Below are positions 1 through 64,000 of a stretch of DNA of 64,000 nt, piece by piece. Position numbers and translations under genes: made by a program. The DNA is from an uncultured Gammaproteobacteria bacterium (GTDB lineage: Bacteria > Pseudomonadota > Gammaproteobacteria > Natronospirales > REEB76), in the NCBI GenBank assembly GCA_964584665.1, contig CAZPAO010000001.1, positions 83,681 through 147,680 on the forward strand, read 5' to 3'. How positions within the stretch are numbered: position 1 is the stretch's first letter; every line of letters starts with the position of its first letter. The notes under the pieces were generated by a model. The model saw only the letters and a list, made by a program, of their open reading frames with translations. It made no database searches and was not told the DNA's origin.

Positions 1-2
1 GC

Positions 3-245
3 GTGATATCCCGCTTCGTGGACTCCTTCCTCATGGTGGTGTCCGCCCATCGCACGCCGCGCCCGATGCTGGAGGAGGCCCTCGACCTCGTCGGCCCGGA
101 CAAGCTGATGGGACTCATCTACAACCGCGGGGAACTGATGCCGCGCAGCTATTATGGCTACTATCGCTACGGCAAGCCGATGTCCGAGCAGATCAAGCGG
201 CGCGAGCCGCGCGTGCAGGTGCAGGGCGTCCCGAGCGATGGCTGA
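3..245 (+). CDS. 3' end of a chain-length-determinant / BY-type tyrosine autokinase (EpsG/Wzc/CpsD-like); the gene starts upstream of the window
   Basis: ORF is open to the window edge. The C-terminal tyrosine cluster SYYGYYRYG is typical of bacterial tyrosine autokinases. Its stop overlaps the next start (ATGGCTGA). Confidence 0.65.
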   Translation: MISRFVDSFLMVVSAHRTPRPMLEEALDLVGPDKLMGLIYNRGELMPRSYYGYYRYGKPMSEQIKRREPRVQVQGVPSDG

Positions 246-1398
246 TTCGGTCGTCATCCTCGGCACCAGTCCGCTCGCCGTGAGGATCGCGGCGGAGATC
301 CACGGCCGCGCGGGTCGCGAGACCCTGTCGGGCGTGATCAGCGAGGTGCCTGGGGTGCGGCCTGAGTTCGAATGCCAGCATCTGGGTTCGTTGCCAGACC
401 TGCAGCGGATACTCGCTGGCCTGCGCCCGGACCGGGTAATCGTCGCCATGGAGGAGCAGTACGGCCAGTTGAGCGCGGACCTGCTGGTGGAGATCCAGGC
501 GGGCCGCAACCTGACCGTCGAGACCGGCATGGATGCCTATGAGCGGCTCACCGGCAAGCTCGCCATCGAGTCGCTCACCGCGAAGACCGTGCTTTTCTCC
601 AGCGGCTTCCGCCCCTCGCGTCCGGCGCTCTTGTTCGCGAGGGCTTATAGCCTCATCGCCGGCGCCGTCGGGTCCGTGCTGTTCCTCCCGTTCATGGCAT
701 TGGTGGCGCTGGCCATCCGTCTCGAGTCCGATGGTCCCGTCCTGTTCGTGCAGGAGCGGGTGGGTCTGGGCGGCAAGCGTTTCAAACTCCTCAAGTTCCG
801 CAGCATGCGTGCCGCCGATGGCAGGCACAGCGAATGGGCGGGGGACAATGAGCAGCGCATAACCCGCGTCGGGCGCGTGCTGCGCAAATTCCGGCTCGAT
901 GAGTTGCCCCAGTTCATCAACGTCCTTCGTGGCGACATGAACCTGGTGGGGCCGCGCCCGCACCCGGACAGCAACCGCCGCCTTTTCATCCTGGTCTCGC
1001 GCAATACGCCCGAATGCGGGGAGCAGATACCGTATTACTCGCTGCGTTCATCGATACGTCCCGGGATCACCGGCTGGGCCCAGGTCCGTTACAAGTATGC
1101 CAATGGCCTGGATGAGGAGATCGAGAAGCTGCGCTATGACCTGTACTACATCAAGCATCACTCGGCCTGGCTGGACCTGCGCATCCTGTTCGAGACCGTG
1201 AAGGTGGTGCTCATGGGCCACCGCAAGGTCGAGCCCGAAGCTCCGCGCATGCCGGCCCTCGAGGACTTCGAACCGATCGACTCCGAAGCCAGCCAGCCGC
1301 TGCTGCCAGGACTGGCCCGTGCGTTGCAATCCCGCGATTACGGGCGCCGGCCGCCGCGTCACCAGCTCGGCCCGGACCGCCTCGGTGGCGCACCGTGA
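238..1398 (+). CDS. Polyprenyl-phosphate sugar phosphotransferase (bacterial sugar transferase family, WbaP/EpsB-like initiating enzyme)
   Basis: Family motifs FKLLKFRSM, DELPQFINVLRGDMNLVGPRP and RPGITGWAQV, with a TM helix before the catalytic domain. I moved the start from ORF-track 154 to ATG 238 (MADSVVILG), which overlaps the upstream stop. Confidence 0.85.
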   Translation: MADSVVILGTSPLAVRIAAEIHGRAGRETLSGVISEVPGVRPEFECQHLGSLPDLQRILAGLRPDRVIVAMEEQYGQLSADLLVEIQAGRNLTVETGMDAYERLTGKLAIESLTAKTVLFSSGFRPSRPALLFARAYSLIAGAVGSVLFLPFMALVALAIRLESDGPVLFVQERVGLGGKRFKLLKFRSMRAADGRHSEWAGDNEQRITRVGRVLRKFRLDELPQFINVLRGDMNLVGPRPHPDSNRRLFILVSRNTPECGEQIPYYSLRSSIRPGITGWAQVRYKYANGLDEEIEKLRYDLYYIKHHSAWLDLRILFETVKVVLMGHRKVEPEAPRMPALEDFEPIDSEASQPLLPGLARALQSRDYGRRPPRHQLGPDRLGGAP

Positions 1399-2447
1399 TC
1401 CTGGAATCCACCCCGGACTACGCCCTGGGTTCACGTCTCGGTGAGGCGGAATTCCTGGACGCCCGCACCACGCCTCTGCGCATCACGGCCCTGGGCGGCG
1501 GCACCGGCCTCGCCGCAGTGCTGCAAGGTCTGCGGATGGAGCACTTCCCCCACGGGATGCGCGATGAGTACGACCATGAGCGCCTCACTGCCATCGTCAC
1601 GGTGGCGGATGACGGCGGCAGCTCCGGCGCACTACGCCGCGGCTACAACATCCTGGCCCCGGGCGACATCCGCAACTGCCTGCTGGCCTTGTCGGACGCG
1701 GACCCGACGTTGCAGGAGCTGTTCAACTTCCGTTTCGACGGCGCCCTGGACGGCCACAGCCTCGGCAACCTGATGCTGACGGCGTTGGCGCTGATGGAGA
1801 AGGATTTCGGCAGGGCGGTGGAGCGGGCCGGCAAGCTCCTGGAGATCCGCGGCCGGGTCCTCCCGGCGACCCTGGATGACGTGGAGCTATTGGCGGAGTT
1901 CGCCGACGGCAGCTGCAGCATCGGCGAGTCCTGCATCACCGCCGCTGGTCGGCGCATCCAGCGGGTCTCGCTGGTGCCGCGCCTGATCCGTGCCTTGCCC
2001 CAGGCCCTGAACGCCATCGCGGGTTCGCACCTCGTGGTGTTAGGCCCCGGCAGCCTTTATACCAGCCTCATCCCCGTGCTGCTGGTGCGCGGCATCGTCG
2101 AGGCCATCGCGAACTCCGGCGCGAAGGTGGTGGTGGTGATGAACCTCATGACCGAACCGGGCGAGACCGACGGCTATTCCGCCGCCGACGTCGTCAACGC
2201 CTTGCGCGACCATGCGCCCGAACTTCCCATACACGGCGTGCTGTTCAACAGCACTCGCCCTTCGGCAGAGCATCTCAGGCGGTATGCCGCCTCCGGCTCT
2301 GAACCGATAGTCGTCGATCCTGTTTTCATAAAGGCCCTGGGCTGCCGCGCACTCAAGTGCGATCTGCTCGGCGATGGGCCGAAAGTCCGCCATGAGCCGC
2401 GCAAGCTGGCCAAGGCTCTCCTGAACCTGGCTCTAGAGGAAAAGTAA
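1395..2447 (+). CDS. YvcK/GlmR-family (UPF0052, CofD-like) protein
   Basis: Motifs ALGGGTGLAAVLQGL, IVTVADDGGSSG and PGDIRNCL. GTGA overlap with the upstream stop and TAATG overlap with the downstream start. Confidence 0.75.
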   Translation: MILESTPDYALGSRLGEAEFLDARTTPLRITALGGGTGLAAVLQGLRMEHFPHGMRDEYDHERLTAIVTVADDGGSSGALRRGYNILAPGDIRNCLLALSDADPTLQELFNFRFDGALDGHSLGNLMLTALALMEKDFGRAVERAGKLLEIRGRVLPATLDDVELLAEFADGSCSIGESCITAAGRRIQRVSLVPRLIRALPQALNAIAGSHLVVLGPGSLYTSLIPVLLVRGIVEAIANSGAKVVVVMNLMTEPGETDGYSAADVVNALRDHAPELPIHGVLFNSTRPSAEHLRRYAASGSEPIVVDPVFIKALGCRALKCDLLGDGPKVRHEPRKLAKALLNLALEEK

Positions 2448-3757
2448 TGAACGCCAAAGTTTTGAGTGAACGCATCGAGAACCGCGCCGCGCGCATCACC
2501 GTCATCGGCCAGGGCTATGTAGGCCTGCCGCTGGCGATCGCCTTCGCGCACGCCGGTTTCAAGGTGACCGGCCTGGACTCCAGTCTCGAGCGCGTGGAAG
2601 CCCTGAACCAGGGCCGCTCACCCATCGCCGATGTCCCGCATGCGGAACTGCAGCATCTGCGCGGCACCGGCCACTACACCGCCACCACGGACTACGCGGC
2701 GCTCGCTGACACGGACGTGGCCATCATCTGCGTGCCCACGCCGCTGCGCAAGACCAAGGACCCGGACATCTCCTACGTGATGGCCGCCTCGGAAGAGGTC
2801 GCTGAACACCTGCATCCCGGTCAGCTGGTGGTGCTCGAGTCCACGACCTATCCCGGCACAACCGAGGAGATCCTGCTGCCGCTGTTCTCGGATAAGGGCG
2901 GCGAGGCGGGCGTGGACTTCTTCCTGGCTTTCTCGCCGGAGCGCATCGACCCCAACAACGCCAAGTTCAAGGTGGGCGACATCCCGAAGGTCGTGGGCGG
3001 CGTGACCAATGAATGCGCGCGCCTCGCGGCCCAGGTCTACAAGACCATCGTGCCCAAGGTCATGGAGGTCTCCAGCCCGCGCGTGGCGGAGATGGCCAAG
3101 CTCTACGAGAACGTGTTCCGTAACGTCAACATCGCTCTCGCCAACGAGCTGGCACTCATGTGCCACCGCCTGGGGGTAAACACCCGCGAAGTGATCGACG
3201 CGGCAGCCACCAAGCCCTTCGGCTTCATGCCGTTCCACCCGGGTCCGGGCGTGGGCGGCCACTGCATCGGCATCGATTCCCAGTATCTCGCCTGGAAGAT
3301 GAAGTTGAACGGCTATGACGCCCGTTTCATCCACCTGGCCGAGGAGATCAACCAGTCCATGCCCGCGCGCGTGGTGCAGATGCTCTCCGACGCCCTCAAT
3401 ACCCGGCAGCGGTCGCTGAAGGGAGCCAAGGTGCTGGCCCTCGGCGTCGCCTACAAGTCGAACGTTGACGACATCCGCGAATCTCCCGCCCTCGAGGTGA
3501 TCCACTTGCTGCAGCAGCGCGGCGCCCAGGTCACTTATGCCGACCCGCACGTGCCCAAGGTCGCCTTCAACGGCACCCGGCTGGAAGCGGTGCTGCCGGA
3601 CGACAAGGCGGTGCGCGATTCGGACTGCGTGCTGATCCTCACGGACCACAGCGGCTTCGACTATAACCACATCACCGATGCCGCCTCGCTGGTGGTGGAT
3701 ACCCGCAACGCCACCTGGGGGATACTGAATCCCAAGGCCGAAGTGATCCGCCTGTGA
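2447..3757 (+). CDS. Nucleotide-sugar 6-dehydrogenase, UDP-N-acetylhexosamine type (WbpA/TviB/WecC-like)
   Basis: N-terminal NAD loop VIGQGYVGLPLA and catalytic-Cys region PGPGVGGHCIGID. 436 aa, a typical family length. Confidence 0.85.
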   Translation: MNAKVLSERIENRAARITVIGQGYVGLPLAIAFAHAGFKVTGLDSSLERVEALNQGRSPIADVPHAELQHLRGTGHYTATTDYAALADTDVAIICVPTPLRKTKDPDISYVMAASEEVAEHLHPGQLVVLESTTYPGTTEEILLPLFSDKGGEAGVDFFLAFSPERIDPNNAKFKVGDIPKVVGGVTNECARLAAQVYKTIVPKVMEVSSPRVAEMAKLYENVFRNVNIALANELALMCHRLGVNTREVIDAAATKPFGFMPFHPGPGVGGHCIGIDSQYLAWKMKLNGYDARFIHLAEEINQSMPARVVQMLSDALNTRQRSLKGAKVLALGVAYKSNVDDIRESPALEVIHLLQQRGAQVTYADPHVPKVAFNGTRLEAVLPDDKAVRDSDCVLILTDHSGFDYNHITDAASLVVDTRNATWGILNPKAEVIRL

Positions 3758-5109
3758 GCACTGAGGTCTCGGGCTGGTGGCGGCCGGCGACGGCCGCCAC
3801 CGGGCCCGCACTCCTGCCGGTAGAGACCGGCACGGACGTCTCCCGCGGCAGCAAGCTGGCGTTCTGGGCGCTCATGGCCTTCACCTGCCTGCTGCTGCTC
3901 TCGCCCCAGTCCTTCGTACCGGCCTTGGGTGCGCTGCACCTGCCGCTGCTCACGGCGGTGGTGGCCGGGGCGGCATACGTCACGAGCCGGCTCGCGCGGC
4001 ATGCATCGCCGTTCGGCATCCGGCCCGAGGTGCGTATCGCGCTGTTCCTCGCTGCCTGGGCCCTGCTCAGCGTGCCGCTGTCCCTCTGGCCGGGCGGAAG
4101 TGTCGGTTTCTTCTTCGGTATCTATTTCAAGGCGCTCATCGTGTTCTGGCTGCTGACCGGCGTCGTGGACAGCCCGGAGCGCCTCCGGGTCGCCTCCTGG
4201 GTGCTGAGCCTGCTGGCCGCGCCGCTGGCGCTCGCGGCCATCAAGAACTACCTGTCGGGCGCGGGTCAGATGCAGGCCCAGACCCACGGTCTGGACCGGA
4301 TCAGCGGTTATGACGGCTCGCTCACCGCCAACCCCAACGACTTGGCCCTCATGCTAAACCTGATCCTCCCCCTCAGCATCGCGCTGTTCCTGTCCGCCCG
4401 CAGCCTGGTTGCCCGCTGTGTGCTGGCGGGGTTGATCGCCCTGGATGCGGTGGCCATCATCGCGAGCTTCTCCCGCGCCGGCTTCCTGGTGCTGGGACTC
4501 ACCGGTGCCGTCTATCTCGTGATCCTGTTCCGCCGCCGGCGCCACGGTCTCGCCGTGCTGGTACTGGGCGGAGCCCTGGCGGGTGTGGCGCTGTTGCCGG
4601 GGGCTTATCTCGACCGCCTCAGCACCATCACCGACATCAAGGCTGACCAGACTAATTCCGCCCAGACCCGCGCCCGCGACTACCTCACGGCTGCGAAGTA
4701 TGTGGTCGAACATCCCGTCATCGGCGCCGGTGTCGGCATGGACATCCTGGCCCTGAACGACGCGCGCGGAGCCACCTGGACCAAGGTGCATGACGTCTAT
4801 CTCGAATACGCCGTGGACCTGGGTCTGCCGGGCCTGATCCTGTTCCTGTGGTTGCTGCGGGCCATCTTCCGCAGCCTGAAGCGGGCGCGTCGCATAGCGG
4901 CGGCGGATCCGGAAGCGCTGAGCCTGCAATGCCTGCTCGAAGGGATCACCGTGAGCCTGGTGGGATTCATGCTGGCGGCATTGTTCTACCCCGATGCCTA
5001 TCAGTTCTATTTCTACTACATGGGTGGCCTCGCCATCGCCGGCGCGGCCATCGTCACCGCCCGGGACAGCATTCCAGCGGAACGACACGCTGCGGCGGTG
5101 GCTGCTTGA
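3754..5109 (+). CDS. O-antigen ligase/polymerase-like (Wzy_C) polytopic membrane protein
   Basis: About 10 hydrophobic helices and a Wzy_C-like segment SFSRAGFLVLGLTG. GTG start in a GTGA overlap with the upstream stop. Confidence 0.7.
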   Translation: MSTEVSGWWRPATAATGPALLPVETGTDVSRGSKLAFWALMAFTCLLLLSPQSFVPALGALHLPLLTAVVAGAAYVTSRLARHASPFGIRPEVRIALFLAAWALLSVPLSLWPGGSVGFFFGIYFKALIVFWLLTGVVDSPERLRVASWVLSLLAAPLALAAIKNYLSGAGQMQAQTHGLDRISGYDGSLTANPNDLALMLNLILPLSIALFLSARSLVARCVLAGLIALDAVAIIASFSRAGFLVLGLTGAVYLVILFRRRRHGLAVLVLGGALAGVALLPGAYLDRLSTITDIKADQTNSAQTRARDYLTAAKYVVEHPVIGAGVGMDILALNDARGATWTKVHDVYLEYAVDLGLPGLILFLWLLRAIFRSLKRARRIAAADPEALSLQCLLEGITVSLVGFMLAALFYPDAYQFYFYYMGGLAIAGAAIVTARDSIPAERHAAAVAA

Positions 5110-6320
5110 ACGCCGTCAACCCGCTCGCTGTCGGCGTCGAGACCGATCGTATCCGCCTGGTGAAGTTCCTGGCCCAGTTCGGGGTCGGGGGCACCGAGAA
5201 GCAGGTAGCGAACCTGACCAAGCGCATGGACCGCGAAGCCTTCGATCTCAGCTTCGCCTGTCTCAAACGCTGGGGCACCTTGCTGGAGGAGATCGAGGGC
5301 CGCCAGGGCCTCGCGGTCGCCGAATACCCGCTCAGCAGTTTCTACGAACCCAACGCCTTCTGGCAGCAGTTCCGGTTCGCGCGGATGCTGCGCCGCAATG
5401 GGACCCAGATCGTCCACAGCTACAACTTCTACGGCAACATGTTCAGCGTACCGGCCGCGCGGTTGGCCGGCGTGCCCTGCATCGTCGCCTCCATCCGCGA
5501 CATGGGGGTGTACAACACACCATTCCAACTCAAGGCCCAGAGGCTGGTCTGCAAGCTCGCAGACCGGGTGCTGGTGAACGCCGGCGCCATCCGCGACTGG
5601 CTGGTGGAAGAGGGCTACCCGACGCGTAAGATCGAAGTGGTCAGGAACGGCGTGGATACCTCGCGCTTCGTGCCACGCAACGATGGCGCGGCGCTGCGCC
5701 GCGAACTCCAGCTGCCCCCTGGCGTGCCCCTCGTGCTTATGTTGGCGCGCATCAATCCCAAGAAGGGCATCGATACGTTCATCGACGCCGCAGTGCGCAT
5801 ACATGCCCGCCACCCGCAAGCCTATTTCCTGGCGGTGGGTGAGTCCTTCATCCGCGATGCCGATGGCGTCGTGCACGTGGATGCCTCCTACAAGCGTTCC
5901 TTGCAGGAGCAGGTGGACCGGCTCGGCCTCACCGAACGCTTCCGTTTCACGGGTCTGCGCAAGGACGTACCACAGGTGTTGGCCGCCGCCGCGGTGTCGG
6001 TGCTGCCGTCCCTGAGCGAAGGCATCTCCAACACGCTGCTGGAATCCATGGCGGCGGGCGTACCGGTGGTGGCGAGCCGCGTGGGCGGCACACCCGAAGC
6101 CATCACCCACGGCCAGCACGGCCTGCTGGTGGAACCGCAGGACCCGCAGGGTCTGGCTGATGCGGTATGCGCCATCCTCGATGATCCCGCGCTCGCAGAC
6201 CGGCTCAGCCGACAGGGGCGCGAGCGCATGGTGGCCGAATTCTCCTTCGAGGCGGTGGTACGCCGCACCGAAGAGATCTACCGGGAGCTGCTCGCCGAGA
6301 AGACCGGCCGCGCCGCCTAA
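5106..6320 (+). CDS. Glycosyltransferase family 4 (GT-B)
   Basis: C-terminal GT4 signature PSLSEGISNTLLESMAAGVPVVASRVGGTPE. The ORF-track start 4848 lies inside the previous gene. A TTG at 5106 overlaps the upstream stop (cTTGA). The start is uncertain because a downstream GTG is also possible. Confidence 0.8.
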   Translation: MNAVNPLAVGVETDRIRLVKFLAQFGVGGTEKQVANLTKRMDREAFDLSFACLKRWGTLLEEIEGRQGLAVAEYPLSSFYEPNAFWQQFRFARMLRRNGTQIVHSYNFYGNMFSVPAARLAGVPCIVASIRDMGVYNTPFQLKAQRLVCKLADRVLVNAGAIRDWLVEEGYPTRKIEVVRNGVDTSRFVPRNDGAALRRELQLPPGVPLVLMLARINPKKGIDTFIDAAVRIHARHPQAYFLAVGESFIRDADGVVHVDASYKRSLQEQVDRLGLTERFRFTGLRKDVPQVLAAAAVSVLPSLSEGISNTLLESMAAGVPVVASRVGGTPEAITHGQHGLLVEPQDPQGLADAVCAILDDPALADRLSRQGRERMVAEFSFEAVVRRTEEIYRELLAEKTGRAA

Positions 6321-6379
6321 CGACTTCCACGGCCTGTCCCATACCGGCACGGGCCCCTCAAGACTCCTTCGAGGCATAC

Positions 6380-7756
6380 ATGACCGAGATGCTCCAACAC
6401 TGGGTGACCGGCCAGGCCGGTCGCCGCGGCGACGCCACGGCGGTGGTGCTGCAGGACGAACGCCTTAGCTATGGCGAACTGGAGGTGCTCTCCAACCAGT
6501 TGGCCCGGGCTCTCAAGGAGCGAGGCTGCGTACGCGGCGACCGCATCGCGCTGTTCCTGCCGAAGTCGCCCCTGGCCATCGTCTGCATGCTCGGCATCTA
6601 CAAGGCCGACTGCATCTATGTGCCCCTGGACACCACGAGTTCGAGTCAGCGCCTGGCGCGCATCATCGCCGCGAGCGGCAGCCGTTGCATGCTGACCGCT
6701 GCGAGTCTGGCAGCCCAGGTGCGCGAACTGCTCGCCGAACCGGGCCTCCCGTCCCTGCGGGTGGGCTGGCTGGGCACCCCGGCGGATCCCGCCGGCCTGC
6801 CTCTCAGCTTCCGTTTCTCGGATATCGGCATGCTGCCCGGCATACCGGTGCAAAGCGCCTACCGTGCCCAAGACCCTGCCCAGATCCTCTATGACCCCGC
6901 CGACGGCGCGCCGTTGCGGGGCGTGGTGCTGAGCCATGCCAACACGGTGGCAACCGTGGCCTGGGCGGCCCGTCACTTCCGTCTCGGTGAGTCCGACCGG
7001 CTGGCGGGTCACGCCTCGCTTTCGTCCCAGCACTCGCTGTTGGACGTGTTCGGCAGCGCTGCCGCGGGCGCCGAACTGCACCTGGTTCCGGCTGACTGCC
7101 ACCATCTGCCCAAGCGCCTCGCCGCCTGGATACGCGATTCGGGCATCACCCATTGGTCCTCGTCCCCGAGCGTGCTCGACACCATGGCGCGCCTGGATGC
7201 GGTGCAGCCCTGGGACTTCCCGGACCTGCGACGCGTGCTGTGGCACGGCGATGCCTTGCCGGGGGACTCCCTGGGCTACTGGATGGAGCGCCTGCCGCAT
7301 GCGGCCTTCACCGGTCTGCATGGCAGTGCCGAGACCCTCGTCGCCGGCCATCACACCGCGGCGAGCTTCCCGGAAGGGGAGAGCGCATTCCCCATCGGTT
7401 CGGCCGCGGGCGCAGAACTGCTGGTGCTGGACCATAACCTGCAGCCGGTGTCGGCCGGCGCGACCGGCGAACTCTACATCAAGGGCCCGAGCCTGAGCGG
7501 TGGGTACTGGGACGATCCCGAATCCACCGCGCGCATCTTCCCGACGCTGGAGGGGGTGGGGCGTGTGTACCGCAGCGGATTGCAGGCGCGCCTGGGCGAG
7601 GACGGTCTCGTCTACCCCGCCTCAGATGCCAGCGCCGTCGAAGCCGTGGCGTCCGCCTCACCCGATGAGGCTGAGGGGCGGCTGACGCGGCCTTTGCCCG
7701 CCGGACGCTGGAGCGCCTGGCAGGAGCTTCCCGGTGGCGTGGACCGGCCGGTCTAG
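6380..7756 (+). CDS. AMP-dependent synthetase/ligase (adenylate-forming) homolog with degenerate catalytic motifs and no recognisable C-terminal subdomain
   Basis: A1 LSYGEL, A2 YKADCIYVPLD and A6 GELYIKGPSLSGGYW are recognisable. A3 reads ILYDPADGAPLRG instead of YTSGSTGxPKG, and A7 reads YRSGLQAR instead of YRTGDL. A8 and A10 are absent. Confidence 0.7.
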   Translation: MTEMLQHWVTGQAGRRGDATAVVLQDERLSYGELEVLSNQLARALKERGCVRGDRIALFLPKSPLAIVCMLGIYKADCIYVPLDTTSSSQRLARIIAASGSRCMLTAASLAAQVRELLAEPGLPSLRVGWLGTPADPAGLPLSFRFSDIGMLPGIPVQSAYRAQDPAQILYDPADGAPLRGVVLSHANTVATVAWAARHFRLGESDRLAGHASLSSQHSLLDVFGSAAAGAELHLVPADCHHLPKRLAAWIRDSGITHWSSSPSVLDTMARLDAVQPWDFPDLRRVLWHGDALPGDSLGYWMERLPHAAFTGLHGSAETLVAGHHTAASFPEGESAFPIGSAAGAELLVLDHNLQPVSAGATGELYIKGPSLSGGYWDDPESTARIFPTLEGVGRVYRSGLQARLGEDGLVYPASDASAVEAVASASPDEAEGRLTRPLPAGRWSAWQELPGGVDRPV

Positions 7757-7767
7757 GCGAGGCAGAC

Positions 7768-8304
7768 ATGGAACTGATACCTCTCGATGACGAAGGGACC
7801 CTGCGGCTGGTGTCCCGCTGGCTGGCGGACGGCGAGGACCATCCCTGGCTCCACCTCGGTGGCAGCGAGCAGCGTCTCAGCGCCGGCAACATGCGGCGCA
7901 TGATCGATGACGAGGCGCACATTGTGCGCGTCTTCACCTCGGACGAGGCGGGCGTGCCCATCGGCCTCGTCGCCCTGAGCAGCGTGAACCCGGACTTCCG
8001 CACCGCGGTGTTATGGGCATTCCTCGCCGACCGTGGCCATGAGCCGGGCAGTTACCTGCGCCGCGCCGCTTCCGCGATGCTGACCCTGGGTTTCTCGGAA
8101 CACGGTCTCGAGTGCATCAACGCATGGACGCTCGAGGGTAACCAGGATTCCCTGCGCGTACTCCAGGAACTTAACTTCAGGCCCATCGGGCGCGAACGCC
8201 GCGCCGAGTCCAAGGATGGACGCGATTTCGACAAACTGCTCTTCGAACTCATGGCGGCTGAACACAGGAGTGACGATGCACGTGACGCCCGCACTGCTGG
8301 ATAG
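7768..8304 (+). CDS. GNAT-family N-acetyltransferase (RimJ/RimL-like)
   Basis: 178 aa. The C-terminal half (LECINAWTLEGNQDSLRVLQELNFRPIGRER) resembles Acetyltransf_3-type GNATs. Confidence 0.6.
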   Translation: MELIPLDDEGTLRLVSRWLADGEDHPWLHLGGSEQRLSAGNMRRMIDDEAHIVRVFTSDEAGVPIGLVALSSVNPDFRTAVLWAFLADRGHEPGSYLRRAASAMLTLGFSEHGLECINAWTLEGNQDSLRVLQELNFRPIGRERRAESKDGRDFDKLLFELMAAEHRSDDARDARTAG

Positions 8305-8593
8305 GGTCTACGGACTGTTCGAGCGGGTCCTGAACCAACCGGCCCCGGCGCCGGAGGCTGATCTGTTCGAGAGCGGCACGCTGGATTCGCTCGAGTTCAC
8401 CAACCTGCTGTTGGTGCTGGACCGCGAGTTCGACCTGAAGCTCAGTTTCCAAAACATGAACCTGGAGTGTTTCCGCTCCCTGGGCAGCATCGCCCGCTTC
8501 GTCGCCGGCCACACCGGCCTCGATGCGGCACTGACTGGGCTCAGCGGAGACGATGTGGACCGGCCGCTGCTGGTGCGGTTGGAGAACAGCTGA
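8276..8593 (+). CDS. Acyl/peptidyl carrier protein (DltC/ACP-like)
   Basis: Phosphopantetheine attachment motif GTLDSLEF in a ~100-aa acidic protein. ATG 8276 is preceded by AGGAG. The ORF-track start 8216 overlaps the GNAT gene. Confidence 0.75.
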   Translation: MHVTPALLDRVYGLFERVLNQPAPAPEADLFESGTLDSLEFTNLLLVLDREFDLKLSFQNMNLECFRSLGSIARFVAGHTGLDAALTGLSGDDVDRPLLVRLENS

Positions 8594-9822
8594 TGATGGC
8601 AAGGCGCACGGAGACTGGAATGCAGATCGATACCTATATACCGAACCCCCTCACCTCGCCTCGGCGTCGCGGGCACGGCCATGGCGAGCGTCCCGCGCTC
8701 AAGGTGGAGTGCATCGAGGACACGGACACCCTGACCTTGCTGCGTCCGGAATGGGACGCGCTGCTGAAGGCGAGTGGGGCCGACTGCCTGTTCCTCACCT
8801 GGGAGTGGATGGCCACATGGTGGAAGCACCTTGCCCAGGGCCGCCGCCTCAACGTGCTGGTGGTGCGACGCGGCGATGAGCTCCTGGCCATCGCGCCCCT
8901 GGCCTTGCGCCCGCCGCAGCTCGGGCGTCTGCTGCCGTTCCGGACCCTCGAGTTCCTGGGCATGGGCACGGTGGGCTCCGACTACCTTGACATCATCACC
9001 CGGCCGGACGAGGAGGAACGGACGCTGAAGGCTTTGGCCGAATACCTCCAGCAGAACAAGTTCGTCATCGAGTTCACCCGCGTAAAGCCCGGTTCCCGGC
9101 GCATCGCTGCGCTGGTGTCGCTGCTCGGTCAGGCGGGCTGGCATTCCCATCAAGCCGTCACCGACAACTGCCCCTACATACCCCTCACCGGCCACAGCTG
9201 GGAGTCCTACATGTCAGGGGTGAGTGGGCCGCACCGGCGCAACGTGCGCCGCCGTCTCAAGATCCTCCACGAGAAGTTCGGGCAGGTGGAGTTCCAGCAG
9301 GCACGTACCGAGGAGGAGCGGGAAGCCTGTTTCCAGGCCTTCGTCGAGTTGCATGCCAAACGCTGGTCCGGTGACGAGAGTTCCACCGCGTTCACCGGGC
9401 CGCAAGTGCAGGCTTTCCACGAAGAGTTCAGCCGTCTGGCGCTGGCCCAGGGCTGGTTGCGGCTCTGCGTCCTGAAGCTGGACGGCAAACCCGTCGGCGC
9501 GACCTATTCATTCCGCTACGGCGAAGCCTATTACTATTACCAGGCGGGATATGACCCGGCCTACAACGAATACAGCGTAGGCCTCGTGACGCTCGCGCTC
9601 TTGGTGCAGACCGCGATCGGCGAGGGTGCCTGCGAGTTCGACATGCTGCACGGCTACGAGGAATACAAGTTCCTGTGGACCCGCGCCGGCCGTGACCTCG
9701 CCCGGGTGCGCTGCTTCCCGCCCAATGCCGCTGGCCTCATGTACCGGCAGGCCATGAACCTGCGACAAGGCATCAAACGCGTCGCTACCTGGCGTTGGCG
9801 CCTGCAGGAGTTGAAGGCATGA
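8593..9822 (+). CDS. CelD/BioF2-like (FemAB-related) GNAT acyltransferase
   Basis: N-terminal LRPEWDALL...FLTWEWMATWWKH and C-terminal YYYYQAGYDP...FDMLHGYEEYKFLW are typical of the cellulose-biosynthesis CelD / PEP-CTERM-locus FemAB-like family. TGATG junction with the carrier-protein stop. Confidence 0.7.
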   Translation: MMARRTETGMQIDTYIPNPLTSPRRRGHGHGERPALKVECIEDTDTLTLLRPEWDALLKASGADCLFLTWEWMATWWKHLAQGRRLNVLVVRRGDELLAIAPLALRPPQLGRLLPFRTLEFLGMGTVGSDYLDIITRPDEEERTLKALAEYLQQNKFVIEFTRVKPGSRRIAALVSLLGQAGWHSHQAVTDNCPYIPLTGHSWESYMSGVSGPHRRNVRRRLKILHEKFGQVEFQQARTEEEREACFQAFVELHAKRWSGDESSTAFTGPQVQAFHEEFSRLALAQGWLRLCVLKLDGKPVGATYSFRYGEAYYYYQAGYDPAYNEYSVGLVTLALLVQTAIGEGACEFDMLHGYEEYKFLWTRAGRDLARVRCFPPNAAGLMYRQAMNLRQGIKRVATWRWRLQELKA

Positions 9823-11321
9823 GCGAGGTCCAGGCGCGCGGCTCAGTCTTCAAGCCCGCTTTCATGCTCATGTCGGGTCGGGCATTGGGCTTCATCGCTG
9901 CCTTCGCCATCCCGGTGGTGCTGGTCCGCATCTTCGACCAGACCGAGTTCGGCACTTACAAGCAGCTGTTCCTGATCTACACCACTCTCTACGGCATCGC
10001 CCAGCTCGGCATGGCGGAGAGCCTCTATTACTTCCTGCCCACAGCCCCCGAGGACCGCGGCAGTTACCTGGTGAACTCGGTGGTGGCACTGGGCGCCACA
10101 GGGTTGCTCTGTTTCGCCGTATTGACGGTGAAAGCGGATGCAATCGCCGGCTGGTTCCACAACCCGGCGCTTGCGGCCTACCTGCCGCAGGTGGGCATCT
10201 TCCTCACCCTGATGCTGATGGCGGCGGTGTTCGAGATCGTGATGATCACCCGCAAGCACCATCTGTTCGCCTTCGGCGCCTATGCGGTCTCAGATCTCGT
10301 GCGGGCGAGCCTGTTCGTGCTGCCGGCCTTGCTGTTCCATAGCCTCGCCGCGCTGTTCGCAGGTGCCGTGCTGTTCGCGGCGCTCAGGCTCACGACCGCG
10401 GCGTTCTACATCCGCCGCCAGTTGCCGGCGCGACCGCACCTGGAGCCCGCGCTCCTGAAGCGGCATCTAGCCTATGCCTTGCCGTTCGCCCTGGCCGTGT
10501 CCCTGGAGACCTTGCAGACCAACCTGCACATGTACGTGGTCTCCACCCATTTCGATGCCGCCGTGTTCGCGGTCTATTCCGTGGGTTGCCTGCAGGTGCC
10601 GCTGGTGGACTTCATGATGACATCCACCAGCAGCGTGATGATGGTGCGCATGAGCGAGGACTTGCGGGACGGCCGGCGCGAGGAAGCCCTTGAACTCTGG
10701 CGCGACACCACCCGCAAGCTGACCATGGTCTTCGCCCTGTTGGTAGGCGGCCTGATGGTGACCGCCGACAAGCTCATCGTGCTCCTGTTCACCGCCAACT
10801 ATGCCGGCAGCGTGCCGCTGTTCACCGTCTGGACCATCAGCATGCTGTTCGCGGCCATCATGACTGACAGTGTGTTACGGGTCAGGGCCGACACGCGTTT
10901 CCTCATCCTGCTGAACGTCATCCGCCTATCCGTCGTGGCCTTGAGCATCGGCCTCCTGATGGCGGGGTTCGGCCTGATGGGTGCGGTGCTGGCGACGCTG
11001 CTCTCTACTGTCACCGCCAAGACCGTGGGCATCGTTCGCATACGCAAGCTCATGGACTGCCGTTTCGCCGACATCCTGCCGTGGAAGGCGCTGGCCGAGA
11101 TCGTCCTCATCGCCGCCGTGGCCATGGTCCCGGCCCTCTTGCTGAAGTCGCTGCTGGCGCTGCCTCTGCTGCCGTCGCTGCTGCTTACGGGCATCGTCTA
11201 CGGCCTGGGTTATCTGGGCCTCATGTGGGGTTTCGGCCCGCTGCGCGACGACGAGCGGCGCCTGACCCTGCAATACCTGCAACTGCCTGCCGCATGGGCC
11301 GGCGGAAACCGGCGTGCCTGA
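9819..11321 (+). CDS. Wzx-type oligosaccharide flippase (MOP superfamily polysaccharide biosynthesis protein)
   Basis: About 500 aa and 12 or more hydrophobic helices. ATGA overlap with the upstream stop. Confidence 0.75.
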   Translation: MSEVQARGSVFKPAFMLMSGRALGFIAAFAIPVVLVRIFDQTEFGTYKQLFLIYTTLYGIAQLGMAESLYYFLPTAPEDRGSYLVNSVVALGATGLLCFAVLTVKADAIAGWFHNPALAAYLPQVGIFLTLMLMAAVFEIVMITRKHHLFAFGAYAVSDLVRASLFVLPALLFHSLAALFAGAVLFAALRLTTAAFYIRRQLPARPHLEPALLKRHLAYALPFALAVSLETLQTNLHMYVVSTHFDAAVFAVYSVGCLQVPLVDFMMTSTSSVMMVRMSEDLRDGRREEALELWRDTTRKLTMVFALLVGGLMVTADKLIVLLFTANYAGSVPLFTVWTISMLFAAIMTDSVLRVRADTRFLILLNVIRLSVVALSIGLLMAGFGLMGAVLATLLSTVTAKTVGIVRIRKLMDCRFADILPWKALAEIVLIAAVAMVPALLLKSLLALPLLPSLLLTGIVYGLGYLGLMWGFGPLRDDERRLTLQYLQLPAAWAGGNRRA

Positions 11322-11345
11322 GGGCCGCCGCATGGAGGAGGGAAC

Positions 11346-12428
11346 ATGATCCGGAACATGGTCAAGGCCGCCGCCGCAGCCACGCTGCAGCGGACCGGGA
11401 TGAGCGCGCTGATCGGCGCCCGCTCCCGCAAGGGAACCTTGCCGCTGGTGCTCGGTTATCACCGCGTGGTGCAGGACTTCGACAAGCAGTCGGAGGGCTA
11501 TATCGCGCCCATGCTCATCAGCACCAAGACACTCGAGAAGCAATTGGATTGGATAGGCCGGCGCTTCGACTTCGCCGACCCGGACGGTATGGATGCCTGG
11601 TTGTATGGCGCCAAGCCCACCGGCAAGCCTGTGGCCGTGATCACCTTCGACGACGGCTACCGGGACGTGTATGAGAACGCATTCCCGATCCTGAAACGGA
11701 AGGGCATCCCTGCGGTGGTGTTCGTGGTCACGGACCTGGTGGGCACCGGCGGCCTGCAGGTGCACGACGAACTGTATCTGCTCATGAAGCGCGCCCTCAA
11801 GAACTGGGATGCGCCACGCCTCAAGCTGGTGGAGGCGCTGTGCGAAGCCAAGGTCTCAGCCTTCGGCATGAAGGACATCGCCGCCACCCTGGGCGACCCG
11901 GTGGAGGCCACGCGCTCCCTGCTCGGGGCGCTCACCCAGGCTCAGCTGCTCAGGCTCATGAGCATCCTGCGCCACAAGATCGGCCTGCCGCCGGCTGGGC
12001 TCGAGGGCTACGGCGCCATGGACTGGGACATGCTCATCGAGATGCAGAGGGCGGGCATCAAGATCGGTTCACACACCCGCAGCCATGCGCTTCTCACCAA
12101 CGAATCAGCCGACAAGATCAAGGAAGAGGTGCAGAGTTCGCGCCTCATGCTGGAGCAGAAGCTGAAGGCCGACATCGCCCACTTCGCGTACCCCGACGGG
12201 CGCTTCGACGCCCTGGCGGTGCGCGCCGTGGCTGGAGCTGGCTATCGTTTCGCCTATACGGCCTGCCTGCACCGTGATTCAGATCATCCCTCGCTGACCA
12301 TCCCGCGGCGCTTGCTGTGGGAGAACTCGTGCCTGGACGCCTTCGGCCAGTTCTCGCCGGCGGTGATGGACTGCCAGGTGAACGGCATATTCGATTTCGC
12401 AGCGCATTGCGCCAACCACGTCGATTGA
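11346..12428 (+). CDS. Polysaccharide deacetylase (CE4, NodB homology domain)
   Basis: VITFDDGYRDVYENAFPILKRKGIPAVVFV and GSHTRSH motifs. Confidence 0.8.
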   Translation: MIRNMVKAAAAATLQRTGMSALIGARSRKGTLPLVLGYHRVVQDFDKQSEGYIAPMLISTKTLEKQLDWIGRRFDFADPDGMDAWLYGAKPTGKPVAVITFDDGYRDVYENAFPILKRKGIPAVVFVVTDLVGTGGLQVHDELYLLMKRALKNWDAPRLKLVEALCEAKVSAFGMKDIAATLGDPVEATRSLLGALTQAQLLRLMSILRHKIGLPPAGLEGYGAMDWDMLIEMQRAGIKIGSHTRSHALLTNESADKIKEEVQSSRLMLEQKLKADIAHFAYPDGRFDALAVRAVAGAGYRFAYTACLHRDSDHPSLTIPRRLLWENSCLDAFGQFSPAVMDCQVNGIFDFAAHCANHVD

Positions 12429-12465
12429 GCGCGCGCGCCATCCCATCCCAAGGAGTCAGACTCTC

Positions 12466-14385
12466 ATGTGCGGTATAGCAGGCATATTCAGCACCAGCGA
12501 ACGCGGCGTGCAGCAGGCGGAGGTGCAGGCCATGTGCGACGCCATCTATCACCGAGGTCCCGACGACGCGGGTTACTACGTGCGCGGCAGGGTGGGACTG
12601 GGAATGCGGCGCCTCAGCATCATCGACCTGGCCACCGGCCACCAGCCGGTGCAGAACGAGGATGGCAGTGTGCGAGTGGTGCTGAACGGCGAGATCTACA
12701 ACTACCGTGAGTTGCGCAAGGAGCTTGAGGCCCGCGGCCACCGCTTCTATACCGCCACCGACACCGAGACCATCGTGCACCTCTATGAGGAATACGGCGC
12801 AGATTGCGTCACCAAGTTGCGCGGCATGTTCGGCCTCGCGGTCTGGGACGAGCGGCGCCAGAGCCTGCTTCTGGCCCGGGATCGCCTCGGCATTAAGCCC
12901 CTGTACTATGCCGAGGTGGATGGCCGGGTGCTATTCGGTTCAGAGCTGAAGGCGATCCTGGAACTCCCGGATGTGGAACGGGAGCTGAACTGGAGCTCGG
13001 TGAACCATCTGTTCACCAGCCTGCACACACCCAGCTCCGAGAGCATCATCGCCGGCGTGCACAAGCTGCCGCCGGGCCATACCCTGTTGCTGCAGGCGGA
13101 CGGTGCCCAGCGCCTGACGCGCTACTGGGACGTGGAGTTCGCCCCGGACTACACCCACGACGAGCAATATTTCGCGGAGCATCTGCGGCAGCTCCTCGAG
13201 GAGTCTGTGGACCTGCATCTGGTGAGCGACGTGCCCGTGGGCGCGTTCCTCAGCGGCGGCCTCGATTCTAGTTCCGTGGTCGCCATCATGGCGCGCCGCA
13301 GCGAACGCCCGGTCAAGACCTTCTCCATCGGTTTCTCCGAGCGGGCATATGACGAGACCCATGCGGCCCGGCGCGTGGCCGAGCAGTTCGGCACCGAGCA
13401 TACCGAGCTGATCATGAACCCGGACGTGGAGCAGCTGATCCAGGATATCGTCTGGCACCTGGACGAGCCCTTCGGCGATTCCTCCGCCATCCCCACCTAC
13501 ATGGTCTCCAAGCTCGCCTCCCAGCAGGTCAAGGTCGTGCTCTCCGGTGACGGCGGCGACGAGCTGTTCGCGGGCTACGACCGCTATAGGGTGGAAGAGC
13601 GCGAGCGCCGCTACGAATACGCGCCGGCTTCGTTGCGGCGCATGCTCGGCCATATCGGCGCCTCCATGCCCGAGGGCGCCAAGGGCCGTAACTTCCTGCG
13701 GCACCTGGCCTTGTCCGGTTCGGAGCGCTACCTCGATTCGTCGACCCTCTTCAAGTCGGACCAGAAGCTCCGCCTGTTCCGTCCTGAGGCCGCGGCGTTA
13801 TTTGCAGGCCATGATCCATGGCATGAGGCCCGCGCGAGCCTTAAGCATTACGACGGTGACTGGCTCTCAGCGCTGCAACGCTGGGACATCAAGAGCTACC
13901 TGCCGCTGGACATCCTCACCAAGGTGGACCGCATGAGCATGGCCCATTCCATCGAGGCCCGCGTGCCGCTGCTGGACCACAAACTGGTGGAGTTCGCTGC
14001 CACCATTCCGCCGGAGTTCCGCCTGCGCAACGGCGAGACCAAGAGCATCTTCAAGCGCGCGATGCGTGGGATCCTGCCGGACGAGATCATCGATAGGCCG
14101 AAGCAGGGTTTCGCCGTCCCCCTTGGCGCCTGGTTCCGCGGCAGGCTCTCTGGTTTCGCGCGTGAATTGCTGCTGGACGGTAGCGCCCGCTGCCAGGTGT
14201 TCGATCGGGCCTACATCAGTGAACTCCTGGACATGCACGACCGGGGCCGCGATCTCAACATGCAGCTCTGGACGCTGATGTCCTTCGAGCTTTGGTGTCG
14301 CCGCTTCCTGGATACACCCGCTCCCGCTGCGCGTTTCCAACCGGTGCCCCTCAGCACCGTCTCCATGACGGGGGTTAACGCGTGA
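12466..14385 (+). CDS. Asparagine synthase (glutamine-hydrolysing) family amidotransferase, EPS-locus type (EpsI/WbpS-like), copy 1
   Basis: N-terminal nucleophile MCGIAGIF and PP-loop FLSGGLDSS. 639 aa. Confidence 0.9.
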   Translation: MCGIAGIFSTSERGVQQAEVQAMCDAIYHRGPDDAGYYVRGRVGLGMRRLSIIDLATGHQPVQNEDGSVRVVLNGEIYNYRELRKELEARGHRFYTATDTETIVHLYEEYGADCVTKLRGMFGLAVWDERRQSLLLARDRLGIKPLYYAEVDGRVLFGSELKAILELPDVERELNWSSVNHLFTSLHTPSSESIIAGVHKLPPGHTLLLQADGAQRLTRYWDVEFAPDYTHDEQYFAEHLRQLLEESVDLHLVSDVPVGAFLSGGLDSSSVVAIMARRSERPVKTFSIGFSERAYDETHAARRVAEQFGTEHTELIMNPDVEQLIQDIVWHLDEPFGDSSAIPTYMVSKLASQQVKVVLSGDGGDELFAGYDRYRVEERERRYEYAPASLRRMLGHIGASMPEGAKGRNFLRHLALSGSERYLDSSTLFKSDQKLRLFRPEAAALFAGHDPWHEARASLKHYDGDWLSALQRWDIKSYLPLDILTKVDRMSMAHSIEARVPLLDHKLVEFAATIPPEFRLRNGETKSIFKRAMRGILPDEIIDRPKQGFAVPLGAWFRGRLSGFARELLLDGSARCQVFDRAYISELLDMHDRGRDLNMQLWTLMSFELWCRRFLDTPAPAARFQPVPLSTVSMTGVNA

Positions 14386-15419
14386 GTCTCATAGCCCGAC
14401 TGACCCAGGGACTGCGCATGTCCAACGCCGCCCAGGTGCTGCTGGATGACTCGCGCGGGCGCGAGCCAGCGCCGCTGGAGGCCCTGCAGCCTGTACCCGT
14501 GTCGGCGCCCGCCAAGCCGCTGACTGTGGTCTACATCGCCGGTGACGGCCGCAGCGGCTCGACGTTGCTGGACCGGCTCATCGGCGCCTATCCAGGGACC
14601 TTCTCCTGCGGCGAACTCGGCAACCTGCTGCAATCCGCGGCGGCTGACGATGAGTTCTGCGCCTGCGGCAGCCTCGCGGCCAGCTGCGGTTTCTGGCGCG
14701 AGGTGCTGACCCGCTGGGGCGCCTCCGTGCCGGGGTTCTCTGAACGCGAGTATCGCTTGCTGCAGCTGCGCTACGAACGGCTCAGGTCTCTACTCAGGCC
14801 CGGCAGCGACATGACCTTCGACAGCGAAAACTTCGCGCGCTACGCGGAATATACCCGCGCGCTGTTCACGACCATCGCCGATCTCTCCGGCGCCAGCGTG
14901 ATCATCGATTCCTCCAAGGGACCGGCTCGCGCTCTGGCCCTGTCCCGGGTGCCGGGACTGGATATCCGCATGCTGCACCTGGTGCGGGATGTGCGCGGCG
15001 TGGCCTACTCCTTGCGTAATCCAAACCGGGGCAAGCCGAAGGAGGGTGCGCCGGTCAAGAAGCGCAGCAACCTGCGCTTCGCCGGGACCTGGGCCACCAT
15101 CAACTATTTCTGTGAGTACGTGCGGCCCAAGATCGCCGGCCCCAACCTGTTCCTGCGCTACGAGGACTACACCGCGGACCTGGATGCGACTCTCGCTCAG
15201 GTGGCGGAGTTGCTCAGCACCCAGCGCATCGGCTTCGAAGCGAGCTCGGGGCACCTCATGAAGCAGGGCCATCAGGTGGCTGGCAATGACGGACGTATGC
15301 GCCCGGTGCAACGCATCTCGACGGACGAAGCCTGGCGCCGCCAGTTCGGTTTCGTCATGCGGAAGGGTCTGTACCTGCTGGTCCTCCCGCTCATGCTCCG
15401 CTACCGCTACCGCCCCTGA
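14382..15419 (+). CDS. Sulfotransferase family protein
   Basis: 5'-PSB-like loop GDGRSGSTLL and 3'-PB-like HLVRDVRGVAYS (RDxRxxxxS). GTGA overlap with the asnB-like stop. ATG 14418 is an alternative start. Confidence 0.7.
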   Translation: MSLIARLTQGLRMSNAAQVLLDDSRGREPAPLEALQPVPVSAPAKPLTVVYIAGDGRSGSTLLDRLIGAYPGTFSCGELGNLLQSAAADDEFCACGSLAASCGFWREVLTRWGASVPGFSEREYRLLQLRYERLRSLLRPGSDMTFDSENFARYAEYTRALFTTIADLSGASVIIDSSKGPARALALSRVPGLDIRMLHLVRDVRGVAYSLRNPNRGKPKEGAPVKKRSNLRFAGTWATINYFCEYVRPKIAGPNLFLRYEDYTADLDATLAQVAELLSTQRIGFEASSGHLMKQGHQVAGNDGRMRPVQRISTDEAWRRQFGFVMRKGLYLLVLPLMLRYRYRP

Positions 15420-15447
15420 CCCAAGCCATTCCGGCGAGGAAGATCCC

Positions 15448-16572
15448 ATGCATGTCACGGCCATCGTGCTCGCGCGCGCAGGTGCTGGTGCACTCGCCCT
15501 AGCGCTGACTTCTGGCACCGCGGCGCTCGCCGGCTGGAACGAGCCGGCCCTGCCGCGCTACCAGGTCATCGACCTCGGCACCCTCGGCGGCGCCAGCAGC
15601 ACAGCCCAAGCGCTCAACGACAAGGGTCAGGTGGTGGGTTGGTCCGAGACCGCCTCTGGCACCCGCCATGCGTTCATCTATGACCACGGCATGATGCAGG
15701 ATCTGGGGACCCTCGTCGGTGGCAGCCATAGCTATGCCACCGGCATCAATGAGCACGGCCAAGTGGTCGGCTACAGCGGGATCAACGCATTCGGCTCCCA
15801 ATTCCCCGAGATAGATCAGGGGTTCGTCTGGGACCCGACCGGCATGCGCAGCCTGGGCGCCTTGTTCTGCCCCTGTTCCTACAACGACCGCTACGGCGCC
15901 AGCAGCGGCTATGCGATCAACGACAAGGGTTGGGTATCGGGTTCCTCCGAGACGGTGCGCGGCTCCTGGGTTCTGCATGCGGCCCTCTGGCGGGATGGCG
16001 TGGCTGAGGATCTGGGCGGCGGTGCGGGCGATTGGTCCATAAGCCGCAGCTTCGGCATGAACGCGCGCGGTTTCGTGGTGGGCGACTATGCGCAGGACGC
16101 CGGCAAGGTCAACGCTTACGAACGCGAGGCTAGCCTGTGGCGCGGAAGCACCCGCACCGCTCTCGGCACCTTGCCGGGTTCCACCTCGAGCATCGCGCTG
16201 GCTGTGAACCTGCAGGGAGCCGTGGTGGGCTGGTCCGGGACCTTCGATGGTGCCGCTTCCCATGCCTTCATCTGGCGCCGCGGCAGCATGCAGGATATCG
16301 GCGCACTGAAGCACGATGCCAATAGCGCCGCCCTCGCCATAGACGCCGCCGGCGACGTGGTGGGCTGGTCCGGCGCCTCGCGCAGCGGGGACTCCCACGC
16401 CTTCCTGTGGCGGTTCGGCGAGATGCTGGACCTCAACCAGTCCATACCCAGCTATTCCGGCTGGGTGCTGAACGAAGCCGCCGGCATCAACCGCCGCGGC
16501 GAGATCGTCGGCACCGGTCTGCACGACGGCGAGACCCATGCTTTCCTACTCATACCGGTGATCAAACCATGA
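15448..16572 (+). CDS. Secreted HAF-family extracellular repeat protein
   Basis: Signal peptide MHVTAIVLARAGAGALALALTSGTAALA. Repeated units end in HAFIY / HAFIW / HAFLW / HAFLL and are each followed by G.MQDLG-type segments. The ORF-track start 15286 overlaps the previous gene. Confidence 0.7.
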   Translation: MHVTAIVLARAGAGALALALTSGTAALAGWNEPALPRYQVIDLGTLGGASSTAQALNDKGQVVGWSETASGTRHAFIYDHGMMQDLGTLVGGSHSYATGINEHGQVVGYSGINAFGSQFPEIDQGFVWDPTGMRSLGALFCPCSYNDRYGASSGYAINDKGWVSGSSETVRGSWVLHAALWRDGVAEDLGGGAGDWSISRSFGMNARGFVVGDYAQDAGKVNAYEREASLWRGSTRTALGTLPGSTSSIALAVNLQGAVVGWSGTFDGAASHAFIWRRGSMQDIGALKHDANSAALAIDAAGDVVGWSGASRSGDSHAFLWRFGEMLDLNQSIPSYSGWVLNEAAGINRRGEIVGTGLHDGETHAFLLIPVIKP

Positions 16573-17651
16573 GCACGGCTGATAACTATCGTCCCCGCGT
16601 CACTCTGGTGGCGGCGGGCATGGAGATCCTCGGCGGGCAGGGGGTGCAGGCGCTCGCGCTGGTGCAGGGCCTGCGGCGCGAAGGCTATGCCGTGAGTTTC
16701 CTGCCCATCAATCCGCGCTTCCCCGTGGGGCTACGCTGGCTCAGGGAACTGCGCTACGTGCGCACCTTCTTCAACCAACTCTTCTACCTGCCGAGCTTGC
16801 TGGCGCTGCGCCGTAGCGACGTGGCTCACGTGTTCTCCGCTTCATATTGGTCGTTCCTGCTGGCGCCGGTGCCGGCGCTGCTGGTTGCCAGGCTCTTCGG
16901 CAAGCGCTCAGTGCTGCACTACCACAGCGGCGAAGCGGAGGATCACCTCTCCCGCTGGGGCGCGCTCGTGCATCCCTGGTTGCATCTCGCGGACGAGATC
17001 GTGGTGCCCTCCGAATATCTGCATGAAGTGTTCGCCCGCTACGGCTATCACACGAGAGTGGTGAAGAACGTGGTGGATACCGCACGCTTCGCCTACCGGG
17101 AGCGCAGCGACCTGCGGCCGCGGCTGCTGTCCGTTCGCAACCTGGAGCCCCACTACAGGGTGGACACGGTGATCGAGGCTTTCGCCTTGCTCAAGAAACG
17201 TTACCCAGAGGCGACCCTGGCGGTGGCCGGTTACGGCAGCCAGGAAGCCGAGCTGCGTGAGCTGGCCGCCGGCCTCGGCGTGAGCGGCATCCGCTTCCTC
17301 GGCCGCGTGGAGCCGGAGAACGTGCCTGCCCTCTATGCGGACGCGGACATATTCGTCAACGCCGCGGTCATCGACAACCAGCCCGTCTCGGTGCTGGAAG
17401 CCTTCGCCTCCGGCCTGCCGGTGGTGAGCACCGGCACCGGCGACATCGCCGCCATGCTGCGCCATGGTGAAGCCGGGCTGCTGGTCCCTCCGGGCGATCC
17501 ACCGGCCATAGCCCAGGCAGTCACGAGCCTCCTGGAGCAGCCGCAGCGTGCCGTGGGGATCGCGCGGCGTGCCCGCGCGGAAGTTGAACTCTATACGTGG
17601 TCAAACATCTCGGCCGACTGGGCCGACGTCTATCGCAAGGAAGCCGCATGA
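16569..17651 (+). CDS. Glycosyltransferase family 4
   Basis: GT4 C-terminal signature NAAVIDNQPVSVLEAFASGLPVVSTGTGD. ATGA overlap with the upstream stop. Confidence 0.8.
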   Translation: MSTADNYRPRVTLVAAGMEILGGQGVQALALVQGLRREGYAVSFLPINPRFPVGLRWLRELRYVRTFFNQLFYLPSLLALRRSDVAHVFSASYWSFLLAPVPALLVARLFGKRSVLHYHSGEAEDHLSRWGALVHPWLHLADEIVVPSEYLHEVFARYGYHTRVVKNVVDTARFAYRERSDLRPRLLSVRNLEPHYRVDTVIEAFALLKKRYPEATLAVAGYGSQEAELRELAAGLGVSGIRFLGRVEPENVPALYADADIFVNAAVIDNQPVSVLEAFASGLPVVSTGTGDIAAMLRHGEAGLLVPPGDPPAIAQAVTSLLEQPQRAVGIARRARAEVELYTWSNISADWADVYRKEAA

Positions 17652-19900
17652 AGATCGATAACCTGTTGCGTGCAGATCTCTCGGATATCGCCAGCCGGGG
17701 CTGGCAGGAAGTCTGGCGCACCGTAGACCGCATGGCGGTAGGTGGAGCCGTGCCAGAAGGGGCCCGCAACCTGTCTCTATTCGAGCATCTGGCTCCGCAG
17801 CCGGTGGCGCGCCTGAGTCGCCGAAGCGACGGCACACCGCAGGACCCCGCCCAGGCTGAGTTCGAGCATTTCCGTCGCCATGGCGCGGTGCGGTTCTTCG
17901 CCGGCCCTGGTGACGCACGCCTGCCCCAGTTCTTCGAGGAACGCCTGCCCGACGCACGCCTCCGCAGCGTCGCCACGGCAGATGCGCTCTGCGACCGCAG
18001 CTTCAGCTTGCTGGGGCACCGCGCCCTGTTCCTGGATGCGCCCTTGGACTGGCACCGGGACGCGGTCTCGGGCCAGCGCGCGCCGCTGGTACATTGGAGC
18101 CGGATCAACCCTCTCGACGCCGAGCGGGTGGGGGACAGCAAGGTCACCTGGGAGCTCAACCGGCACCAGTGGTTGGTGCACCTCGGCCAGGCTTACCGCC
18201 TTACCGGCGACGAGCGCTATTCAGAGATCTTCGCCGCCAGCGTGCGCGACTGGATGCAGGCCAACCCGGCGGGCATGGGCATCAACTGGGCCAGCAGCCT
18301 GGAGGTGGCTTATCGCCTCATCAGCTGGTGCTGGGCCCTGAACCTGTTCCGCGATTCGGCGGTGCTCACGCCGCGCCTGTACGTGGAGATGCTGGGCTGG
18401 CTCAAGGCCCACGCCGGGCACGTGGAGCGCTATCTTTCACACTACTTCTCACCCAACACCCATCTCACCGGCGAGGCCTTGGGCCTCTTCTATGCCGGCG
18501 TGCTGTTCCCGGAACTGCCGCGGGCCGCCCGCTGGCGCAAGCTCGGCGCGAAGATCCTCATCCGGCAGCTGCCGCGCCAGGTGCATGGGGATGGCGTCTA
18601 CTTCGAGCAGTCCACCTGTTACCAGCGCTACACCGCCGAGATATACCTGCACTTCCTGATATTGGCCGAGCGCAACGACGTGACGTTACCTGATGCGGTG
18701 AAGCAACGGGTGGCGTTGATGCTGGACAACCTGTTGGCGGTCTGCCGTCCGGATGGCAGCATGCCGCAGATCGGCGATTCCGACGGCGGCCGCCTGCTGC
18801 CGCTGGCGCAACGCGGCGCCGACGACTGCCGCGACGTGTTCTCGCTGGCAGCGGTGTTCTTCAAGCGGCCCGATTATGCCTGGGCGGCCCGTGGCACCTC
18901 ACCGGAAGTGGCTTGGCTCTTCGGCACCAGCGGCTGCAAGGTCCTGGACGGCTTGCAGCCGGCGCCGCCCGCCGATGCTCCTTCACAACTCTATGCCGAG
19001 GGTGGGCATGCGGTGATGCGCAGCGGATGGGAACGCCATGCCCACCAGATGCTCTTCGACACGGGCCCCCTGGGTTGCCGCGTGAGCGGCGGCCACGGCC
19101 ATGCGGACCTCCTCAGCATCCAGTGCAGCGCCTTCGGCCAAGCCCAACTGGTGGATCCGGGCACCTACTGCTACACCGGCAACGCCCACTGGCGCGACCA
19201 TTTCCGGGGCAGTTCCGCCCATAACACCGTGGTGGTGGACCACAAGAGCCAGGCGGTGCCGGTGGGCCCGTTCTCCTGGCAGCGCCGCCCCGCGGCAAGC
19301 CTCAAGGATTGGATCTCGACCGCTGCCTATGACTATGCCGATGCGGAGCACGGCGCCTATCGCCGTCTGCGGGACCCGGTGCAGCACCGGCGTCGTGTGC
19401 TGTTCGTGAAATCGCGCTACTGGGTGGTGGTGGACGATCTCACGGGCGCCGATGCACATTCGGTGGAACTCATGTTCCAGTTCGCGCCCATGCCGGTCAG
19501 CCTGGATGCGGACGGCTGGGCCCGCAGCGGCGGTCCCAATGGGCGCGGCTTGTTCCTGCGGGCATTCTCCGCCGCCACCCTGCAAGCCAAGGTGAGCCAG
19601 GGCGGGCTCGATCCCATCCGCGGCTGGATCTCGCCGGACTACGGTCTGCGCGTGCCGGCGCCCGTCCTGAGCTACGCCACGGTAGAGAAACTGCCCTTGC
19701 GCATCGTCACCCTCATCGTACCCCGCGAAGCGGGGGAGACCACGCCGCCGGACATCACCGCGGTGCGGCCCGCCGGCAGCTCCCTGAGCCTGCTGTTCGC
19801 GGACGGACGCGAGACGGTACGGGTGGACGACGACCAGATCATGGTGGATTGCGCCGACGGCTCCTCCATCATCCCTCTCAACGACCGGAACGAGGCCTGA
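17648..19900 (+). CDS. Heparinase II/III-like protein (alginate-lyase-like N-domain plus Hepar_II_III C-domain)
   Basis: WELNRHQWLVHLGQAYRLTGDERY...INWASSLEVAYRLISWCW and GHGHADLLSIQCSAFGQAQLVDPGTYCY motifs. ATGA overlap with the upstream stop. Confidence 0.78.
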   Translation: MKIDNLLRADLSDIASRGWQEVWRTVDRMAVGGAVPEGARNLSLFEHLAPQPVARLSRRSDGTPQDPAQAEFEHFRRHGAVRFFAGPGDARLPQFFEERLPDARLRSVATADALCDRSFSLLGHRALFLDAPLDWHRDAVSGQRAPLVHWSRINPLDAERVGDSKVTWELNRHQWLVHLGQAYRLTGDERYSEIFAASVRDWMQANPAGMGINWASSLEVAYRLISWCWALNLFRDSAVLTPRLYVEMLGWLKAHAGHVERYLSHYFSPNTHLTGEALGLFYAGVLFPELPRAARWRKLGAKILIRQLPRQVHGDGVYFEQSTCYQRYTAEIYLHFLILAERNDVTLPDAVKQRVALMLDNLLAVCRPDGSMPQIGDSDGGRLLPLAQRGADDCRDVFSLAAVFFKRPDYAWAARGTSPEVAWLFGTSGCKVLDGLQPAPPADAPSQLYAEGGHAVMRSGWERHAHQMLFDTGPLGCRVSGGHGHADLLSIQCSAFGQAQLVDPGTYCYTGNAHWRDHFRGSSAHNTVVVDHKSQAVPVGPFSWQRRPAASLKDWISTAAYDYADAEHGAYRRLRDPVQHRRRVLFVKSRYWVVVDDLTGADAHSVELMFQFAPMPVSLDADGWARSGGPNGRGLFLRAFSAATLQAKVSQGGLDPIRGWISPDYGLRVPAPVLSYATVEKLPLRIVTLIVPREAGETTPPDITAVRPAGSSLSLLFADGRETVRVDDDQIMVDCADGSSIIPLNDRNEA

Positions 19901-19903
19901 GCC

Positions 19904-21835
19904 ATGTGCGGCATAGCAGGCATCCTGAAGTTCGATGCCACGGCGGCGGTGGAATACGTGCGTCTCTCGCGCATGCGCGATGTACTCGGTCACCGGGGAC
20001 CCGATGACAGCGGCATCGTGATACGCGGCCGCGCGGGTCTGGCACACAACCGGCTCTCCATCATAGACCTCAGCAGCGGCCAGCAACCCATGGCGGACAC
20101 CCATGGCGCCTGGATCAGCTTCAACGGGGAGATCTATAACTTCCGCGAACTGCGCAAGCAGCTGGAAGCGCGCGGTTGCCACTTCGCGACGAATTCTGAC
20201 ACCGAGGTGATCCTGCAGGCCTACCAGGTCTATGGCGAGGACTGCGTGAAGCATCTGCGCGGCATGTTCGCTTTCGCCATCTGGGACAAGAAGCGCCAGA
20301 AGCTGTTCCTGGCCCGGGACCGGCTCGGCATCAAGCCCCTGTACTACACCTCCAATGGCGGCGAGCTGGTCTTCGCCTCGGAGATCAAGGCGATCCTCAC
20401 TTCCGGAGCCCTGGCGCCGGCTTTGAATGAGGCCATTCTCCCTGAATACCTGGCCACGCGCTTCGTCGCGGGCGACGAGACCTTCTTCCAGGGCGTGCGC
20501 AAGCTCATGCCCGGCCATACTCTGAGTTGGACCCCCGTGGAGGGCCTGCGCCTGACCCGCTACTGGAAGCTGCCGGACCAGCTATCTGACGCAGACGTGC
20601 CCTTCGAGGAGCACGCGCGCGAAGTGCGCCGCCGCCTGGAGGAGGCGGTCAGCATCCATCTCATGAGCGACGTGCCGCTGGGTCTTTTCCTCTCCGGCGG
20701 CATCGACTCCAGCGCGCTCGCCGCGCTCATGGCGCCCATGGTCAGCAAGCCGATCCAGAGCTTCGCCGTGGGTTTTGCAGAGCATGGTTACAATGAACTG
20801 GACTACGCGAGGCTGATGGCGAAATCGGTGGGTGCCGAGCACCGCGACATCCTGCTCTCCAGCTCCGACTTCCTGCGGGCACTCCCGCGGATGGTCTGGC
20901 ACGAGGATGAGCCCATCGCCTTCCCCTCCAGCATCTGCCTGTACCACGTGTCGCGCCTGGCCAAGCAGCACGTCAAGGTGGTGCTGACCGGGGAGGGCGC
21001 CGATGAGCTGTTCCTGGGCTACAACAAGTATCGCGTCACTGCCTGGAACGAGCGGCTCGGCCGGCCGTATTGGGCCACCATGCCGAGAGCGGTCCAGAAC
21101 GGCATCCGCCGCCTGGTGCAGAGCTGCCCCAGGGGCGTGCGCCGCTACGCGGAGCGCAGCTTCCTCGGACCTGAGCCCGGTATCCGCGGGCTCTTCTACG
21201 AGAACTTCGCCGTGTTCCCCGCCGCGCACCAGAGCCGCCTGCTCACGGGCTCCGGTCCGCGCCGCGATCCCTATGCCGAGGGCCTGCGCCGCTATGCCCA
21301 AGCTCCGGGCGGCAGCCTTGAGCGCATGAGCCATGCGGACATCCAGACCTACATGGTGGAACTGCTCATGAAGCAGGACCAGATGAGCATGGCGGCATCG
21401 CTCGAGAGCCGCGTGCCGTTCCTTGACCACGAACTGGTGGAATACGTGGCTGCCATGCCCGCCAAACACAAGCTGCAGGGCTTCCAGACGAAATCGGTGT
21501 TGCGCGCCGCCGTGAAAGACATCCTGCCCAAGGAGATCCTGACGCGCGGCAAGATGGGCTTCCCTGTCCCGGTGGGGCGCTGGTTGCGCGGCAGCCACGC
21601 CTCGCTGCTGGACGAGCTGGTGCTCAGCCAACGCGCCCTCGGCCGCGGCCTGTTCGATTCCGACTATGTCCGGCAGCTCGCCGCCGAGCATAAGCGCGGC
21701 GATGCGGAGCACGGCGATCGCCTGTGGATGCTCATCAACCTCGAACTCTGGCAGCGGATGTTCCTGGAAGGTGAAGCCCCCGACGCGATCCTGGACGAGG
21801 CATTGTTCAATCCCAGCTTGGGTGTCGCGGCCTGA
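19904..21835 (+). CDS. Asparagine synthase (glutamine-hydrolysing) family amidotransferase, copy 2
   Basis: MCGIAGIL N-terminus and FLSGGIDSS PP-loop. 643 aa. Paralog of 12466-14385. Confidence 0.9.
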   Translation: MCGIAGILKFDATAAVEYVRLSRMRDVLGHRGPDDSGIVIRGRAGLAHNRLSIIDLSSGQQPMADTHGAWISFNGEIYNFRELRKQLEARGCHFATNSDTEVILQAYQVYGEDCVKHLRGMFAFAIWDKKRQKLFLARDRLGIKPLYYTSNGGELVFASEIKAILTSGALAPALNEAILPEYLATRFVAGDETFFQGVRKLMPGHTLSWTPVEGLRLTRYWKLPDQLSDADVPFEEHAREVRRRLEEAVSIHLMSDVPLGLFLSGGIDSSALAALMAPMVSKPIQSFAVGFAEHGYNELDYARLMAKSVGAEHRDILLSSSDFLRALPRMVWHEDEPIAFPSSICLYHVSRLAKQHVKVVLTGEGADELFLGYNKYRVTAWNERLGRPYWATMPRAVQNGIRRLVQSCPRGVRRYAERSFLGPEPGIRGLFYENFAVFPAAHQSRLLTGSGPRRDPYAEGLRRYAQAPGGSLERMSHADIQTYMVELLMKQDQMSMAASLESRVPFLDHELVEYVAAMPAKHKLQGFQTKSVLRAAVKDILPKEILTRGKMGFPVPVGRWLRGSHASLLDELVLSQRALGRGLFDSDYVRQLAAEHKRGDAEHGDRLWMLINLELWQRMFLEGEAPDAILDEALFNPSLGVAA

Positions 21836-21937
21836 CGCCGGGGTTTTACCCGCATCTGATTGCGGGGTTCACCGGATATCTTGCACGGGCTTTGGATGCG
21901 AGAGTTGCCGCCCGGGGATGCAGGTGCAACCCGGATT

Positions 21938-22735
21938 ATGTCCAAGGACGCGGCAGTGATGACTCAGAACGGATTCGTGGGCGGACAGCTGGGCTACAAG
22001 CTCCTGTGCCGCTTGGGACGCGAGGCGACCCGCGAGCAGGACCCCTGCGCTGGCGAGGCCTATACGGGCACCAGCAAGCTCGAGTCCCTGTTCGGCGAGG
22101 ACGTCTGGGACAGCGTGCAGGGCAGGACGGTGCTGGATTTCGGTTGCGGCACCGGCCGTGAGGCCATCGAGATCGCCCAGCACGATGCTGGCCTGGTCGT
22201 CGGCGTGGACATACGCCAGAAGCTCCTGGACGTCGCTACCGCCGAGGCGCGCGCCGCCGGGGTGGCGGATCGCTGCAGCTTCGGCACCCATACCTACGGC
22301 AAGTTCGACGTCATCTTTTCAGTGGATGGCTTCGAGCACTACCAGGACCCTGGCAAGGTGCTGCGCCAGTTCCACAGCCTGCTGCTTCCGGGCGGTCGGG
22401 TCTACATCGCCTTCGGCCCCCCCTGGCTGCATCCGCTCGGCGGACACCTGTTCTCCGTGTTCCCCTGGGCCCATCTCATATTCACCGAAGAAGCGCTGTT
22501 GCGCTGGCGCGCGGACTTCAAATCCGATGGCGCCCGGCATTTCCACGAAGTGGAAGGCGGCCTCAACCAGATGACGCTCAGTCGCTTCCGCCAGCTGGTG
22601 GCGGAGAGCGGCTTCGATGTCGAATCCCTGGAGCCCATGCCGATCAAACGCTTCCGGCGCCTCTTCAACCCGCTCACCCAAGAATTCCTCACCTCCGTCG
22701 TCCGCTGCGCCCTGGTGCGCCGCGAGACGGCCTGA
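21938..22735 (+). CDS. Class I SAM-dependent methyltransferase
   Basis: Motif I VLDFGCGTGREAIEIA. The start is uncertain among 21860, 21938 and 21959. Confidence 0.75.
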   Translation: MSKDAAVMTQNGFVGGQLGYKLLCRLGREATREQDPCAGEAYTGTSKLESLFGEDVWDSVQGRTVLDFGCGTGREAIEIAQHDAGLVVGVDIRQKLLDVATAEARAAGVADRCSFGTHTYGKFDVIFSVDGFEHYQDPGKVLRQFHSLLLPGGRVYIAFGPPWLHPLGGHLFSVFPWAHLIFTEEALLRWRADFKSDGARHFHEVEGGLNQMTLSRFRQLVAESGFDVESLEPMPIKRFRRLFNPLTQEFLTSVVRCALVRRETA

Positions 22736-22756
22736 CGGCAGGGTCAAGGCAGATAC

Positions 22757-23956
22757 ATGCGCATCCTGTGGGTCAAGATCGGCGGACTCTGGCCGCCCAA
22801 CACCGGCGGCCGCCTGCGCAGCCTCAACATCCTGTCTGAACTCGCCCGCGAGCACGAGCTTAGCGTGCTCACCACCCACGTCCCGGGGGATGACCCCGAG
22901 GCGCTCGCGCGGCAGCTGCCCCAGTGCAAGCGTGTGCTGTCCTTCCCCTTCGCGGCGCCGAAATGGCGTGACCCGCGTTTCCCCTGGATGCTGCTGAAGT
23001 CCTGGTTCACGAAGATGCCGGTGGACGTCTATAAGCACCGGGTCCAGGCGCTGCGGTCTGAAGTCGAGAAGCTGATGGCAGCGGGGGAGGTGGACCTCTG
23101 CATCGCTGACTTCGTGTTCGCCGCACCCAACGTCCCCTTGGACGGACCGATCCCGGTGGTGTTCTTCTCCCATAACGTCGAATACATGATCCTGAAGCGC
23201 CTGGCGGCGATCCAGGACAACCCGATCAAGCGCGCGCTGCTCGGCATCGAGTGGCGCAAGATGCGCGGCTACGAGGCGGAAGTCTGCCGCCATGCCAAGC
23301 TCACGGTAGCGGTCTCACCCCAGGACCGGGCGCTCCACAGCGCCGACGCCCAGGGCGCTGCCATCTTCGACGTCCCCACCGGCGTAGATACCGGTTACTT
23401 CAAGGCCAACGGCACGCCCGAAGATCCCGTGGAAGTGGTGTTCACCGGTTCCATGGACTGGCATCCCAACGAGGACGCCATCCGCCACTTCATCGACGAG
23501 ATCCTGCCGGCAGTGCGCCGGGAAGTCCCGCGGGTCGGCGTCACCATCGTCGGCCGCAACCCCAGCGATGACCTGCGCCGCGCCGCCAAGGCGGCCGGGG
23601 TGCGGGTCACCGGCACCGTGGACGATGTGCGCCCTTATATAGATGCAGCGGCGGTCTACGTGGTACCGCTGCGCATCGGCGGCGGCACCCGCCTCAAGAT
23701 CTTCGAGGCCCTCTCCATGGGCAAGGCGGTGGTCTCCACCACCGTCGGGGTGGAAGGTCTGCCCCTTGCTCCAGGGGAGCATTACCTGCGGGCCGACGAT
23801 CCCCAGAGCTTCGCCTCTGCCGTGGTCTCGCTGCTGCGGGACCCGGAACATCGCCGTGCCCTGGGCGATGCCGGCCAACGTCTCACCCACGAACGCTATG
23901 GCTGGCCCCAGGTGGCGCGGCAGTTCGGCGCGCACTGCGAGTCCGCCCGTGGTTGA
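22757..23956 (+). CDS. Glycosyltransferase family 4
   Basis: MRILWVKIGGLWPPNTGGRLRS N-terminus and C-terminal PLRIGGGTRLKIFEALSMGKAVVST signature. Confidence 0.8.
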   Translation: MRILWVKIGGLWPPNTGGRLRSLNILSELAREHELSVLTTHVPGDDPEALARQLPQCKRVLSFPFAAPKWRDPRFPWMLLKSWFTKMPVDVYKHRVQALRSEVEKLMAAGEVDLCIADFVFAAPNVPLDGPIPVVFFSHNVEYMILKRLAAIQDNPIKRALLGIEWRKMRGYEAEVCRHAKLTVAVSPQDRALHSADAQGAAIFDVPTGVDTGYFKANGTPEDPVEVVFTGSMDWHPNEDAIRHFIDEILPAVRREVPRVGVTIVGRNPSDDLRRAAKAAGVRVTGTVDDVRPYIDAAAVYVVPLRIGGGTRLKIFEALSMGKAVVSTTVGVEGLPLAPGEHYLRADDPQSFASAVVSLLRDPEHRRALGDAGQRLTHERYGWPQVARQFGAHCESARG

Positions 23957-24785
23957 GTTGCACCGCCCCGGCGTACCGCGAGTGGTGCTCATGTGCCATG
24001 AGGGCGACCGCATCGACACCGAAGGCCTCACTGCCTGGATCGCCACCAGCATGGATCTGGTGGGTGTCATCAAGCTGCGCGAAGGCCGTGAGCGGATGTG
24101 GCAGCGGGTCCGCCGCGAGATCCGCCGCGTGGGCCTGCTGCGTTTCCTGGACGTATTGGCCTTCCGGCTCTACTACAAGGTCTTCCTGGCTCGCCGCGAT
24201 ACTGAATGGATGGAAGACGAACTCGCGCGCCTGCATGCGCGCTATCCGGTCGATCCTACCGGCGTCATGACCCTCGTCACCAGCGAGCCCAACGGGGCCG
24301 CCGTGAAGTCATTCCTGAAATGGCTGAAGCCGGATCTCATGGTGGCCCGCTGCAAGACCATCCTGAAGCAGGACATTTTCAGCCTGCCGCGCCACGGCAC
24401 CTATGTACTGCATCCCGGCATCTGCCCCGAATACCGCAATGCCCATGGCTGCTTCTGGGCCCTGGTGAACCGCGACCTGGAGCGTGTGGGCATGACCCTG
24501 CTGCGGGTGGATCCGGGTGTGGACACGGGCCCGATGCTGCTGCAGTCCTCCTACGGGTTCGATGAGCTCAAGGAATCCCATACGGTGATGCAGTACCGGG
24601 TGGTGCTGGAGAACCTGGACAAGGTCGCCGAGCAGCTCAAGGCCGCCTGGCGCGGCCATTCTGAGCCCCTACCGGTGGCCAAGCGCAAGTCCGCCACCTG
24701 GGGCCAGCCCTGGTTGAGCGCCTACCTGCGCTGGAAGCACGCGGCGCGGCGCAGCGGCGCCCAGCAGCAGCGGGCCACGTCATGA
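23949..24785 (+). CDS. Formyltransferase-like protein (Fmt/ArnA N-domain family) with a variant active-site motif
   Basis: VLHPGICPEYRNAHGCFWAL...VDPGVDTGPML aligns to the family segment HxSLLPxYRG...D.G.DTG. A GTG start at 23949 overlaps the upstream stop. ATG 23991 is an alternative but would remove the first beta-strand. Confidence 0.6.
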   Translation: MVELHRPGVPRVVLMCHEGDRIDTEGLTAWIATSMDLVGVIKLREGRERMWQRVRREIRRVGLLRFLDVLAFRLYYKVFLARRDTEWMEDELARLHARYPVDPTGVMTLVTSEPNGAAVKSFLKWLKPDLMVARCKTILKQDIFSLPRHGTYVLHPGICPEYRNAHGCFWALVNRDLERVGMTLLRVDPGVDTGPMLLQSSYGFDELKESHTVMQYRVVLENLDKVAEQLKAAWRGHSEPLPVAKRKSATWGQPWLSAYLRWKHAARRSGAQQQRATS

Positions 24786-25585
24786 AGCGCCTGCTCTCGC
24801 TGCTCTACCACGACGTCTATGCCGTCGATCCCACCGAGAGCGGCTTCGCCGGTGCCGGTGCGGACCGCTACAAGCTGCCGCTGCCGGAGTTCGATCTCCA
24901 GCTTGCGGGTCTCGCCTTCGTGCTGGACGCACCGCCGGTGGTGATCACACAACCGCAGGCCGAAGGCACCGAGGTGCCGGTGGCCATCACCGTGGATGAC
25001 GGCGGACTCTCATACCACAGCGAGGTGGCGGACCGGCTCGAGATGCGCGGCTGGCGGGGCCACTGCTTCATGACCAGCGACTGGATCGGCCGTCCGGGCT
25101 TCCTGGACAAGCATCACTTGCGCGAGCTGCACGCCCGCGGCCATGTGATCGGTAGCCACTCTGCCAGCCATCCGGCGCGGTTCGCCGCCTGCAAACCCTC
25201 AGAGATGCTGCGGGAATGGCGCGAGAGCCGCGCGGAACTGCAGGACGTGCTAGGTGCGCCGGTGACCACGGCATCGGTGCCCGGCGGTTACTTCTCGGCG
25301 CGGGTCGCGGAGACCGCCGCGGAGGCGGGGCTCACCACGCTTTTCACCTCAGAGCCCGAGACCCGTGTGCGCCGCATCGGCGGCTGCACCGTGCTTGGAC
25401 GCTACGCCATCCGCCGCGGTGACGACAGCGGCTATGCGGCGGAACTCGCCGCACGCAAACCCAGTGCCGTCTATGCGGCCTGGCTGAAATGGAACGGCAA
25501 GAAAGTGCTCAAGGCCATGCTCGGCGCGGGCTACCCGCAGCTCGCCGGGCGGCTTGCTGGCCTCGCCGGAAACCACGAACCCTGA
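24782..25585 (+). CDS. Polysaccharide deacetylase (CE4), second copy
   Basis: ITVDDGGLSYHSEVADRLEMRGWRGHCF and GSHSASHP motifs. ATGA overlap with the upstream stop. Confidence 0.75.
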   Translation: MKRLLSLLYHDVYAVDPTESGFAGAGADRYKLPLPEFDLQLAGLAFVLDAPPVVITQPQAEGTEVPVAITVDDGGLSYHSEVADRLEMRGWRGHCFMTSDWIGRPGFLDKHHLRELHARGHVIGSHSASHPARFAACKPSEMLREWRESRAELQDVLGAPVTTASVPGGYFSARVAETAAEAGLTTLFTSEPETRVRRIGGCTVLGRYAIRRGDDSGYAAELAARKPSAVYAAWLKWNGKKVLKAMLGAGYPQLAGRLAGLAGNHEP

Positions 25586-25630
25586 CCCCGCTGGAGCGGG
25601 GCATACAGATCACAACAGGAGATTAGAGAC

Positions 25631-27013
25631 ATGCGTATCAGCATATTCGGACTCGGTTACGTCGGTTGCGTGAGCGCCGCTCGCCTGGCGGAAGCCGGGC
25701 ACGAGGTCATCGGCGTGGACGTGAACCCGGAGAAGGTGGCCATGGTCAACGCCGGCATCTCGCCGATCGTGGAACCTGGCCTGGAGTCGCTGCTGGCCTT
25801 CACGGTCAACAGCGGCCGGCTGCGCGCCACCGTCTCGGCACCGGAAGGCATCGCCGGCTCGGACATGGCCCTCATCTGCGTCGGCACCCCCGGTTACAGC
25901 AACGGCCAGCTAAACGTGGACGTATTGCGCCAGCTCTGCGGCGAGATCGGCCGTGAGCTGCACCACCGTGACCAGCCTTTCGTGGTGGTGGTGCGCAGCA
26001 CCGTGCTGCCCGGCACCATCGAGGATGTGGTGATCCCGGCGCTGCGCGCCGGCATGCAGCGCCGCCACCGCTCCTGCCTGCGGGTGGCGGTGAACCCCGA
26101 GTTCATCCGCGAGGGCAGCGCCCTGCAGGACTTCCTGCAGCCGCCGTTCACCCTGGTGGGTTGCGAGGACGAGGAGACCGCCGGCCGCCTGCGCGAACTC
26201 TATGCCACGGTCGAGGCGCCGTTCGTGCACACCTCCATCAAGACCGCCGAGATGATCAAGTACACCGCCAACACCTTCCATGCGCTGAAGGTGTGCTTCG
26301 CCAACGAAGTGGGCGACGTGTGCGAGGCCTTCGGCGTGGAGCCGCAGGAAGTCATGCGCATATTCCGCATGGACCGCAAGCTCAACGTCTCCGAGGCCTA
26401 TCTCAAGCCCGGCTTCGCTTTCGGCGGCTCCTGCCTGCCCAAGGACATACGCGCGCTCACTTACGCGGCCCGCAGCGTGGACGTGGACCTGCCGCTCATC
26501 GGCCGCATCCTTGAGTCCAACAGCGCCCAGATCCGCCGCGCCGTGGATGCGGTGGTGGCCACGCGCAAGAAGCGCATCGGCGTCATCGGCCTCTCCTTCA
26601 AGCCGGGCACCGACGACCTGCGCGAGAGCCCCATGGTCACGCTGGTAGAGACGCTCATCGGCAAGGGCCTGGACGTGCGCATCCTCGATCATAACGTCTC
26701 AGTCGCGCGCCTGACTGGAGCCAACCGCCGTTACATCGAAGAAGAAATCCCGCATATCGCCTCGCTCATGTGCACCGAGGGCGCCGACCTCCTGGTCCAC
26801 GCGGAGCTGTTGGTGGTGGGCAACGCCGGGGAAGAGACGGACGTCGTACTCGCGGCGGCGGATTCCGACGTGGACGTAATCGATCTCACCCGCGGCATCG
26901 CCCGCGCTAACCAGAAATCACGCAGCAAGGTGGATGAGTCATGCCAAGTACCGTCATCTTCCGGACCCTATACGCCGGCTTACTCGCCTCAGGTGTCGCC
27001 GGCCCGCTCCTGA
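25631..27013 (+). CDS. GDP-mannose 6-dehydrogenase (AlgD-like)
   Basis: The N-terminus MRISIFGLGYVGCVSAARLAEAGHEVIGVDVNPEKVAMVNAGISPIVEPGL is close to my recollection of Pseudomonas AlgD. Catalytic FGGSCLPKD is present. A ~24-aa low-complexity C-terminal tail overlaps the next gene. Confidence 0.85.
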   Translation: MRISIFGLGYVGCVSAARLAEAGHEVIGVDVNPEKVAMVNAGISPIVEPGLESLLAFTVNSGRLRATVSAPEGIAGSDMALICVGTPGYSNGQLNVDVLRQLCGEIGRELHHRDQPFVVVVRSTVLPGTIEDVVIPALRAGMQRRHRSCLRVAVNPEFIREGSALQDFLQPPFTLVGCEDEETAGRLRELYATVEAPFVHTSIKTAEMIKYTANTFHALKVCFANEVGDVCEAFGVEPQEVMRIFRMDRKLNVSEAYLKPGFAFGGSCLPKDIRALTYAARSVDVDLPLIGRILESNSAQIRRAVDAVVATRKKRIGVIGLSFKPGTDDLRESPMVTLVETLIGKGLDVRILDHNVSVARLTGANRRYIEEEIPHIASLMCTEGADLLVHAELLVVGNAGEETDVVLAAADSDVDVIDLTRGIARANQKSRSKVDESCQVPSSSGPYTPAYSPQVSPARS

Positions 27014-28701
27014 TCGCGCCGGGCTGCCACAGCGAGGCGGCGGTCGCCGCCTCGCCCACGCAGCCTGCGCATCACAGCCCGGTTCCGCCGCAGGCGTACG
27101 TCGACGCCCGCTACGTGAAGCCCCAGGGCAAGACCGTCACGGTCGCGTCCGGCGGCGACCTGCAGGCGGCGCTGGATGCCGCCAAGCCCGGTGACACCCT
27201 CGTGCTGCAGCCAGGCGCCGTCTACAGCGGCGGCTTCACGCTGCCCGCAAAGCCGGAGGACACGAGCGGTTGGATCACCATCGAGTCCGCCGCCGTGGCC
27301 CAGGGCCAGCTGCCACCCGGGACGCGGGTGGATCCGGACGATGCGGCGCGCATGCCCAAGCTCGAAGCTTCGAGCGGGCCGGTGCTGCGCACCGACCCCG
27401 GCGCGCACCATTACCGTTTCATCGGCATTGAACTCAGGCCCGGCCCGGCCAAGTCCGGCAGCGCGCTCGGCTGGCTGAAGAACCTGGGTGGTTCGGGCAA
27501 GGATGCGCCGAAGACCGCATTCCTCGAGAACCTGGTGGTATTGGGCAACGGCGACACCAAACTGGACACGCTACCCCATCACTTCATCTTCGACCGCTGC
27601 TACCTGCATGGCGACCCGGTGGTCGGAGCCAAGCGCGGCATCGCGCTGAACGCACGCAACGCCGCGGTCATCGATTCCTACTTCGCCGACTTCAAGAAGG
27701 TGGGGGAGGACAGCCAGGCTATCGCGGCCTGGAACAGCCCAGGCCCGTTCATGATCGTGGACAACTACCTGGAGGCGGCGGGCGAGAACGTGATGTTCGG
27801 CGGGACCGACCCCACCATCCAGGGCGTGGTGCCTTCGGACATCGAAGTGCGCGGCAACCACTTCACCAAGGATCCAGCCTGGCGTGCGGATGCACCGGGC
27901 TACCAGGGCGCCACCTGGAGCATCAAGAACATCTTCGAGCTCAAGAACGCCCAGCGCGTGCTCGTGGAAGGCAACCTGTTCGAGTACAACTGGGCCCAGG
28001 CCCAGGATGGCTTTTCCATCCTGTTCACGGTACGGGACCAGGACGGCACGGCTCCCTGGTCGGTGGTGCAGGACGTGACCTTCAAGGACAACGTGGTCCG
28101 CCACGTCGCCAACGGGGTCAACATCCTCGGTTACGACAACAACCACCCCAGCCAGCAGACCCAGCGCATCCTGGTGGCCAATAACCTGTTCGAGGATGTG
28201 GGCGGTCCTTGGGGCCAGGGTGTATTGCTGCTGATGGGCGACGGCAGCCGCGACGTGACCTTCACCCATAACACCGCAATCCAGACCGGCACCATCGTGT
28301 TCAGCGACGGGCGCGCCGACGAGGGGTTCAGCTACACCGACAACATCGCCCTGCACAACCGCTACGGCATCATCGGCACCAACAAGGGCGTGGGTGTATC
28401 GACCATCTCCGCCTATTTCCCCGATGCCAGGCTACGCCGGAACGTGATCATAGGCGCGGCCTCCAACGAATATCCCTCGGACAACTTCTTCCCCAAGAGC
28501 CTGCAGGGCGTTGGTTTCGCCGGCAACGGCGACTACAGGCTCTCGGCCACCAGCGCCTATAAGTCCGAGGCGGATGACGGCGGTGACATAGGGGTTGATG
28601 CAGACGAACTCTGCATCTCCCTCAAGGCCTACGACCCGCATCTGGGGGACACGGTGGTCTCCTGCACCCCCAACAAGACTGCCGTCAACACGGAGCACTG
28701 A
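26941..28701 (+). CDS. Secreted (possibly lipoprotein) right-handed parallel beta-helix protein; candidate polysaccharide lyase, epimerase or hydrolase
   Basis: Signal peptide with LIAPGC (atypical lipobox). Beta-helix-type repeats include GDTLVLQPGAVYSGGFTL, NARNAAVIDSYF, DNYLEAAGENVMFGG and VTFKDNVVRHVANGVNI. Confidence 0.6.
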   Translation: MPSTVIFRTLYAGLLASGVAGPLLIAPGCHSEAAVAASPTQPAHHSPVPPQAYVDARYVKPQGKTVTVASGGDLQAALDAAKPGDTLVLQPGAVYSGGFTLPAKPEDTSGWITIESAAVAQGQLPPGTRVDPDDAARMPKLEASSGPVLRTDPGAHHYRFIGIELRPGPAKSGSALGWLKNLGGSGKDAPKTAFLENLVVLGNGDTKLDTLPHHFIFDRCYLHGDPVVGAKRGIALNARNAAVIDSYFADFKKVGEDSQAIAAWNSPGPFMIVDNYLEAAGENVMFGGTDPTIQGVVPSDIEVRGNHFTKDPAWRADAPGYQGATWSIKNIFELKNAQRVLVEGNLFEYNWAQAQDGFSILFTVRDQDGTAPWSVVQDVTFKDNVVRHVANGVNILGYDNNHPSQQTQRILVANNLFEDVGGPWGQGVLLLMGDGSRDVTFTHNTAIQTGTIVFSDGRADEGFSYTDNIALHNRYGIIGTNKGVGVSTISAYFPDARLRRNVIIGAASNEYPSDNFFPKSLQGVGFAGNGDYRLSATSAYKSEADDGGDIGVDADELCISLKAYDPHLGDTVVSCTPNKTAVNTEH

Positions 28702-28702
28702 G

Positions 28703-29869
28703 ATGACCGGCTTCATGGCATACGCGTCCCTCTGCTTCTGGATATCGATGATGCTGCTGTCCTACACCTACGTGGGCTATCCGCTGCTGATCCGGCTGTG
28801 GGGTGGCTTGAAGCGGCGCGAGCCCGTGACCGGCTGGATGCAGCCCAAGGTCACGCTGGTGGTGGTGGCATACAACGAATCGCGCCGCATCAAGCAGCGC
28901 CTGGAGAACTTCCTCGACCTGGACTATCCCTGGGACCACATGGAGGTGATCGTGGCCTCGGATGGTTCCACCGACGGCACCGCCGCCAAGGCCCGGGCCT
29001 ACGCCTCGGAGCAGGTGACGGTGGTGGAGTTCAAGCAGCGGCGCGGCAAGAGCGCCGTTCTGAACGACGTTATGCGCATGGCCAGCGGCGAGATCGTGGT
29101 GCTGGCGGACGCGCGCCAGAAGTTCGAGACCGGCGCGCTCAAGGCGCTGGTGGCCTGCTTCGCCGATCCCAAGGTGGGGGCGGTCAGCGGCGAACTCGTG
29201 CTGCTGGACAGCACCGGGCGCGGCTCCGAAGTGGGGAAGGGCGTGGATTTCTACTGGCGCTACGAGAAGTTCATGCGTCTGCACGAGAGCCGCATCGACT
29301 CCACCGTGGGCGTGACCGGGGCCATCTACGCCTTGCGGCGCAAGTTGTTCCAGCCCATCCCTGAGTCGTTGATCCTGGACGACGTGCTCATCCCCATGCA
29401 GGCGGTGCGGCAGGGTTACCGGGTCCTGTTCGAACCCCGCGCCCGGGCCTATGACTGGGTCGCCACCAACGCGCAGCAGGAGTTCACCCGCAAGCTGCGC
29501 ACCATCGCCGGCAATTACCAGCTCTTCTTCCTCAAGCCCTGGCTGCTGAACCCTTTCATGAACCGGCTTTGGCTGCAGACCGTGTCCCACAAGCTGTTCC
29601 GGCTCTTGAGCCCGATCTGCCTGGTGCTGGCGTTCGTCGCCAGCCTGGCATTGGCGCGGGACGCGGGCATCTTCCGCGCCTTGTTCGTGCTGCAGCTCTT
29701 GTTCTACGGGGCCGCGGCCCTGGGTTACTTCACGCGTCACGCGGCGCGCAAGCCTTTCTTCCTCAACATCCCTTATGCCTTCTGCCTGCTCAACTGGGCC
29801 ACGGTGATGGCGCTCGTCCATCTCCTGAATGGCCGGCAGCAGGTCACCTGGGAACGTACCGCCGGTTGA
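28703..29869 (+). CDS. Glycosyltransferase family 2, membrane-bound
   Basis: N-terminal TM helix, GT-A core VVVAYNE...VASDGSTDGT...VLADARQ, and C-terminal TM helices. Confidence 0.8.
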   Translation: MTGFMAYASLCFWISMMLLSYTYVGYPLLIRLWGGLKRREPVTGWMQPKVTLVVVAYNESRRIKQRLENFLDLDYPWDHMEVIVASDGSTDGTAAKARAYASEQVTVVEFKQRRGKSAVLNDVMRMASGEIVVLADARQKFETGALKALVACFADPKVGAVSGELVLLDSTGRGSEVGKGVDFYWRYEKFMRLHESRIDSTVGVTGAIYALRRKLFQPIPESLILDDVLIPMQAVRQGYRVLFEPRARAYDWVATNAQQEFTRKLRTIAGNYQLFFLKPWLLNPFMNRLWLQTVSHKLFRLLSPICLVLAFVASLALARDAGIFRALFVLQLLFYGAAALGYFTRHAARKPFFLNIPYAFCLLNWATVMALVHLLNGRQQVTWERTAG

Positions 29870-29890
29870 TCCCGGCGCTGGAGAACGCAC

Positions 29891-31717
29891 ATGTGTGGGA
29901 TCGTGGGAGCCGTGGGCAGCCGTAACGTGGTGCCTATGTTGATCGAGGGCCTGCAGAGGCTCGAGTACCGCGGCTATGACTCCGCGGGCATCGCCGTGGT
30001 CAACGGCAGCATCAAGCGGGTTCGCAGCGTCGGCCGCGTGGCGGAGATGCAGAGCAAGGCCAACGCCACCCAGCTCGCGGGCGTCACCGGCATCGGACAT
30101 ACCCGCTGGGCCACCCATGGCGGCGTCACCGAGCCGAACGCCCATCCCCACATCTCGCGCGGCGAGATCGCGGTGGTGCACAACGGCATCATCGAGAACC
30201 ATGAGGAACACCGGGCCCGCCTCATGGGCCTCGGCTATACCTTCGAGTCCCAGACCGATACCGAGGTCATCGCCCACCTCATCCATCATCACCTGCAGCA
30301 GCACGGCGACCTGTTCCGGGCTACCCAGGAGACCGCCCGGGAGCTGATCGGCGCCTATGCCATCGGCGTGCTCTCCCTCAAGAACCCGGACGTGGTCACC
30401 GGCGCCCGCATGGGCTGTCCCTTGCTGGTGGGCCTGGGGGAGGGGGAGAACTTCCTCGCCTCCGACGTCTCAGCGGTGCTCTCGGCGACGCGCCGGGTGC
30501 TGTACCTCGAAGACGGCGACGTGGTGGAACTGCGTGGCCAGAGGGTCACGGTCACGGACCGCAACGGCCAGAAGGTGGAACGCCTGCCGCGGGTGAGCGA
30601 CGTCTCCCTCGCCAACATGGATCTCGGCAGCCACCAGCACTACATGCAGAAGGAGATCCACGAGCAGCCGGCCGTGCTCGCCGACACGCTGCGGCCGCTG
30701 GTGGAGGAAGGCTTCACGCCAGCCCTGTTTGGCCTTCGCGCCGATGAGGTATTCCGCGACGTGGATGCGGTGCTGATCCTCGCTGCCGGCACAAGCTACT
30801 ACGCCGGCCTCACCGCCAAGTACTGGCTGGAGGGCGTGGCGGGCATCCCCACCTCAGTGGAGATCGCCAGCGAATACCGCTACCGGGAATCGGTGGCCCG
30901 CCCCCGCCAGCTCGTGGTCACCATCTCCCAATCCGGCGAGACCCTGGACACCCTGGAAGCCCTGAAGCACGCCAAGGCCATGGGCCACGAGAAGACCCTG
31001 TCCATCTGCAACGTGCCTGAGAGCGCCATCCCGCGCGCTTCGGAACTGGTCTTCTACACCCGGGCCGGCGCCGAGATCGGCGTCGCTTCCACTAAGGCCT
31101 TCACCACCCAGCTCATCGCGCTGTTCGGCCTGGCTGGCACCCTCGCCAAGCTCAACGGCCGCCTGTCGGCCGCCAAGGAACAGGACTACATCGCGAGCCT
31201 GCGCCGTCTCACGGAGTGCGTGCAGCACGCCCTCAACCTGGAGCCGCAGATACAGGCCTGGGCCGCGCGCTTCGCCGAACGGGACCATGCGCTGTTCCTG
31301 GGCAGGGGCGTGCACTACCCCATCGCTCTGGAAGGCGCGCTGAAGCTCAAAGAGATCTCGTATATCCACGCCGAGGCGTATCCCGCGGGCGAACTGAAGC
31401 ACGGCCCCCTGGCGCTCGTGGATAGCGACATGCCGGTGGTGGTGATCGCGCCCAACGACTCGCTGCTGGAGAAGGTGAAGTCGAACATGCAGGAAGTGCG
31501 CGCCCGCGGCGGCGAGCTCTTCGTGTTCGCGGACCAGGATAGCCAGTTCACCGAGAGCGAGGGCGTGCACGTGATCCGCACGCCGCGCCATGCCGGCATC
31601 CTCTCGCCCATCGTGCATGCCATACCGGTGCAGCTCCTGGCCTACCACACGGCCCTGCAGCGCGGCACCGACGTGGACAAGCCCCGTAACCTCGCCAAAT
31701 CGGTGACCGTCGAATGA
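29891..31717 (+). CDS. glmS: Glutamine--fructose-6-phosphate aminotransferase (isomerising)
   Basis: MCGIVGAV N-terminus, two SIS domains and the canonical C-terminus [12 protein letters not shown]. 608 aa. Confidence 0.95.
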
Positions 31718-32169
31718 CCATCGAGCAACACAGCAAGTCCTACATGGACGAATACCTGGGCAAGCTGCCCGGACCGCGTCATCTGCCGTCCAATCTGGAC
31801 ACCGACAGCTTCGCCATCGAGACCGACGAACGCCCCTGGGGCCGCTGGAGCCTCCTGCATGAGGGGCCAGGCTACAAAGTGAAGCTCATCGAGGTGCACC
31901 CCGGCCGGCGCCTGAGCCTGCAGTACCACCACCACCGCAGCGAGCTCTGGACCTGCGTGGGCGGCGTGGCCAGTGCGCTGGTGGGCGAGCGGCTGCTGGA
32001 ACTGAAGCCCCGCGAATCCGTGCGCATCGGTCTCGGCGAGGTCCACCGTCTCGGCAACGCCGGCCACGAGCCCGTGTTCATCGTCGAGGTGCAGCAGGGC
32101 GAGATCCTGCGCGAGGACGACATCGTGCGCCTCGAAGACGACTACCAGCGGGCGGGCACCACGCGCTGA
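31714..32169 (+). CDS. Stand-alone cupin, type II phosphomannose-isomerase C-terminal-domain-like
   Basis: [38 protein letters not shown] resembles the cupin domain of bifunctional ManC/AlgA/XanB. ATGA overlap with the glmS stop. Confidence 0.7.
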
Positions 32170-32257
32170 ACCGCCCCGAGTCCCCAAGGACAGCATCCAT
32201 CACTCGCGTGCACGCACGCGGGCTCAAGCCCTACGCATCATAAATGAGGTGATTGCC

Positions 32258-33250
32258 ATGAAATGTCTAGTGACAGGCGGTGCCGGATTCATCGGCTCGC
32301 ACCTGACCCGCGGCTTGCTCCACCAGGGGCACGACGTGTGGGTGCTCGATAATCTCTCCACCGGCAAGCGCGAGAACATCGAGAGCCTGCCCATCGAGTT
32401 CATCGAAGGCGACGTGCGCGACCGTGAGACGGTGCGCAAGGCCGTGCAGGGCATGGACTATGTGTTCCACCTGGCGGCCCTGGCCTCCGTGGGCCGATCC
32501 CTGAAGGACCCCCTCGCCACCCACGCGGTGAACGAGACCGGCACGCTCACGGTGCTGGATGCGAGCCACAAGGCAGGGGTGAAGCGGGTGGTGTTCGCCG
32601 CTTCCTCCTCGGCCTACGGCAACGCGGTGGCCCTGCCCAAGCGCGAGGATGCCACTCCGGATCCCCTCTCGCCCTATGCCGTCTCGAAACTCACCGGCGA
32701 GCACTATTGCAAGGTGTATTGGCAGGCCTTCGGCCTGGAGACCGCCTGCGTGCGCTACTTCAACGTCTTCGGCCCGCGCCAGGACCCGGAGTCGGAATAT
32801 GCCGCGGTGATCCCGCGCTTCATCGACACTGCCCTGAACGGCGGCTCGCCGGTGATCTATGGCGACGGCACCCAGTCCCGTGACTTCACCTACGTGGCGA
32901 ACGCGGTGCAGGCCACCATCGCCGCCGCCACCGCGCCGGAAGCGGCGGGGCAGGTGTTCAACGTGGCCTGCGGCGAGCGCCGCAGCCTGCTGGACCTCGT
33001 CGACATGCTGGAGGACCTCCTGGGGGACCGTATCGTCCCGCAGTTCGAGGCTCCCCGCACCGGTGACGTGAAGCACTCGCAGGCTTCCATCGAGAAGGCC
33101 CAGAAGTACCTGGGCTACGCGCCCGAGGTGCCGTTCAAGGAAGGCCTCAAGGAGACCGTCGACTGGTACCGCAAGTGGCTGGCCCTGGAGCAGTACCAGG
33201 CCCGCGCCCCGCATCTGCAAAGTATCCCGGGCCTGGCCGCTCAGCCGTAA
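32258..33250 (+). CDS. NAD-dependent sugar-nucleotide epimerase/dehydratase (extended SDR; UDP-hexose / UDP-HexNAc(A) 4-epimerase-like)
   Basis: VTGGAGFIGSHL NAD loop and the catalytic YAVSK motif. ATG 32258 sits 9 nt after GAGG. The ORF track shows a GTG at 32249. Confidence 0.85.
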   Translation: MKCLVTGGAGFIGSHLTRGLLHQGHDVWVLDNLSTGKRENIESLPIEFIEGDVRDRETVRKAVQGMDYVFHLAALASVGRSLKDPLATHAVNETGTLTVLDASHKAGVKRVVFAASSSAYGNAVALPKREDATPDPLSPYAVSKLTGEHYCKVYWQAFGLETACVRYFNVFGPRQDPESEYAAVIPRFIDTALNGGSPVIYGDGTQSRDFTYVANAVQATIAAATAPEAAGQVFNVACGERRSLLDLVDMLEDLLGDRIVPQFEAPRTGDVKHSQASIEKAQKYLGYAPEVPFKEGLKETVDWYRKWLALEQYQARAPHLQSIPGLAAQP

Positions 33251-33290
33251 CCTGGAGATATCGGGGACCGCAGAAGTCCCCCAGCCCTGA

Positions 33291-33326
33291 CCGGCCGCCG
33301 GAACTGTCCGGCGGCCGGTTTTTTTT
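33291..33326. terminator. Rho-independent terminator between the convergent EPS locus and the 1,025-aa protein gene
   Basis: Stem CCGGCCGCCG / CGGCGGCCGG with loop GAACTGT, followed by T8 on the plus strand. Confidence 0.85.
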
Positions 33327-33328
33327 GC

Positions 33329-36300
33329 CTATTGGGTCTTGATGAGGGCGTCGGTGACGGTGCCGCCCAGGGTGTTCACGCTCGCCGCCGCCCGCAGGAT
33401 GGAGGCCGGCGCGGTCTTGCTGGTGTAGAACACGGTGCCGTTCTTGTAGTAGTTCACCGTGCCCGCACCCACGGCGATGCGGAACACGTCGCCGGAGGCG
33501 AACTTGGTGTCGGTCTTGTAGGCGCCTTTCTCGTGCACCTCCACGCTGCCACTCTGCAGGCGCAGGGCGTAGTCCATGTTGGCCATGCCGGGGCCGGCTG
33601 CCGGGTTCTCCAGGCCCACGCTGCGCAGGGTGTTGGTCTCCGAGACCACGAACTCCACGTAGCCGTTGCCACCCTGGGTCAGCTGCTGCTGGGAGTCAGC
33701 GATGGCATCCTCGCAGCCGTCGCAGCCGCTGGTCTTCTGCAACGAGCCGCCGTCGGCGGTCACATTGCGAAGGGCGGTCCAGGCCACGGGCAGCACCCGC
33801 GGGAAGCTGGCATAGAGCGCCGCCACCTGCGAGGCATTGAGGGCGGAGCTATAGAGCCGCACTTCGTCCACGGAGGCCGCCAGGTAGGGCTGGGTCGCGC
33901 CGGGGTAACGGGCGAAGTACAGCGAGTCGGTGCTGCTCACGGCACCGGCACGGCCGGTCCAGGCACGGCTGGTCTTGAGCACGCCATCCACATAGAGCTT
34001 GCCGCCGCTAGCGTCGACCGTGTAGGTCACCATGTGCCACTGGCCATCGTTGTAACCCGCGGTCTTCAGCGGACAGCCGCTGTCACCAACGTGATCCGCG
34101 CTGTCGCGCACATACCAGGCGCAGAGGCTGCCGTTGCTCAGGAACACCTGGTAGCCCTTGTAGGAACCGGAAGCGTACTTGTTGATGAGCGCGTGGGTGC
34201 CGCTCGTGTCGGTGGTGTTGAACCAGACCGATGCCGTAAGCGGGTAGGCATCCAGCGCCGCGACATGAGGGACGCTCGCATACTGGTCCACACCGTCGAA
34301 GTTGAGGGCATCGCCCACCACACCCTGGACCCAGACCGGGCTCTTGTGGAGGGTGGCGGTATAAGCGTGACCGGAGCTGTCGGCGGCAGTGGTGCCGGTG
34401 CCGGTGCCGGCGTCGAACTGCCAGTTGCCCAGGGGCTTCGGCAACGTGACCGAACCGCCCGCCTGGGTGGTGAAGGTCTGGTCGGACGAGACGGATTGCT
34501 GCCCCGAGGGATTGCTCGAGATCACCTGGTAGTGATACAGGGTGCCGGGTGTGAGCCCCGCCATGGCCACCGAATGTGCCGTCACCATGCCGGTGTTCAG
34601 CGTGGTGGTGCTGCCGTAGCTCTGGCTGGTGCCATAGGCGACCTGGGAGTTGGCGGACTGGTCGGTGTTCCAGCTCACGGTGGCTGAAGCTGAGCCGGTC
34701 ACGCTGGATGCGACGCCTGAGATCACCGGCGGCAACACCGCGACGTAGGTGGTCACGGAGACGGAGGCTGCCGTCGTGGTGTTCCCCGCCGCGTCGCGCG
34801 CGATGGCGCTGAGCACATGCGCGCCGATAACCTGCTTGGAGGTATCCCAGCTGATCGAATAGGGCGCCTGGGTCACTTCCGCGCCCAGGTTCACGCCATC
34901 CAGCTTAAATTGCACGCCTGCCACGCCCACGTTGTCGGCGGCATCGGCGGAGACGGTGACGCTGCCGGTGAGGGCTGCGCCCAAGAAGGGGGCGGTGAGC
35001 GTGACGCTGGGGGGCGTCGTGTCACTGCTGCTGCCGCCACCGGTCAGGAGCTGATAAGGGATCTTCACCATGAAGGCTTCCATACGGGTGCCGCCCATGT
35101 TGCTGACCCAGAAGAAGTACTGGCCGGTGGGGTCGATGTTCCCCTTCGGGTCCTTGCCGTAGTCGGTGCAACTCGGGCAAGTGGCGTTGCCGCCGGTGGC
35201 GTTGAGGTCGGTCATGACCGGAGCCACCACCAGCGCCTGCTGGGAGGCATGGGGGATGGAACTGTCCAGGCTGAAGCAGATGATCTCGTTGGCGCGGGGC
35301 GAGTTGGTGCGGTTGGCGCCGCTGCCGCAGGCGTACTGCTGGCTGATGGGCAGGGTCGGGCTCGCGTTCTCGAAGCTCACATGGGACGGAGAGAAGGCGC
35401 TCCAATCGTTATCATGGTAGGTCAGCCCTCCCGCCAAGGGGCTCGAGCCTAGGTTCCATACCCGCCAGGCATTGGCATAGTTGTTCCAGTTATCCACGGC
35501 CACGTATGTGCCATAGCCCATGTCCGAGTGGCCGCCGGCGCCGTTCTGGTCTGTAAGTACGGTCTGGGTGCCTGTCTGCAGGTCAACGAACAGGTTGTCC
35601 TCGTCGCAGCTGGCGCAGGTGTCGGAGGGTAGTTTCTCCTTGATGAGGAGGTAGCGGCCGCTCTTGTCTATCTGGCACTCGTCGAACTTGCCCTGGGCGG
35701 GATAGTAGTAGAACTGCTTGGTGCTAACCTTGTAGGCCATGCAGCCCAAGGTCGCATAAGTGCCCGCATCTTCCAGGGTGGCGGAATGGACGTCGTCATC
35801 GTTGCTGGAGTTGGTCTGCTTGATGACTGAGTTGGGGTACTGAGTGGTGGAATCGAACACGGTCTCCATGACGTGGGTCAGCACGTCATAGCGCAGGAGC
35901 TTGGAGCCGGACTGCATGTAGATCTTGGTGGGCATGCCGTAACTGAAGTACCAGCCTTCGGCGCTGTTCCAGCTGTAGGGACTGGAACTCGCGAACAGCG
36001 GGCCCACTTCGGTCAGGGCTTCCGTGGTCTTGTCGTAGCTGAACAGGGTCGGGCCCTGACCGCCGCGATTGCGATCGAGCCCGATGAAGATGTACATCGT
36101 GTTGCTGCCGGCGCTGTTGCTCATGTTGCGCCAGTAGCTGTAGATCATGTCCACGCAGTCCTGGCCGCCGCAGTCGGTGGCGGTGGTGATGCGCACGCCG
36201 CGGGTGTTGTACGGCGCCGGGAAGCTGAAGGCGCCCCGGTCCGGCAGGAAGGCGCTGGTCTGCGCCTGGGTCATCAGGGTGCGCGCGGTAGCGGTCTCAT

Positions 36301-36406
36301 CGTTCTCCAGGAAGCCGCCAGGGGCGGTGGAGGCGGCATGAGCTACGCCGGTGAGGGCCAGGGCGAAGAGCGCGAGGAGGGCGGATAAGGGTCGCCGGAT
36401 GGACAT
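33329..36406 (-). CDS. Large secreted multidomain protein: unassigned N-domain (~450 aa, possibly beta-propeller), Ig-like domain, FN3 domain, LamG/concanavalin-like domain and an unassigned C-domain
   Basis: Signal peptide MSIRRPLSALLALFALALTGVAHA. Ig-like: DNVGVAGVQFKLDGVNLG...ARDAAGN. FN3: ATVSWNTDQSANSQVAYG...GTLYHYQV. LamG: ALNFDGVDQYASVPH...DGQWHMVTYTVD...VDEVRLYSSALNASQVAAL. Confidence 0.8.
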   Translation of the reverse strand: MSIRRPLSALLALFALALTGVAHAASTAPGGFLENDETATARTLMTQAQTSAFLPDRGAFSFPAPYNTRGVRITTATDCGGQDCVDMIYSYWRNMSNSAGSNTMYIFIGLDRNRGGQGPTLFSYDKTTEALTEVGPLFASSSPYSWNSAEGWYFSYGMPTKIYMQSGSKLLRYDVLTHVMETVFDSTTQYPNSVIKQTNSSNDDDVHSATLEDAGTYATLGCMAYKVSTKQFYYYPAQGKFDECQIDKSGRYLLIKEKLPSDTCASCDEDNLFVDLQTGTQTVLTDQNGAGGHSDMGYGTYVAVDNWNNYANAWRVWNLGSSPLAGGLTYHDNDWSAFSPSHVSFENASPTLPISQQYACGSGANRTNSPRANEIICFSLDSSIPHASQQALVVAPVMTDLNATGGNATCPSCTDYGKDPKGNIDPTGQYFFWVSNMGGTRMEAFMVKIPYQLLTGGGSSSDTTPPSVTLTAPFLGAALTGSVTVSADAADNVGVAGVQFKLDGVNLGAEVTQAPYSISWDTSKQVIGAHVLSAIARDAAGNTTTAASVSVTTYVAVLPPVISGVASSVTGSASATVSWNTDQSANSQVAYGTSQSYGSTTTLNTGMVTAHSVAMAGLTPGTLYHYQVISSNPSGQQSVSSDQTFTTQAGGSVTLPKPLGNWQFDAGTGTGTTAADSSGHAYTATLHKSPVWVQGVVGDALNFDGVDQYASVPHVAALDAYPLTASVWFNTTDTSGTHALINKYASGSYKGYQVFLSNGSLCAWYVRDSADHVGDSGCPLKTAGYNDGQWHMVTYTVDASGGKLYVDGVLKTSRAWTGRAGAVSSTDSLYFARYPGATQPYLAASVDEVRLYSSALNASQVAALYASFPRVLPVAWTALRNVTADGGSLQKTSGCDGCEDAIADSQQQLTQGGNGYVEFVVSETNTLRSVGLENPAAGPGMANMDYALRLQSGSVEVHEKGAYKTDTKFASGDVFRIAVGAGTVNYYKNGTVFYTSKTAPASILRAAASVNTLGGTVTDALIKTQ

Positions 36407-36491
36407 GCTGCATAACCTCAGTAGTCATATATGTCGGATGCCCTTGCGGGCGGATGCCGACGGCCACTGGTGGTCTGTGAGCAGAGGAGCT

Positions 36492-36503
36492 GGGGTAATA
36501 CCC
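36492..36503. promoter_or_regulatory. Palindrome GGGGTAATACCC (GGGTA-A-TACCC) ~90 nt upstream of the 1,025-aa protein gene; candidate LuxR/NarL-type operator
   Basis: Read directly from the sequence. It belongs to a family of similar palindromes in neighbouring intergenic regions. Confidence 0.3.
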
Positions 36504-36679
36504 TTAAGGTCCCTGCCTTATCGGCAGGAGATATATACCTGCCATGGGTAACAGAGGTTTAAAGATAGAGGAACGCGTGAGTAAACAGCGACAGAAGCGT
36601 GACCTATGTCACATCGGATTGTCGTCGCCTCGCGGTGACAGCGGAAATCAATCAGGGACTGGAGGAAGCGGGGGTCAGG

Positions 36680-37420
36680 TCAGGGCGTGATGAGCTGTCG
36701 GCGGATGGCGTAGCGGATGAGTTCCGCGGCCCTATGTACGTGCAGCTTGTGCATGATGCGGCTGCGATGGGATTCGATGGTCTTGGTGCTGAGGCCCAGC
36801 TCCTGGGCGATCATGCGCGTGGTGTTGCCTTGGGCGATGAGCATGAGCACCTCGCGCTCCCGTTCGCTCAAGGCCTCCGGCTCCGCCTCGCTGCCAGACA
36901 CCAGGGATGAGAGCGCTCCCGAAGAGAGGCGGGTATTGAAGTGGATGATCCCACGGGCGACCTGGCGGATGGTGTTCACGAGTTCTTCGCCGGTCTGGGA
37001 CTTGTGCACATAGCCGTGCATTCCGGCGCGCAGCGCTTCCACGGCGCTGCCATTGTCTTCCTCGTTGGTGAGCAGCACCGTCTGGATCTCCGGCACCGAG
37101 CGCTGCAGCTCGCGGGCCACGGCGATGCCGTCCATCAGGGGCATGTCGTAGTCCAGGATCGCGACATCCGGATGCCGGGTCTCGGCCATCCGCAGGGCCT
37201 CAGGGCCGTCGGTCGCTTCACCGACCACTTCGAAACCCTCATCCTGCAACAGCACTCCCAGGCTCTCGCGGAAGATGGCATGGTCATCCGCCAGCAGGAC
37301 ACGTGTCGGCGTGCCATGGGCGGAGTGATGGATGTCGTTCACCGTCGGCCCTGGGGCTGCATGGTCATGCCTTGATGAAACCGCGGCGTACCGCGTAGCG
37401 CACCAGGCTCGCCGTGTCAT
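36680..37420 (-). CDS. LuxR/NarL-family response regulator (REC plus HTH_LuxR), third regulator of the stressosome locus (RR3)
   Basis: REC: VLLADDHAIFRE...VAILDYDMP. HTH: LSEREREVLMLIAQGNTTRMIAQELGLSTKTIESHRSRIMHKL. The longest ORF (ATG 37420) overlaps the upstream gene by 56 nt. A GTG at 37342 would give 221 aa, so the start is unresolved. Confidence 0.8.
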   Translation of the reverse strand: MTRRAWCATRYAAVSSRHDHAAPGPTVNDIHHSAHGTPTRVLLADDHAIFRESLGVLLQDEGFEVVGEATDGPEALRMAETRHPDVAILDYDMPLMDGIAVARELQRSVPEIQTVLLTNEEDNGSAVEALRAGMHGYVHKSQTGEELVNTIRQVARGIIHFNTRLSSGALSSLVSGSEAEPEALSEREREVLMLIAQGNTTRMIAQELGLSTKTIESHRSRIMHKLHVHRAAELIRYAIRRQLITP

Positions 37421-37994
37421 GGATCTCGAGCTTCTGCATGATGCGGGTGCGGTGTGAATCCGCTGTCTTGGCGCTCAGGCCCAGCACTTGCGCCACTTCT
37501 TTGGTGGTCTTGCCCTCGGCCACGAGCTGCAGCACCTGGCGCTCGCGGTCGGTGAGGGGGTCTGCGGGGAGTTCGGACTTGCCGATGTAGGCATCCACCA
37601 CGGTCTTGGAGATGCCGGGGCTGAGATAGACCGAGCCCCGGCCCACCTCGCGGATGGCGCCGACCAGGTCGGAGGCGGCCTGGGCCTTCAGTACATAGCC
37701 GCGGATGCCCGCGCGCAGGGCTTCCAGCACGTAGGCTTCCTCTTCGTACATGGTGAGGACGATGACCTGGATGCCGGCGGTCTGCTTGAGTATCTGCTTC
37801 GCGGCATCTATGCCGTTCAACAGCGGCATGCCGAGGTCCAGCACCGCGAGTTCCGGTGAGAGCTGGCGGGCGAGGCGCACGGCCTCGTGCCCATCGGCCG
37901 CTTCCGCCACCACGTCGAAACCCTCTCGCTCCAGCAGGGCTTTCAGACCCTGGCGGAACATGGGGTGATCATCAGCGAGCAGGATACGTTTCAT
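37365..37994 (-). CDS. LuxR/NarL-family response regulator, second regulator of the stressosome locus (RR2) and paralog of 38161-38793
   Basis: REC with ADDHPMFRQGL...LAVLDLGMP. HTH: LTDRERQVLQLVAEGKTTKEVAQVLGLSAKTADSHRTRIMQKL. Confidence 0.9.
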   Translation of the reverse strand: MKRILLADDHPMFRQGLKALLEREGFDVVAEAADGHEAVRLARQLSPELAVLDLGMPLLNGIDAAKQILKQTAGIQVIVLTMYEEEAYVLEALRAGIRGYVLKAQAASDLVGAIREVGRGSVYLSPGISKTVVDAYIGKSELPADPLTDRERQVLQLVAEGKTTKEVAQVLGLSAKTADSHRTRIMQKLEIHDTASLVRYAVRRGFIKA

Positions 37995-38099
37995 CCGGGG
38001 GGCACTCGTCCCGCATGCCGCCGTGCGGGAGCACGGGGCAGCGGGGACATATTACCCCCTGACTATGCAGGTGTATTGCCCAAGGCGGAATCGAGGAAA

Positions 38100-38126
38100 T
38101 ACCCCTAATCCGCTGGGTAATCACCC
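38100..38126. promoter_or_regulatory. NarL-type heptamer TACCCCT (38100-38106) plus the imperfect palindrome GGGTAATCACCC (38115-38126), in the spacer between the duplicated regulator genes
   Basis: TACCCCT matches the NarL heptamer consensus TACYYMT as I recall it. A further GGGG-N8-CCCC element containing TTACCCCC lies at 38043-38058. Confidence 0.3.
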
Positions 38127-38160
38127 CAAGGGCGCGACGATGTGACGATAAACCGCGCGA

Positions 38161-38793
38161 TCAGGCCTTGATGAAGCCGCGACGGATGGCATAACGCACC
38201 AGGCTCGCGGTCTCGTGTATCTCGAGCTTCTGCATGATGCGAGTGCGGTGCGAATCGGCGGTCTTGACGCTCAAGCCCAGCACCTCCGCCACCTCCTTGG
38301 TGGTTTTGCCCTCGGCTACCAGCTGCAGCACCTGGCGTTCGCGGCCGGTGAGGGGTTCCGCCGGCAGTTCGGACTTGTTCACGTAGGCATCCACCACGGC
38401 CTTGGAGATGCCGGGGCTGAGATATACGGCTCCGCGCAGCACTTCGCGGATCGCGCCCAGGAGGTCCGCGGCGGCCTGGGCCTTCAGCACGTAGCCGCGG
38501 ATGCCCGCGCGCAACGCTTCAAGCACGTAGGCATCCTCCTCGTACATGGTGAGCAGGACCACCTCGGTATCGGGTGCCTGCTTGTGGATCTCGCGGGCGG
38601 CATCGATGCCGTTCAGCAAGGGCATACCGAGGTCCAGCACCGCCACACGCGGGTTCAGTTGCCGCGCATGCCGCACGGCCTGGTGGCCATCGGCGGCTTC
38701 CGCCACGATCTCGTAGCCCTCGCGCTCCAGCAGGGCTTTCAGGCCCTGGCGGAACATGGGATGGTCATCTGCCAGCATGACTGTCTGCATCAT
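38161..38793 (-). CDS. LuxR/NarL-family response regulator, first regulator of the stressosome locus (RR1), translationally coupled to the kinase
   Basis: Same architecture as 37365-37994 (about 82% aa identity by my manual alignment). The start overlaps the kinase stop by 4 nt. Confidence 0.9.
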   Translation of the reverse strand: MMQTVMLADDHPMFRQGLKALLEREGYEIVAEAADGHQAVRHARQLNPRVAVLDLGMPLLNGIDAAREIHKQAPDTEVVLLTMYEEDAYVLEALRAGIRGYVLKAQAAADLLGAIREVLRGAVYLSPGISKAVVDAYVNKSELPAEPLTGRERQVLQLVAEGKTTKEVAEVLGLSVKTADSHRTRIMQKLEIHETASLVRYAIRRGFIKA

Positions 38794-39722
38794 AGATTGC
38801 TCCCCAGCGGTATGCTGATTCTCAGCTCGGTGCCCGATCCGGGCGTGGAATTGACTTCGAAGGCGCCATAGAGACTGCTGATACGCTCGCGTATGCCCAT
38901 GAGCCCGAGGCCATGGCGCGCGGGAGTACCCGGAGCAGGGGAGGCGAAGCCCCGTCCGTCATCGCGGATCGTGCAGTAGATCAACTGCTGGTCGATCCAG
39001 ATCTTGATCCATACGCACTGCGCCTGGGCGTGGCGCACGATGTTGTTGAGCGCTTCCTGCACGGCCCGGTAGAGCGCGGTCTCCACCTGAGGTGGCAGCC
39101 GGCCATGGTCGAGGATGTCGTTGTCGATGACGATGGTCAGGCCCGCGCGCTTGCGGAAACCGTCCGTGAGGAACTGCAGGGCGGGCATCAGGCCGAGCTG
39201 GTCGAGGATGGGCGGGCGCAGCTCATGGGAGAGGCGCCGCAACTGGTCCGACACCATGTCCAGCTGCTCGGAGATGCGGTCGACATGCTTTCGTACCTCC
39301 GCCGGAGGCGTCTGGCGCTGTATCTCCGCGAGCTCGAGATACACGGAGGCCAACAGCTGCGCCGCCTCGTCGTGCAGGGTATGGGCGATGCGCTTGGCTT
39401 CTTCCTCGAGGATGTTGTTCAGGCGCCGCAAGGCGGCGTTCGACTCGCGGTTCCCGATCTGCATCATCTCGAAAGGGGACATGCTCTCGATGAGGAAATG
39501 ATAGGCGCCATCCAGCTTGCGCGCCTCACCGTCGTGGGTCTCCACCAGCGTTGACACTGCGGAATGATGGATGTTGACGAGGCCCAGCAGCCCGATGCCG
39601 GAGCCGAGCGCCTGGCGACCGAGTTCATAGGCCTGATGCAGCGGCGCTTCGCCGCCGTCTTTCAGGTAGTCCTTCAGGGCCTTGCGGTAGGTCTCGTGGA
39701 GATCGGGGGAGTAGCCGTGCAT
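38790..39722 (-). CDS. Soluble histidine kinase: RsbU_N-like N-terminal domain plus HisKA_3 and HATPase_c
   Basis: No TM segment. The N-terminal ~100 aa (YRKALKDYL...LHQAYELGRQAL...NIHHSAV...FLIESMSPFEM) resemble the RsbU N-terminal (RsbT-docking) domain. H-box HTLHDEAAQLL, N-box QEALNNIVRHA, G-boxes DDGRGF and GLGLMGIRER. Confidence 0.8.
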   Translation of the reverse strand: MHGYSPDLHETYRKALKDYLKDGGEAPLHQAYELGRQALGSGIGLLGLVNIHHSAVSTLVETHDGEARKLDGAYHFLIESMSPFEMMQIGNRESNAALRRLNNILEEEAKRIAHTLHDEAAQLLASVYLELAEIQRQTPPAEVRKHVDRISEQLDMVSDQLRRLSHELRPPILDQLGLMPALQFLTDGFRKRAGLTIVIDNDILDHGRLPPQVETALYRAVQEALNNIVRHAQAQCVWIKIWIDQQLIYCTIRDDGRGFASPAPGTPARHGLGLMGIRERISSLYGAFEVNSTPGSGTELRISIPLGSNL

Positions 39723-39728
39723 GGCGGC

Positions 39729-40340
39729 CTACCCCAGGTAACGCGCGACCAACGCCAGGGCGTCGTCGGTCTTCTTGCAGTAGCGGGAGATGATGCGCTC
39801 AGCGATGTCAGTGACGCTGCCATCGCCGCGGATCTCGTCGGCGAAGTCGGGTGCGATGCCATCGGTGGCGAAGATGATCATGTCGCCGGGCTGCACGCGG
39901 GTCACCGCGGTCTGCAGCGAGGGCAGGCGCTGGCCCACCACGCCGGGGCGCAACAGCAGGTTCTGCTTCACATACCCGGAGCTGGTGGTCTTCAGTAGCA
40001 AGCGGCCCTCCACGTTACCTATGCCGAGCCAGGTCAGGGTGCCTTCATTGGCGTCGAAGCATGCCAGGTTCATGACTGCGCCACGGCTGCCGGTGAGGGC
40101 AGTATGGCAGCGTTTCGCGAGGCTGATGAGGGATTCCTCGCCGGCATGCCGTTCCACGCAGTCCACGGCCCGTTCCGCCGCTGCTGCCGCCTCGCGGCCG
40201 TGGCCCAGGCCGTCGATGACGGCGGCCACCATGCCATTGGGTACGCCCACCATGGCGTGGCGGTCTCCGGACTCAGCCTGGCCCGGCAGCGTGAAGACCG
40301 CTGCGGCCGACTCGATCACATCGCGCATCACTGTAGCCAT
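39729..40340 (-). CDS. rsbX: PP2C-type (SpoIIE-family) phosphatase, RsbX-like
   Basis: 203 aa. ESGDRHAM...AAVIDGLGHGREAA...IFATDGI motifs. Position directly after rsbT. Confidence 0.8.
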   Translation of the reverse strand: MATVMRDVIESAAAVFTLPGQAESGDRHAMVGVPNGMVAAVIDGLGHGREAAAAAERAVDCVERHAGEESLISLAKRCHTALTGSRGAVMNLACFDANEGTLTWLGIGNVEGRLLLKTTSSGYVKQNLLLRPGVVGQRLPSLQTAVTRVQPGDMIIFATDGIAPDFADEIRGDGSVTDIAERIISRYCKKTDDALALVARYLG

Positions 40341-40783
40341 TTCTTGGCCGTGACGGTGGTGCCCTTGTCGGTGCCCGTGTCTATGTAGAATTCATCCACC
40401 ATGCGGCGTACGCCGCATAGGCCGAGGCCCAGGCCGCCGGACGTGGAGTACCCACCCACCAGGGCGCGCTGTACGTCGGGGATGCCGGGGCCGTTGTCCC
40501 GGCTGATGATGATGACGCCGTGCTGGTTCTCGCTGCCGTTCGCCTTGCCGAGCACGATCTCGCCGGTCTGGGCATAGAGCACGATGTTGCGCGCCAGCTC
40601 CGAGATGATGGTGGCGATGAGCGTCGACTCCGTCTCCGAGAAACCGGATTGGAGTGCCAGCTCGCGTCCATGCTGGCGGGCGGTGACGATATCCATCACT
40701 GTCCGGATGGGGATGACTGCCTTGTCGTCCAATTTCCCTTCCGTTGCGCTTCCGCTCTGCGGTGGGTTGACGGGCCTGTTCAT
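40328..40783 (-). CDS. rsbT: Stressosome serine/threonine kinase RsbT (GHKL ATPase)
   Basis: ARQHGRELA...ATIISELARNIVLYA...ISRDNGPGIPD...STSGGLGLGLCGVRRMVDEF. 151 aa. Confidence 0.85.
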   Translation of the reverse strand: MNRPVNPPQSGSATEGKLDDKAVIPIRTVMDIVTARQHGRELALQSGFSETESTLIATIISELARNIVLYAQTGEIVLGKANGSENQHGVIIISRDNGPGIPDVQRALVGGYSTSGGLGLGLCGVRRMVDEFYIDTGTDKGTTVTAKKWLQ

Positions 40784-41166
40784 CTGGATCCCGCTGGCGG
40801 CCCCACGCTCGTACGCTTGGGCCGTGCGTCCAGATAAGCCAGACCTTCTTCCAGGTCGAGGGCAGTGGGCACGCCTTCCAGGCTGAGACCCAGCTGCACC
40901 ATGGAGAACGCCACCTCCGGTTGGATGCCGACGATCACCGTGTCGGCACCGCGCAGGCGGATCATGTGGGCCATGTCCCGCAGCGTTCGCACTGAGAAGG
41001 AATCCATCACGTCCAGGCCCGTCACGTCCAGGATCACGCCGACCGAACGGTAGCGGCCCACCTGGGCCACCAGCCGGTCGCGCAGCGTCACCAGGTCCTG
41101 GTCGGTCAGCACGGCCTGCACCGACGCGATGAGGTAGTTCCTCTGTTTTAGGATAGGGACTTCCAC
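40780..41166 (-). CDS. rsbS: Stressosome STAS-domain protein RsbS
   Basis: Single STAS domain with the phosphorylatable-serine context DVTGLDVMDSFSVRTL. 128 aa. 4-nt overlap with rsbT. Confidence 0.85.
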   Translation of the reverse strand: MEVPILKQRNYLIASVQAVLTDQDLVTLRDRLVAQVGRYRSVGVILDVTGLDVMDSFSVRTLRDMAHMIRLRGADTVIVGIQPEVAFSMVQLGLSLEGVPTALDLEEGLAYLDARPKRTSVGPPAGSR

Positions 41167-41178
41167 GCCGGCGTGTCC

Positions 41179-42105
41179 TTACTCGTTGTTCTTTTCAGTG
41201 ATGGGCATGACCTTGTAACCCAGGAGCTTCTCGGCCTCTTCGATGCCGCCCTGGAGGTCGCCCACCGTGGCCATCTTGCCCAGGTCCACGCCGATGGTGA
41301 CCAGGGTCTGCGCCAGTTCCGGCGCGAGGCCCGTGACGATCACGTCGGCACCGACCAGTCGGGCGGCTTCCACCGTCTGCACCAGGTGGTTGGCGACCGC
41401 GGCGTCCACCGCGGGCACACCGGTCAGGTCCATCACGACCACTCGTGCGCGGTTTACGCGGATGCCGCGCAGCAGCTGTTCCGTCAGCTGACGGGCGCGT
41501 TGCGGGTCGAGGATGCCGATGATGGGCAGGATCAGCAGTCGTTCGCGCACGGCGAGCACTGGGGTGGACAGCTCGCGGATGGCTTCCTGTTGCTGGCGGA
41601 TGATGCGCTCGCGTTCCTGCACGAAGCCCACCGCCACCGTGGTGGCGATGCGGTTCGCGGCGGGCTCATAGGCGTCCAACACGCGGGTCAGCAGTTGCTG
41701 GTTCTGGCCGTATTTGGCGAAGAGGGAGCGTGCCAGCACGTCGCGCAGCAAGAGCACGATACCCACCACTTCGTGCGTCTCGACGCCTCGGGGGATGATT
41801 CGTTCCGACAGGTCGCGGGCGTAGGCTTCGAGGGCTTCGATCGAGCCGGTCTCCAGCGCTCCCAGGTAGTTGTCGTACACCGAGCTTGCTTCCGCCATGA
41901 TCTCTTCGTTGGTCATGGCGGTGAGGAAGCGGGCGCTCATGATCCGGCTGGCCCATACCTCCCGCAGCTGCGTGCGGTTCTGGCGCAAGTGCGCCACCAG
42001 TTCTCGCAGTACCTCGGCGTGGGATTCGTCGTTAGGCGAGCCTACGTTGCCGGACATCTCCGGCTGCAGTGTGCGGTCTCGGCCTTTGCCCTTGTTATCA
42101 GCCAT
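41179..42105 (-). CDS. rsbR: Stressosome sensor RsbR (N-terminal non-heme-globin-like sensor domain plus C-terminal STAS)
   Basis: The C-terminal STAS LILPIIGILDPQRARQL...VVVMDLTGVPAVDAAVANHL...VIVTGLAPELAQTL is preceded by a ~180-aa helical N-domain. First gene of the operon. Confidence 0.85.
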   Translation of the reverse strand: MADNKGKGRDRTLQPEMSGNVGSPNDESHAEVLRELVAHLRQNRTQLREVWASRIMSARFLTAMTNEEIMAEASSVYDNYLGALETGSIEALEAYARDLSERIIPRGVETHEVVGIVLLLRDVLARSLFAKYGQNQQLLTRVLDAYEPAANRIATTVAVGFVQERERIIRQQQEAIRELSTPVLAVRERLLILPIIGILDPQRARQLTEQLLRGIRVNRARVVVMDLTGVPAVDAAVANHLVQTVEAARLVGADVIVTGLAPELAQTLVTIGVDLGKMATVGDLQGGIEEAEKLLGYKVMPITEKNNE

Positions 42106-42487
42106 GATTCGCTCCTCGTCCTTCCCTCTGTCAGCGGGGATTCAGTTGCAAAGCGGCGTCGCCGCCGGGGTTCAGTTCAGGACAGTCTCGCTGCGGTCGA
42201 TCGCGGATCCCTGAATCCGCCTGTAACCTCAAGACAAACGCTCCATCGGCCCTGGGGTGATGTGCGACAGACATGGTACACAAAATGCCGTGCCGGCCGA
42301 CGAGCGCATATGTCAAGAAACAAGTGCAACATATGCCTCGAATTTCAGCCGTGGAATCCCGCGAAAAACCCTTAATCGCTGTGCGACCCGGGTCTCAATA
42401 CATGCTGTCTTTTGATCGTCTTGAGGCGCTCCGCTGCGCCTGTCCCTGGAATAAGTAAACCTTAGCGGGGCAGGGATATGTAGATAT

Positions 42488-42505
42488 ATAGGGTAAATAC
42501 CCTAT
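42488..42505. promoter_or_regulatory. Palindrome ATAGGGTA-AA-TACCCTAT between the OmpR-type regulator stop and the rsbR upstream region
   Basis: An 8-2-8 inverted repeat read from the sequence, of the same GGGTA/TACCC type as the other sites. It could alternatively be a weak terminator hairpin. Confidence 0.3.
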
Positions 42506-42547
42506 TTGGATGATTGGAAAGACCCCATGGTGAAAAACCAAGCACGT

Positions 42548-43291
42548 TCAGCCGCCAGTGAGCCACTCCGGCAGGAGATCGAAGCGGAAACCCACGTTAC
42601 GCACGGTGATGATGTAGCGGCCCGCATCCCCCAGTTTGCGGCGCAGGCGGCCGATATGCACATCCACGGTGCGGGTGTCGAGGCCGTGGATGGTCCCGTG
42701 GGACCAAGCCTCCTGCAGGAGGTAATCGCGCGTGAGCGCACGGCCCTTGGCTTCAAGAAGCGTCTGCAGGAGCCGGAACTCCTTCTTGGTGAGCTCGATG
42801 GGCTGCCCCGAGACCTTCACGGTCCAGCGATCCAGGTCCATGTCGATCGGTCCCGCCCGCAGCCTATGGTTGGGCGTCACGGCCTGCAGGGCTCGGCGGG
42901 CGATGGCCTTGATATGCGCCATCAACACGTCGACGTTCAGCGGCTTACCCACGCAATCGTCCGCACCGGTCTCCAGCGCCTCGATCTTTTCGGCGTTGCC
43001 CTCGCCACCGGTCACCATGATGATGGGGATGCCCGCGGTATTGGGGTCCTCCCGCAGGCGTCGGCAAGCTTCCAGGCCTCCGGCTTCGGGCAAGTCCGCG
43101 TCCAGGATCACGAGATCCGGCTTCTCGGCATGGATGCTGTGCAGCATCTCGCCTTCGTCATGGGCGGAGACGGCGTCGAAATGCAGTTGTTTGAGGGCAG
43201 AATGCTCCACGCTGCCGGACGCTGCGTCATCGGTGGCGATGAGGGCCTTGAACGGTGCGCGCGATGCGGTCGGTGAGATTCTCAGGTCCAC
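42548..43291 (-). CDS. OmpR/PhoB-family response regulator (REC plus winged helix), no adjacent kinase
   Basis: REC: ALIATDD...DLVILDADLP...IIMVTG. Winged-helix domain: ELTKKEFRLLQTLLEAKGRALTRDYLLQEAW...TRTVDVHIGRLRRKL...ITVRNVGFRF. Confidence 0.85.
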   Translation of the reverse strand: MDLRISPTASRAPFKALIATDDAASGSVEHSALKQLHFDAVSAHDEGEMLHSIHAEKPDLVILDADLPEAGGLEACRRLREDPNTAGIPIIMVTGGEGNAEKIEALETGADDCVGKPLNVDVLMAHIKAIARRALQAVTPNHRLRAGPIDMDLDRWTVKVSGQPIELTKKEFRLLQTLLEAKGRALTRDYLLQEAWSHGTIHGLDTRTVDVHIGRLRRKLGDAGRYIITVRNVGFRFDLLPEWLTGG

Positions 43292-43489
43292 TTTTTTTCC
43301 GGGTCCGCCGGGGGTGCCTTGGCGGAGATGCCAGGAAGTTGGACACCGTCCTTGGCGTCCATGGGTCGAGACTAGTTGAGTCGTGCCTGTGCAGGAAGCG
43401 GGTGAACCCCTGATTAACCGGGGTGTAACACCCGAGGCCGGGATTCAGGGCATATGTCTAAACCCGGCACAGCGCCCTAAACCGGGCCG

Positions 43490-43520
43490 CCAAAAAGAAA
43501 CGCCTCTTTCGAGGCGTTTC
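43490..43520 (-). terminator. Terminator-like hairpin inside a divergent intergenic region (a T-run follows only on the minus strand)
   Basis: Stem GAAACGCCTC / GAGGCGTTTC with loop TTTC at 43497-43520, preceded on the plus strand by CAAAAA (a U-run on the minus strand). No annotated minus-strand gene ends here. Confidence 0.45.
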
Positions 43521-43672
43521 AGTCGACGCGGATGATAGGGAGGATCATCCGCATCGCAGGCCGTGACGTTGCATCTCGGCTTGTGCGGCCGATGGGGAAC
43601 ATCGGCCGTTTGGATCGTGAGGGGTGCACGACCCGAGGCAAAGTCTGGACCGGGCAGGACGTTTTTTATATT

Positions 43673-43684
43673 GGGTAAAAACCC
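43673..43684. promoter_or_regulatory. Palindrome GGGTAAAAACCC ~125 nt upstream of the GT9 gene
   Basis: Read from the sequence. It is flanked by further inverted repeats AACCCGA-A-TCGGGTT (43680-43694) and AGGGG-TAGT-CCCCT (43695-43708). Confidence 0.3.
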
Positions 43685-43807
43685 GAATCGGGTTAGGGGT
43701 AGTCCCCTATATGTCGTGGGAGGCGGTCAGGGGGAGGGGGATTCGACCTTTATGTCGTGCTTGGTTAATATCCCGCGGCGCAGCCCGCGTTCCCTGCCGA
43801 TGGCCTC

Positions 43808-44833
43808 ATGCCTGCACCTGCCGCATCCAAGATACTGGTCATCCGCAACGACAAGCTTGGCGATTTCATGCTCGCCTGGCCGGCCCTGGCCCTCTTGCGG
43901 GCTGCCCAGCCTAAGGCCCACATCGCCGTGCTGGTGCCGGCCTATACGGCGCCCCTGGCGGAGGCCTGTCCTTATATAGATGAGGTGATCCTGGACCCGA
44001 GGCAGAAGGGGGAGTGGCGGAACGGCCGGGCCTTAAGCCGGCTCCTCAAGCCCAAGGGCTTCGATGCGGTCATCACGCTCTTCTCGCGCTTCGACACCGG
44101 CCTCGGCGTATGGCTCGCCGGCATCCCGCGCCGCTATGCGCCCGCCACCAAGCTCGCGCAACTCTTCCACAACCGCCGCATCCCCCAGCGGCGTTCCCGC
44201 TCCGAGAAGCCGGAGTACGTGTACAACCAGGATCTGGTGCGCGTGTTCCTGGAAGAGCAGGGCGTGACCAAGCTGAAGCCGACCGAAGCGCCCTATCTCG
44301 AGTTCAAACCGGCCGAGATCAAGAAGCTGAAGCAAGCCTTCCTGAAGGAACACAAGATCGCCGCGACGAAGCAACTGCTGTTCGTGCATGCAGGGCATGG
44401 CGGTTCGGCCAACAACCTCTCACTGGGGCAGTACGGCCATCTCGCGCGCGCGCTGGCCGGCGCCAAGCGCCATCTCGTGCTCACGGCGGGCCCGACCGAG
44501 GAAGCGCAGGCCCGGCGGCTCTCCAGCCTCATCGAGGGTCCGCACACGGTGCTGGTATCGAAAGAGGGGCTGCTGGATTTCGCGCAACACCTGGCCTTCG
44601 CCGATCTTTTCATCAGCGGGTCCACCGGTCCCTTGCATGTGGCGGCGGCGCTGGACCGCCCCACGGCCGCGTTCTATCCGCGCCGCCGTTCCTCCACCGC
44701 CCTGCGCTGGCAGACCGTGAATCACGCGGACCGGCGCCTGGCTTTCATGCCGCCGGAAAGCGCCGATGAGAGCGACATGGGGAGCATCGACCTGGATAAG
44801 GCGGCCGCCGCCATCGTGAAAGGGCTGTTGTGA
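43808..44833 (+). CDS. Glycosyltransferase family 9 (heptosyltransferase-like)
   Basis: ILVIRNDKLGDFMLAWPALALLR N-terminus and C-terminal FISGSTGPLHVAAAL, typical of the RfaF/RfaC family. Confidence 0.8.
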   Translation: MPAPAASKILVIRNDKLGDFMLAWPALALLRAAQPKAHIAVLVPAYTAPLAEACPYIDEVILDPRQKGEWRNGRALSRLLKPKGFDAVITLFSRFDTGLGVWLAGIPRRYAPATKLAQLFHNRRIPQRRSRSEKPEYVYNQDLVRVFLEEQGVTKLKPTEAPYLEFKPAEIKKLKQAFLKEHKIAATKQLLFVHAGHGGSANNLSLGQYGHLARALAGAKRHLVLTAGPTEEAQARRLSSLIEGPHTVLVSKEGLLDFAQHLAFADLFISGSTGPLHVAAALDRPTAAFYPRRRSSTALRWQTVNHADRRLAFMPPESADESDMGSIDLDKAAAAIVKGLL

Positions 44834-45120
44834 CCCAAAGCCTGCCGGCATCCCGGAACCCGCTCGCGCGGGCCTTGACCATGTTGGCGGTGTTGGCGGC
44901 CTTCGCCGTGTCCTTGTTCCTCGGCACCGTGCTGTTCCTGGTGGTGTTGGGTGCTTTGTTGATCCTGGGCGTGGCGCTCTATCTGCGCTTCTGGTGGCTG
45001 CGCCGCAAGTGGACGCAGCAGATGCAGGGGCGCGGCCCCGGCCATGCCAAGCCGGGCGGCGTCACCCTGGAAGGGGAATACACCGTGCACCGGGATTCCG
45101 ATGCACGGCGTGATGACTGA
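44830..45120 (+). CDS. Small hypothetical membrane protein (two TM helices, charged tail)
   Basis: GTGA overlap with the GT9 stop. The hydrophobic stretch LTMLAVLAAFAVSLFLGTVLFLVVLGALLILGVALYL is followed by RFWWLRRKW. I recognise no family. Confidence 0.5.
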   Translation: MTQSLPASRNPLARALTMLAVLAAFAVSLFLGTVLFLVVLGALLILGVALYLRFWWLRRKWTQQMQGRGPGHAKPGGVTLEGEYTVHRDSDARRDD

Positions 45121-45127
45121 CGGGGAC

Positions 45128-45823
45128 TTAAGGCAGATCGAACAGCAGGGCTTCCGTGCCGGTCACCGCTTCCAGCTTTAGCGCCGCTTCCTTCTCCAGC
45201 ATCGCACCATCGCCTTCCTTGAGTAGCGTGCCGTTCAGTTTCAACGAGCCTTCCGCCACCTGCAGGTAGGCGTGGCGTCCCGCATCCAGCGGGTGCTGCA
45301 CGGTCGTGCCTGCATCCAGGCGGCCTGCGTAGATCGTCGCATCCTGCTGGATGCGCACCGAGCCCTCCCGTCCGTCCGGCGAAGCCACCAGGCGCAGCTT
45401 GTTGCGCAGGTCCATATCGTCGAAATGGATCTGTTCGTAGCCCGGGGCGCCGCCGCGGGAGCGGGGCAGGATCCATATCTGCAAGAGGCGCGTCTCGCCA
45501 TCGGCGGCGTTAGCCTCGCTGTGCACCACGCCGGTGCCGGCGCTCATGCGTTGCACGTCGCCCGGCCGGATCACCGAACCGTTGCCCATGCTGTCCTTAT
45601 GGCCGATGGCGCCCTTCAGGATGTAGGTGATGATCTCCATGTCCCGGTGCGGGTGCGCGCCGAAGCCGCCACCCTTGGCGATGCGGTCGTCATTGATGAC
45701 CCGCAGCGCCGAATAGCCCATGTGCTCCGGGTCGTGGTAGTCCGCGAAGGAGAAGCTGTGCCAGCTGTCGAGCCAGCCATGGTCGGCATGGCCGCGTTCG
45801 GTGGCGGGACGCAGGGTGAGCAT
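45128..45823 (-). CDS. Pirin-family protein (YhhW-like bicupin)
   Basis: [23 protein letters not shown]...[17 protein letters not shown] motifs. ATG 45823 has a GGAGA RBS. The ORF-track start 45880 is an upstream extension. Confidence 0.85.
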
Positions 45824-45944
45824 GGATGTCTCCGGTGGCGTGTATGGCGGGGATATTGTGCCGGAAACCGCGGTTTTCAAGCTGCAGGGTTGGAAGCGGC
45901 CGGCCCGGCCGGTACAATGCGCGCCCCCAACCGGTGAAACGCAG

Positions 45945-46568
45945 ATGAAGCCCTATAACCAGTGGCGACCCCACCCCTGGCACGGCCTCGAACTGGGCGA
46001 AGAAGCCCCGGCCGTGGTCAACGCCTACATCGAGATCACGCCCTTCGACGTGGTGAAGTATGAGGTGGACAAGGCCACGGGTTACCTGCGGGTCGACCGT
46101 CCCCAACGCAGTTCCGCCCACATGCCGGCGCTCTACGGCTTCGTGCCGCGCACCTACTGCGGCCCGCGGGTCGGCAAGCTGGCGGGCGAGGGCATCCCGG
46201 GCGACAAGGACCCCTTGGACATCTGCGTATTCTCCGAGCGGCCCATCGCGCGTTCCGAGGTGCTCATGAGCGCGCGGGTCATCGGCGGCCTGCGCATGAT
46301 CGATGGTGGCGAGGCGGACGACAAGATCATCGCCGTGTTGGCCAGCGACAACCTATGGGGACACGCCCGTGAACTGCAGGATTTGCCCCACGTGATGGTG
46401 GAGCGGCTGGTGCATTACTTCAGCACTTACAAGTGGGTTCCGGGCCAAGCCCATAAGGTTGACGTGCAAGCGGCCTACAACCACGAGCAGGCCTATGCCG
46501 TCATCAAGGCGGCCCATGCGGATTATCTGGAGCATTTCGGCGAGAGCGACGTCCCGGTCGACATCTGA
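45945..46568 (+). CDS. ppa: Inorganic diphosphatase (family I)
   Basis: [18 protein letters not shown]...DKDPLDICV...[12 protein letters not shown] motifs. The start is placed at ATG 45945. Confidence 0.88.
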
Positions 46569-46584
46569 CGGTTTCTGCCGTCAG
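46565..46584. terminator. Hairpin between convergent ppa and the suf-operon tail (no T-run)
   Basis: CTGACGG-TTTCTG-CCGTCAG spans both stop codons. Confidence 0.35.
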
Positions 46585-46985
46585 TGGCCCAGGGTGTAGG
46601 TCAGCTTGATATGGAAATGAGTTACCCCAGCCAATTCAGATGGCTTGGGCGGAAACTTGGCGTTCTCAACTGAACGGATCGCAGCGCGATTCAGGTCGCG
46701 GCTAGCGGTGGTGGCGCCCAGCGTCACGTTGGTGGCTTTGCCGTCGCCTGCATAATCGAACTCCACTACGACTACGCCTTGCTCGCCGTTCATCGCCGCT
46801 TCCTTCGGATAGTAGCCTCCCTTCTCGACCGCAGCCTGAAGTTTTGCTTCGAAGGCGGTCAGGGCCTGACTGTTGTCAGCGATGGCGTCGGGAATGGAAG
46901 CAGCGGAGGGAGCAGGGTTGGCGGCGTTGACCGCCATCGCGAAGATGAGCAGGGGCAGGTAAGTCAGCGTTTTGACGGTAGTCAT
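46581..46985 (-). CDS. Small periplasmic TonB C-terminal-domain-like protein
   Basis: Signal peptide MTTVKTLTYLPLLIFAMAVNA. TonB_C-like YPKEAAMNGEQGVVVVEFDY...NVTLGATTASRDLNRAAIRSVENAKF. Starts 17 nt after the Rieske gene and has an AGGGGGA RBS. Confidence 0.6.
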   Translation of the reverse strand: MTTVKTLTYLPLLIFAMAVNAANPAPSAASIPDAIADNSQALTAFEAKLQAAVEKGGYYPKEAAMNGEQGVVVVEFDYAGDGKATNVTLGATTASRDLNRAAIRSVENAKFPPKPSELAGVTHFHIKLTYTLGH

Positions 46986-47002
46986 TGGGTCCCCCTTTGC
47001 AG

Positions 47003-47323
47003 TCAGTCCCAGCGATCGTCTTTCACCTGGACGATACCATCCTGGATGCGGACTGGGAAAGCGGCTGTCGGCTCATAGGCCGGGGCTGTGAGGGCTTCGC
47101 CGCTGCGGATGTCGAAGGTGGCGCCGTGGCGGGGGCAGGTGATGATGCAGCCTTGTATCGGGCCGCCCGTGAGGATGCCGCCGTCATGGGTGCAGACGTC
47201 CTCGATGGCGTAGAACTTCCCGTCCACGTTGAACACCGCGATCATCACGTCGGCCACGTCCACCACCTTGTGGCTCCCGGGCGGGATCTCGCTCGCGGGA
47301 CCGACAGCTACCCATTCAGCCAT
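47003..47323 (-). CDS. Rieske [2Fe-2S] ferredoxin
   Basis: CTHDGG...CPRHGATF Rieske ligand motifs. 106 aa. TGATG junction with sufT. Confidence 0.8.
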   Translation of the reverse strand: MAEWVAVGPASEIPPGSHKVVDVADVMIAVFNVDGKFYAIEDVCTHDGGILTGGPIQGCIITCPRHGATFDIRSGEALTAPAYEPTAAFPVRIQDGIVQVKDDRWD

Positions 47324-47871
47324 CAGTAGTACATCCCGGTCTGGAGTTTCGCCTCTTCCGACATCATCTCCCGGCTCCAGGGCGGATCGAACACCAGTTC
47401 CACATCCGCGCCCTGGATGGTGGGGACCTGCTCAAGCTTATCCTTCACGTCCTGCACCAGGATGCCGCCCATGCCGCAGCCGGGGGCCGTAAGGGTCATC
47501 TTCACGCCCACCTTCTTCTTGTTCGCATCGCCGGGCATGAGCTTGCACTCATACACGAGGCCGAGGTCGACGATGTTGATGGGGATCTCCGGGTCATAAC
47601 AGGTCTTCAGCTGCTCCCACACGAGCTTCTCCACGTCCGCGTCGCTGGGATTCTCCGGCAGCTTGGGGCCCTCCTGGACCTCGCGGCCGAGGGCATCCGC
47701 ATCCTTGCCGGCGATGCGCAGCAGGTTCCCGTCCACGTAGACGGTGAAGCTGCCGCCCAGGGATTGGGCCACGTTCACCTCGGTGCCTTCCGGGATCACC
47801 ACGCGAGTGCCGGCGGGGATCATCACCGCCTCGCAGGAACGTAGGAGCTTGATGGGTTCGCGGTCGTACAT
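47323..47871 (-). CDS. sufT: SUF-system Fe-S assembly protein SufT (long DUF59 type)
   Basis: C-terminal DUF59 motif VWEQLKTCYDPEIPINIVDLGLVY. ~180 aa. Position in the suf operon. Confidence 0.72.
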   Translation of the reverse strand: MYDREPIKLLRSCEAVMIPAGTRVVIPEGTEVNVAQSLGGSFTVYVDGNLLRIAGKDADALGREVQEGPKLPENPSDADVEKLVWEQLKTCYDPEIPINIVDLGLVYECKLMPGDANKKKVGVKMTLTAPGCGMGGILVQDVKDKLEQVPTIQGADVELVFDPPWSREMMSEEAKLQTGMYY

Positions 47872-47874
47872 GCT

Positions 47875-48330
47875 CTATTCCGTGGATATCGGTTTGGCGC
47901 CATCACCTTGCAGCGCACCTTTCAATGTATGCCAGCAGAGACTCGCGCATTTCACCCGCGAGGGGAATTCCCGCACGCCTGAGAGGGCCGCGAGCTTGCC
48001 GAGGTCTTCGGCATCCGCCGGAGCATCGGCGCGGGTGAGGAGGTCATGCATGGTATCGAACAACTGTTCCGCCTCGGCACGGGTCTTGCCCTTCAGCCGC
48101 TCGGTCATGAGGGAGGCCGAAGCCACAGAGATGGCACAGCCACTACCCTCGAAACTCACGTCCGAGAGGGTCTCGCCATCCAGCTTCAGGTACACCGTGA
48201 GCTTATCGCCGCAGAGGGGGTTGAAGCCCTCCACGCATCGGTCCGCGTCCGGGATCTTGCGGAAGTTCCTGGGGGCACGGTTGTGATCGACGATCACGTC
48301 ACGGTAAAGGTCCTTCAGGCTGTCGTTCAC
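47875..48330 (-). CDS. sufU: SufU (NifU/IscU-like sulfur-transfer/scaffold protein of the SUF system)
   Basis: LYRDVIVDHNRAPRNF...NPLCGDKLTVYL...FEGSGCAISVASASLMTE...KCASLCW. GTG 48330 sits in a GTGA overlap with the sufS stop. The ORF-track start 48459 lies inside sufS. Confidence 0.85.
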   Translation of the reverse strand: MNDSLKDLYRDVIVDHNRAPRNFRKIPDADRCVEGFNPLCGDKLTVYLKLDGETLSDVSFEGSGCAISVASASLMTERLKGKTRAEAEQLFDTMHDLLTRADAPADAEDLGKLAALSGVREFPSRVKCASLCWHTLKGALQGDGAKPISTE

Positions 48331-49577
48331 GCCAGCACTCCGCGGGCCTTGTCCAGGGCTGCGACAAGCGCATCGATGTCCTCGCGGGTGTTGTAGAAGG
48401 CGAGGGAGGCGCGGGCCGTGGCCGGCAGGTCGAAGCGCTCCATCACAGGCATGGCGCAATGATGGCCGGTGCGGATGGCGACCCCTTCCTGGTCCACGAT
48501 AGTGCCAAGGTCATGGGGATGGACGCCCTGCATGACGAAGGACACCACGCCGGCCTTGTGACGGGCAGTACCCACGAGCCGCACGCCCTTGACCGAGCCG
48601 ATGCGGTCCGTGGCGTAAGCCAGGAGTCCGTGCTCATAAGCTTCGATGGCCGCGAGTCCCACCTGGTTCAGGTAATCCACCGCGGCGCCGAGGCCCACGG
48701 CACCGCCGATGTCCGGCGTGCCAGCCTCGAACTTGTGGGGCAGGTCGTTGTAGGTGGTCTCATCGAATCGCACGATGCGGATCATCTCGCCGCCACCCTG
48801 CCAGGGCGGCATGGCTTCAAGCAGCGCTTGCTTGCCGTAGAGGATGCCGATGCCCGTGGGGGCAAACATCTTGTGGCCGGAGAAGGCATAGAAGTCGCAA
48901 TCCAGGTCCCGCACGTCCACGGCCATATGGGGCACCGCCTGGGCACCGTCCACCAGCACCAGCACGCCGCGGGCATGGGCCTGTGCGGTCATCTCTTTCA
49001 CAGGATTGATGGTGCCGAGGGCATTGGAGACGTGGCCGAACACCGCGATGCGGGTCCTGGGGCTGAGCAGCCTCTCGAAGGCGCCGGGCTCGAGTTCGCC
49101 GGTATCGGTGATGGGGACAACCTTCAGCACGGCACCGGTCAGGCCGGCCACCAGCTGCCAGGGCACGATGTTGGAGTGGTGCTCCATCTGGGTGAGCAGG
49201 ATCTCGTCGCCGGATTTCAGCATAGGGCGCACGAAACTCTGGGCGACTAGGTTTATGGCCTCGGTGGTGCCGCGGGTGTAGACCACTTCCTTCGTGGAAC
49301 GGGCGTTGATGAAGGCACGCACTTTCTCGCGGGCGCCCTCGTAGTCGGCGGTGGCGAGCTCGCTCAGGCGATGCACACCCCGGTGCACGTTGGCGTTGTG
49401 GTGCTCGTAGTACCGCGACACCGCATCGATCACGGCCCGAGGCTTCTGGGACGTGGCGGCGTTGTCGAGATACACGAGGGGCTTGCCGTGCACTTTCTCG
49501 CTGAGGATCGGGAAGTCGCGGCGCCAGCGCAGCGGATCGAAACCGGAAGTCTCTTGAAGAGGGTGGGCTGTGCTCAT
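48327..49577 (-). CDS. sufS: Cysteine desulfurase SufS (class V aminotransferase, group II)
   Basis: FPILSEKVHGKPLVYLDNAATSQKP...FSGHKMFAPTGIGILYG...RTGHHCAMP. ATGA overlap with the sufD stop. Confidence 0.9.
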   Translation of the reverse strand: MSTAHPLQETSGFDPLRWRRDFPILSEKVHGKPLVYLDNAATSQKPRAVIDAVSRYYEHHNANVHRGVHRLSELATADYEGAREKVRAFINARSTKEVVYTRGTTEAINLVAQSFVRPMLKSGDEILLTQMEHHSNIVPWQLVAGLTGAVLKVVPITDTGELEPGAFERLLSPRTRIAVFGHVSNALGTINPVKEMTAQAHARGVLVLVDGAQAVPHMAVDVRDLDCDFYAFSGHKMFAPTGIGILYGKQALLEAMPPWQGGGEMIRIVRFDETTYNDLPHKFEAGTPDIGGAVGLGAAVDYLNQVGLAAIEAYEHGLLAYATDRIGSVKGVRLVGTARHKAGVVSFVMQGVHPHDLGTIVDQEGVAIRTGHHCAMPVMERFDLPATARASLAFYNTREDIDALVAALDKARGVLA

Positions 49578-50856
49578 GACTGCTCCGGCAGGGCGATCTG
49601 GCTGATGGCCGCACTCAGGCGGCGGCGGGCATGGGCGGCAAGGGCGGGCAGGGGCAATAAGGCCATCAGCCGCTCGGCGAAGGCGCCCACGAGCAGACCG
49701 CGGGCCGCTTCCGCGTCGATGCCGCGGGAGCGCAGGTAGAAGAGTTGCTGCTCGTCCAACTGGCCGACGGTGGCGCCGTGGCTGCACTTCACGTCGTCGG
49801 CGTAGATCTCGAGTTCCGGCTTGGTGTCGATCTCGACGCCACGGGAGAGCAGGAGGTTGTGGTTCGCCTGTGCGGCATCGGTCTTGACCGCGTGGGGAGC
49901 CACCACCACCTTGCCGTTGAACACCGCGCGGCCCTGGCCGTCCAGGATGCCGCGATACAGTTCCCGGCTCGTGGTGTGGGGCGCGAGATGATCCACGCGG
50001 GTATGGTTATCCAGATGCTGGCGGCCGTTGACGGCATAGAAGCCGTTGAGTTCAGCCTCGGCACCGGCGGCGCTCAGGCTCACCGCGAGATCCAGCCGGC
50101 TCCAGGCCGCGCCGGCCTGGAAGTTATGGGAGATGTAGCTGCTGTCGGCCGCCTGCTCCACCAGCACGCGGCCCAGGTGGAAGGCTTGGAGGCTCTCGTC
50201 CTGGATGCGCACGTGGGTGAGCTTCGAGCCCGCGTCCAGATGGATCTGCACGCTGCTGTTGGTGAAGTGCTTGGCGCCGTCCAGGCCCGCATAGCGCTCG
50301 ATGAGCATGGCTCGAGCATGCTTGCCCAGCTTCACGACGCTGCGCAGATGATGGGAGGCGGAGTCTATCGTCGGCACGCTCACGTGCAGGAACTCAAGCG
50401 GCTCAGCCGGTTCACCATCCAGGGTCAGCACCAGGGCTTCCTGGAAGAGGGCGGTGTTGAGGTCGAGGAAAGTGTCCTCTTCCCATCCCTTGGGCGCGAT
50501 GAGCAGGGCACGCAGGCTCTCATCGGCATCCACGCTCTGGACCACGCGCACGCCCTGCGGCAGGCGCGAGAGCGCGGCGTCGTAGCGGCCGTTCACGAAC
50601 ACGGCCCGCGGGCAGTCGAGGCCCGGCAGGGTGAGCTTGGCGAAAGCGGCGGCATCCAGCGGCGTCTTGGAACGAGCGGGCTTGAAGCCGCGCTTCTCCA
50701 GCACGGCGAGAGAGGTGTATTTCCAGGCTTCATCCCGCGCCACCGGGAAGCCGCGCGCGGATGCCCGCTGCAGGGCCTGTTCTTTCAGGGCATGCAGCCA
50801 AGCTTGCGGCTTCGGTTGCGCCGCGAAACCTTCGAGATAGGGGGCGAGAGCGCTGC

Positions 50857-50860
<4 letters not shown>
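49574..50860 (-). CDS. sufD: Fe-S cluster assembly protein SufD
   Basis: C-terminal beta-helix region with KCSHGATVGQLDEQQLFYLRSRGI. Position between sufC and sufS. Confidence 0.85.
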
Positions 50861-51615
<755 letters not shown>

Positions 51616-51624
51616 TCGCCTTTC

Positions 51625-53075
<1,451 letters not shown>

Positions 53076-53079
<4 letters not shown>

Positions 53080-53543
53080 TGCTCCCGGCGGCGCGGCGCG
53101 CCTTCGAGCATGCCGCCGAAGTCGAGTCGCGGCGGCAGGGCCACCGGCCGGGCCAGCTGCGCGAGCGTCACGCCACTCAGGGCATCGCGGATGGCGAGGC
53201 TGATGCGCTGCCAGTTGTGGCCGATGCCGCACACCGCCTCGATGCCGCAGCGGCTGTGGCTCATGCTGCACTGGGTGATGGCGACGGGCCCTTCGACCGC
53301 ATCGATGATTTGCACCGCGGTGATCTCTTCCGCCGGGCGCGACAGTGAGTAGCCGCCCTTGGCGCCGCGCTGGGAGCTGACGAGGCCGGCGCGGGCGAAA
53401 TGCTTCAGGAGCTTGCTGACCGTGGGGGCGGCGAGATGCAGCGCGGTGGCGAGTTCGGCCGCTGTATAGAGCCGTTTGGGGTCCCGGGCCATCTCCGCCA
53501 GCACCACGGTGCCGTAGTCGGTCAATTTGCTGAGGCGCAGCAT
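53076..53543 (-). CDS. Rrf2-family transcriptional regulator (IscR/SUF-regulator type) with a Cys cluster
   Basis: [11 protein letters not shown]...wHTH...GAKGGYSL and candidate cluster ligands [15 protein letters not shown]. First gene of the suf operon. Confidence 0.85.
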
Positions 53544-53567
53544 GGGTTTAGCTCGACTTGCGTAAAG

Positions 53568-53584
53568 AGGACTATTTTAGTCCT
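53568..53584. promoter_or_regulatory. Perfect 7-3-7 palindrome AGGACTA-TTT-TAGTCCT upstream of the Rrf2 regulator; IscR type-1-like operator
   Basis: The core GACTATTTTAGTC matches the GACTRWWWYAGTC core of the IscR type-1 site as I recall it. It lies 25-41 nt upstream of the regulator ATG (53543) and also faces the divergent DUF962 gene. Confidence 0.55.
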
Positions 53585-53645
53585 ATTACACGTCCGGATA
53601 AAGCCCGGCGCTATAGTGGCGCCAGGCCCCGGAGGATCAGCAGGC

Positions 53646-53951
53646 ATGAGCCAGGATTACCGCCGTTTCCATGATTTCTACCCCTTCTATCTGGGGGAGC
53701 ACAGCGACCGCGTCTGCCGGCGCCTGCATTTCATCGGCACCAGCCTGGTGCTGCTGACCTTCCTGGCGCTCTTGGTCACGGGCCGCTGGCAATGGTGGTT
53801 CCTGCTCCCGCTGTTCGGCTACGGCTTCGCCTGGGTGGGGCATTTCTTCTTCGAGAAAAACCGGCCCGCTACCTTCACCCATCCCATCTACAGTTTCATC
53901 GGGGATTGGGTCATGTTCCGCGACATACTTTTCGGGAAAATTCCGTTCTGA
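53646..53951 (+). CDS. DUF962 (Mpo1-like) small membrane protein
   Basis: FHDFYPFYLGEHSDRVCRRLHFIGTSL plus two TM helices and FFFEKNRPATF. The start is placed at ATG 53646. Confidence 0.6.
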   Translation: MSQDYRRFHDFYPFYLGEHSDRVCRRLHFIGTSLVLLTFLALLVTGRWQWWFLLPLFGYGFAWVGHFFFEKNRPATFTHPIYSFIGDWVMFRDILFGKIPF

Positions 53952-54038
53952 GACTCGCGTCGTCATCCTGACCCATTCCGTTACAATACGCGCCGCCGGA
54001 GGGGTCCGGCATCGTCTTCAAGCAGAGGGCTGCGCGCA

Positions 54039-54644
54039 ATGACTCAGGCCTGGTACGACAACTGGCTGCTGTGGACGGTGCTGGGCGCTGCCACGGCGCT
54101 GCTGCTCATCGGCTTCGGGCTGTGGGTATGGTCGCGCATGACCGCGGTGCACCGCGACGTGACCCGCACCCTGCGCATCATCTCCGACCGCGTGGTGCGG
54201 GACGTGGTGGTGCCGGACGGCGTCGGCGGTTTCGTGCCGGTGGATGCGCTGGTGCTGAGGGACCGCAAGCTCTACGTGCTGGACATCCGCGACGTGGAAG
54301 GCGCCGTCTTCGGTTCCGAGAAGATGGACATCTGGACCGCCATGGGCAAGCGGCGCCGCTATCAGTTCAACAACCCCATCCGTCCCATGCATGACCGGGT
54401 GGCGGCGGTGAAGTACCTGGTGCCGGGCGTCGAGGTGATGCCGCGTATCTTGTTCACTTCTCGTGGGCACTTCCCCAAGGGGCGTCCCGAAGGCGTGCAG
54501 CTCCTGGAGGAGTTCGCCCAGCCGCTGCTGCGCGCGAAGCCGAAGGCTCCCGTGGAACTGGACTCTCAGATGGACGGGATCTGGCTCAAGGTCTGCGAAG
54601 CGGCCAACGTGCCACCTGGCAAGGAACGGCCGCTGCCACGCTGA
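54039..54644 (+). CDS. NERD-domain-like membrane-anchored protein
   Basis: N-terminal TM helix followed by VPDGVGGFVPVDALVLRDRKLYVLDIRDVEGAVFG...NPIRPMHDRVAAVKYL, which resembles the nuclease-related NERD domain. Confidence 0.5.
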   Translation: MTQAWYDNWLLWTVLGAATALLLIGFGLWVWSRMTAVHRDVTRTLRIISDRVVRDVVVPDGVGGFVPVDALVLRDRKLYVLDIRDVEGAVFGSEKMDIWTAMGKRRRYQFNNPIRPMHDRVAAVKYLVPGVEVMPRILFTSRGHFPKGRPEGVQLLEEFAQPLLRAKPKAPVELDSQMDGIWLKVCEAANVPPGKERPLPR

Positions 54645-54653
54645 AAGCTCAAG

Positions 54654-54686
54654 AAGACGCCGTGGCCCTCCACGGCGTCTTTCGTT
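54654..54686. terminator. Rho-independent terminator between convergent genes
   Basis: 12-bp stem AAGACGCCGTGG / CCACGGCGTCTT with loop CCCT, followed by TCGTT on the plus strand. Confidence 0.65.
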
Positions 54687-54693
54687 GGGGCGC

Positions 54694-56103
<1,410 letters not shown>

Positions 56104-56149
56104 CGTCGTCTCCAGGGATGCAGGCTTGGAAAATGGGGGGATGCCGAGT

Positions 56150-56977
56150 TTAACCCAGGCCCCGTTCCGGCGGCAGCTTGAAGAACCGCTCCGCATTGCG
56201 GGTGGTCTCTTCTATCAATTGCCCGGCGGGTTTGCCTAGGCAAGCCGCGACCACTTCCGCGATATGCGGCAGGTGCATGGGCTCGTTGCGGTTGGAGGTG
56301 GGTCGGGGCTTGAGGTCCCGCGGGATGAGGTAGGGCGCGTCCGTCTCCAGCATCAGCTTGTCCGCGGGGATGAGGCCCACGCATTCACGCAGATGCAGGC
56401 CGCGGCGCTCATCGCAGATCCAGCCGGTGATGCCGATGTGGCAGTCCAGCGCCAGGTAGTCCTTCAGTTGCACCGCATCACCCGTGAAGCAATGGACCAC
56501 TGCCTTGGAGATACGTGGGCGCCAGTCGCCGAGTATGCGCATGAAGTCCTCGTGTGCGTCCCGCTGGTGCAGGAACACGGGCTTGCCGCACTCCGCGGCC
56601 AGCCCGAGCTGCATCCCGAACACATCCCGCTGCGTCTCCGGCGGCGAGAAGTTGCGGAAGTAATCCAGGCCGCATTCGCCCGCTGCCACCACCTGGGAAT
56701 TTTCCAGCAGGTTGCGCAGTTCGGCAGGTGTGTCGGGAGTGACGTCTTTCGCATGATGCGGATGCACGCCGGCGGTGGCATAGAGGCCGGGATAGGCGCG
56801 GCAGAGTTCCAGCGCCTTGCGGCTGTGCGCCGCGTCGCTGCCGGTGACCACGAAGCGGCCCACACCGGCGCGATGCGCCCGTTCGATGACCTCGGTCCGG
56901 TCCGCATCGAAGCTGTCATGGGTGAGGTTGGCGCCGATGTCCACCAGCCGGGCCGGGGAGGGCATGACATCTGTCAT
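56150..56977 (-). CDS. tatD: TatD-family metal-dependent hydrolase/DNase
   Basis: LVDIGANLTHDSF...AGVHPHH...GECGLDY...FLHQRDAH...HCFTG...LETDAPYL. The start is placed at ATG 56977. Confidence 0.85.
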   Translation of the reverse strand: MTDVMPSPARLVDIGANLTHDSFDADRTEVIERAHRAGVGRFVVTGSDAAHSRKALELCRAYPGLYATAGVHPHHAKDVTPDTPAELRNLLENSQVVAAGECGLDYFRNFSPPETQRDVFGMQLGLAAECGKPVFLHQRDAHEDFMRILGDWRPRISKAVVHCFTGDAVQLKDYLALDCHIGITGWICDERRGLHLRECVGLIPADKLMLETDAPYLIPRDLKPRPTSNRNEPMHLPHIAEVVAACLGKPAGQLIEETTRNAERFFKLPPERGLG

Positions 56978-57110
56978 TCCGAATTCCTGATGATTAGGAC
57001 TGCCGGGACCTGTGAGGAGCGCCCACAATGGGCGCCATCCGAAGGGATCGCGGCGGCGCAAGTGTAGACTAAATGTCCGCCCGGCAAATATCACGCATTT
57101 GGGGAGCCCC

Positions 57111-58355
57111 ATGCCACTGGATCGAGACGCCCTGGAAGCCCTGCGCATGGATCGCGGTGCAGACGACGTGGCCATGAAGCGCCGCAGCCGTCCGCTGATC
57201 GCCGGCGCCGTGCTGCTGTCGGTGGCGGTCGCGGGCCTGGTGGCCTGGCTGCTGCTCAAGCCCACCTATATATCAGTGCAGACCGTCGGCGCCCGGGTAG
57301 TGCAGGACAACCCTGCCGCCGGTGCAGGTGCGAGGGTTCTGAACGCCTCCGGCTACGTAGTGCCGCGCCTGCAGGCGGTGGTCTCCTCCAAGGTCACCGG
57401 CAAGGTAAGCGAAGTCCTGATCGAGGAAGGCCTGCATGTGAAGGCCGGCCAGGTGTTGGCGCGCCTCGACGATGCCACGGCACGGGATCAGGTGAACGTG
57501 GCCAGGAGCCAGTTCGCCGCAGCCCAGGCGCTGGCGGCCCAGACCGTGGTGGAGCACGACAACGCGGGGCGCGACCTGGAGCGGACGAAGACGCTCTATG
57601 CGCGCCATCTCGTCAGCCAGTCGGACATGGATGCGTCCACCACCAAGGATGCGAGCCTGGGAGCCTCTCTTGAGAGCGCGCGCCAGCAGGCCGCGGTGGC
57701 GGAGAACAACCTGCAGCTGGACCAGCAGTACCTGGACGACACGGTGATCCGCGCGCCCTTCGCCGGCGTGGTGGTCTCCAAAGATGCCCAGCCGGGCGAG
57801 ATGATCTCCCCCAACTCCGCTGGCGGCGGCAACACCCGCACCGGCATCGCCACCATCGTGGACATGAGTTCGTTGGAGGTGGAGGTGGACGTGAACGAGG
57901 CCTACATCGGCCGCGTGCATGCGGGGCAGAAGGTGGATGCGGTGCTGGATGCCTACCCGGATTGGCACATCCCGTCCCACGTGGTTAGCATCATCCCCAC
58001 GGCGGACCGGGACAAGGCCACTGTGAAGGTGAGGGTCGGCTTCGACAAGCTCGACCTGCGCATCCTGCCGCAGATGGCCATCCAGGTCTGGTTCCTGGGC
58101 GACGACACCACCGGCGCTGCGGCGCCTACGGCTCGGGTGCAGGTGCCCCAGGCAGCCGTGCACAAGGACGGCGCCAGCCCCTACGTGTTCATCTACGACG
58201 ATGGTCGCGTGGAGCGGCGTGCCGTGAAGCTCGGTGCCGTCACCGGTTCCGACGTGGAGATACTGGCCGGCGTGAGCGGCGACGAGAAGGTGATCCTCAC
58301 CTCCGACAAACCCCTGAGTGATGGTGTCCGCGTGCGCGAGACATCCAACCCCTGA
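57111..58355 (+). CDS. Efflux periplasmic adaptor (HlyD/MFP family, MacA-like)
   Basis: N-terminal TM anchor, a coiled-coil hairpin region and beta-barrel motifs (VIRAPFAGVVVSKDAQPGEMI). GGGGAG RBS before ATG 57111. Confidence 0.8.
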   Translation: MPLDRDALEALRMDRGADDVAMKRRSRPLIAGAVLLSVAVAGLVAWLLLKPTYISVQTVGARVVQDNPAAGAGARVLNASGYVVPRLQAVVSSKVTGKVSEVLIEEGLHVKAGQVLARLDDATARDQVNVARSQFAAAQALAAQTVVEHDNAGRDLERTKTLYARHLVSQSDMDASTTKDASLGASLESARQQAAVAENNLQLDQQYLDDTVIRAPFAGVVVSKDAQPGEMISPNSAGGGNTRTGIATIVDMSSLEVEVDVNEAYIGRVHAGQKVDAVLDAYPDWHIPSHVVSIIPTADRDKATVKVRVGFDKLDLRILPQMAIQVWFLGDDTTGAAAPTARVQVPQAAVHKDGASPYVFIYDDGRVERRAVKLGAVTGSDVEILAGVSGDEKVILTSDKPLSDGVRVRETSNP

Positions 58356-58368
58356 TGAGGAGCGAGAC

Positions 58369-59091
58369 ATGAGCAGGCCCAACCCCGTGCAGAAGCCCCA
58401 GGCCGGCACCCCTCTGGTGGAGCTGCATGGCATCCGCAAGGAATACCATCGCGGCAGCGAGACCGTGCACGTGCTGCAGGAACTGAACCTCAGCATCCCG
58501 CGCGGAGACTTCCTGGCGCTGATGGGTCCCTCCGGCTCCGGAAAGACCACGCTGCTGAACCTCCTGGGTGGGATCGACCGGCCCACCGCCGGCAGCCTGG
58601 CGGTGGATGGCACCGACATCGCCAAGTACAGCGAATCGGATCTCGCCCGCTGGCGCGCCCGCAACGTGGGCTTCGTGTTCCAGCTCTACCATCTGCTGCC
58701 CGTACTTTCGGCCGAGCGCAACGTGGAGCTGCCGCTCCTGCTCACGGGCCTCTCGGCTTCGGAGCGTAAGCGCCGCGTGCAGGCGGCCATGCAGCTCTCC
58801 AACATTGCCGATCGTGCCAAGCACAAGCCCTCCGAACTCTCGGGTGGTCAGGAGCAGCGCGTGGGCATCGCCCGGGCCATCGTCGGCGATCCGCTACTGC
58901 TGCTCTGCGACGAGCCCACCGGAGACTTGGACCGCAAGTCCGGCGATGAGATCCTGGATCTCCTGCAGGCGCTCAACCGGGAGCAGGGCAAGACCATCGT
59001 GATGGTCACCCATGACCCGCACGCCGCCGCGCGCGCGCGCCGGATCCTCTACATGAACAAGGGCCGGCTCGCGGCGGAGCCCGAGAAGTGA
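58369..59091 (+). CDS. ABC transporter ATP-binding protein (MacB/LolD-type)
   Basis: Walker [10 protein letters not shown], signature LSGGQEQR and Walker [13 protein letters not shown]. Confidence 0.9.
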
Positions 59092-60230
59092 AATACCTAC
59101 CCCTCATCTGGGCCAACCTGCTGCGCCGCAAGGTGCGGACGCTGTTCACCCTGCTCTCGGTGTTCATCGCCTTCATGCTGTTCGCGGTGTTGGGCGCCGT
59201 GGACCAGGCCTTCACCGGCGGCGTGCAGCTGGCGGATGCCAACCGGCTGGTGGTGACGAACAAGGTGGGCCTCATCAATTCGATGCCCATCAACTATGCC
59301 GACCGTATCGCCACGGTGCCCGGCGTCTCCACCATCACCTGGCAGGAGTGGGTGGGAGCTTATTTCCAGGATCCGCGCCAGCCCATCACCGCCTTCGGCG
59401 TGGATGAGAACTCGTTCCTGGACGTCCACGACGACATGCACCTGCTCCCCGAGCAGGCAGAGGCCTGGCGCAAGGACCGGCAGGGCGTGATCATTGGCGA
59501 GGGCGTGGCCAAGCGCTACGGCTGGAAGGCCGGCGACCACATCCCGCTGCGCTCCAACATCTGGCGCGATAAGCAGGGCAAGAGCACCTGGGACGTGACC
59601 GTGAGCGGCATCTACCACGGTGGCCCGGGCGACGAGCTGCTGATGCACTACAAGTACCTGGACGACTCGCGGGCTTTCCGCAACAACCAGGTTGGCATGT
59701 TCATGTTCAAGATCAGCGACCCGGCGCGGGCCGGCGCCGTCAGCGAGCAGATAGACCAGATGTTCGCCAACTCGGACGCCGAGACCAAGACCTCCACCGA
59801 GAAGGCCTTCGTGCAGGGCTTCGCGGCCATGCTCGGCAACATCGGCAAGATCGTCACCGGCATCGTCACCGCGGTACTGTTCAGCATGTTGCTGGTGATC
59901 GCCAACACCATGGCGCAGTCCATCCGCGAGCGCACGAGCGAACTCGCTGTGCTGAAGGCCCTGGGATTCAGCCGCGGCGGCGTGGCTTCGATGGTGCTGG
60001 CGGAATCACTGCTGGTGACCGTGCTCGGCGGCGCGTTGGGCCTGTCCCTGGGCGCCGGCTTCGCCCACGGCATCGGTTCGAAGCTCCCCTTCGTGCAGGA
60101 TTTCCGCACCACGCCGAGCGACATCGCCATCGGCATCGTGCTGATGCTGATGCTGGGCCTGCTTGCCGGTCTCCTGCCCGCCATCCAGGCCATGCGCCTG
60201 CAGGTGGCTGCCGCCCTGAGGAGGGCCTGA
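59088..60230 (+). CDS. ABC transporter permease, FtsX/MacB-type, copy 1
   Basis: TM1, a large periplasmic domain and the FtsX-like C-terminal 3-TM bundle (ERTSELAVLKALGFSR). GTGA overlap with the ATPase stop. Confidence 0.8.
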   Translation: MKYLPLIWANLLRRKVRTLFTLLSVFIAFMLFAVLGAVDQAFTGGVQLADANRLVVTNKVGLINSMPINYADRIATVPGVSTITWQEWVGAYFQDPRQPITAFGVDENSFLDVHDDMHLLPEQAEAWRKDRQGVIIGEGVAKRYGWKAGDHIPLRSNIWRDKQGKSTWDVTVSGIYHGGPGDELLMHYKYLDDSRAFRNNQVGMFMFKISDPARAGAVSEQIDQMFANSDAETKTSTEKAFVQGFAAMLGNIGKIVTGIVTAVLFSMLLVIANTMAQSIRERTSELAVLKALGFSRGGVASMVLAESLLVTVLGGALGLSLGAGFAHGIGSKLPFVQDFRTTPSDIAIGIVLMLMLGLLAGLLPAIQAMRLQVAAALRRA

Positions 60231-60231
60231 C

Positions 60232-61416
60232 ATGATCCGTTGGATATACCAGTTATATACGGTATGCCTGCTCAACCTGGGCAACCTCAAGAGCCGCCTG
60301 GACTCGTCCCTGGTGGCGGTGATCGGGTTCACCGGCGTCATCATGGTGTTCGTGGCGGTGTTCGCCATACGTGATGGTTTCGATGCGACCCTGCGCGAGT
60401 CCGGTTCGCCGGACGTGGCGGTGGTGCTGCGTGGCGGGGCCGGGGCGGAAGTGAACAGCGTGCTCGGCGTCAACGACGCCAAGCTGGTGGCGGAAGCCCC
60501 GGGCATCAAGACCAACGCCGGTGGCGCGCTGGCATCCAGCGAGCTGCTGGTCCAGCTCAGCATGCCAAAACTCGACAGCGGCACCGACGCCAATGTTCCG
60601 TTCCGCGGCGTGGATGGAGTCGCCTTCCTGGTGCATGACCGGGTGCGCATGGTGGAAGGGCGCGGCTTCCAGCCGGGCCTGAACGAAGTGGTGGTGGGCC
60701 TGCGCGCGTCCCACGAGTACCGGGGCCTGAAGCTCGGCGACACCATCCATTCCGGCCCTTACCAATGGAAGGTGGTGGGCCTGTTCGACGACGGCGGCGT
60801 GTACTCCTCCGAAGTGTGGGGGGACCTCACCGTCATGCAGGCGGCCTACAAGCGCGGCAGCTCCGTGGAGTCGGTGTACGTGAAGCTGGATTCGCCCGGG
60901 GCCTTCCAGCAGTTCAAGGACTACCTCACCACCAACCCGCAGCTCACCGTGAGCGTGGACCGGGAGACGGACTTCTATGCCGAGCAGTCCAAGGCCATGA
61001 ACAGTTTCATCACCTATGCCGGCGCCTTCATCGCCTTCCTCATGGGCATCGGCGCCATCTTCGGCGCGGTCAATACCATGTACAACTCGGTGTCGAGCCG
61101 CGCCGGCGAGATCGCGACTCTGCGGGCGCTCGGATTCGGCCGTTCGCCGGTGCTGCTCTCGGTGCTGGTGGAGGGGATGCTGCTGGGTCTGGTAGGCGGC
61201 GTGGTCGGCGGCATCTTGGCTTATCTGATGTTCAACGGCATCGAGACCAGCACCATGGGCTCAAACTTCGCTCAGGTGGCGTTCTCGTTCCGGGTGACGC
61301 CGGGACTGCTGGTGCGCGGCGCCATCTACGCCTTGCTGATGGGCCTGCTCGGGGGGCTATTGCCGGCGCTCCGGGCGGTGCGGATGCCCATCGCTTCGAG
61401 CTTGAGACAGTTGTAG
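60232..61416 (+). CDS. ABC transporter permease, FtsX/MacB-type, copy 2
   Basis: Same topology. FtsX motif SRAGEIATLRALGFGR. Confidence 0.8.
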   Translation: MIRWIYQLYTVCLLNLGNLKSRLDSSLVAVIGFTGVIMVFVAVFAIRDGFDATLRESGSPDVAVVLRGGAGAEVNSVLGVNDAKLVAEAPGIKTNAGGALASSELLVQLSMPKLDSGTDANVPFRGVDGVAFLVHDRVRMVEGRGFQPGLNEVVVGLRASHEYRGLKLGDTIHSGPYQWKVVGLFDDGGVYSSEVWGDLTVMQAAYKRGSSVESVYVKLDSPGAFQQFKDYLTTNPQLTVSVDRETDFYAEQSKAMNSFITYAGAFIAFLMGIGAIFGAVNTMYNSVSSRAGEIATLRALGFGRSPVLLSVLVEGMLLGLVGGVVGGILAYLMFNGIETSTMGSNFAQVAFSFRVTPGLLVRGAIYALLMGLLGGLLPALRAVRMPIASSLRQL

Positions 61417-61419
61417 AAA

Positions 61420-62184
61420 TCATTCCGGCAGCGGACGCTGCCGGTAGAAGAGACTGAGCTGGGTATAAAGCTCCGGCGAGAAGTTGCGCAGACGCCGCGG
61501 CGCCTCGAAGAAGGTCTCGCTGGCCACGGCGAAGAACTCTCCCGGGCTCTCCAATCCATAGGGGTCGAGGGGCGGCGGATAGCCGGCCTCGACCCGCTGT
61601 TCCAACTGCCGGTAAGCACCGCCCATCACCTGGACCCAGGCGCGGCGGTTCATGCGCGCGTGCAGGGGCGGGAATCCGTTGGCGTCTCCGTTCAGCATGT
61701 CGAGCTTGTGGGCCATCTCGTGTATCACCACGTTGTGGCCTTGCCCGTCGCCAGCGCGGGCTACCGCTTCCCACGCGAGGATCACCGGCCCCTGGGACCA
61801 GGCTTCTCCCGAGAGGGGCGTGTGGTGGCTATGCACCACACCGGCTGCATCCACATGCTCCCGCTCCGGCACGAAAGTGTCGGGGTAGATGACCATGGAA
61901 TGCCATTCCCGGTACCAATTCAGCCCGAGCTTCAGGATCGGCAGGCAGGCGAGGGTGGCCAGCAGGGCACGCATGCCTCCATCGAGTTCCAGGCCCTGCA
62001 CCGGCTCGATGCTCTTGTCATGCAGCAGCAAGGTCGCGAGCACCCGCAAGCGCGCCTGGTCGGAGGCATCCAGGCGCCGCATGGCCGGGGATCGGGACAG
62101 GGCCGAGCGCCAGTCGGCTTCGGCGATGGGCTGGCGCTTGAGGATGCGGCGTTCGCGCCAGCGGTCGAGGAAGGAGAACATCAC
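61420..62184 (-). CDS. mtfA: MtfA-like zinc metallopeptidase (M90 family)
   Basis: VVIHEMAHKLD HEXXH motif, plus a C-terminal ESPGEFFAVASETFFEAP...LYTQLSLFYRQ closely resembling my recollection of E. coli MtfA. Confidence 0.72.
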   Translation of the reverse strand: MMFSFLDRWRERRILKRQPIAEADWRSALSRSPAMRRLDASDQARLRVLATLLLHDKSIEPVQGLELDGGMRALLATLACLPILKLGLNWYREWHSMVIYPDTFVPEREHVDAAGVVHSHHTPLSGEAWSQGPVILAWEAVARAGDGQGHNVVIHEMAHKLDMLNGDANGFPPLHARMNRRAWVQVMGGAYRQLEQRVEAGYPPPLDPYGLESPGEFFAVASETFFEAPRRLRNFSPELYTQLSLFYRQRPLPE

Positions 62185-62225
62185 GGGGATATGGGGTCGA
62201 CGTGCCTCAAGGGAAGGGGCGTCGC

Positions 62226-63248
62226 CTACTCATTCTTCCACTTGAAGCCGAAGGAGCCGAGTCCCAGGAACAAGGCGCTCATGCAGGCCATGGACAGGAG
62301 CTGCGGCCACACATCAGTGATCCCAGCGCCGTCCAGCATGATCTTGCGCGCGCCGATGAGCATCTGGGTGAGGGGGAAGATGCTGGAGAAATCCTGTATC
62401 CACCAGGGCGCGCCTTCCAGCGAGAACCAGACTCCGGACAGGAACATCATGGGCCAGGAGGCGAGGTTGAGCAGCCCGCCGGCGAACTCCTCGCTGGCGA
62501 CACGGGCAGCCACCAGGAGGCCGAGCGAGATCATGCACACCGCCCCCAGCACCGCATCCAGCAGCAACAGCGCGTAGCTGCCTGCCATGTAGAAGCCGAT
62601 CAGGAGGTGCGTGCCGATGAACACGATGAGCGTGATGCTCATGATGAGCAGGAGACGCGAGGTCACCTGGGCCGCGATGAACTCGAAAGCCTTGAGCGGC
62701 GTTGCGTTGAGACGCTTCAGGAAGCCGTTCTTGCGGTAGCGCACGATCACGTAGCCCACGCCGAACAGGCAGGAGAACATCATGTTCATGCCCAGCACGC
62801 CCGGTATCAGCCAGTCCACGTAGTTGATGGCACGGCCGCTCACGGTCGCGCGGCTGTAGCGCACGTCGGTCTCGCCCGCCAGTATCTTCTCCAGCATGTA
62901 GCCCTTGGGCGAGGTCTCGTTGATCCAATAGCGCGGCGCCTTCTGGTCACGCAGGTCCAGCAGCATGTCTATCTGGTTGTGGGCGACCTTGGACTGGGTC
63001 TGCTCCGCATCCGTGACCTCGTAGAAATCCACGTAGCGGGTCTTGAGGAAAGCCTGGTCTATCTGCGCGATGGGGACGCCTCCGTCCAGCACCGCCACCT
63101 TGAAGAGCGGCTTCTCGCCGCCTGAGAAGATGAACCACATGCCGATGACGATGAGCACCGGCAGCACGATGTTCCAGCCGAGGGCAGCCCGGTCCCGCAG
63201 GAACTCGAGGTTGCGGGCTTTCAGCACCGCCAGGAAGCGCCGCGTCAT
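62226..63248 (-). CDS. ABC-2-type exporter permease
   Basis: N-terminal cytoplasmic segment, a long extracytoplasmic loop and 5-6 C-terminal TM helices. 4-nt overlap with the upstream ATPase gene. Confidence 0.75.
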   Translation of the reverse strand: MTRRFLAVLKARNLEFLRDRAALGWNIVLPVLIVIGMWFIFSGGEKPLFKVAVLDGGVPIAQIDQAFLKTRYVDFYEVTDAEQTQSKVAHNQIDMLLDLRDQKAPRYWINETSPKGYMLEKILAGETDVRYSRATVSGRAINYVDWLIPGVLGMNMMFSCLFGVGYVIVRYRKNGFLKRLNATPLKAFEFIAAQVTSRLLLIMSITLIVFIGTHLLIGFYMAGSYALLLLDAVLGAVCMISLGLLVAARVASEEFAGGLLNLASWPMMFLSGVWFSLEGAPWWIQDFSSIFPLTQMLIGARKIMLDGAGITDVWPQLLSMACMSALFLGLGSFGFKWKNE

Positions 63249-64000
63249 GCCCGTAGCTCCTTGCCGGTGAGTTCCAGGAACAGGTCCTCGAGGGTGCGGG
63301 CGCGGATCTGCAATCTACCCAGGGACACCTTCTTCTCGATGAGTTTCTGCAGGGCGCCGTCCACGTCGGCGGTGGGGATCTCCACGTTCTCGCCCACGTC
63401 ATGCACCTCCAACCCGAGTTCGGCGGCGCTGCTGCGGAAGTCCTCTTTCGGCAGTTGCAGGATCACGTCATGGAAGTGCTTCGCGAGCAGGGTGTTGGGT
63501 GGCCCCTCGGCGATGATGTGGCCGTGGTCCATGATGGCGATGCGGTCGCAGAGCAGGAAGGCCTCTTCCATGTAATGGGTGGTGAGGATCACGGTCTTGT
63601 TGCGGGCCTTGATGGCGCGGATCAGGTCCCAGAAGTTGCGGCGCGCCTGGGGATCGAGTCCGGTGGTGGGCTCGTCCAGGAACAGTACTTCCGGGTCGTT
63701 GACCAACGCGAGGGCCAACAGCAGCCGCTGACGCTGTCCGCCTGAGAGCTTGCGCGCATCCCGGTCGGCGTATTCCTGCAGGGTGCACATCTGCACGAGC
63801 TCATCCACGTCCAGGCCGCGGCTGTAGAAGCTACGGAAGAGTTTCAGGGTCTCCCGCACCGTGAGGAAGTCCTGCAGCGCCGTGGATTGGAACTGGATGC
63901 CCACCTCCTGGCGGAAATGCGCGTCCACGGGCTTGCCCTGGTACAGCACCTCTCCGGCGCTGGGCTGGGTGATGCCTTCCATCATCTCCACGGTGGTGGT
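63245..64000 (-). CDS. ABC transporter ATP-binding protein (ABC-2/DrrA-type), 5' end beyond the window
   Basis: Signature LSGGQRQR, Walker B VLFLDEPTTGLD and H-loop TTHYMEE. The reading frame stays open to position 64000 (..TTVEMMEG..), so Walker A lies outside the window. Confidence 0.85.
   Translation of the reverse strand, partial: TTTVEMMEGITQPSAGEVLYQGKPVDAHFRQEVGIQFQSTALQDFLTVRETLKLFRSFYSRGLDVDELVQMCTLQEYADRDARKLSGGQRQRLLLALALVNDPEVLFLDEPTTGLDPQARRNFWDLIRAIKARNKTVILTTHYMEEAFLLCDRIAIMDHGHIIAEGPPNTLLAKHFHDVILQLPKEDFRSSAAELGLEVHDVGENVEIPTADVDGALQKLIEKKVSLGRLQIRARTLEDLFLELTGKELRA

Follow-up and report, generated by a model that had tools for sequence, protein, structure and literature searches.

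A stressosome gene cluster with a predicted two-component output in an uncultured gammaproteobacterium

Eight co-oriented genes within the 64,000-nucleotide stretch of DNA analysed here (the window) form a genuine stressosome module that appears to use a histidine kinase and several DNA-binding regulators, and not a sigma factor, as its output. Judging from sequence and synteny, we consider it fairly probable that RsbR, RsbS, RsbT and RsbX constitute a minimal stressosome in which a two-component output takes the place of the sigma cascade. Docking of RsbT on the kinase is the best-supported reading of how the two halves would be connected.

Gene organization and the stressosome proteins

The sequence-only reading had placed eight genes on the minus strand, and all eight ORFs were recovered where it put them. 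Domains were assigned with Pfam.

41179..42105, minus strand: rsbR, 308 aa, stressosome sensor/co-antagonist (STAS; phmmer match to Listeria RsbR)
40780..41166, minus strand: rsbS, 128 aa, GTG start, single-STAS antagonist (STAS)
40328..40783, minus strand: rsbT, 151 aa, switch serine kinase (HATPase_c and HATPase_c_2)
39729..40340 (alternative start 40328), minus strand: rsbX, PP2C feedback phosphatase (SpoIIE/PP2C_2)
38790..39722, minus strand: soluble histidine kinase, 310 aa (RsbU_N, HisKA_3, HATPase_c)
38161..38793, minus strand: RR1, NarL/LuxR-type response regulator (Response_reg and GerE)
37365..37994, minus strand: RR2, paralog of RR1 (Response_reg and GerE)
36680..37342 (ORF 36680-37420), minus strand: RR3, divergent NarL/LuxR-type regulator, GTG start (Response_reg and GerE)

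The tight spacing proposed for the six genes from rsbR to RR1 (overlaps of 4-13 nt or gaps of 6-12 nt) is borne out by direct reading. There is a gap of 12 nt between rsbR and rsbS, a 4-nt overlap (ATGA) between rsbS and rsbT, an overlap of 13 nt between rsbT and rsbX (1 nt if the alternative rsbX start is used), a gap of 6 nt between rsbX and the kinase gene, and a 4-nt overlap (ATGA) between the kinase gene and RR1 that implies translational coupling. RR2 follows after 166 nt, and RR3 after a further 22 nt if it starts at GTG 37342, which is the gene call on the source contig; an upstream ATG would add 26 residues without homolog support. The RR2 start at 37994 retains an acidic pocket that would be lost with the shorter gene call on the source contig.

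RsbR comprises a variable N-terminal extension (residues 1-37), an RsbR-type N-domain (38-160), a linker and a STAS domain (182-300; Pfam span 182-274, E=2.5e-13). Its match to RsbRD_N is weak (20.8 bits, under the 24.3 cut-off), and Listeria RsbR (9O3Z/7B0U) matches residues 38-297 with E=6e-34 in phmmer. RsbR is ~76% identical across phyla, and a candidate histidine in its N-domain is not invariant, being F in locus L010. Both canonical phospho-threonines are replaced, by P201 and A235, and therefore RsbR itself is probably not phosphorylated. RsbS carries the phospho-serine S56 within MDSF, and this motif aligns through DSF with B. subtilis and Listeria RsbS and is kept in all relatives; in the PDB, RsbS is closest to its B. 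subtilis (6JHK, E=5e-24) and Listeria counterparts. RsbT, whose homologs carry the JGI name RsbT, is 46% identical to a B. subtilis RsbT query sequence (E=3e-40), and R36 and R40 are the retained equivalents of B. subtilis R19 and R23. RsbX has its best PDB match in Moorella MtX (3ZT9, E=2.6e-15), followed by B. subtilis RsbX (3W40, E=7e-12).

RsbR, a phospho-serine RsbS, RsbT, RsbX and an RsbU_N docking domain are thus all present, as in the B. subtilis and Listeria stressosomes. Unlike in those systems, rsbX immediately follows rsbT, RsbR lacks the phospho-threonines, and RsbU_N is fused to a HisKA_3 kinase rather than a PP2C. Also unlike them, the window contains no RsbV, RsbW or sigma factor. 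The sequence-only reading had noted that rsbV, rsbW, sigma-factor and RsbU-type PP2C genes are missing here, and gene calls, Pfam and tblastn agree: no rsbV, rsbW, sigma factor or second PP2C occurs in the 64-kb window, as judged from Pfam-annotated gene calls at 9904-64000, Pfam on ten long ORFs covering most of 1-9904, and reading by eye only at 7757-8466. No paralogs of the STAS, RsbT, RsbX or kinase proteins were detected by tblastn in all six frames of the window.

The kinase and related loci

The N-terminus of the kinase had been likened to that of RsbU, and HMM searches substantiate the resemblance. Pfam identifies RsbU_N at residues 11-86 (E=8.7e-14, 51.9 bits against a cut-off of 25.5), and a profile of this region has significant PDB matches only to the B. 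subtilis RsbU N-domain (2J70, 2J6Z, 1W53, 2J6Y; best E=6e-7). A helical linker (87-109), nearly invariant among homologs, leads into HisKA_3 (110-172), the DHp domain with the phospho-accepting H117, and then HATPase_c (213-306); Pfam detects no input domain besides RsbU_N. The H, N, G1 and G2 boxes are invariant among 30 homologs and the catalytic motifs are all intact. The N-domain and linker are the best-conserved parts, and the remainder evolves fast. In an AlphaFold2 model (pLDDT 83), one helix (66-136) runs continuously from helix 4 of the N-domain into the DHp domain, which fits the linker mechanism proposed in PMC12143880. The core is similar to DesK and VraS. The kinase core and regulators belong to the same HisKA_3/NarL-family class as DesK-DesR and NarX-NarL, but the window kinase is soluble, has a protein-docking module as its sole input, and is accompanied by three or four regulator genes.

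The R-S-T-X-kinase-RR cassette is not rare, and recurs in MAGs of Gammaproteobacteria, Nitrospiraceae and Dormibacteraeota. In a synteny survey, 17 related loci from at least three phyla have rsbT beside genes for an RsbU_N kinase and a NarL-type regulator, and rsbT is upstream of the kinase gene in every related locus examined, either adjoining it or with only rsbX between. A GGDEF gene is located beside the cassette in L012 and L095; the window contains none.

The novelty implied by the sequence-only reading holds only in part, since RsbU_N kinases in proteobacterial stressosome operons already appear in Heinz et al. 2022 (PMC9237108) and Baral et al. 2025 (PMC12143880), which mention them in passing and without experiments. 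The latter paper models a gammaproteobacterial 'NreB', MBI3545564.1, as a dimer with AlphaFold2. The window kinase resembles these proteins in its position downstream of rsbRSTX, its domain order and the helical linker from RsbU_N into the core. What goes beyond those accounts are the three NarL-type and one OmpR-type regulators, an operator-like palindrome, the probably non-phosphorylatable RsbR and the polysaccharide link.

Two other systems invite comparison. In Moorella thermoacetica, the MtR-MtS-MtT-MtX stressosome controls an RsbU_N-GAF-GGDEF cyclase, MtG (Quin et al. 2012, as related in PMC12143880 and PMC4976288). Our cluster shares with it an RSTX module and the fusion of RsbU_N to a non-phosphatase effector, and MtX is the top PDB match of RsbX, but the predicted output is a phosphorelay to transcription factors and not c-di-GMP synthesis. 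The oxygen-sensing stressosome of Vibrio vulnificus and V. brasiliensis likewise has Gram-negative rsbRSTX genes followed by two-component genes, without a sigma factor. However, Vibrio RsbR is a haem globin-coupled sensor with Ser/Thr at both phosphosites. The window RsbR lacks these phosphosites, and the candidate His in its N-domain is variable. The downstream Vibrio kinase has no RsbU_N, whereas the window kinase does, and in the V. vulnificus experiments outlined in PMC9237108, RsbT did not bind the downstream two-component protein that lacks this domain.

Proposed signalling and its alternatives

In the scheme that we infer for the protein-protein, phosphotransfer and DNA-binding steps alike, a complex of RsbR and RsbS STAS domains would hold RsbT in the resting state. 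A cue sensed by the RsbR N-domain would lead RsbT to phosphorylate Ser56 of RsbS and be released, and RsbX would reset the system. Free RsbT would then dock on RsbU_N, a dimeric four-helix domain, and on the conserved helix next to it. Because this helix enters the phospho-accepting helix bearing His117, docking would alter kinase activity, most likely by activation, by analogy with RsbT and RsbU. The kinase would phosphorylate RR1, very probably its paralog RR2, and possibly RR3. Docking is favored by the tight coupling of the genes, the lack of another kinase input and the adjacency of rsbT across loci. The invariant E25 of the kinase aligns with RsbU E24, an RsbT-binding residue according to PMC12143880. 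Several other B. subtilis contact residues are not conserved, both on the RsbU side (Y28 is H29 and I78 is S82 in the kinase) and on the RsbT side (N24 is E41 and D92 is G), so the interface, if real, must have diverged.

The same wiring might operate with reversed sign, such that RsbT turns the kinase off or into a phosphatase mode and stress lowers regulator phosphorylation. The sequence itself is compatible with either sign. HisKA_3 kinases such as DesK, the closest solved relatives, combine kinase and phosphatase activities under the control of the helix that leads into the DHp domain, and according to PMC12143880 linker mechanisms vary from one effector family to another. We nevertheless regard this as unlikely, because RsbT activates its RsbU_N partner in the only characterised cases, which are the RsbU phosphatase and, as described in PMC12143880, the Moorella cyclase.

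It is also doubtful, and somewhat more so, that RsbU_N is a dimerisation module only, with the kinase and regulators independent and merely co-transcribed and RsbT acting on another target. The unconserved contact residues and the more distant RsbU_N-like kinases of L026, L056, L068, L088 and L091, near which no rsbT was found, are consistent with such an arrangement. Against it, the kinase has no other input domain, its N-domain and linker are its most conserved regions, and rsbT remains joined to the kinase gene in L008 and L011, two minimal loci with rsbT, the kinase gene and an RR gene but no rsbR, rsbS or rsbX nearby.

There is only a small chance that a partner-switching sigma-factor module elsewhere in the genome provides the dominant output and the local two-component system is secondary. 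The source contig, from an uncultured MAG, is at least 209 kb long, and the window spans 64 kb of it, but according to PMC9237108 a full sigB-type operon appears confined to Bacillales. Moreover, neither the window nor the flanks of related loci with Pfam-annotated gene calls contain a sigma-factor module, and the cassette keeps its kinase and regulator as it moves between phyla.

Slimmer still is the prospect that RsbT acts enzymatically, by transferring phosphate to Ser/Thr residues in the kinase or in a regulator rather than by stoichiometric docking: the window RsbT retains its ATP-binding motifs, but RsbT kinase activity is said, from work by Kang in 1998, to be dispensable for RsbU activation in B. 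subtilis. PMC9237108 proposes such a mode for Vibrio downstream kinases, and in the description of PMC4976288 the RsbT homologue phosphorylates the Moorella cyclase, yet the Vibrio downstream proteins lack the RsbU_N that the window kinase has.

Regulators, operator-like sites and candidate targets

RR1 is likely the cognate regulator of the kinase. Its phospho-acceptor set is present (D9, D10, D54, T82, K104), all three regulators retain these D-D-D-T-K residues, and each related locus has one such NarL-type regulator after the kinase. RR1 and RR2 are 83% identical and share the same alpha-1 helix sequence, whereas RR3 is 46-47% identical to both and, in the tree, belongs to a separate, older orthologous lineage (window, L004, L006, L007, L009). 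The three regulators proposed as the output are real here, but the basic cassette has one, and three are a clade-specific elaboration. RR2 and RR3 lie behind the 166-nt spacer, which has its own operator-like sites, and may answer to other kinases. Additional features surround the eight genes:

43671..43709, minus strand: palindromes TAGGGGACTACCCCTA and TTCGGGTTTTTACCCAA, then TATAAAAAA (sequence and PWM scan)
43488..43660, minus strand: candidate small RNA or structured leader, located upstream, ending in an intrinsic terminator (terminator scan)
42548..43291, minus strand: orphan OmpR/PhoB-type response regulator (Response_reg and Trans_reg_C, Pfam), directly upstream of rsbR
42489..42504: perfect 7-2-7 palindrome TAGGGTATTTACCCTA, ~385 nt upstream of rsbR, candidate operator
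38093..38126, minus strand: tandem operator-like sites upstream of RR2, GGGTGATTACCC (38115-38126) and degenerate TAGGGGTATTTCCTC (38093-38107)
36598..36613, minus strand: CRP-like site TGTGACATAGGTCACG upstream of the secreted-protein gene
36492..36505, minus strand: related palindrome AAGGGTATTACCCC, spacing one base shorter, upstream of the secreted-protein gene
33329..36406, minus strand: secreted 1025-aa protein (Pfam), candidate target gene

The OmpR-type regulator, possibly a fourth regulator of the module that the first reading overlooked, is found upstream in every one of the seven loci with sufficient upstream sequence, including L006, L007, L009, L010 and L012, and in divergent orientation in L011.

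The palindrome is conserved and marks several intergenic regions of the module. TAGGGTATTTACCCTA at 42489..42504 is the sole exact match in the window, and PWM scans agree. When six orthologous intergenic regions are aligned, 13 columns are invariant and 9 of these fall in the palindrome; the regions are otherwise 41% identical. The window is enriched in the motif, with 5 matches where 1.09 are expected, and none of 100 shuffles reaches 5. The sites upstream of RR2 coincide with a block conserved between RR1 and RR2 in the window, L004 and L006, and PWM matches occur at the position equivalent to 43671..43709 in L006 and L009. NarL-family dimers fit a palindromic operator. The regulators probably bind this GGGT-N4-ACCC palindrome upstream of rsbR, RR2, the OmpR-type regulator and, with one base less, the secreted lectin-like protein. 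The palindrome is absent from more distant cassettes and confined to the clade in which the OmpR-type regulator is also present, which makes the identity of the binding protein ambiguous.

The candidate small RNA folds with an MFE of -84.1 kcal/mol (z=-7.9), and three of its hairpin loops are C-rich. Its L006 counterpart shares 84% identity and shows 3 compensatory pairs, although the flanking sequence cannot be aligned, and it corresponds to no Rfam family.

The flanking genes match the initial description: polysaccharide genes occupy 1-33250 on the plus strand and the 1025-aa protein 33329-36406. This protein has a signal peptide, a ~440-aa N-terminal region without domain assignment, Big_7, an fn3-like domain and a Laminin_G_3 lectin domain, and its PDB matches are confined to the lectin-like part. 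Orthologs follow the regulators in L004, L006 and L009, and related proteins flank L010 and L012. Within its upstream region, TGTGA and TCAC of the CRP-like site are invariant in four orthologous spacers. L004 and L006 carry sites like AAGGGTATTACCCC in the same position, which L009 does not clearly do; this and the different spacing count against regulation of the gene. Conserved synteny and the related operator-like motif nonetheless make a tie between the stressosome circuit and the secreted-protein and polysaccharide genes a candidate association.

The stressosome-to-two-component design is widespread in uncultured bacteria, and the present locus is a new member of that kind. In this organism, the stress circuit is probably autoregulated and probably controls cell-surface or matrix functions.

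Gene order and identity of the module proteins

Eight genes on the minus strand lie where the sequence-only reading had placed them, and each assignment is backed by Pfam.

Genes of the module, with Pfam domains
41179-42105, minus strand: rsbR, STAS (E=2.5e-13) plus a sub-threshold RsbRD_N match
40780-41166, minus strand: rsbS, a single STAS domain
40328-40783, minus strand: rsbT, a small HATPase_c kinase (HATPase_c and HATPase_c_2)
39729-40340, minus strand: rsbX, a SpoIIE/PP2C_2 phosphatase
38790-39722, minus strand: soluble histidine kinase of 310 aa, with RsbU_N (residues 11-86), HisKA_3 (110-172) and HATPase_c (213-306)
after the kinase gene, minus strand: response regulators RR1, RR2 and RR3, with Response_reg and GerE in each

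The first six genes are as tightly spaced as had been claimed, with overlaps of 4-13 nt and gaps of 6-12 nt. The junctions read in the sequence are a 12-nt gap between rsbR and rsbS, an ATGA (4-nt overlap) between rsbS and rsbT, an overlap of 13 nt or 1 nt between rsbT and rsbX, a 6-nt gap between rsbX and the kinase gene, and an ATGA overlap between the kinase gene and RR1. A gap of 166 nt separates RR1 from RR2, and one of 22 nt separates RR2 from RR3 if RR3 is taken from the GTG at 37342, as in the gene calls of the source contig, a metagenomic contig of 209 kb (ENA ERZ27245407). Those calls start RR2 11 codons late (37961-37994; 198 aa), which would delete the conserved Asp-Asp pocket; the ORF from 37994 encodes 209 aa and agrees with RR1 and all orthologs. 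Transcription units are putative, because a scan of 36300-43900 found no sigma-70 promoter and a terminator scan found none after RR3 or RR1.

RsbR consists of an N-terminal sensor domain and a C-terminal STAS domain, as in stressosome RsbR proteins. It matches Listeria RsbR across residues 38-297 (phmmer, E=6e-34), and PF14361 is recorded for many of its homologs at 75-96% identity. RsbS matches B. subtilis RsbS (6JHK, E=5e-24), its MDSF motif being aligned to IDSF; S56 aligns with the phospho-serine motif (S59 in B. subtilis) and is kept in all relatives. RsbX is a single-domain PP2C protein whose best PDB matches are Moorella MtX (3ZT9) and B. subtilis RsbX (3W40). The rsbT gene comes next after rsbS, overlaps it by 4 nt and codes for a small serine kinase of the GHKL type, whose homologs carry the JGI name RsbT. 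A sequence search of the PDB with RsbT gave SpoIIAB as the top match and retrieved no RsbT sequence, and an NCBIfam search matched no RsbT-specific model. Against an approximate reference sequence for B. subtilis RsbT, the identity is 46%, and the equivalents of R19 and R23 are retained. NCBIfam provided no equivalog for any protein of the module, regulators included.

Unlike Bacillus-type RsbR proteins, which are phosphorylated at T171 and T205 (B. subtilis) or T175 and T209 (Listeria), this RsbR has P201 and A235 at the corresponding positions. Among 121 RsbR sequences (120 homologs and that of the window), the first site is Pro in 114 and Ser in a minority; at the second, Ala is commonest (81/121) and Ser occurs in 16. 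The phospho-threonines are a trait of Bacillus-type RsbR and not of the stressosome module as such. A haem-globin reading of RsbR is not favoured, since L010, a related gammaproteobacterial locus, has F in place of the candidate His.

In two such loci, L009 (9724-10146) and L010 (9764-10171), an additional rsbS-like single-STAS gene lies between RR1 and RR2. The MDSF serine is kept in L009, and L010 has LDAF. No remnant of this gene was found in the window, where the spacer is 166 nt.

As the sequence-only reading had claimed, rsbV, rsbW, a sigma-factor gene and an RsbU-type PP2C gene are absent from the 64-kb window. Its genes include no sigma factor, RsbV-like STAS protein, RsbW-like kinase or second PP2C. 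Coverage comprised Pfam-annotated gene calls for 9904-64000 and Pfam scans of ten long ORFs for most of 1-9904, the remaining gap at 7757-8466 being checked by eye only. Six-frame tblastn of the window with the STAS, kinase and phosphatase proteins of the module found the module itself only.

The RsbU_N domain of the histidine kinase

The proposal that the kinase N-terminus resembles the RsbU N-terminal domain was upheld by an HMM search, in which residues 11-86 matched RsbU_N (PF08673) with 51.9 bits (cut-off 25.5, E=8.7e-14). A profile built from 20 kinase N-termini and compared with all PDB sequences gave significant matches to the B. subtilis RsbU N-domain only (2J70, 2J6Z, 1W53 and 2J6Y; E from 6e-7 to 1e-5). 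This profile was needed because a single-sequence phmmer search of the PDB with the kinase detected only the DesK/VraS core and no RsbU. Foldseek with the full kinase model likewise returned kinase cores only, DesK and VraS being closest.

The kinase has no input domain besides RsbU_N. Its AlphaFold2 model (pLDDT 83) has four N-terminal helices (6-22, 25-40, 45-59 and from 66), and the fourth is continuous over residues 66-136, so that it takes in the linker and extends into the His117-bearing helix. Thirty homologs show no variation in the H, N, G1 and G2 boxes (H117, N227, D254/G256/G258 and G271/G273), and much of the linker that joins RsbU_N to the H-box is likewise invariant.

B. subtilis residues required for RsbT-RsbU binding include RsbU E24, Y28, I74 and I78 (Baral 2025, PMC12143880). 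In our alignment, E24 corresponds to the invariant E25 of the kinase and I74 to I78; Y28 is replaced by H29 and I78 by S82. Of the RsbT residues needed for this binding, R19 and R23 are kept and N24 is replaced by E41, again relative to the approximate reference.

A profile of the kinase N-domain and linker gave matches at E<=1e-10 in 1352 clusters (50% identity). The best 149 of these all contain RsbU_N, together with HisKA_3 in 57 and HisKA in 25; PP2C is present in only 4 and GGDEF in 1. In the best-scoring part of the search, then, RsbU_N is most often joined to a histidine kinase.

In alpha-, beta- and gamma-Proteobacteria, rsbRSTX modules have been described with signalling proteins encoded downstream, of which some contain RsbU_N, and this was taken as strong evidence that these proteins receive RsbT input (Heinz 2022, PMC9237108). 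RsbU_N histidine kinases have also been found in rsbT operons, an AlphaFold2 dimer of one was shown, and a common linker mechanism was proposed for RsbU_N effectors (PMC12143880). The locus belongs to a widespread architecture that published work has already noted (PMC9237108, PMC12143880). Our full-text searches found no paper testing an RsbU_N kinase of a stressosome operon, and none in which NarL-type regulators or exopolysaccharide are connected with a stressosome.

We consider it fairly probable, judging from domain content and gene order, that RsbT acts on the kinase through RsbU_N. The wiring originally proposed, in which RsbT released from the stressosome activates a kinase that phosphorylates up to three regulators, is the best-supported interpretation of the locus. 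The sign of regulation, its reach to RR2 and RR3, and its targets are less certain than the RsbT-kinase step.

All three regulators have the receiver residues D-D-D-T-K and a GerE/LuxR helix-turn-helix. Each stays below every NCBIfam equivalog cut-off, and they are therefore left without named orthologs. In the window's clade, RR1 and RR2 form a paralogous pair with 83% identity and the same alpha-1 helix. RR3 represents a separate, older lineage (46-47% identity) in which several alpha-1 positions differ. From the ATGA coupling of their genes we infer that the kinase would transfer phosphate to RR1, and from the identical alpha-1 helix that RR2 would also be a recipient.

Distribution of the cassette

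We compared 17 related loci: six gammaproteobacterial loci obtained by protein look-up, seven metagenomic loci (L015-L020 and L024), one locus each from a Dormibacteraeota MAG and a Nitrospiraceae MAG, and two minimal loci. The gammaproteobacterial loci carry the module from RsbR to the regulators, complete in L006, L007, L009, L010 and L012 and cut at rsbT in L004. The closest relatives of the window are without exception MAGs with the label Gammaproteobacteria, and one RsbT homolog is from a Steroidobacteraceae MAG. Two scans had a low yield: one of genome contigs with one protein gave one true relative only, and a metagenome scan found the N-domain in only 12 of 80 loci because its patterns came from the kinase core.

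In all 17 loci rsbT is upstream of the kinase gene, either directly or with rsbX alone between. The arrangement of one kinase with three regulators holds in the window, but three regulators are confined to the window's clade and most distant cassettes have one. The minimal loci, L008 (7534-9571) and L011 (1721-4036; a Terriglobia MAG), consist of rsbT, kinase and regulator genes; no rsbR, rsbS or rsbX was found in their fetched flanks (7-8 kb for L008, just 1.7 kb upstream for L011). Both minimal modules adjoin glycosyltransferase genes. Genes for GGDEF-domain proteins adjoin the cassette in L012 (4440-5360) and in another related locus, L095 (11135-11989), hinting at a c-di-GMP connection in some lineages; none is present in the window.

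RsbR is conserved far above the kinase or RsbX of the same cassettes. Compared with the Dormibacteraeota and Nitrospiraceae copies, identity is 76% for RsbR, 68-73% for RsbS, 52-53% for RsbT, 44-50% for RsbX, 41-48% for the kinase and 54-65% for the regulator. A search with RsbR found more than 8000 relatives, and the best 120 matches are 75-96% identical and represent at least six named lineages; homologs in this range come from Gammaproteobacteria, Xanthomonadaceae, Pseudohongiellaceae, Betaproteobacteria, Gemmatimonadales, Nitrospiraceae, Terriglobia and Dormibacteraeota. Such conservation could be due either to a strong constraint or to horizontal spread.

Candidate control elements and the adjoining polysaccharide genes

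Several candidate control elements lie around the module.

Candidate control elements and an associated gene
42489-42504: perfect 7-2-7 palindrome TAGGGTATTTACCCTA, upstream of rsbR
38093-38126: related GGGT-N4-ACCC sites, upstream of RR2
43671-43709: related GGGT-N4-ACCC sites, upstream of the OmpR-type regulator gene
36492-36505: variant palindrome, its spacing shorter by one base, upstream of the secreted-protein gene
36598-36613: CRP-like site TGTGACATAGGTCACG, likewise upstream of the secreted-protein gene
43488-43660, minus strand: ~170-nt candidate for a small RNA or structured leader
42548-43291: gene for an orphan OmpR-type regulator

When six orthologous regions upstream of rsbR are aligned, 9 of their 13 invariant columns fall within the palindrome at 42489-42504; elsewhere these regions are 41% identical. 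Its core motif occurs five times in the window against 1.09 expected, a count reached in none of 100 shuffles, and three of the five occurrences are in spacers of the module. GGGT-N4-ACCC sites are also found in spacers of L004, L006 and L009. Palindromic sites suit NarL-family dimers. Both the window and all related loci that extend far enough upstream have the OmpR-type gene ahead of the module. The palindrome is absent from distant cassettes, which rules it out as a universal feature of the cassette. The protein that binds this candidate operator is uncertain, because the motif is confined to the clade in which the OmpR-type regulator also occurs. The half-sites of the CRP-like site are invariant in four orthologous spacers.

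The candidate small RNA has two palindromes and a TATAAAAAA box on one side and the gene for the OmpR-type regulator on the other. It is predicted to form four hairpins (z=-7.9), the last being a strong intrinsic terminator, and has three C-rich loops (CACCCCU, UUCCCCA and CCUCCCUA) that look anti-Shine-Dalgarno-like. Its L006 counterpart shares 84% identity and shows 3 compensatory pairs. It matched no Rfam family, and no further copies were found in 1.6 Mb of fetched loci.

The large secreted protein and 33-kb exopolysaccharide locus that had been described beside the module are both genuine. The protein has 1025 aa, with Big_7, fn3-like and Laminin_G_3 domains; L004, L006 and L009 have orthologs behind the regulators, and related proteins are encoded beside L010 and L012. 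Polysaccharide genes adjoin most loci with Pfam-annotated gene calls, the minimal loci included. Synteny and the variant motif suggest that the module may control the secreted-protein and polysaccharide genes.

The polysaccharide locus (154-33250, plus strand) contains XrtA/PEP-CTERM-like genes, namely a TIGR03108 amidotransferase, TIGR03097 ligase, TIGR03098 acyl-CoA ligase and TIGR03013 transferase, all under the curated cut-offs. No exosortase gene was seen in the locus. We do not label it an exosortase locus, because the sole gene above a cut-off is that for the priming transferase, with a generic EPS model. A CofD/YvcK-family gene (1395-2447, plus strand; PF01933, E=1.4e-92) lies within the locus, between the priming sugar transferase and UDP-glucose dehydrogenase genes.

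The unusual conservation of the sensor protein RsbR across phyla points to a common signal. A broader view, which we hold only tentatively and think rather unlikely to be correct in full, is that the cassette is a cross-phylum, horizontally spread six-gene stress sensor. On this view RsbR, being ~76% identical across Gammaproteobacteria, Nitrospiraceae and Dormibacteraeota and without the customary phospho-threonines, perhaps reads one universal cue. In this clade the cassette would have expanded to an autoregulated circuit of one kinase and many regulators, with a palindromic operator of its own and a small RNA of anti-Shine-Dalgarno type, and this circuit would gate a secreted lectin-like protein and exopolysaccharide.

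The cues of stressosomes and their targets beyond Firmicutes are long-standing questions. This architecture is abundant, as indicated by the numbers of RsbR relatives (>8000) and kinase N-domain clusters (1352), and the cassette provides a simple read-out, consisting of a kinase, a DNA-binding regulator and an operator-like site, that could be reconstructed in a heterologous host. If RsbT does switch a histidine kinase via RsbU_N, this system would put the "exchangeable toolkit" idea (PMC12143880) directly to the test, and would connect the genes for surface polysaccharide and matrix of soil bacteria with the sensing of stress.
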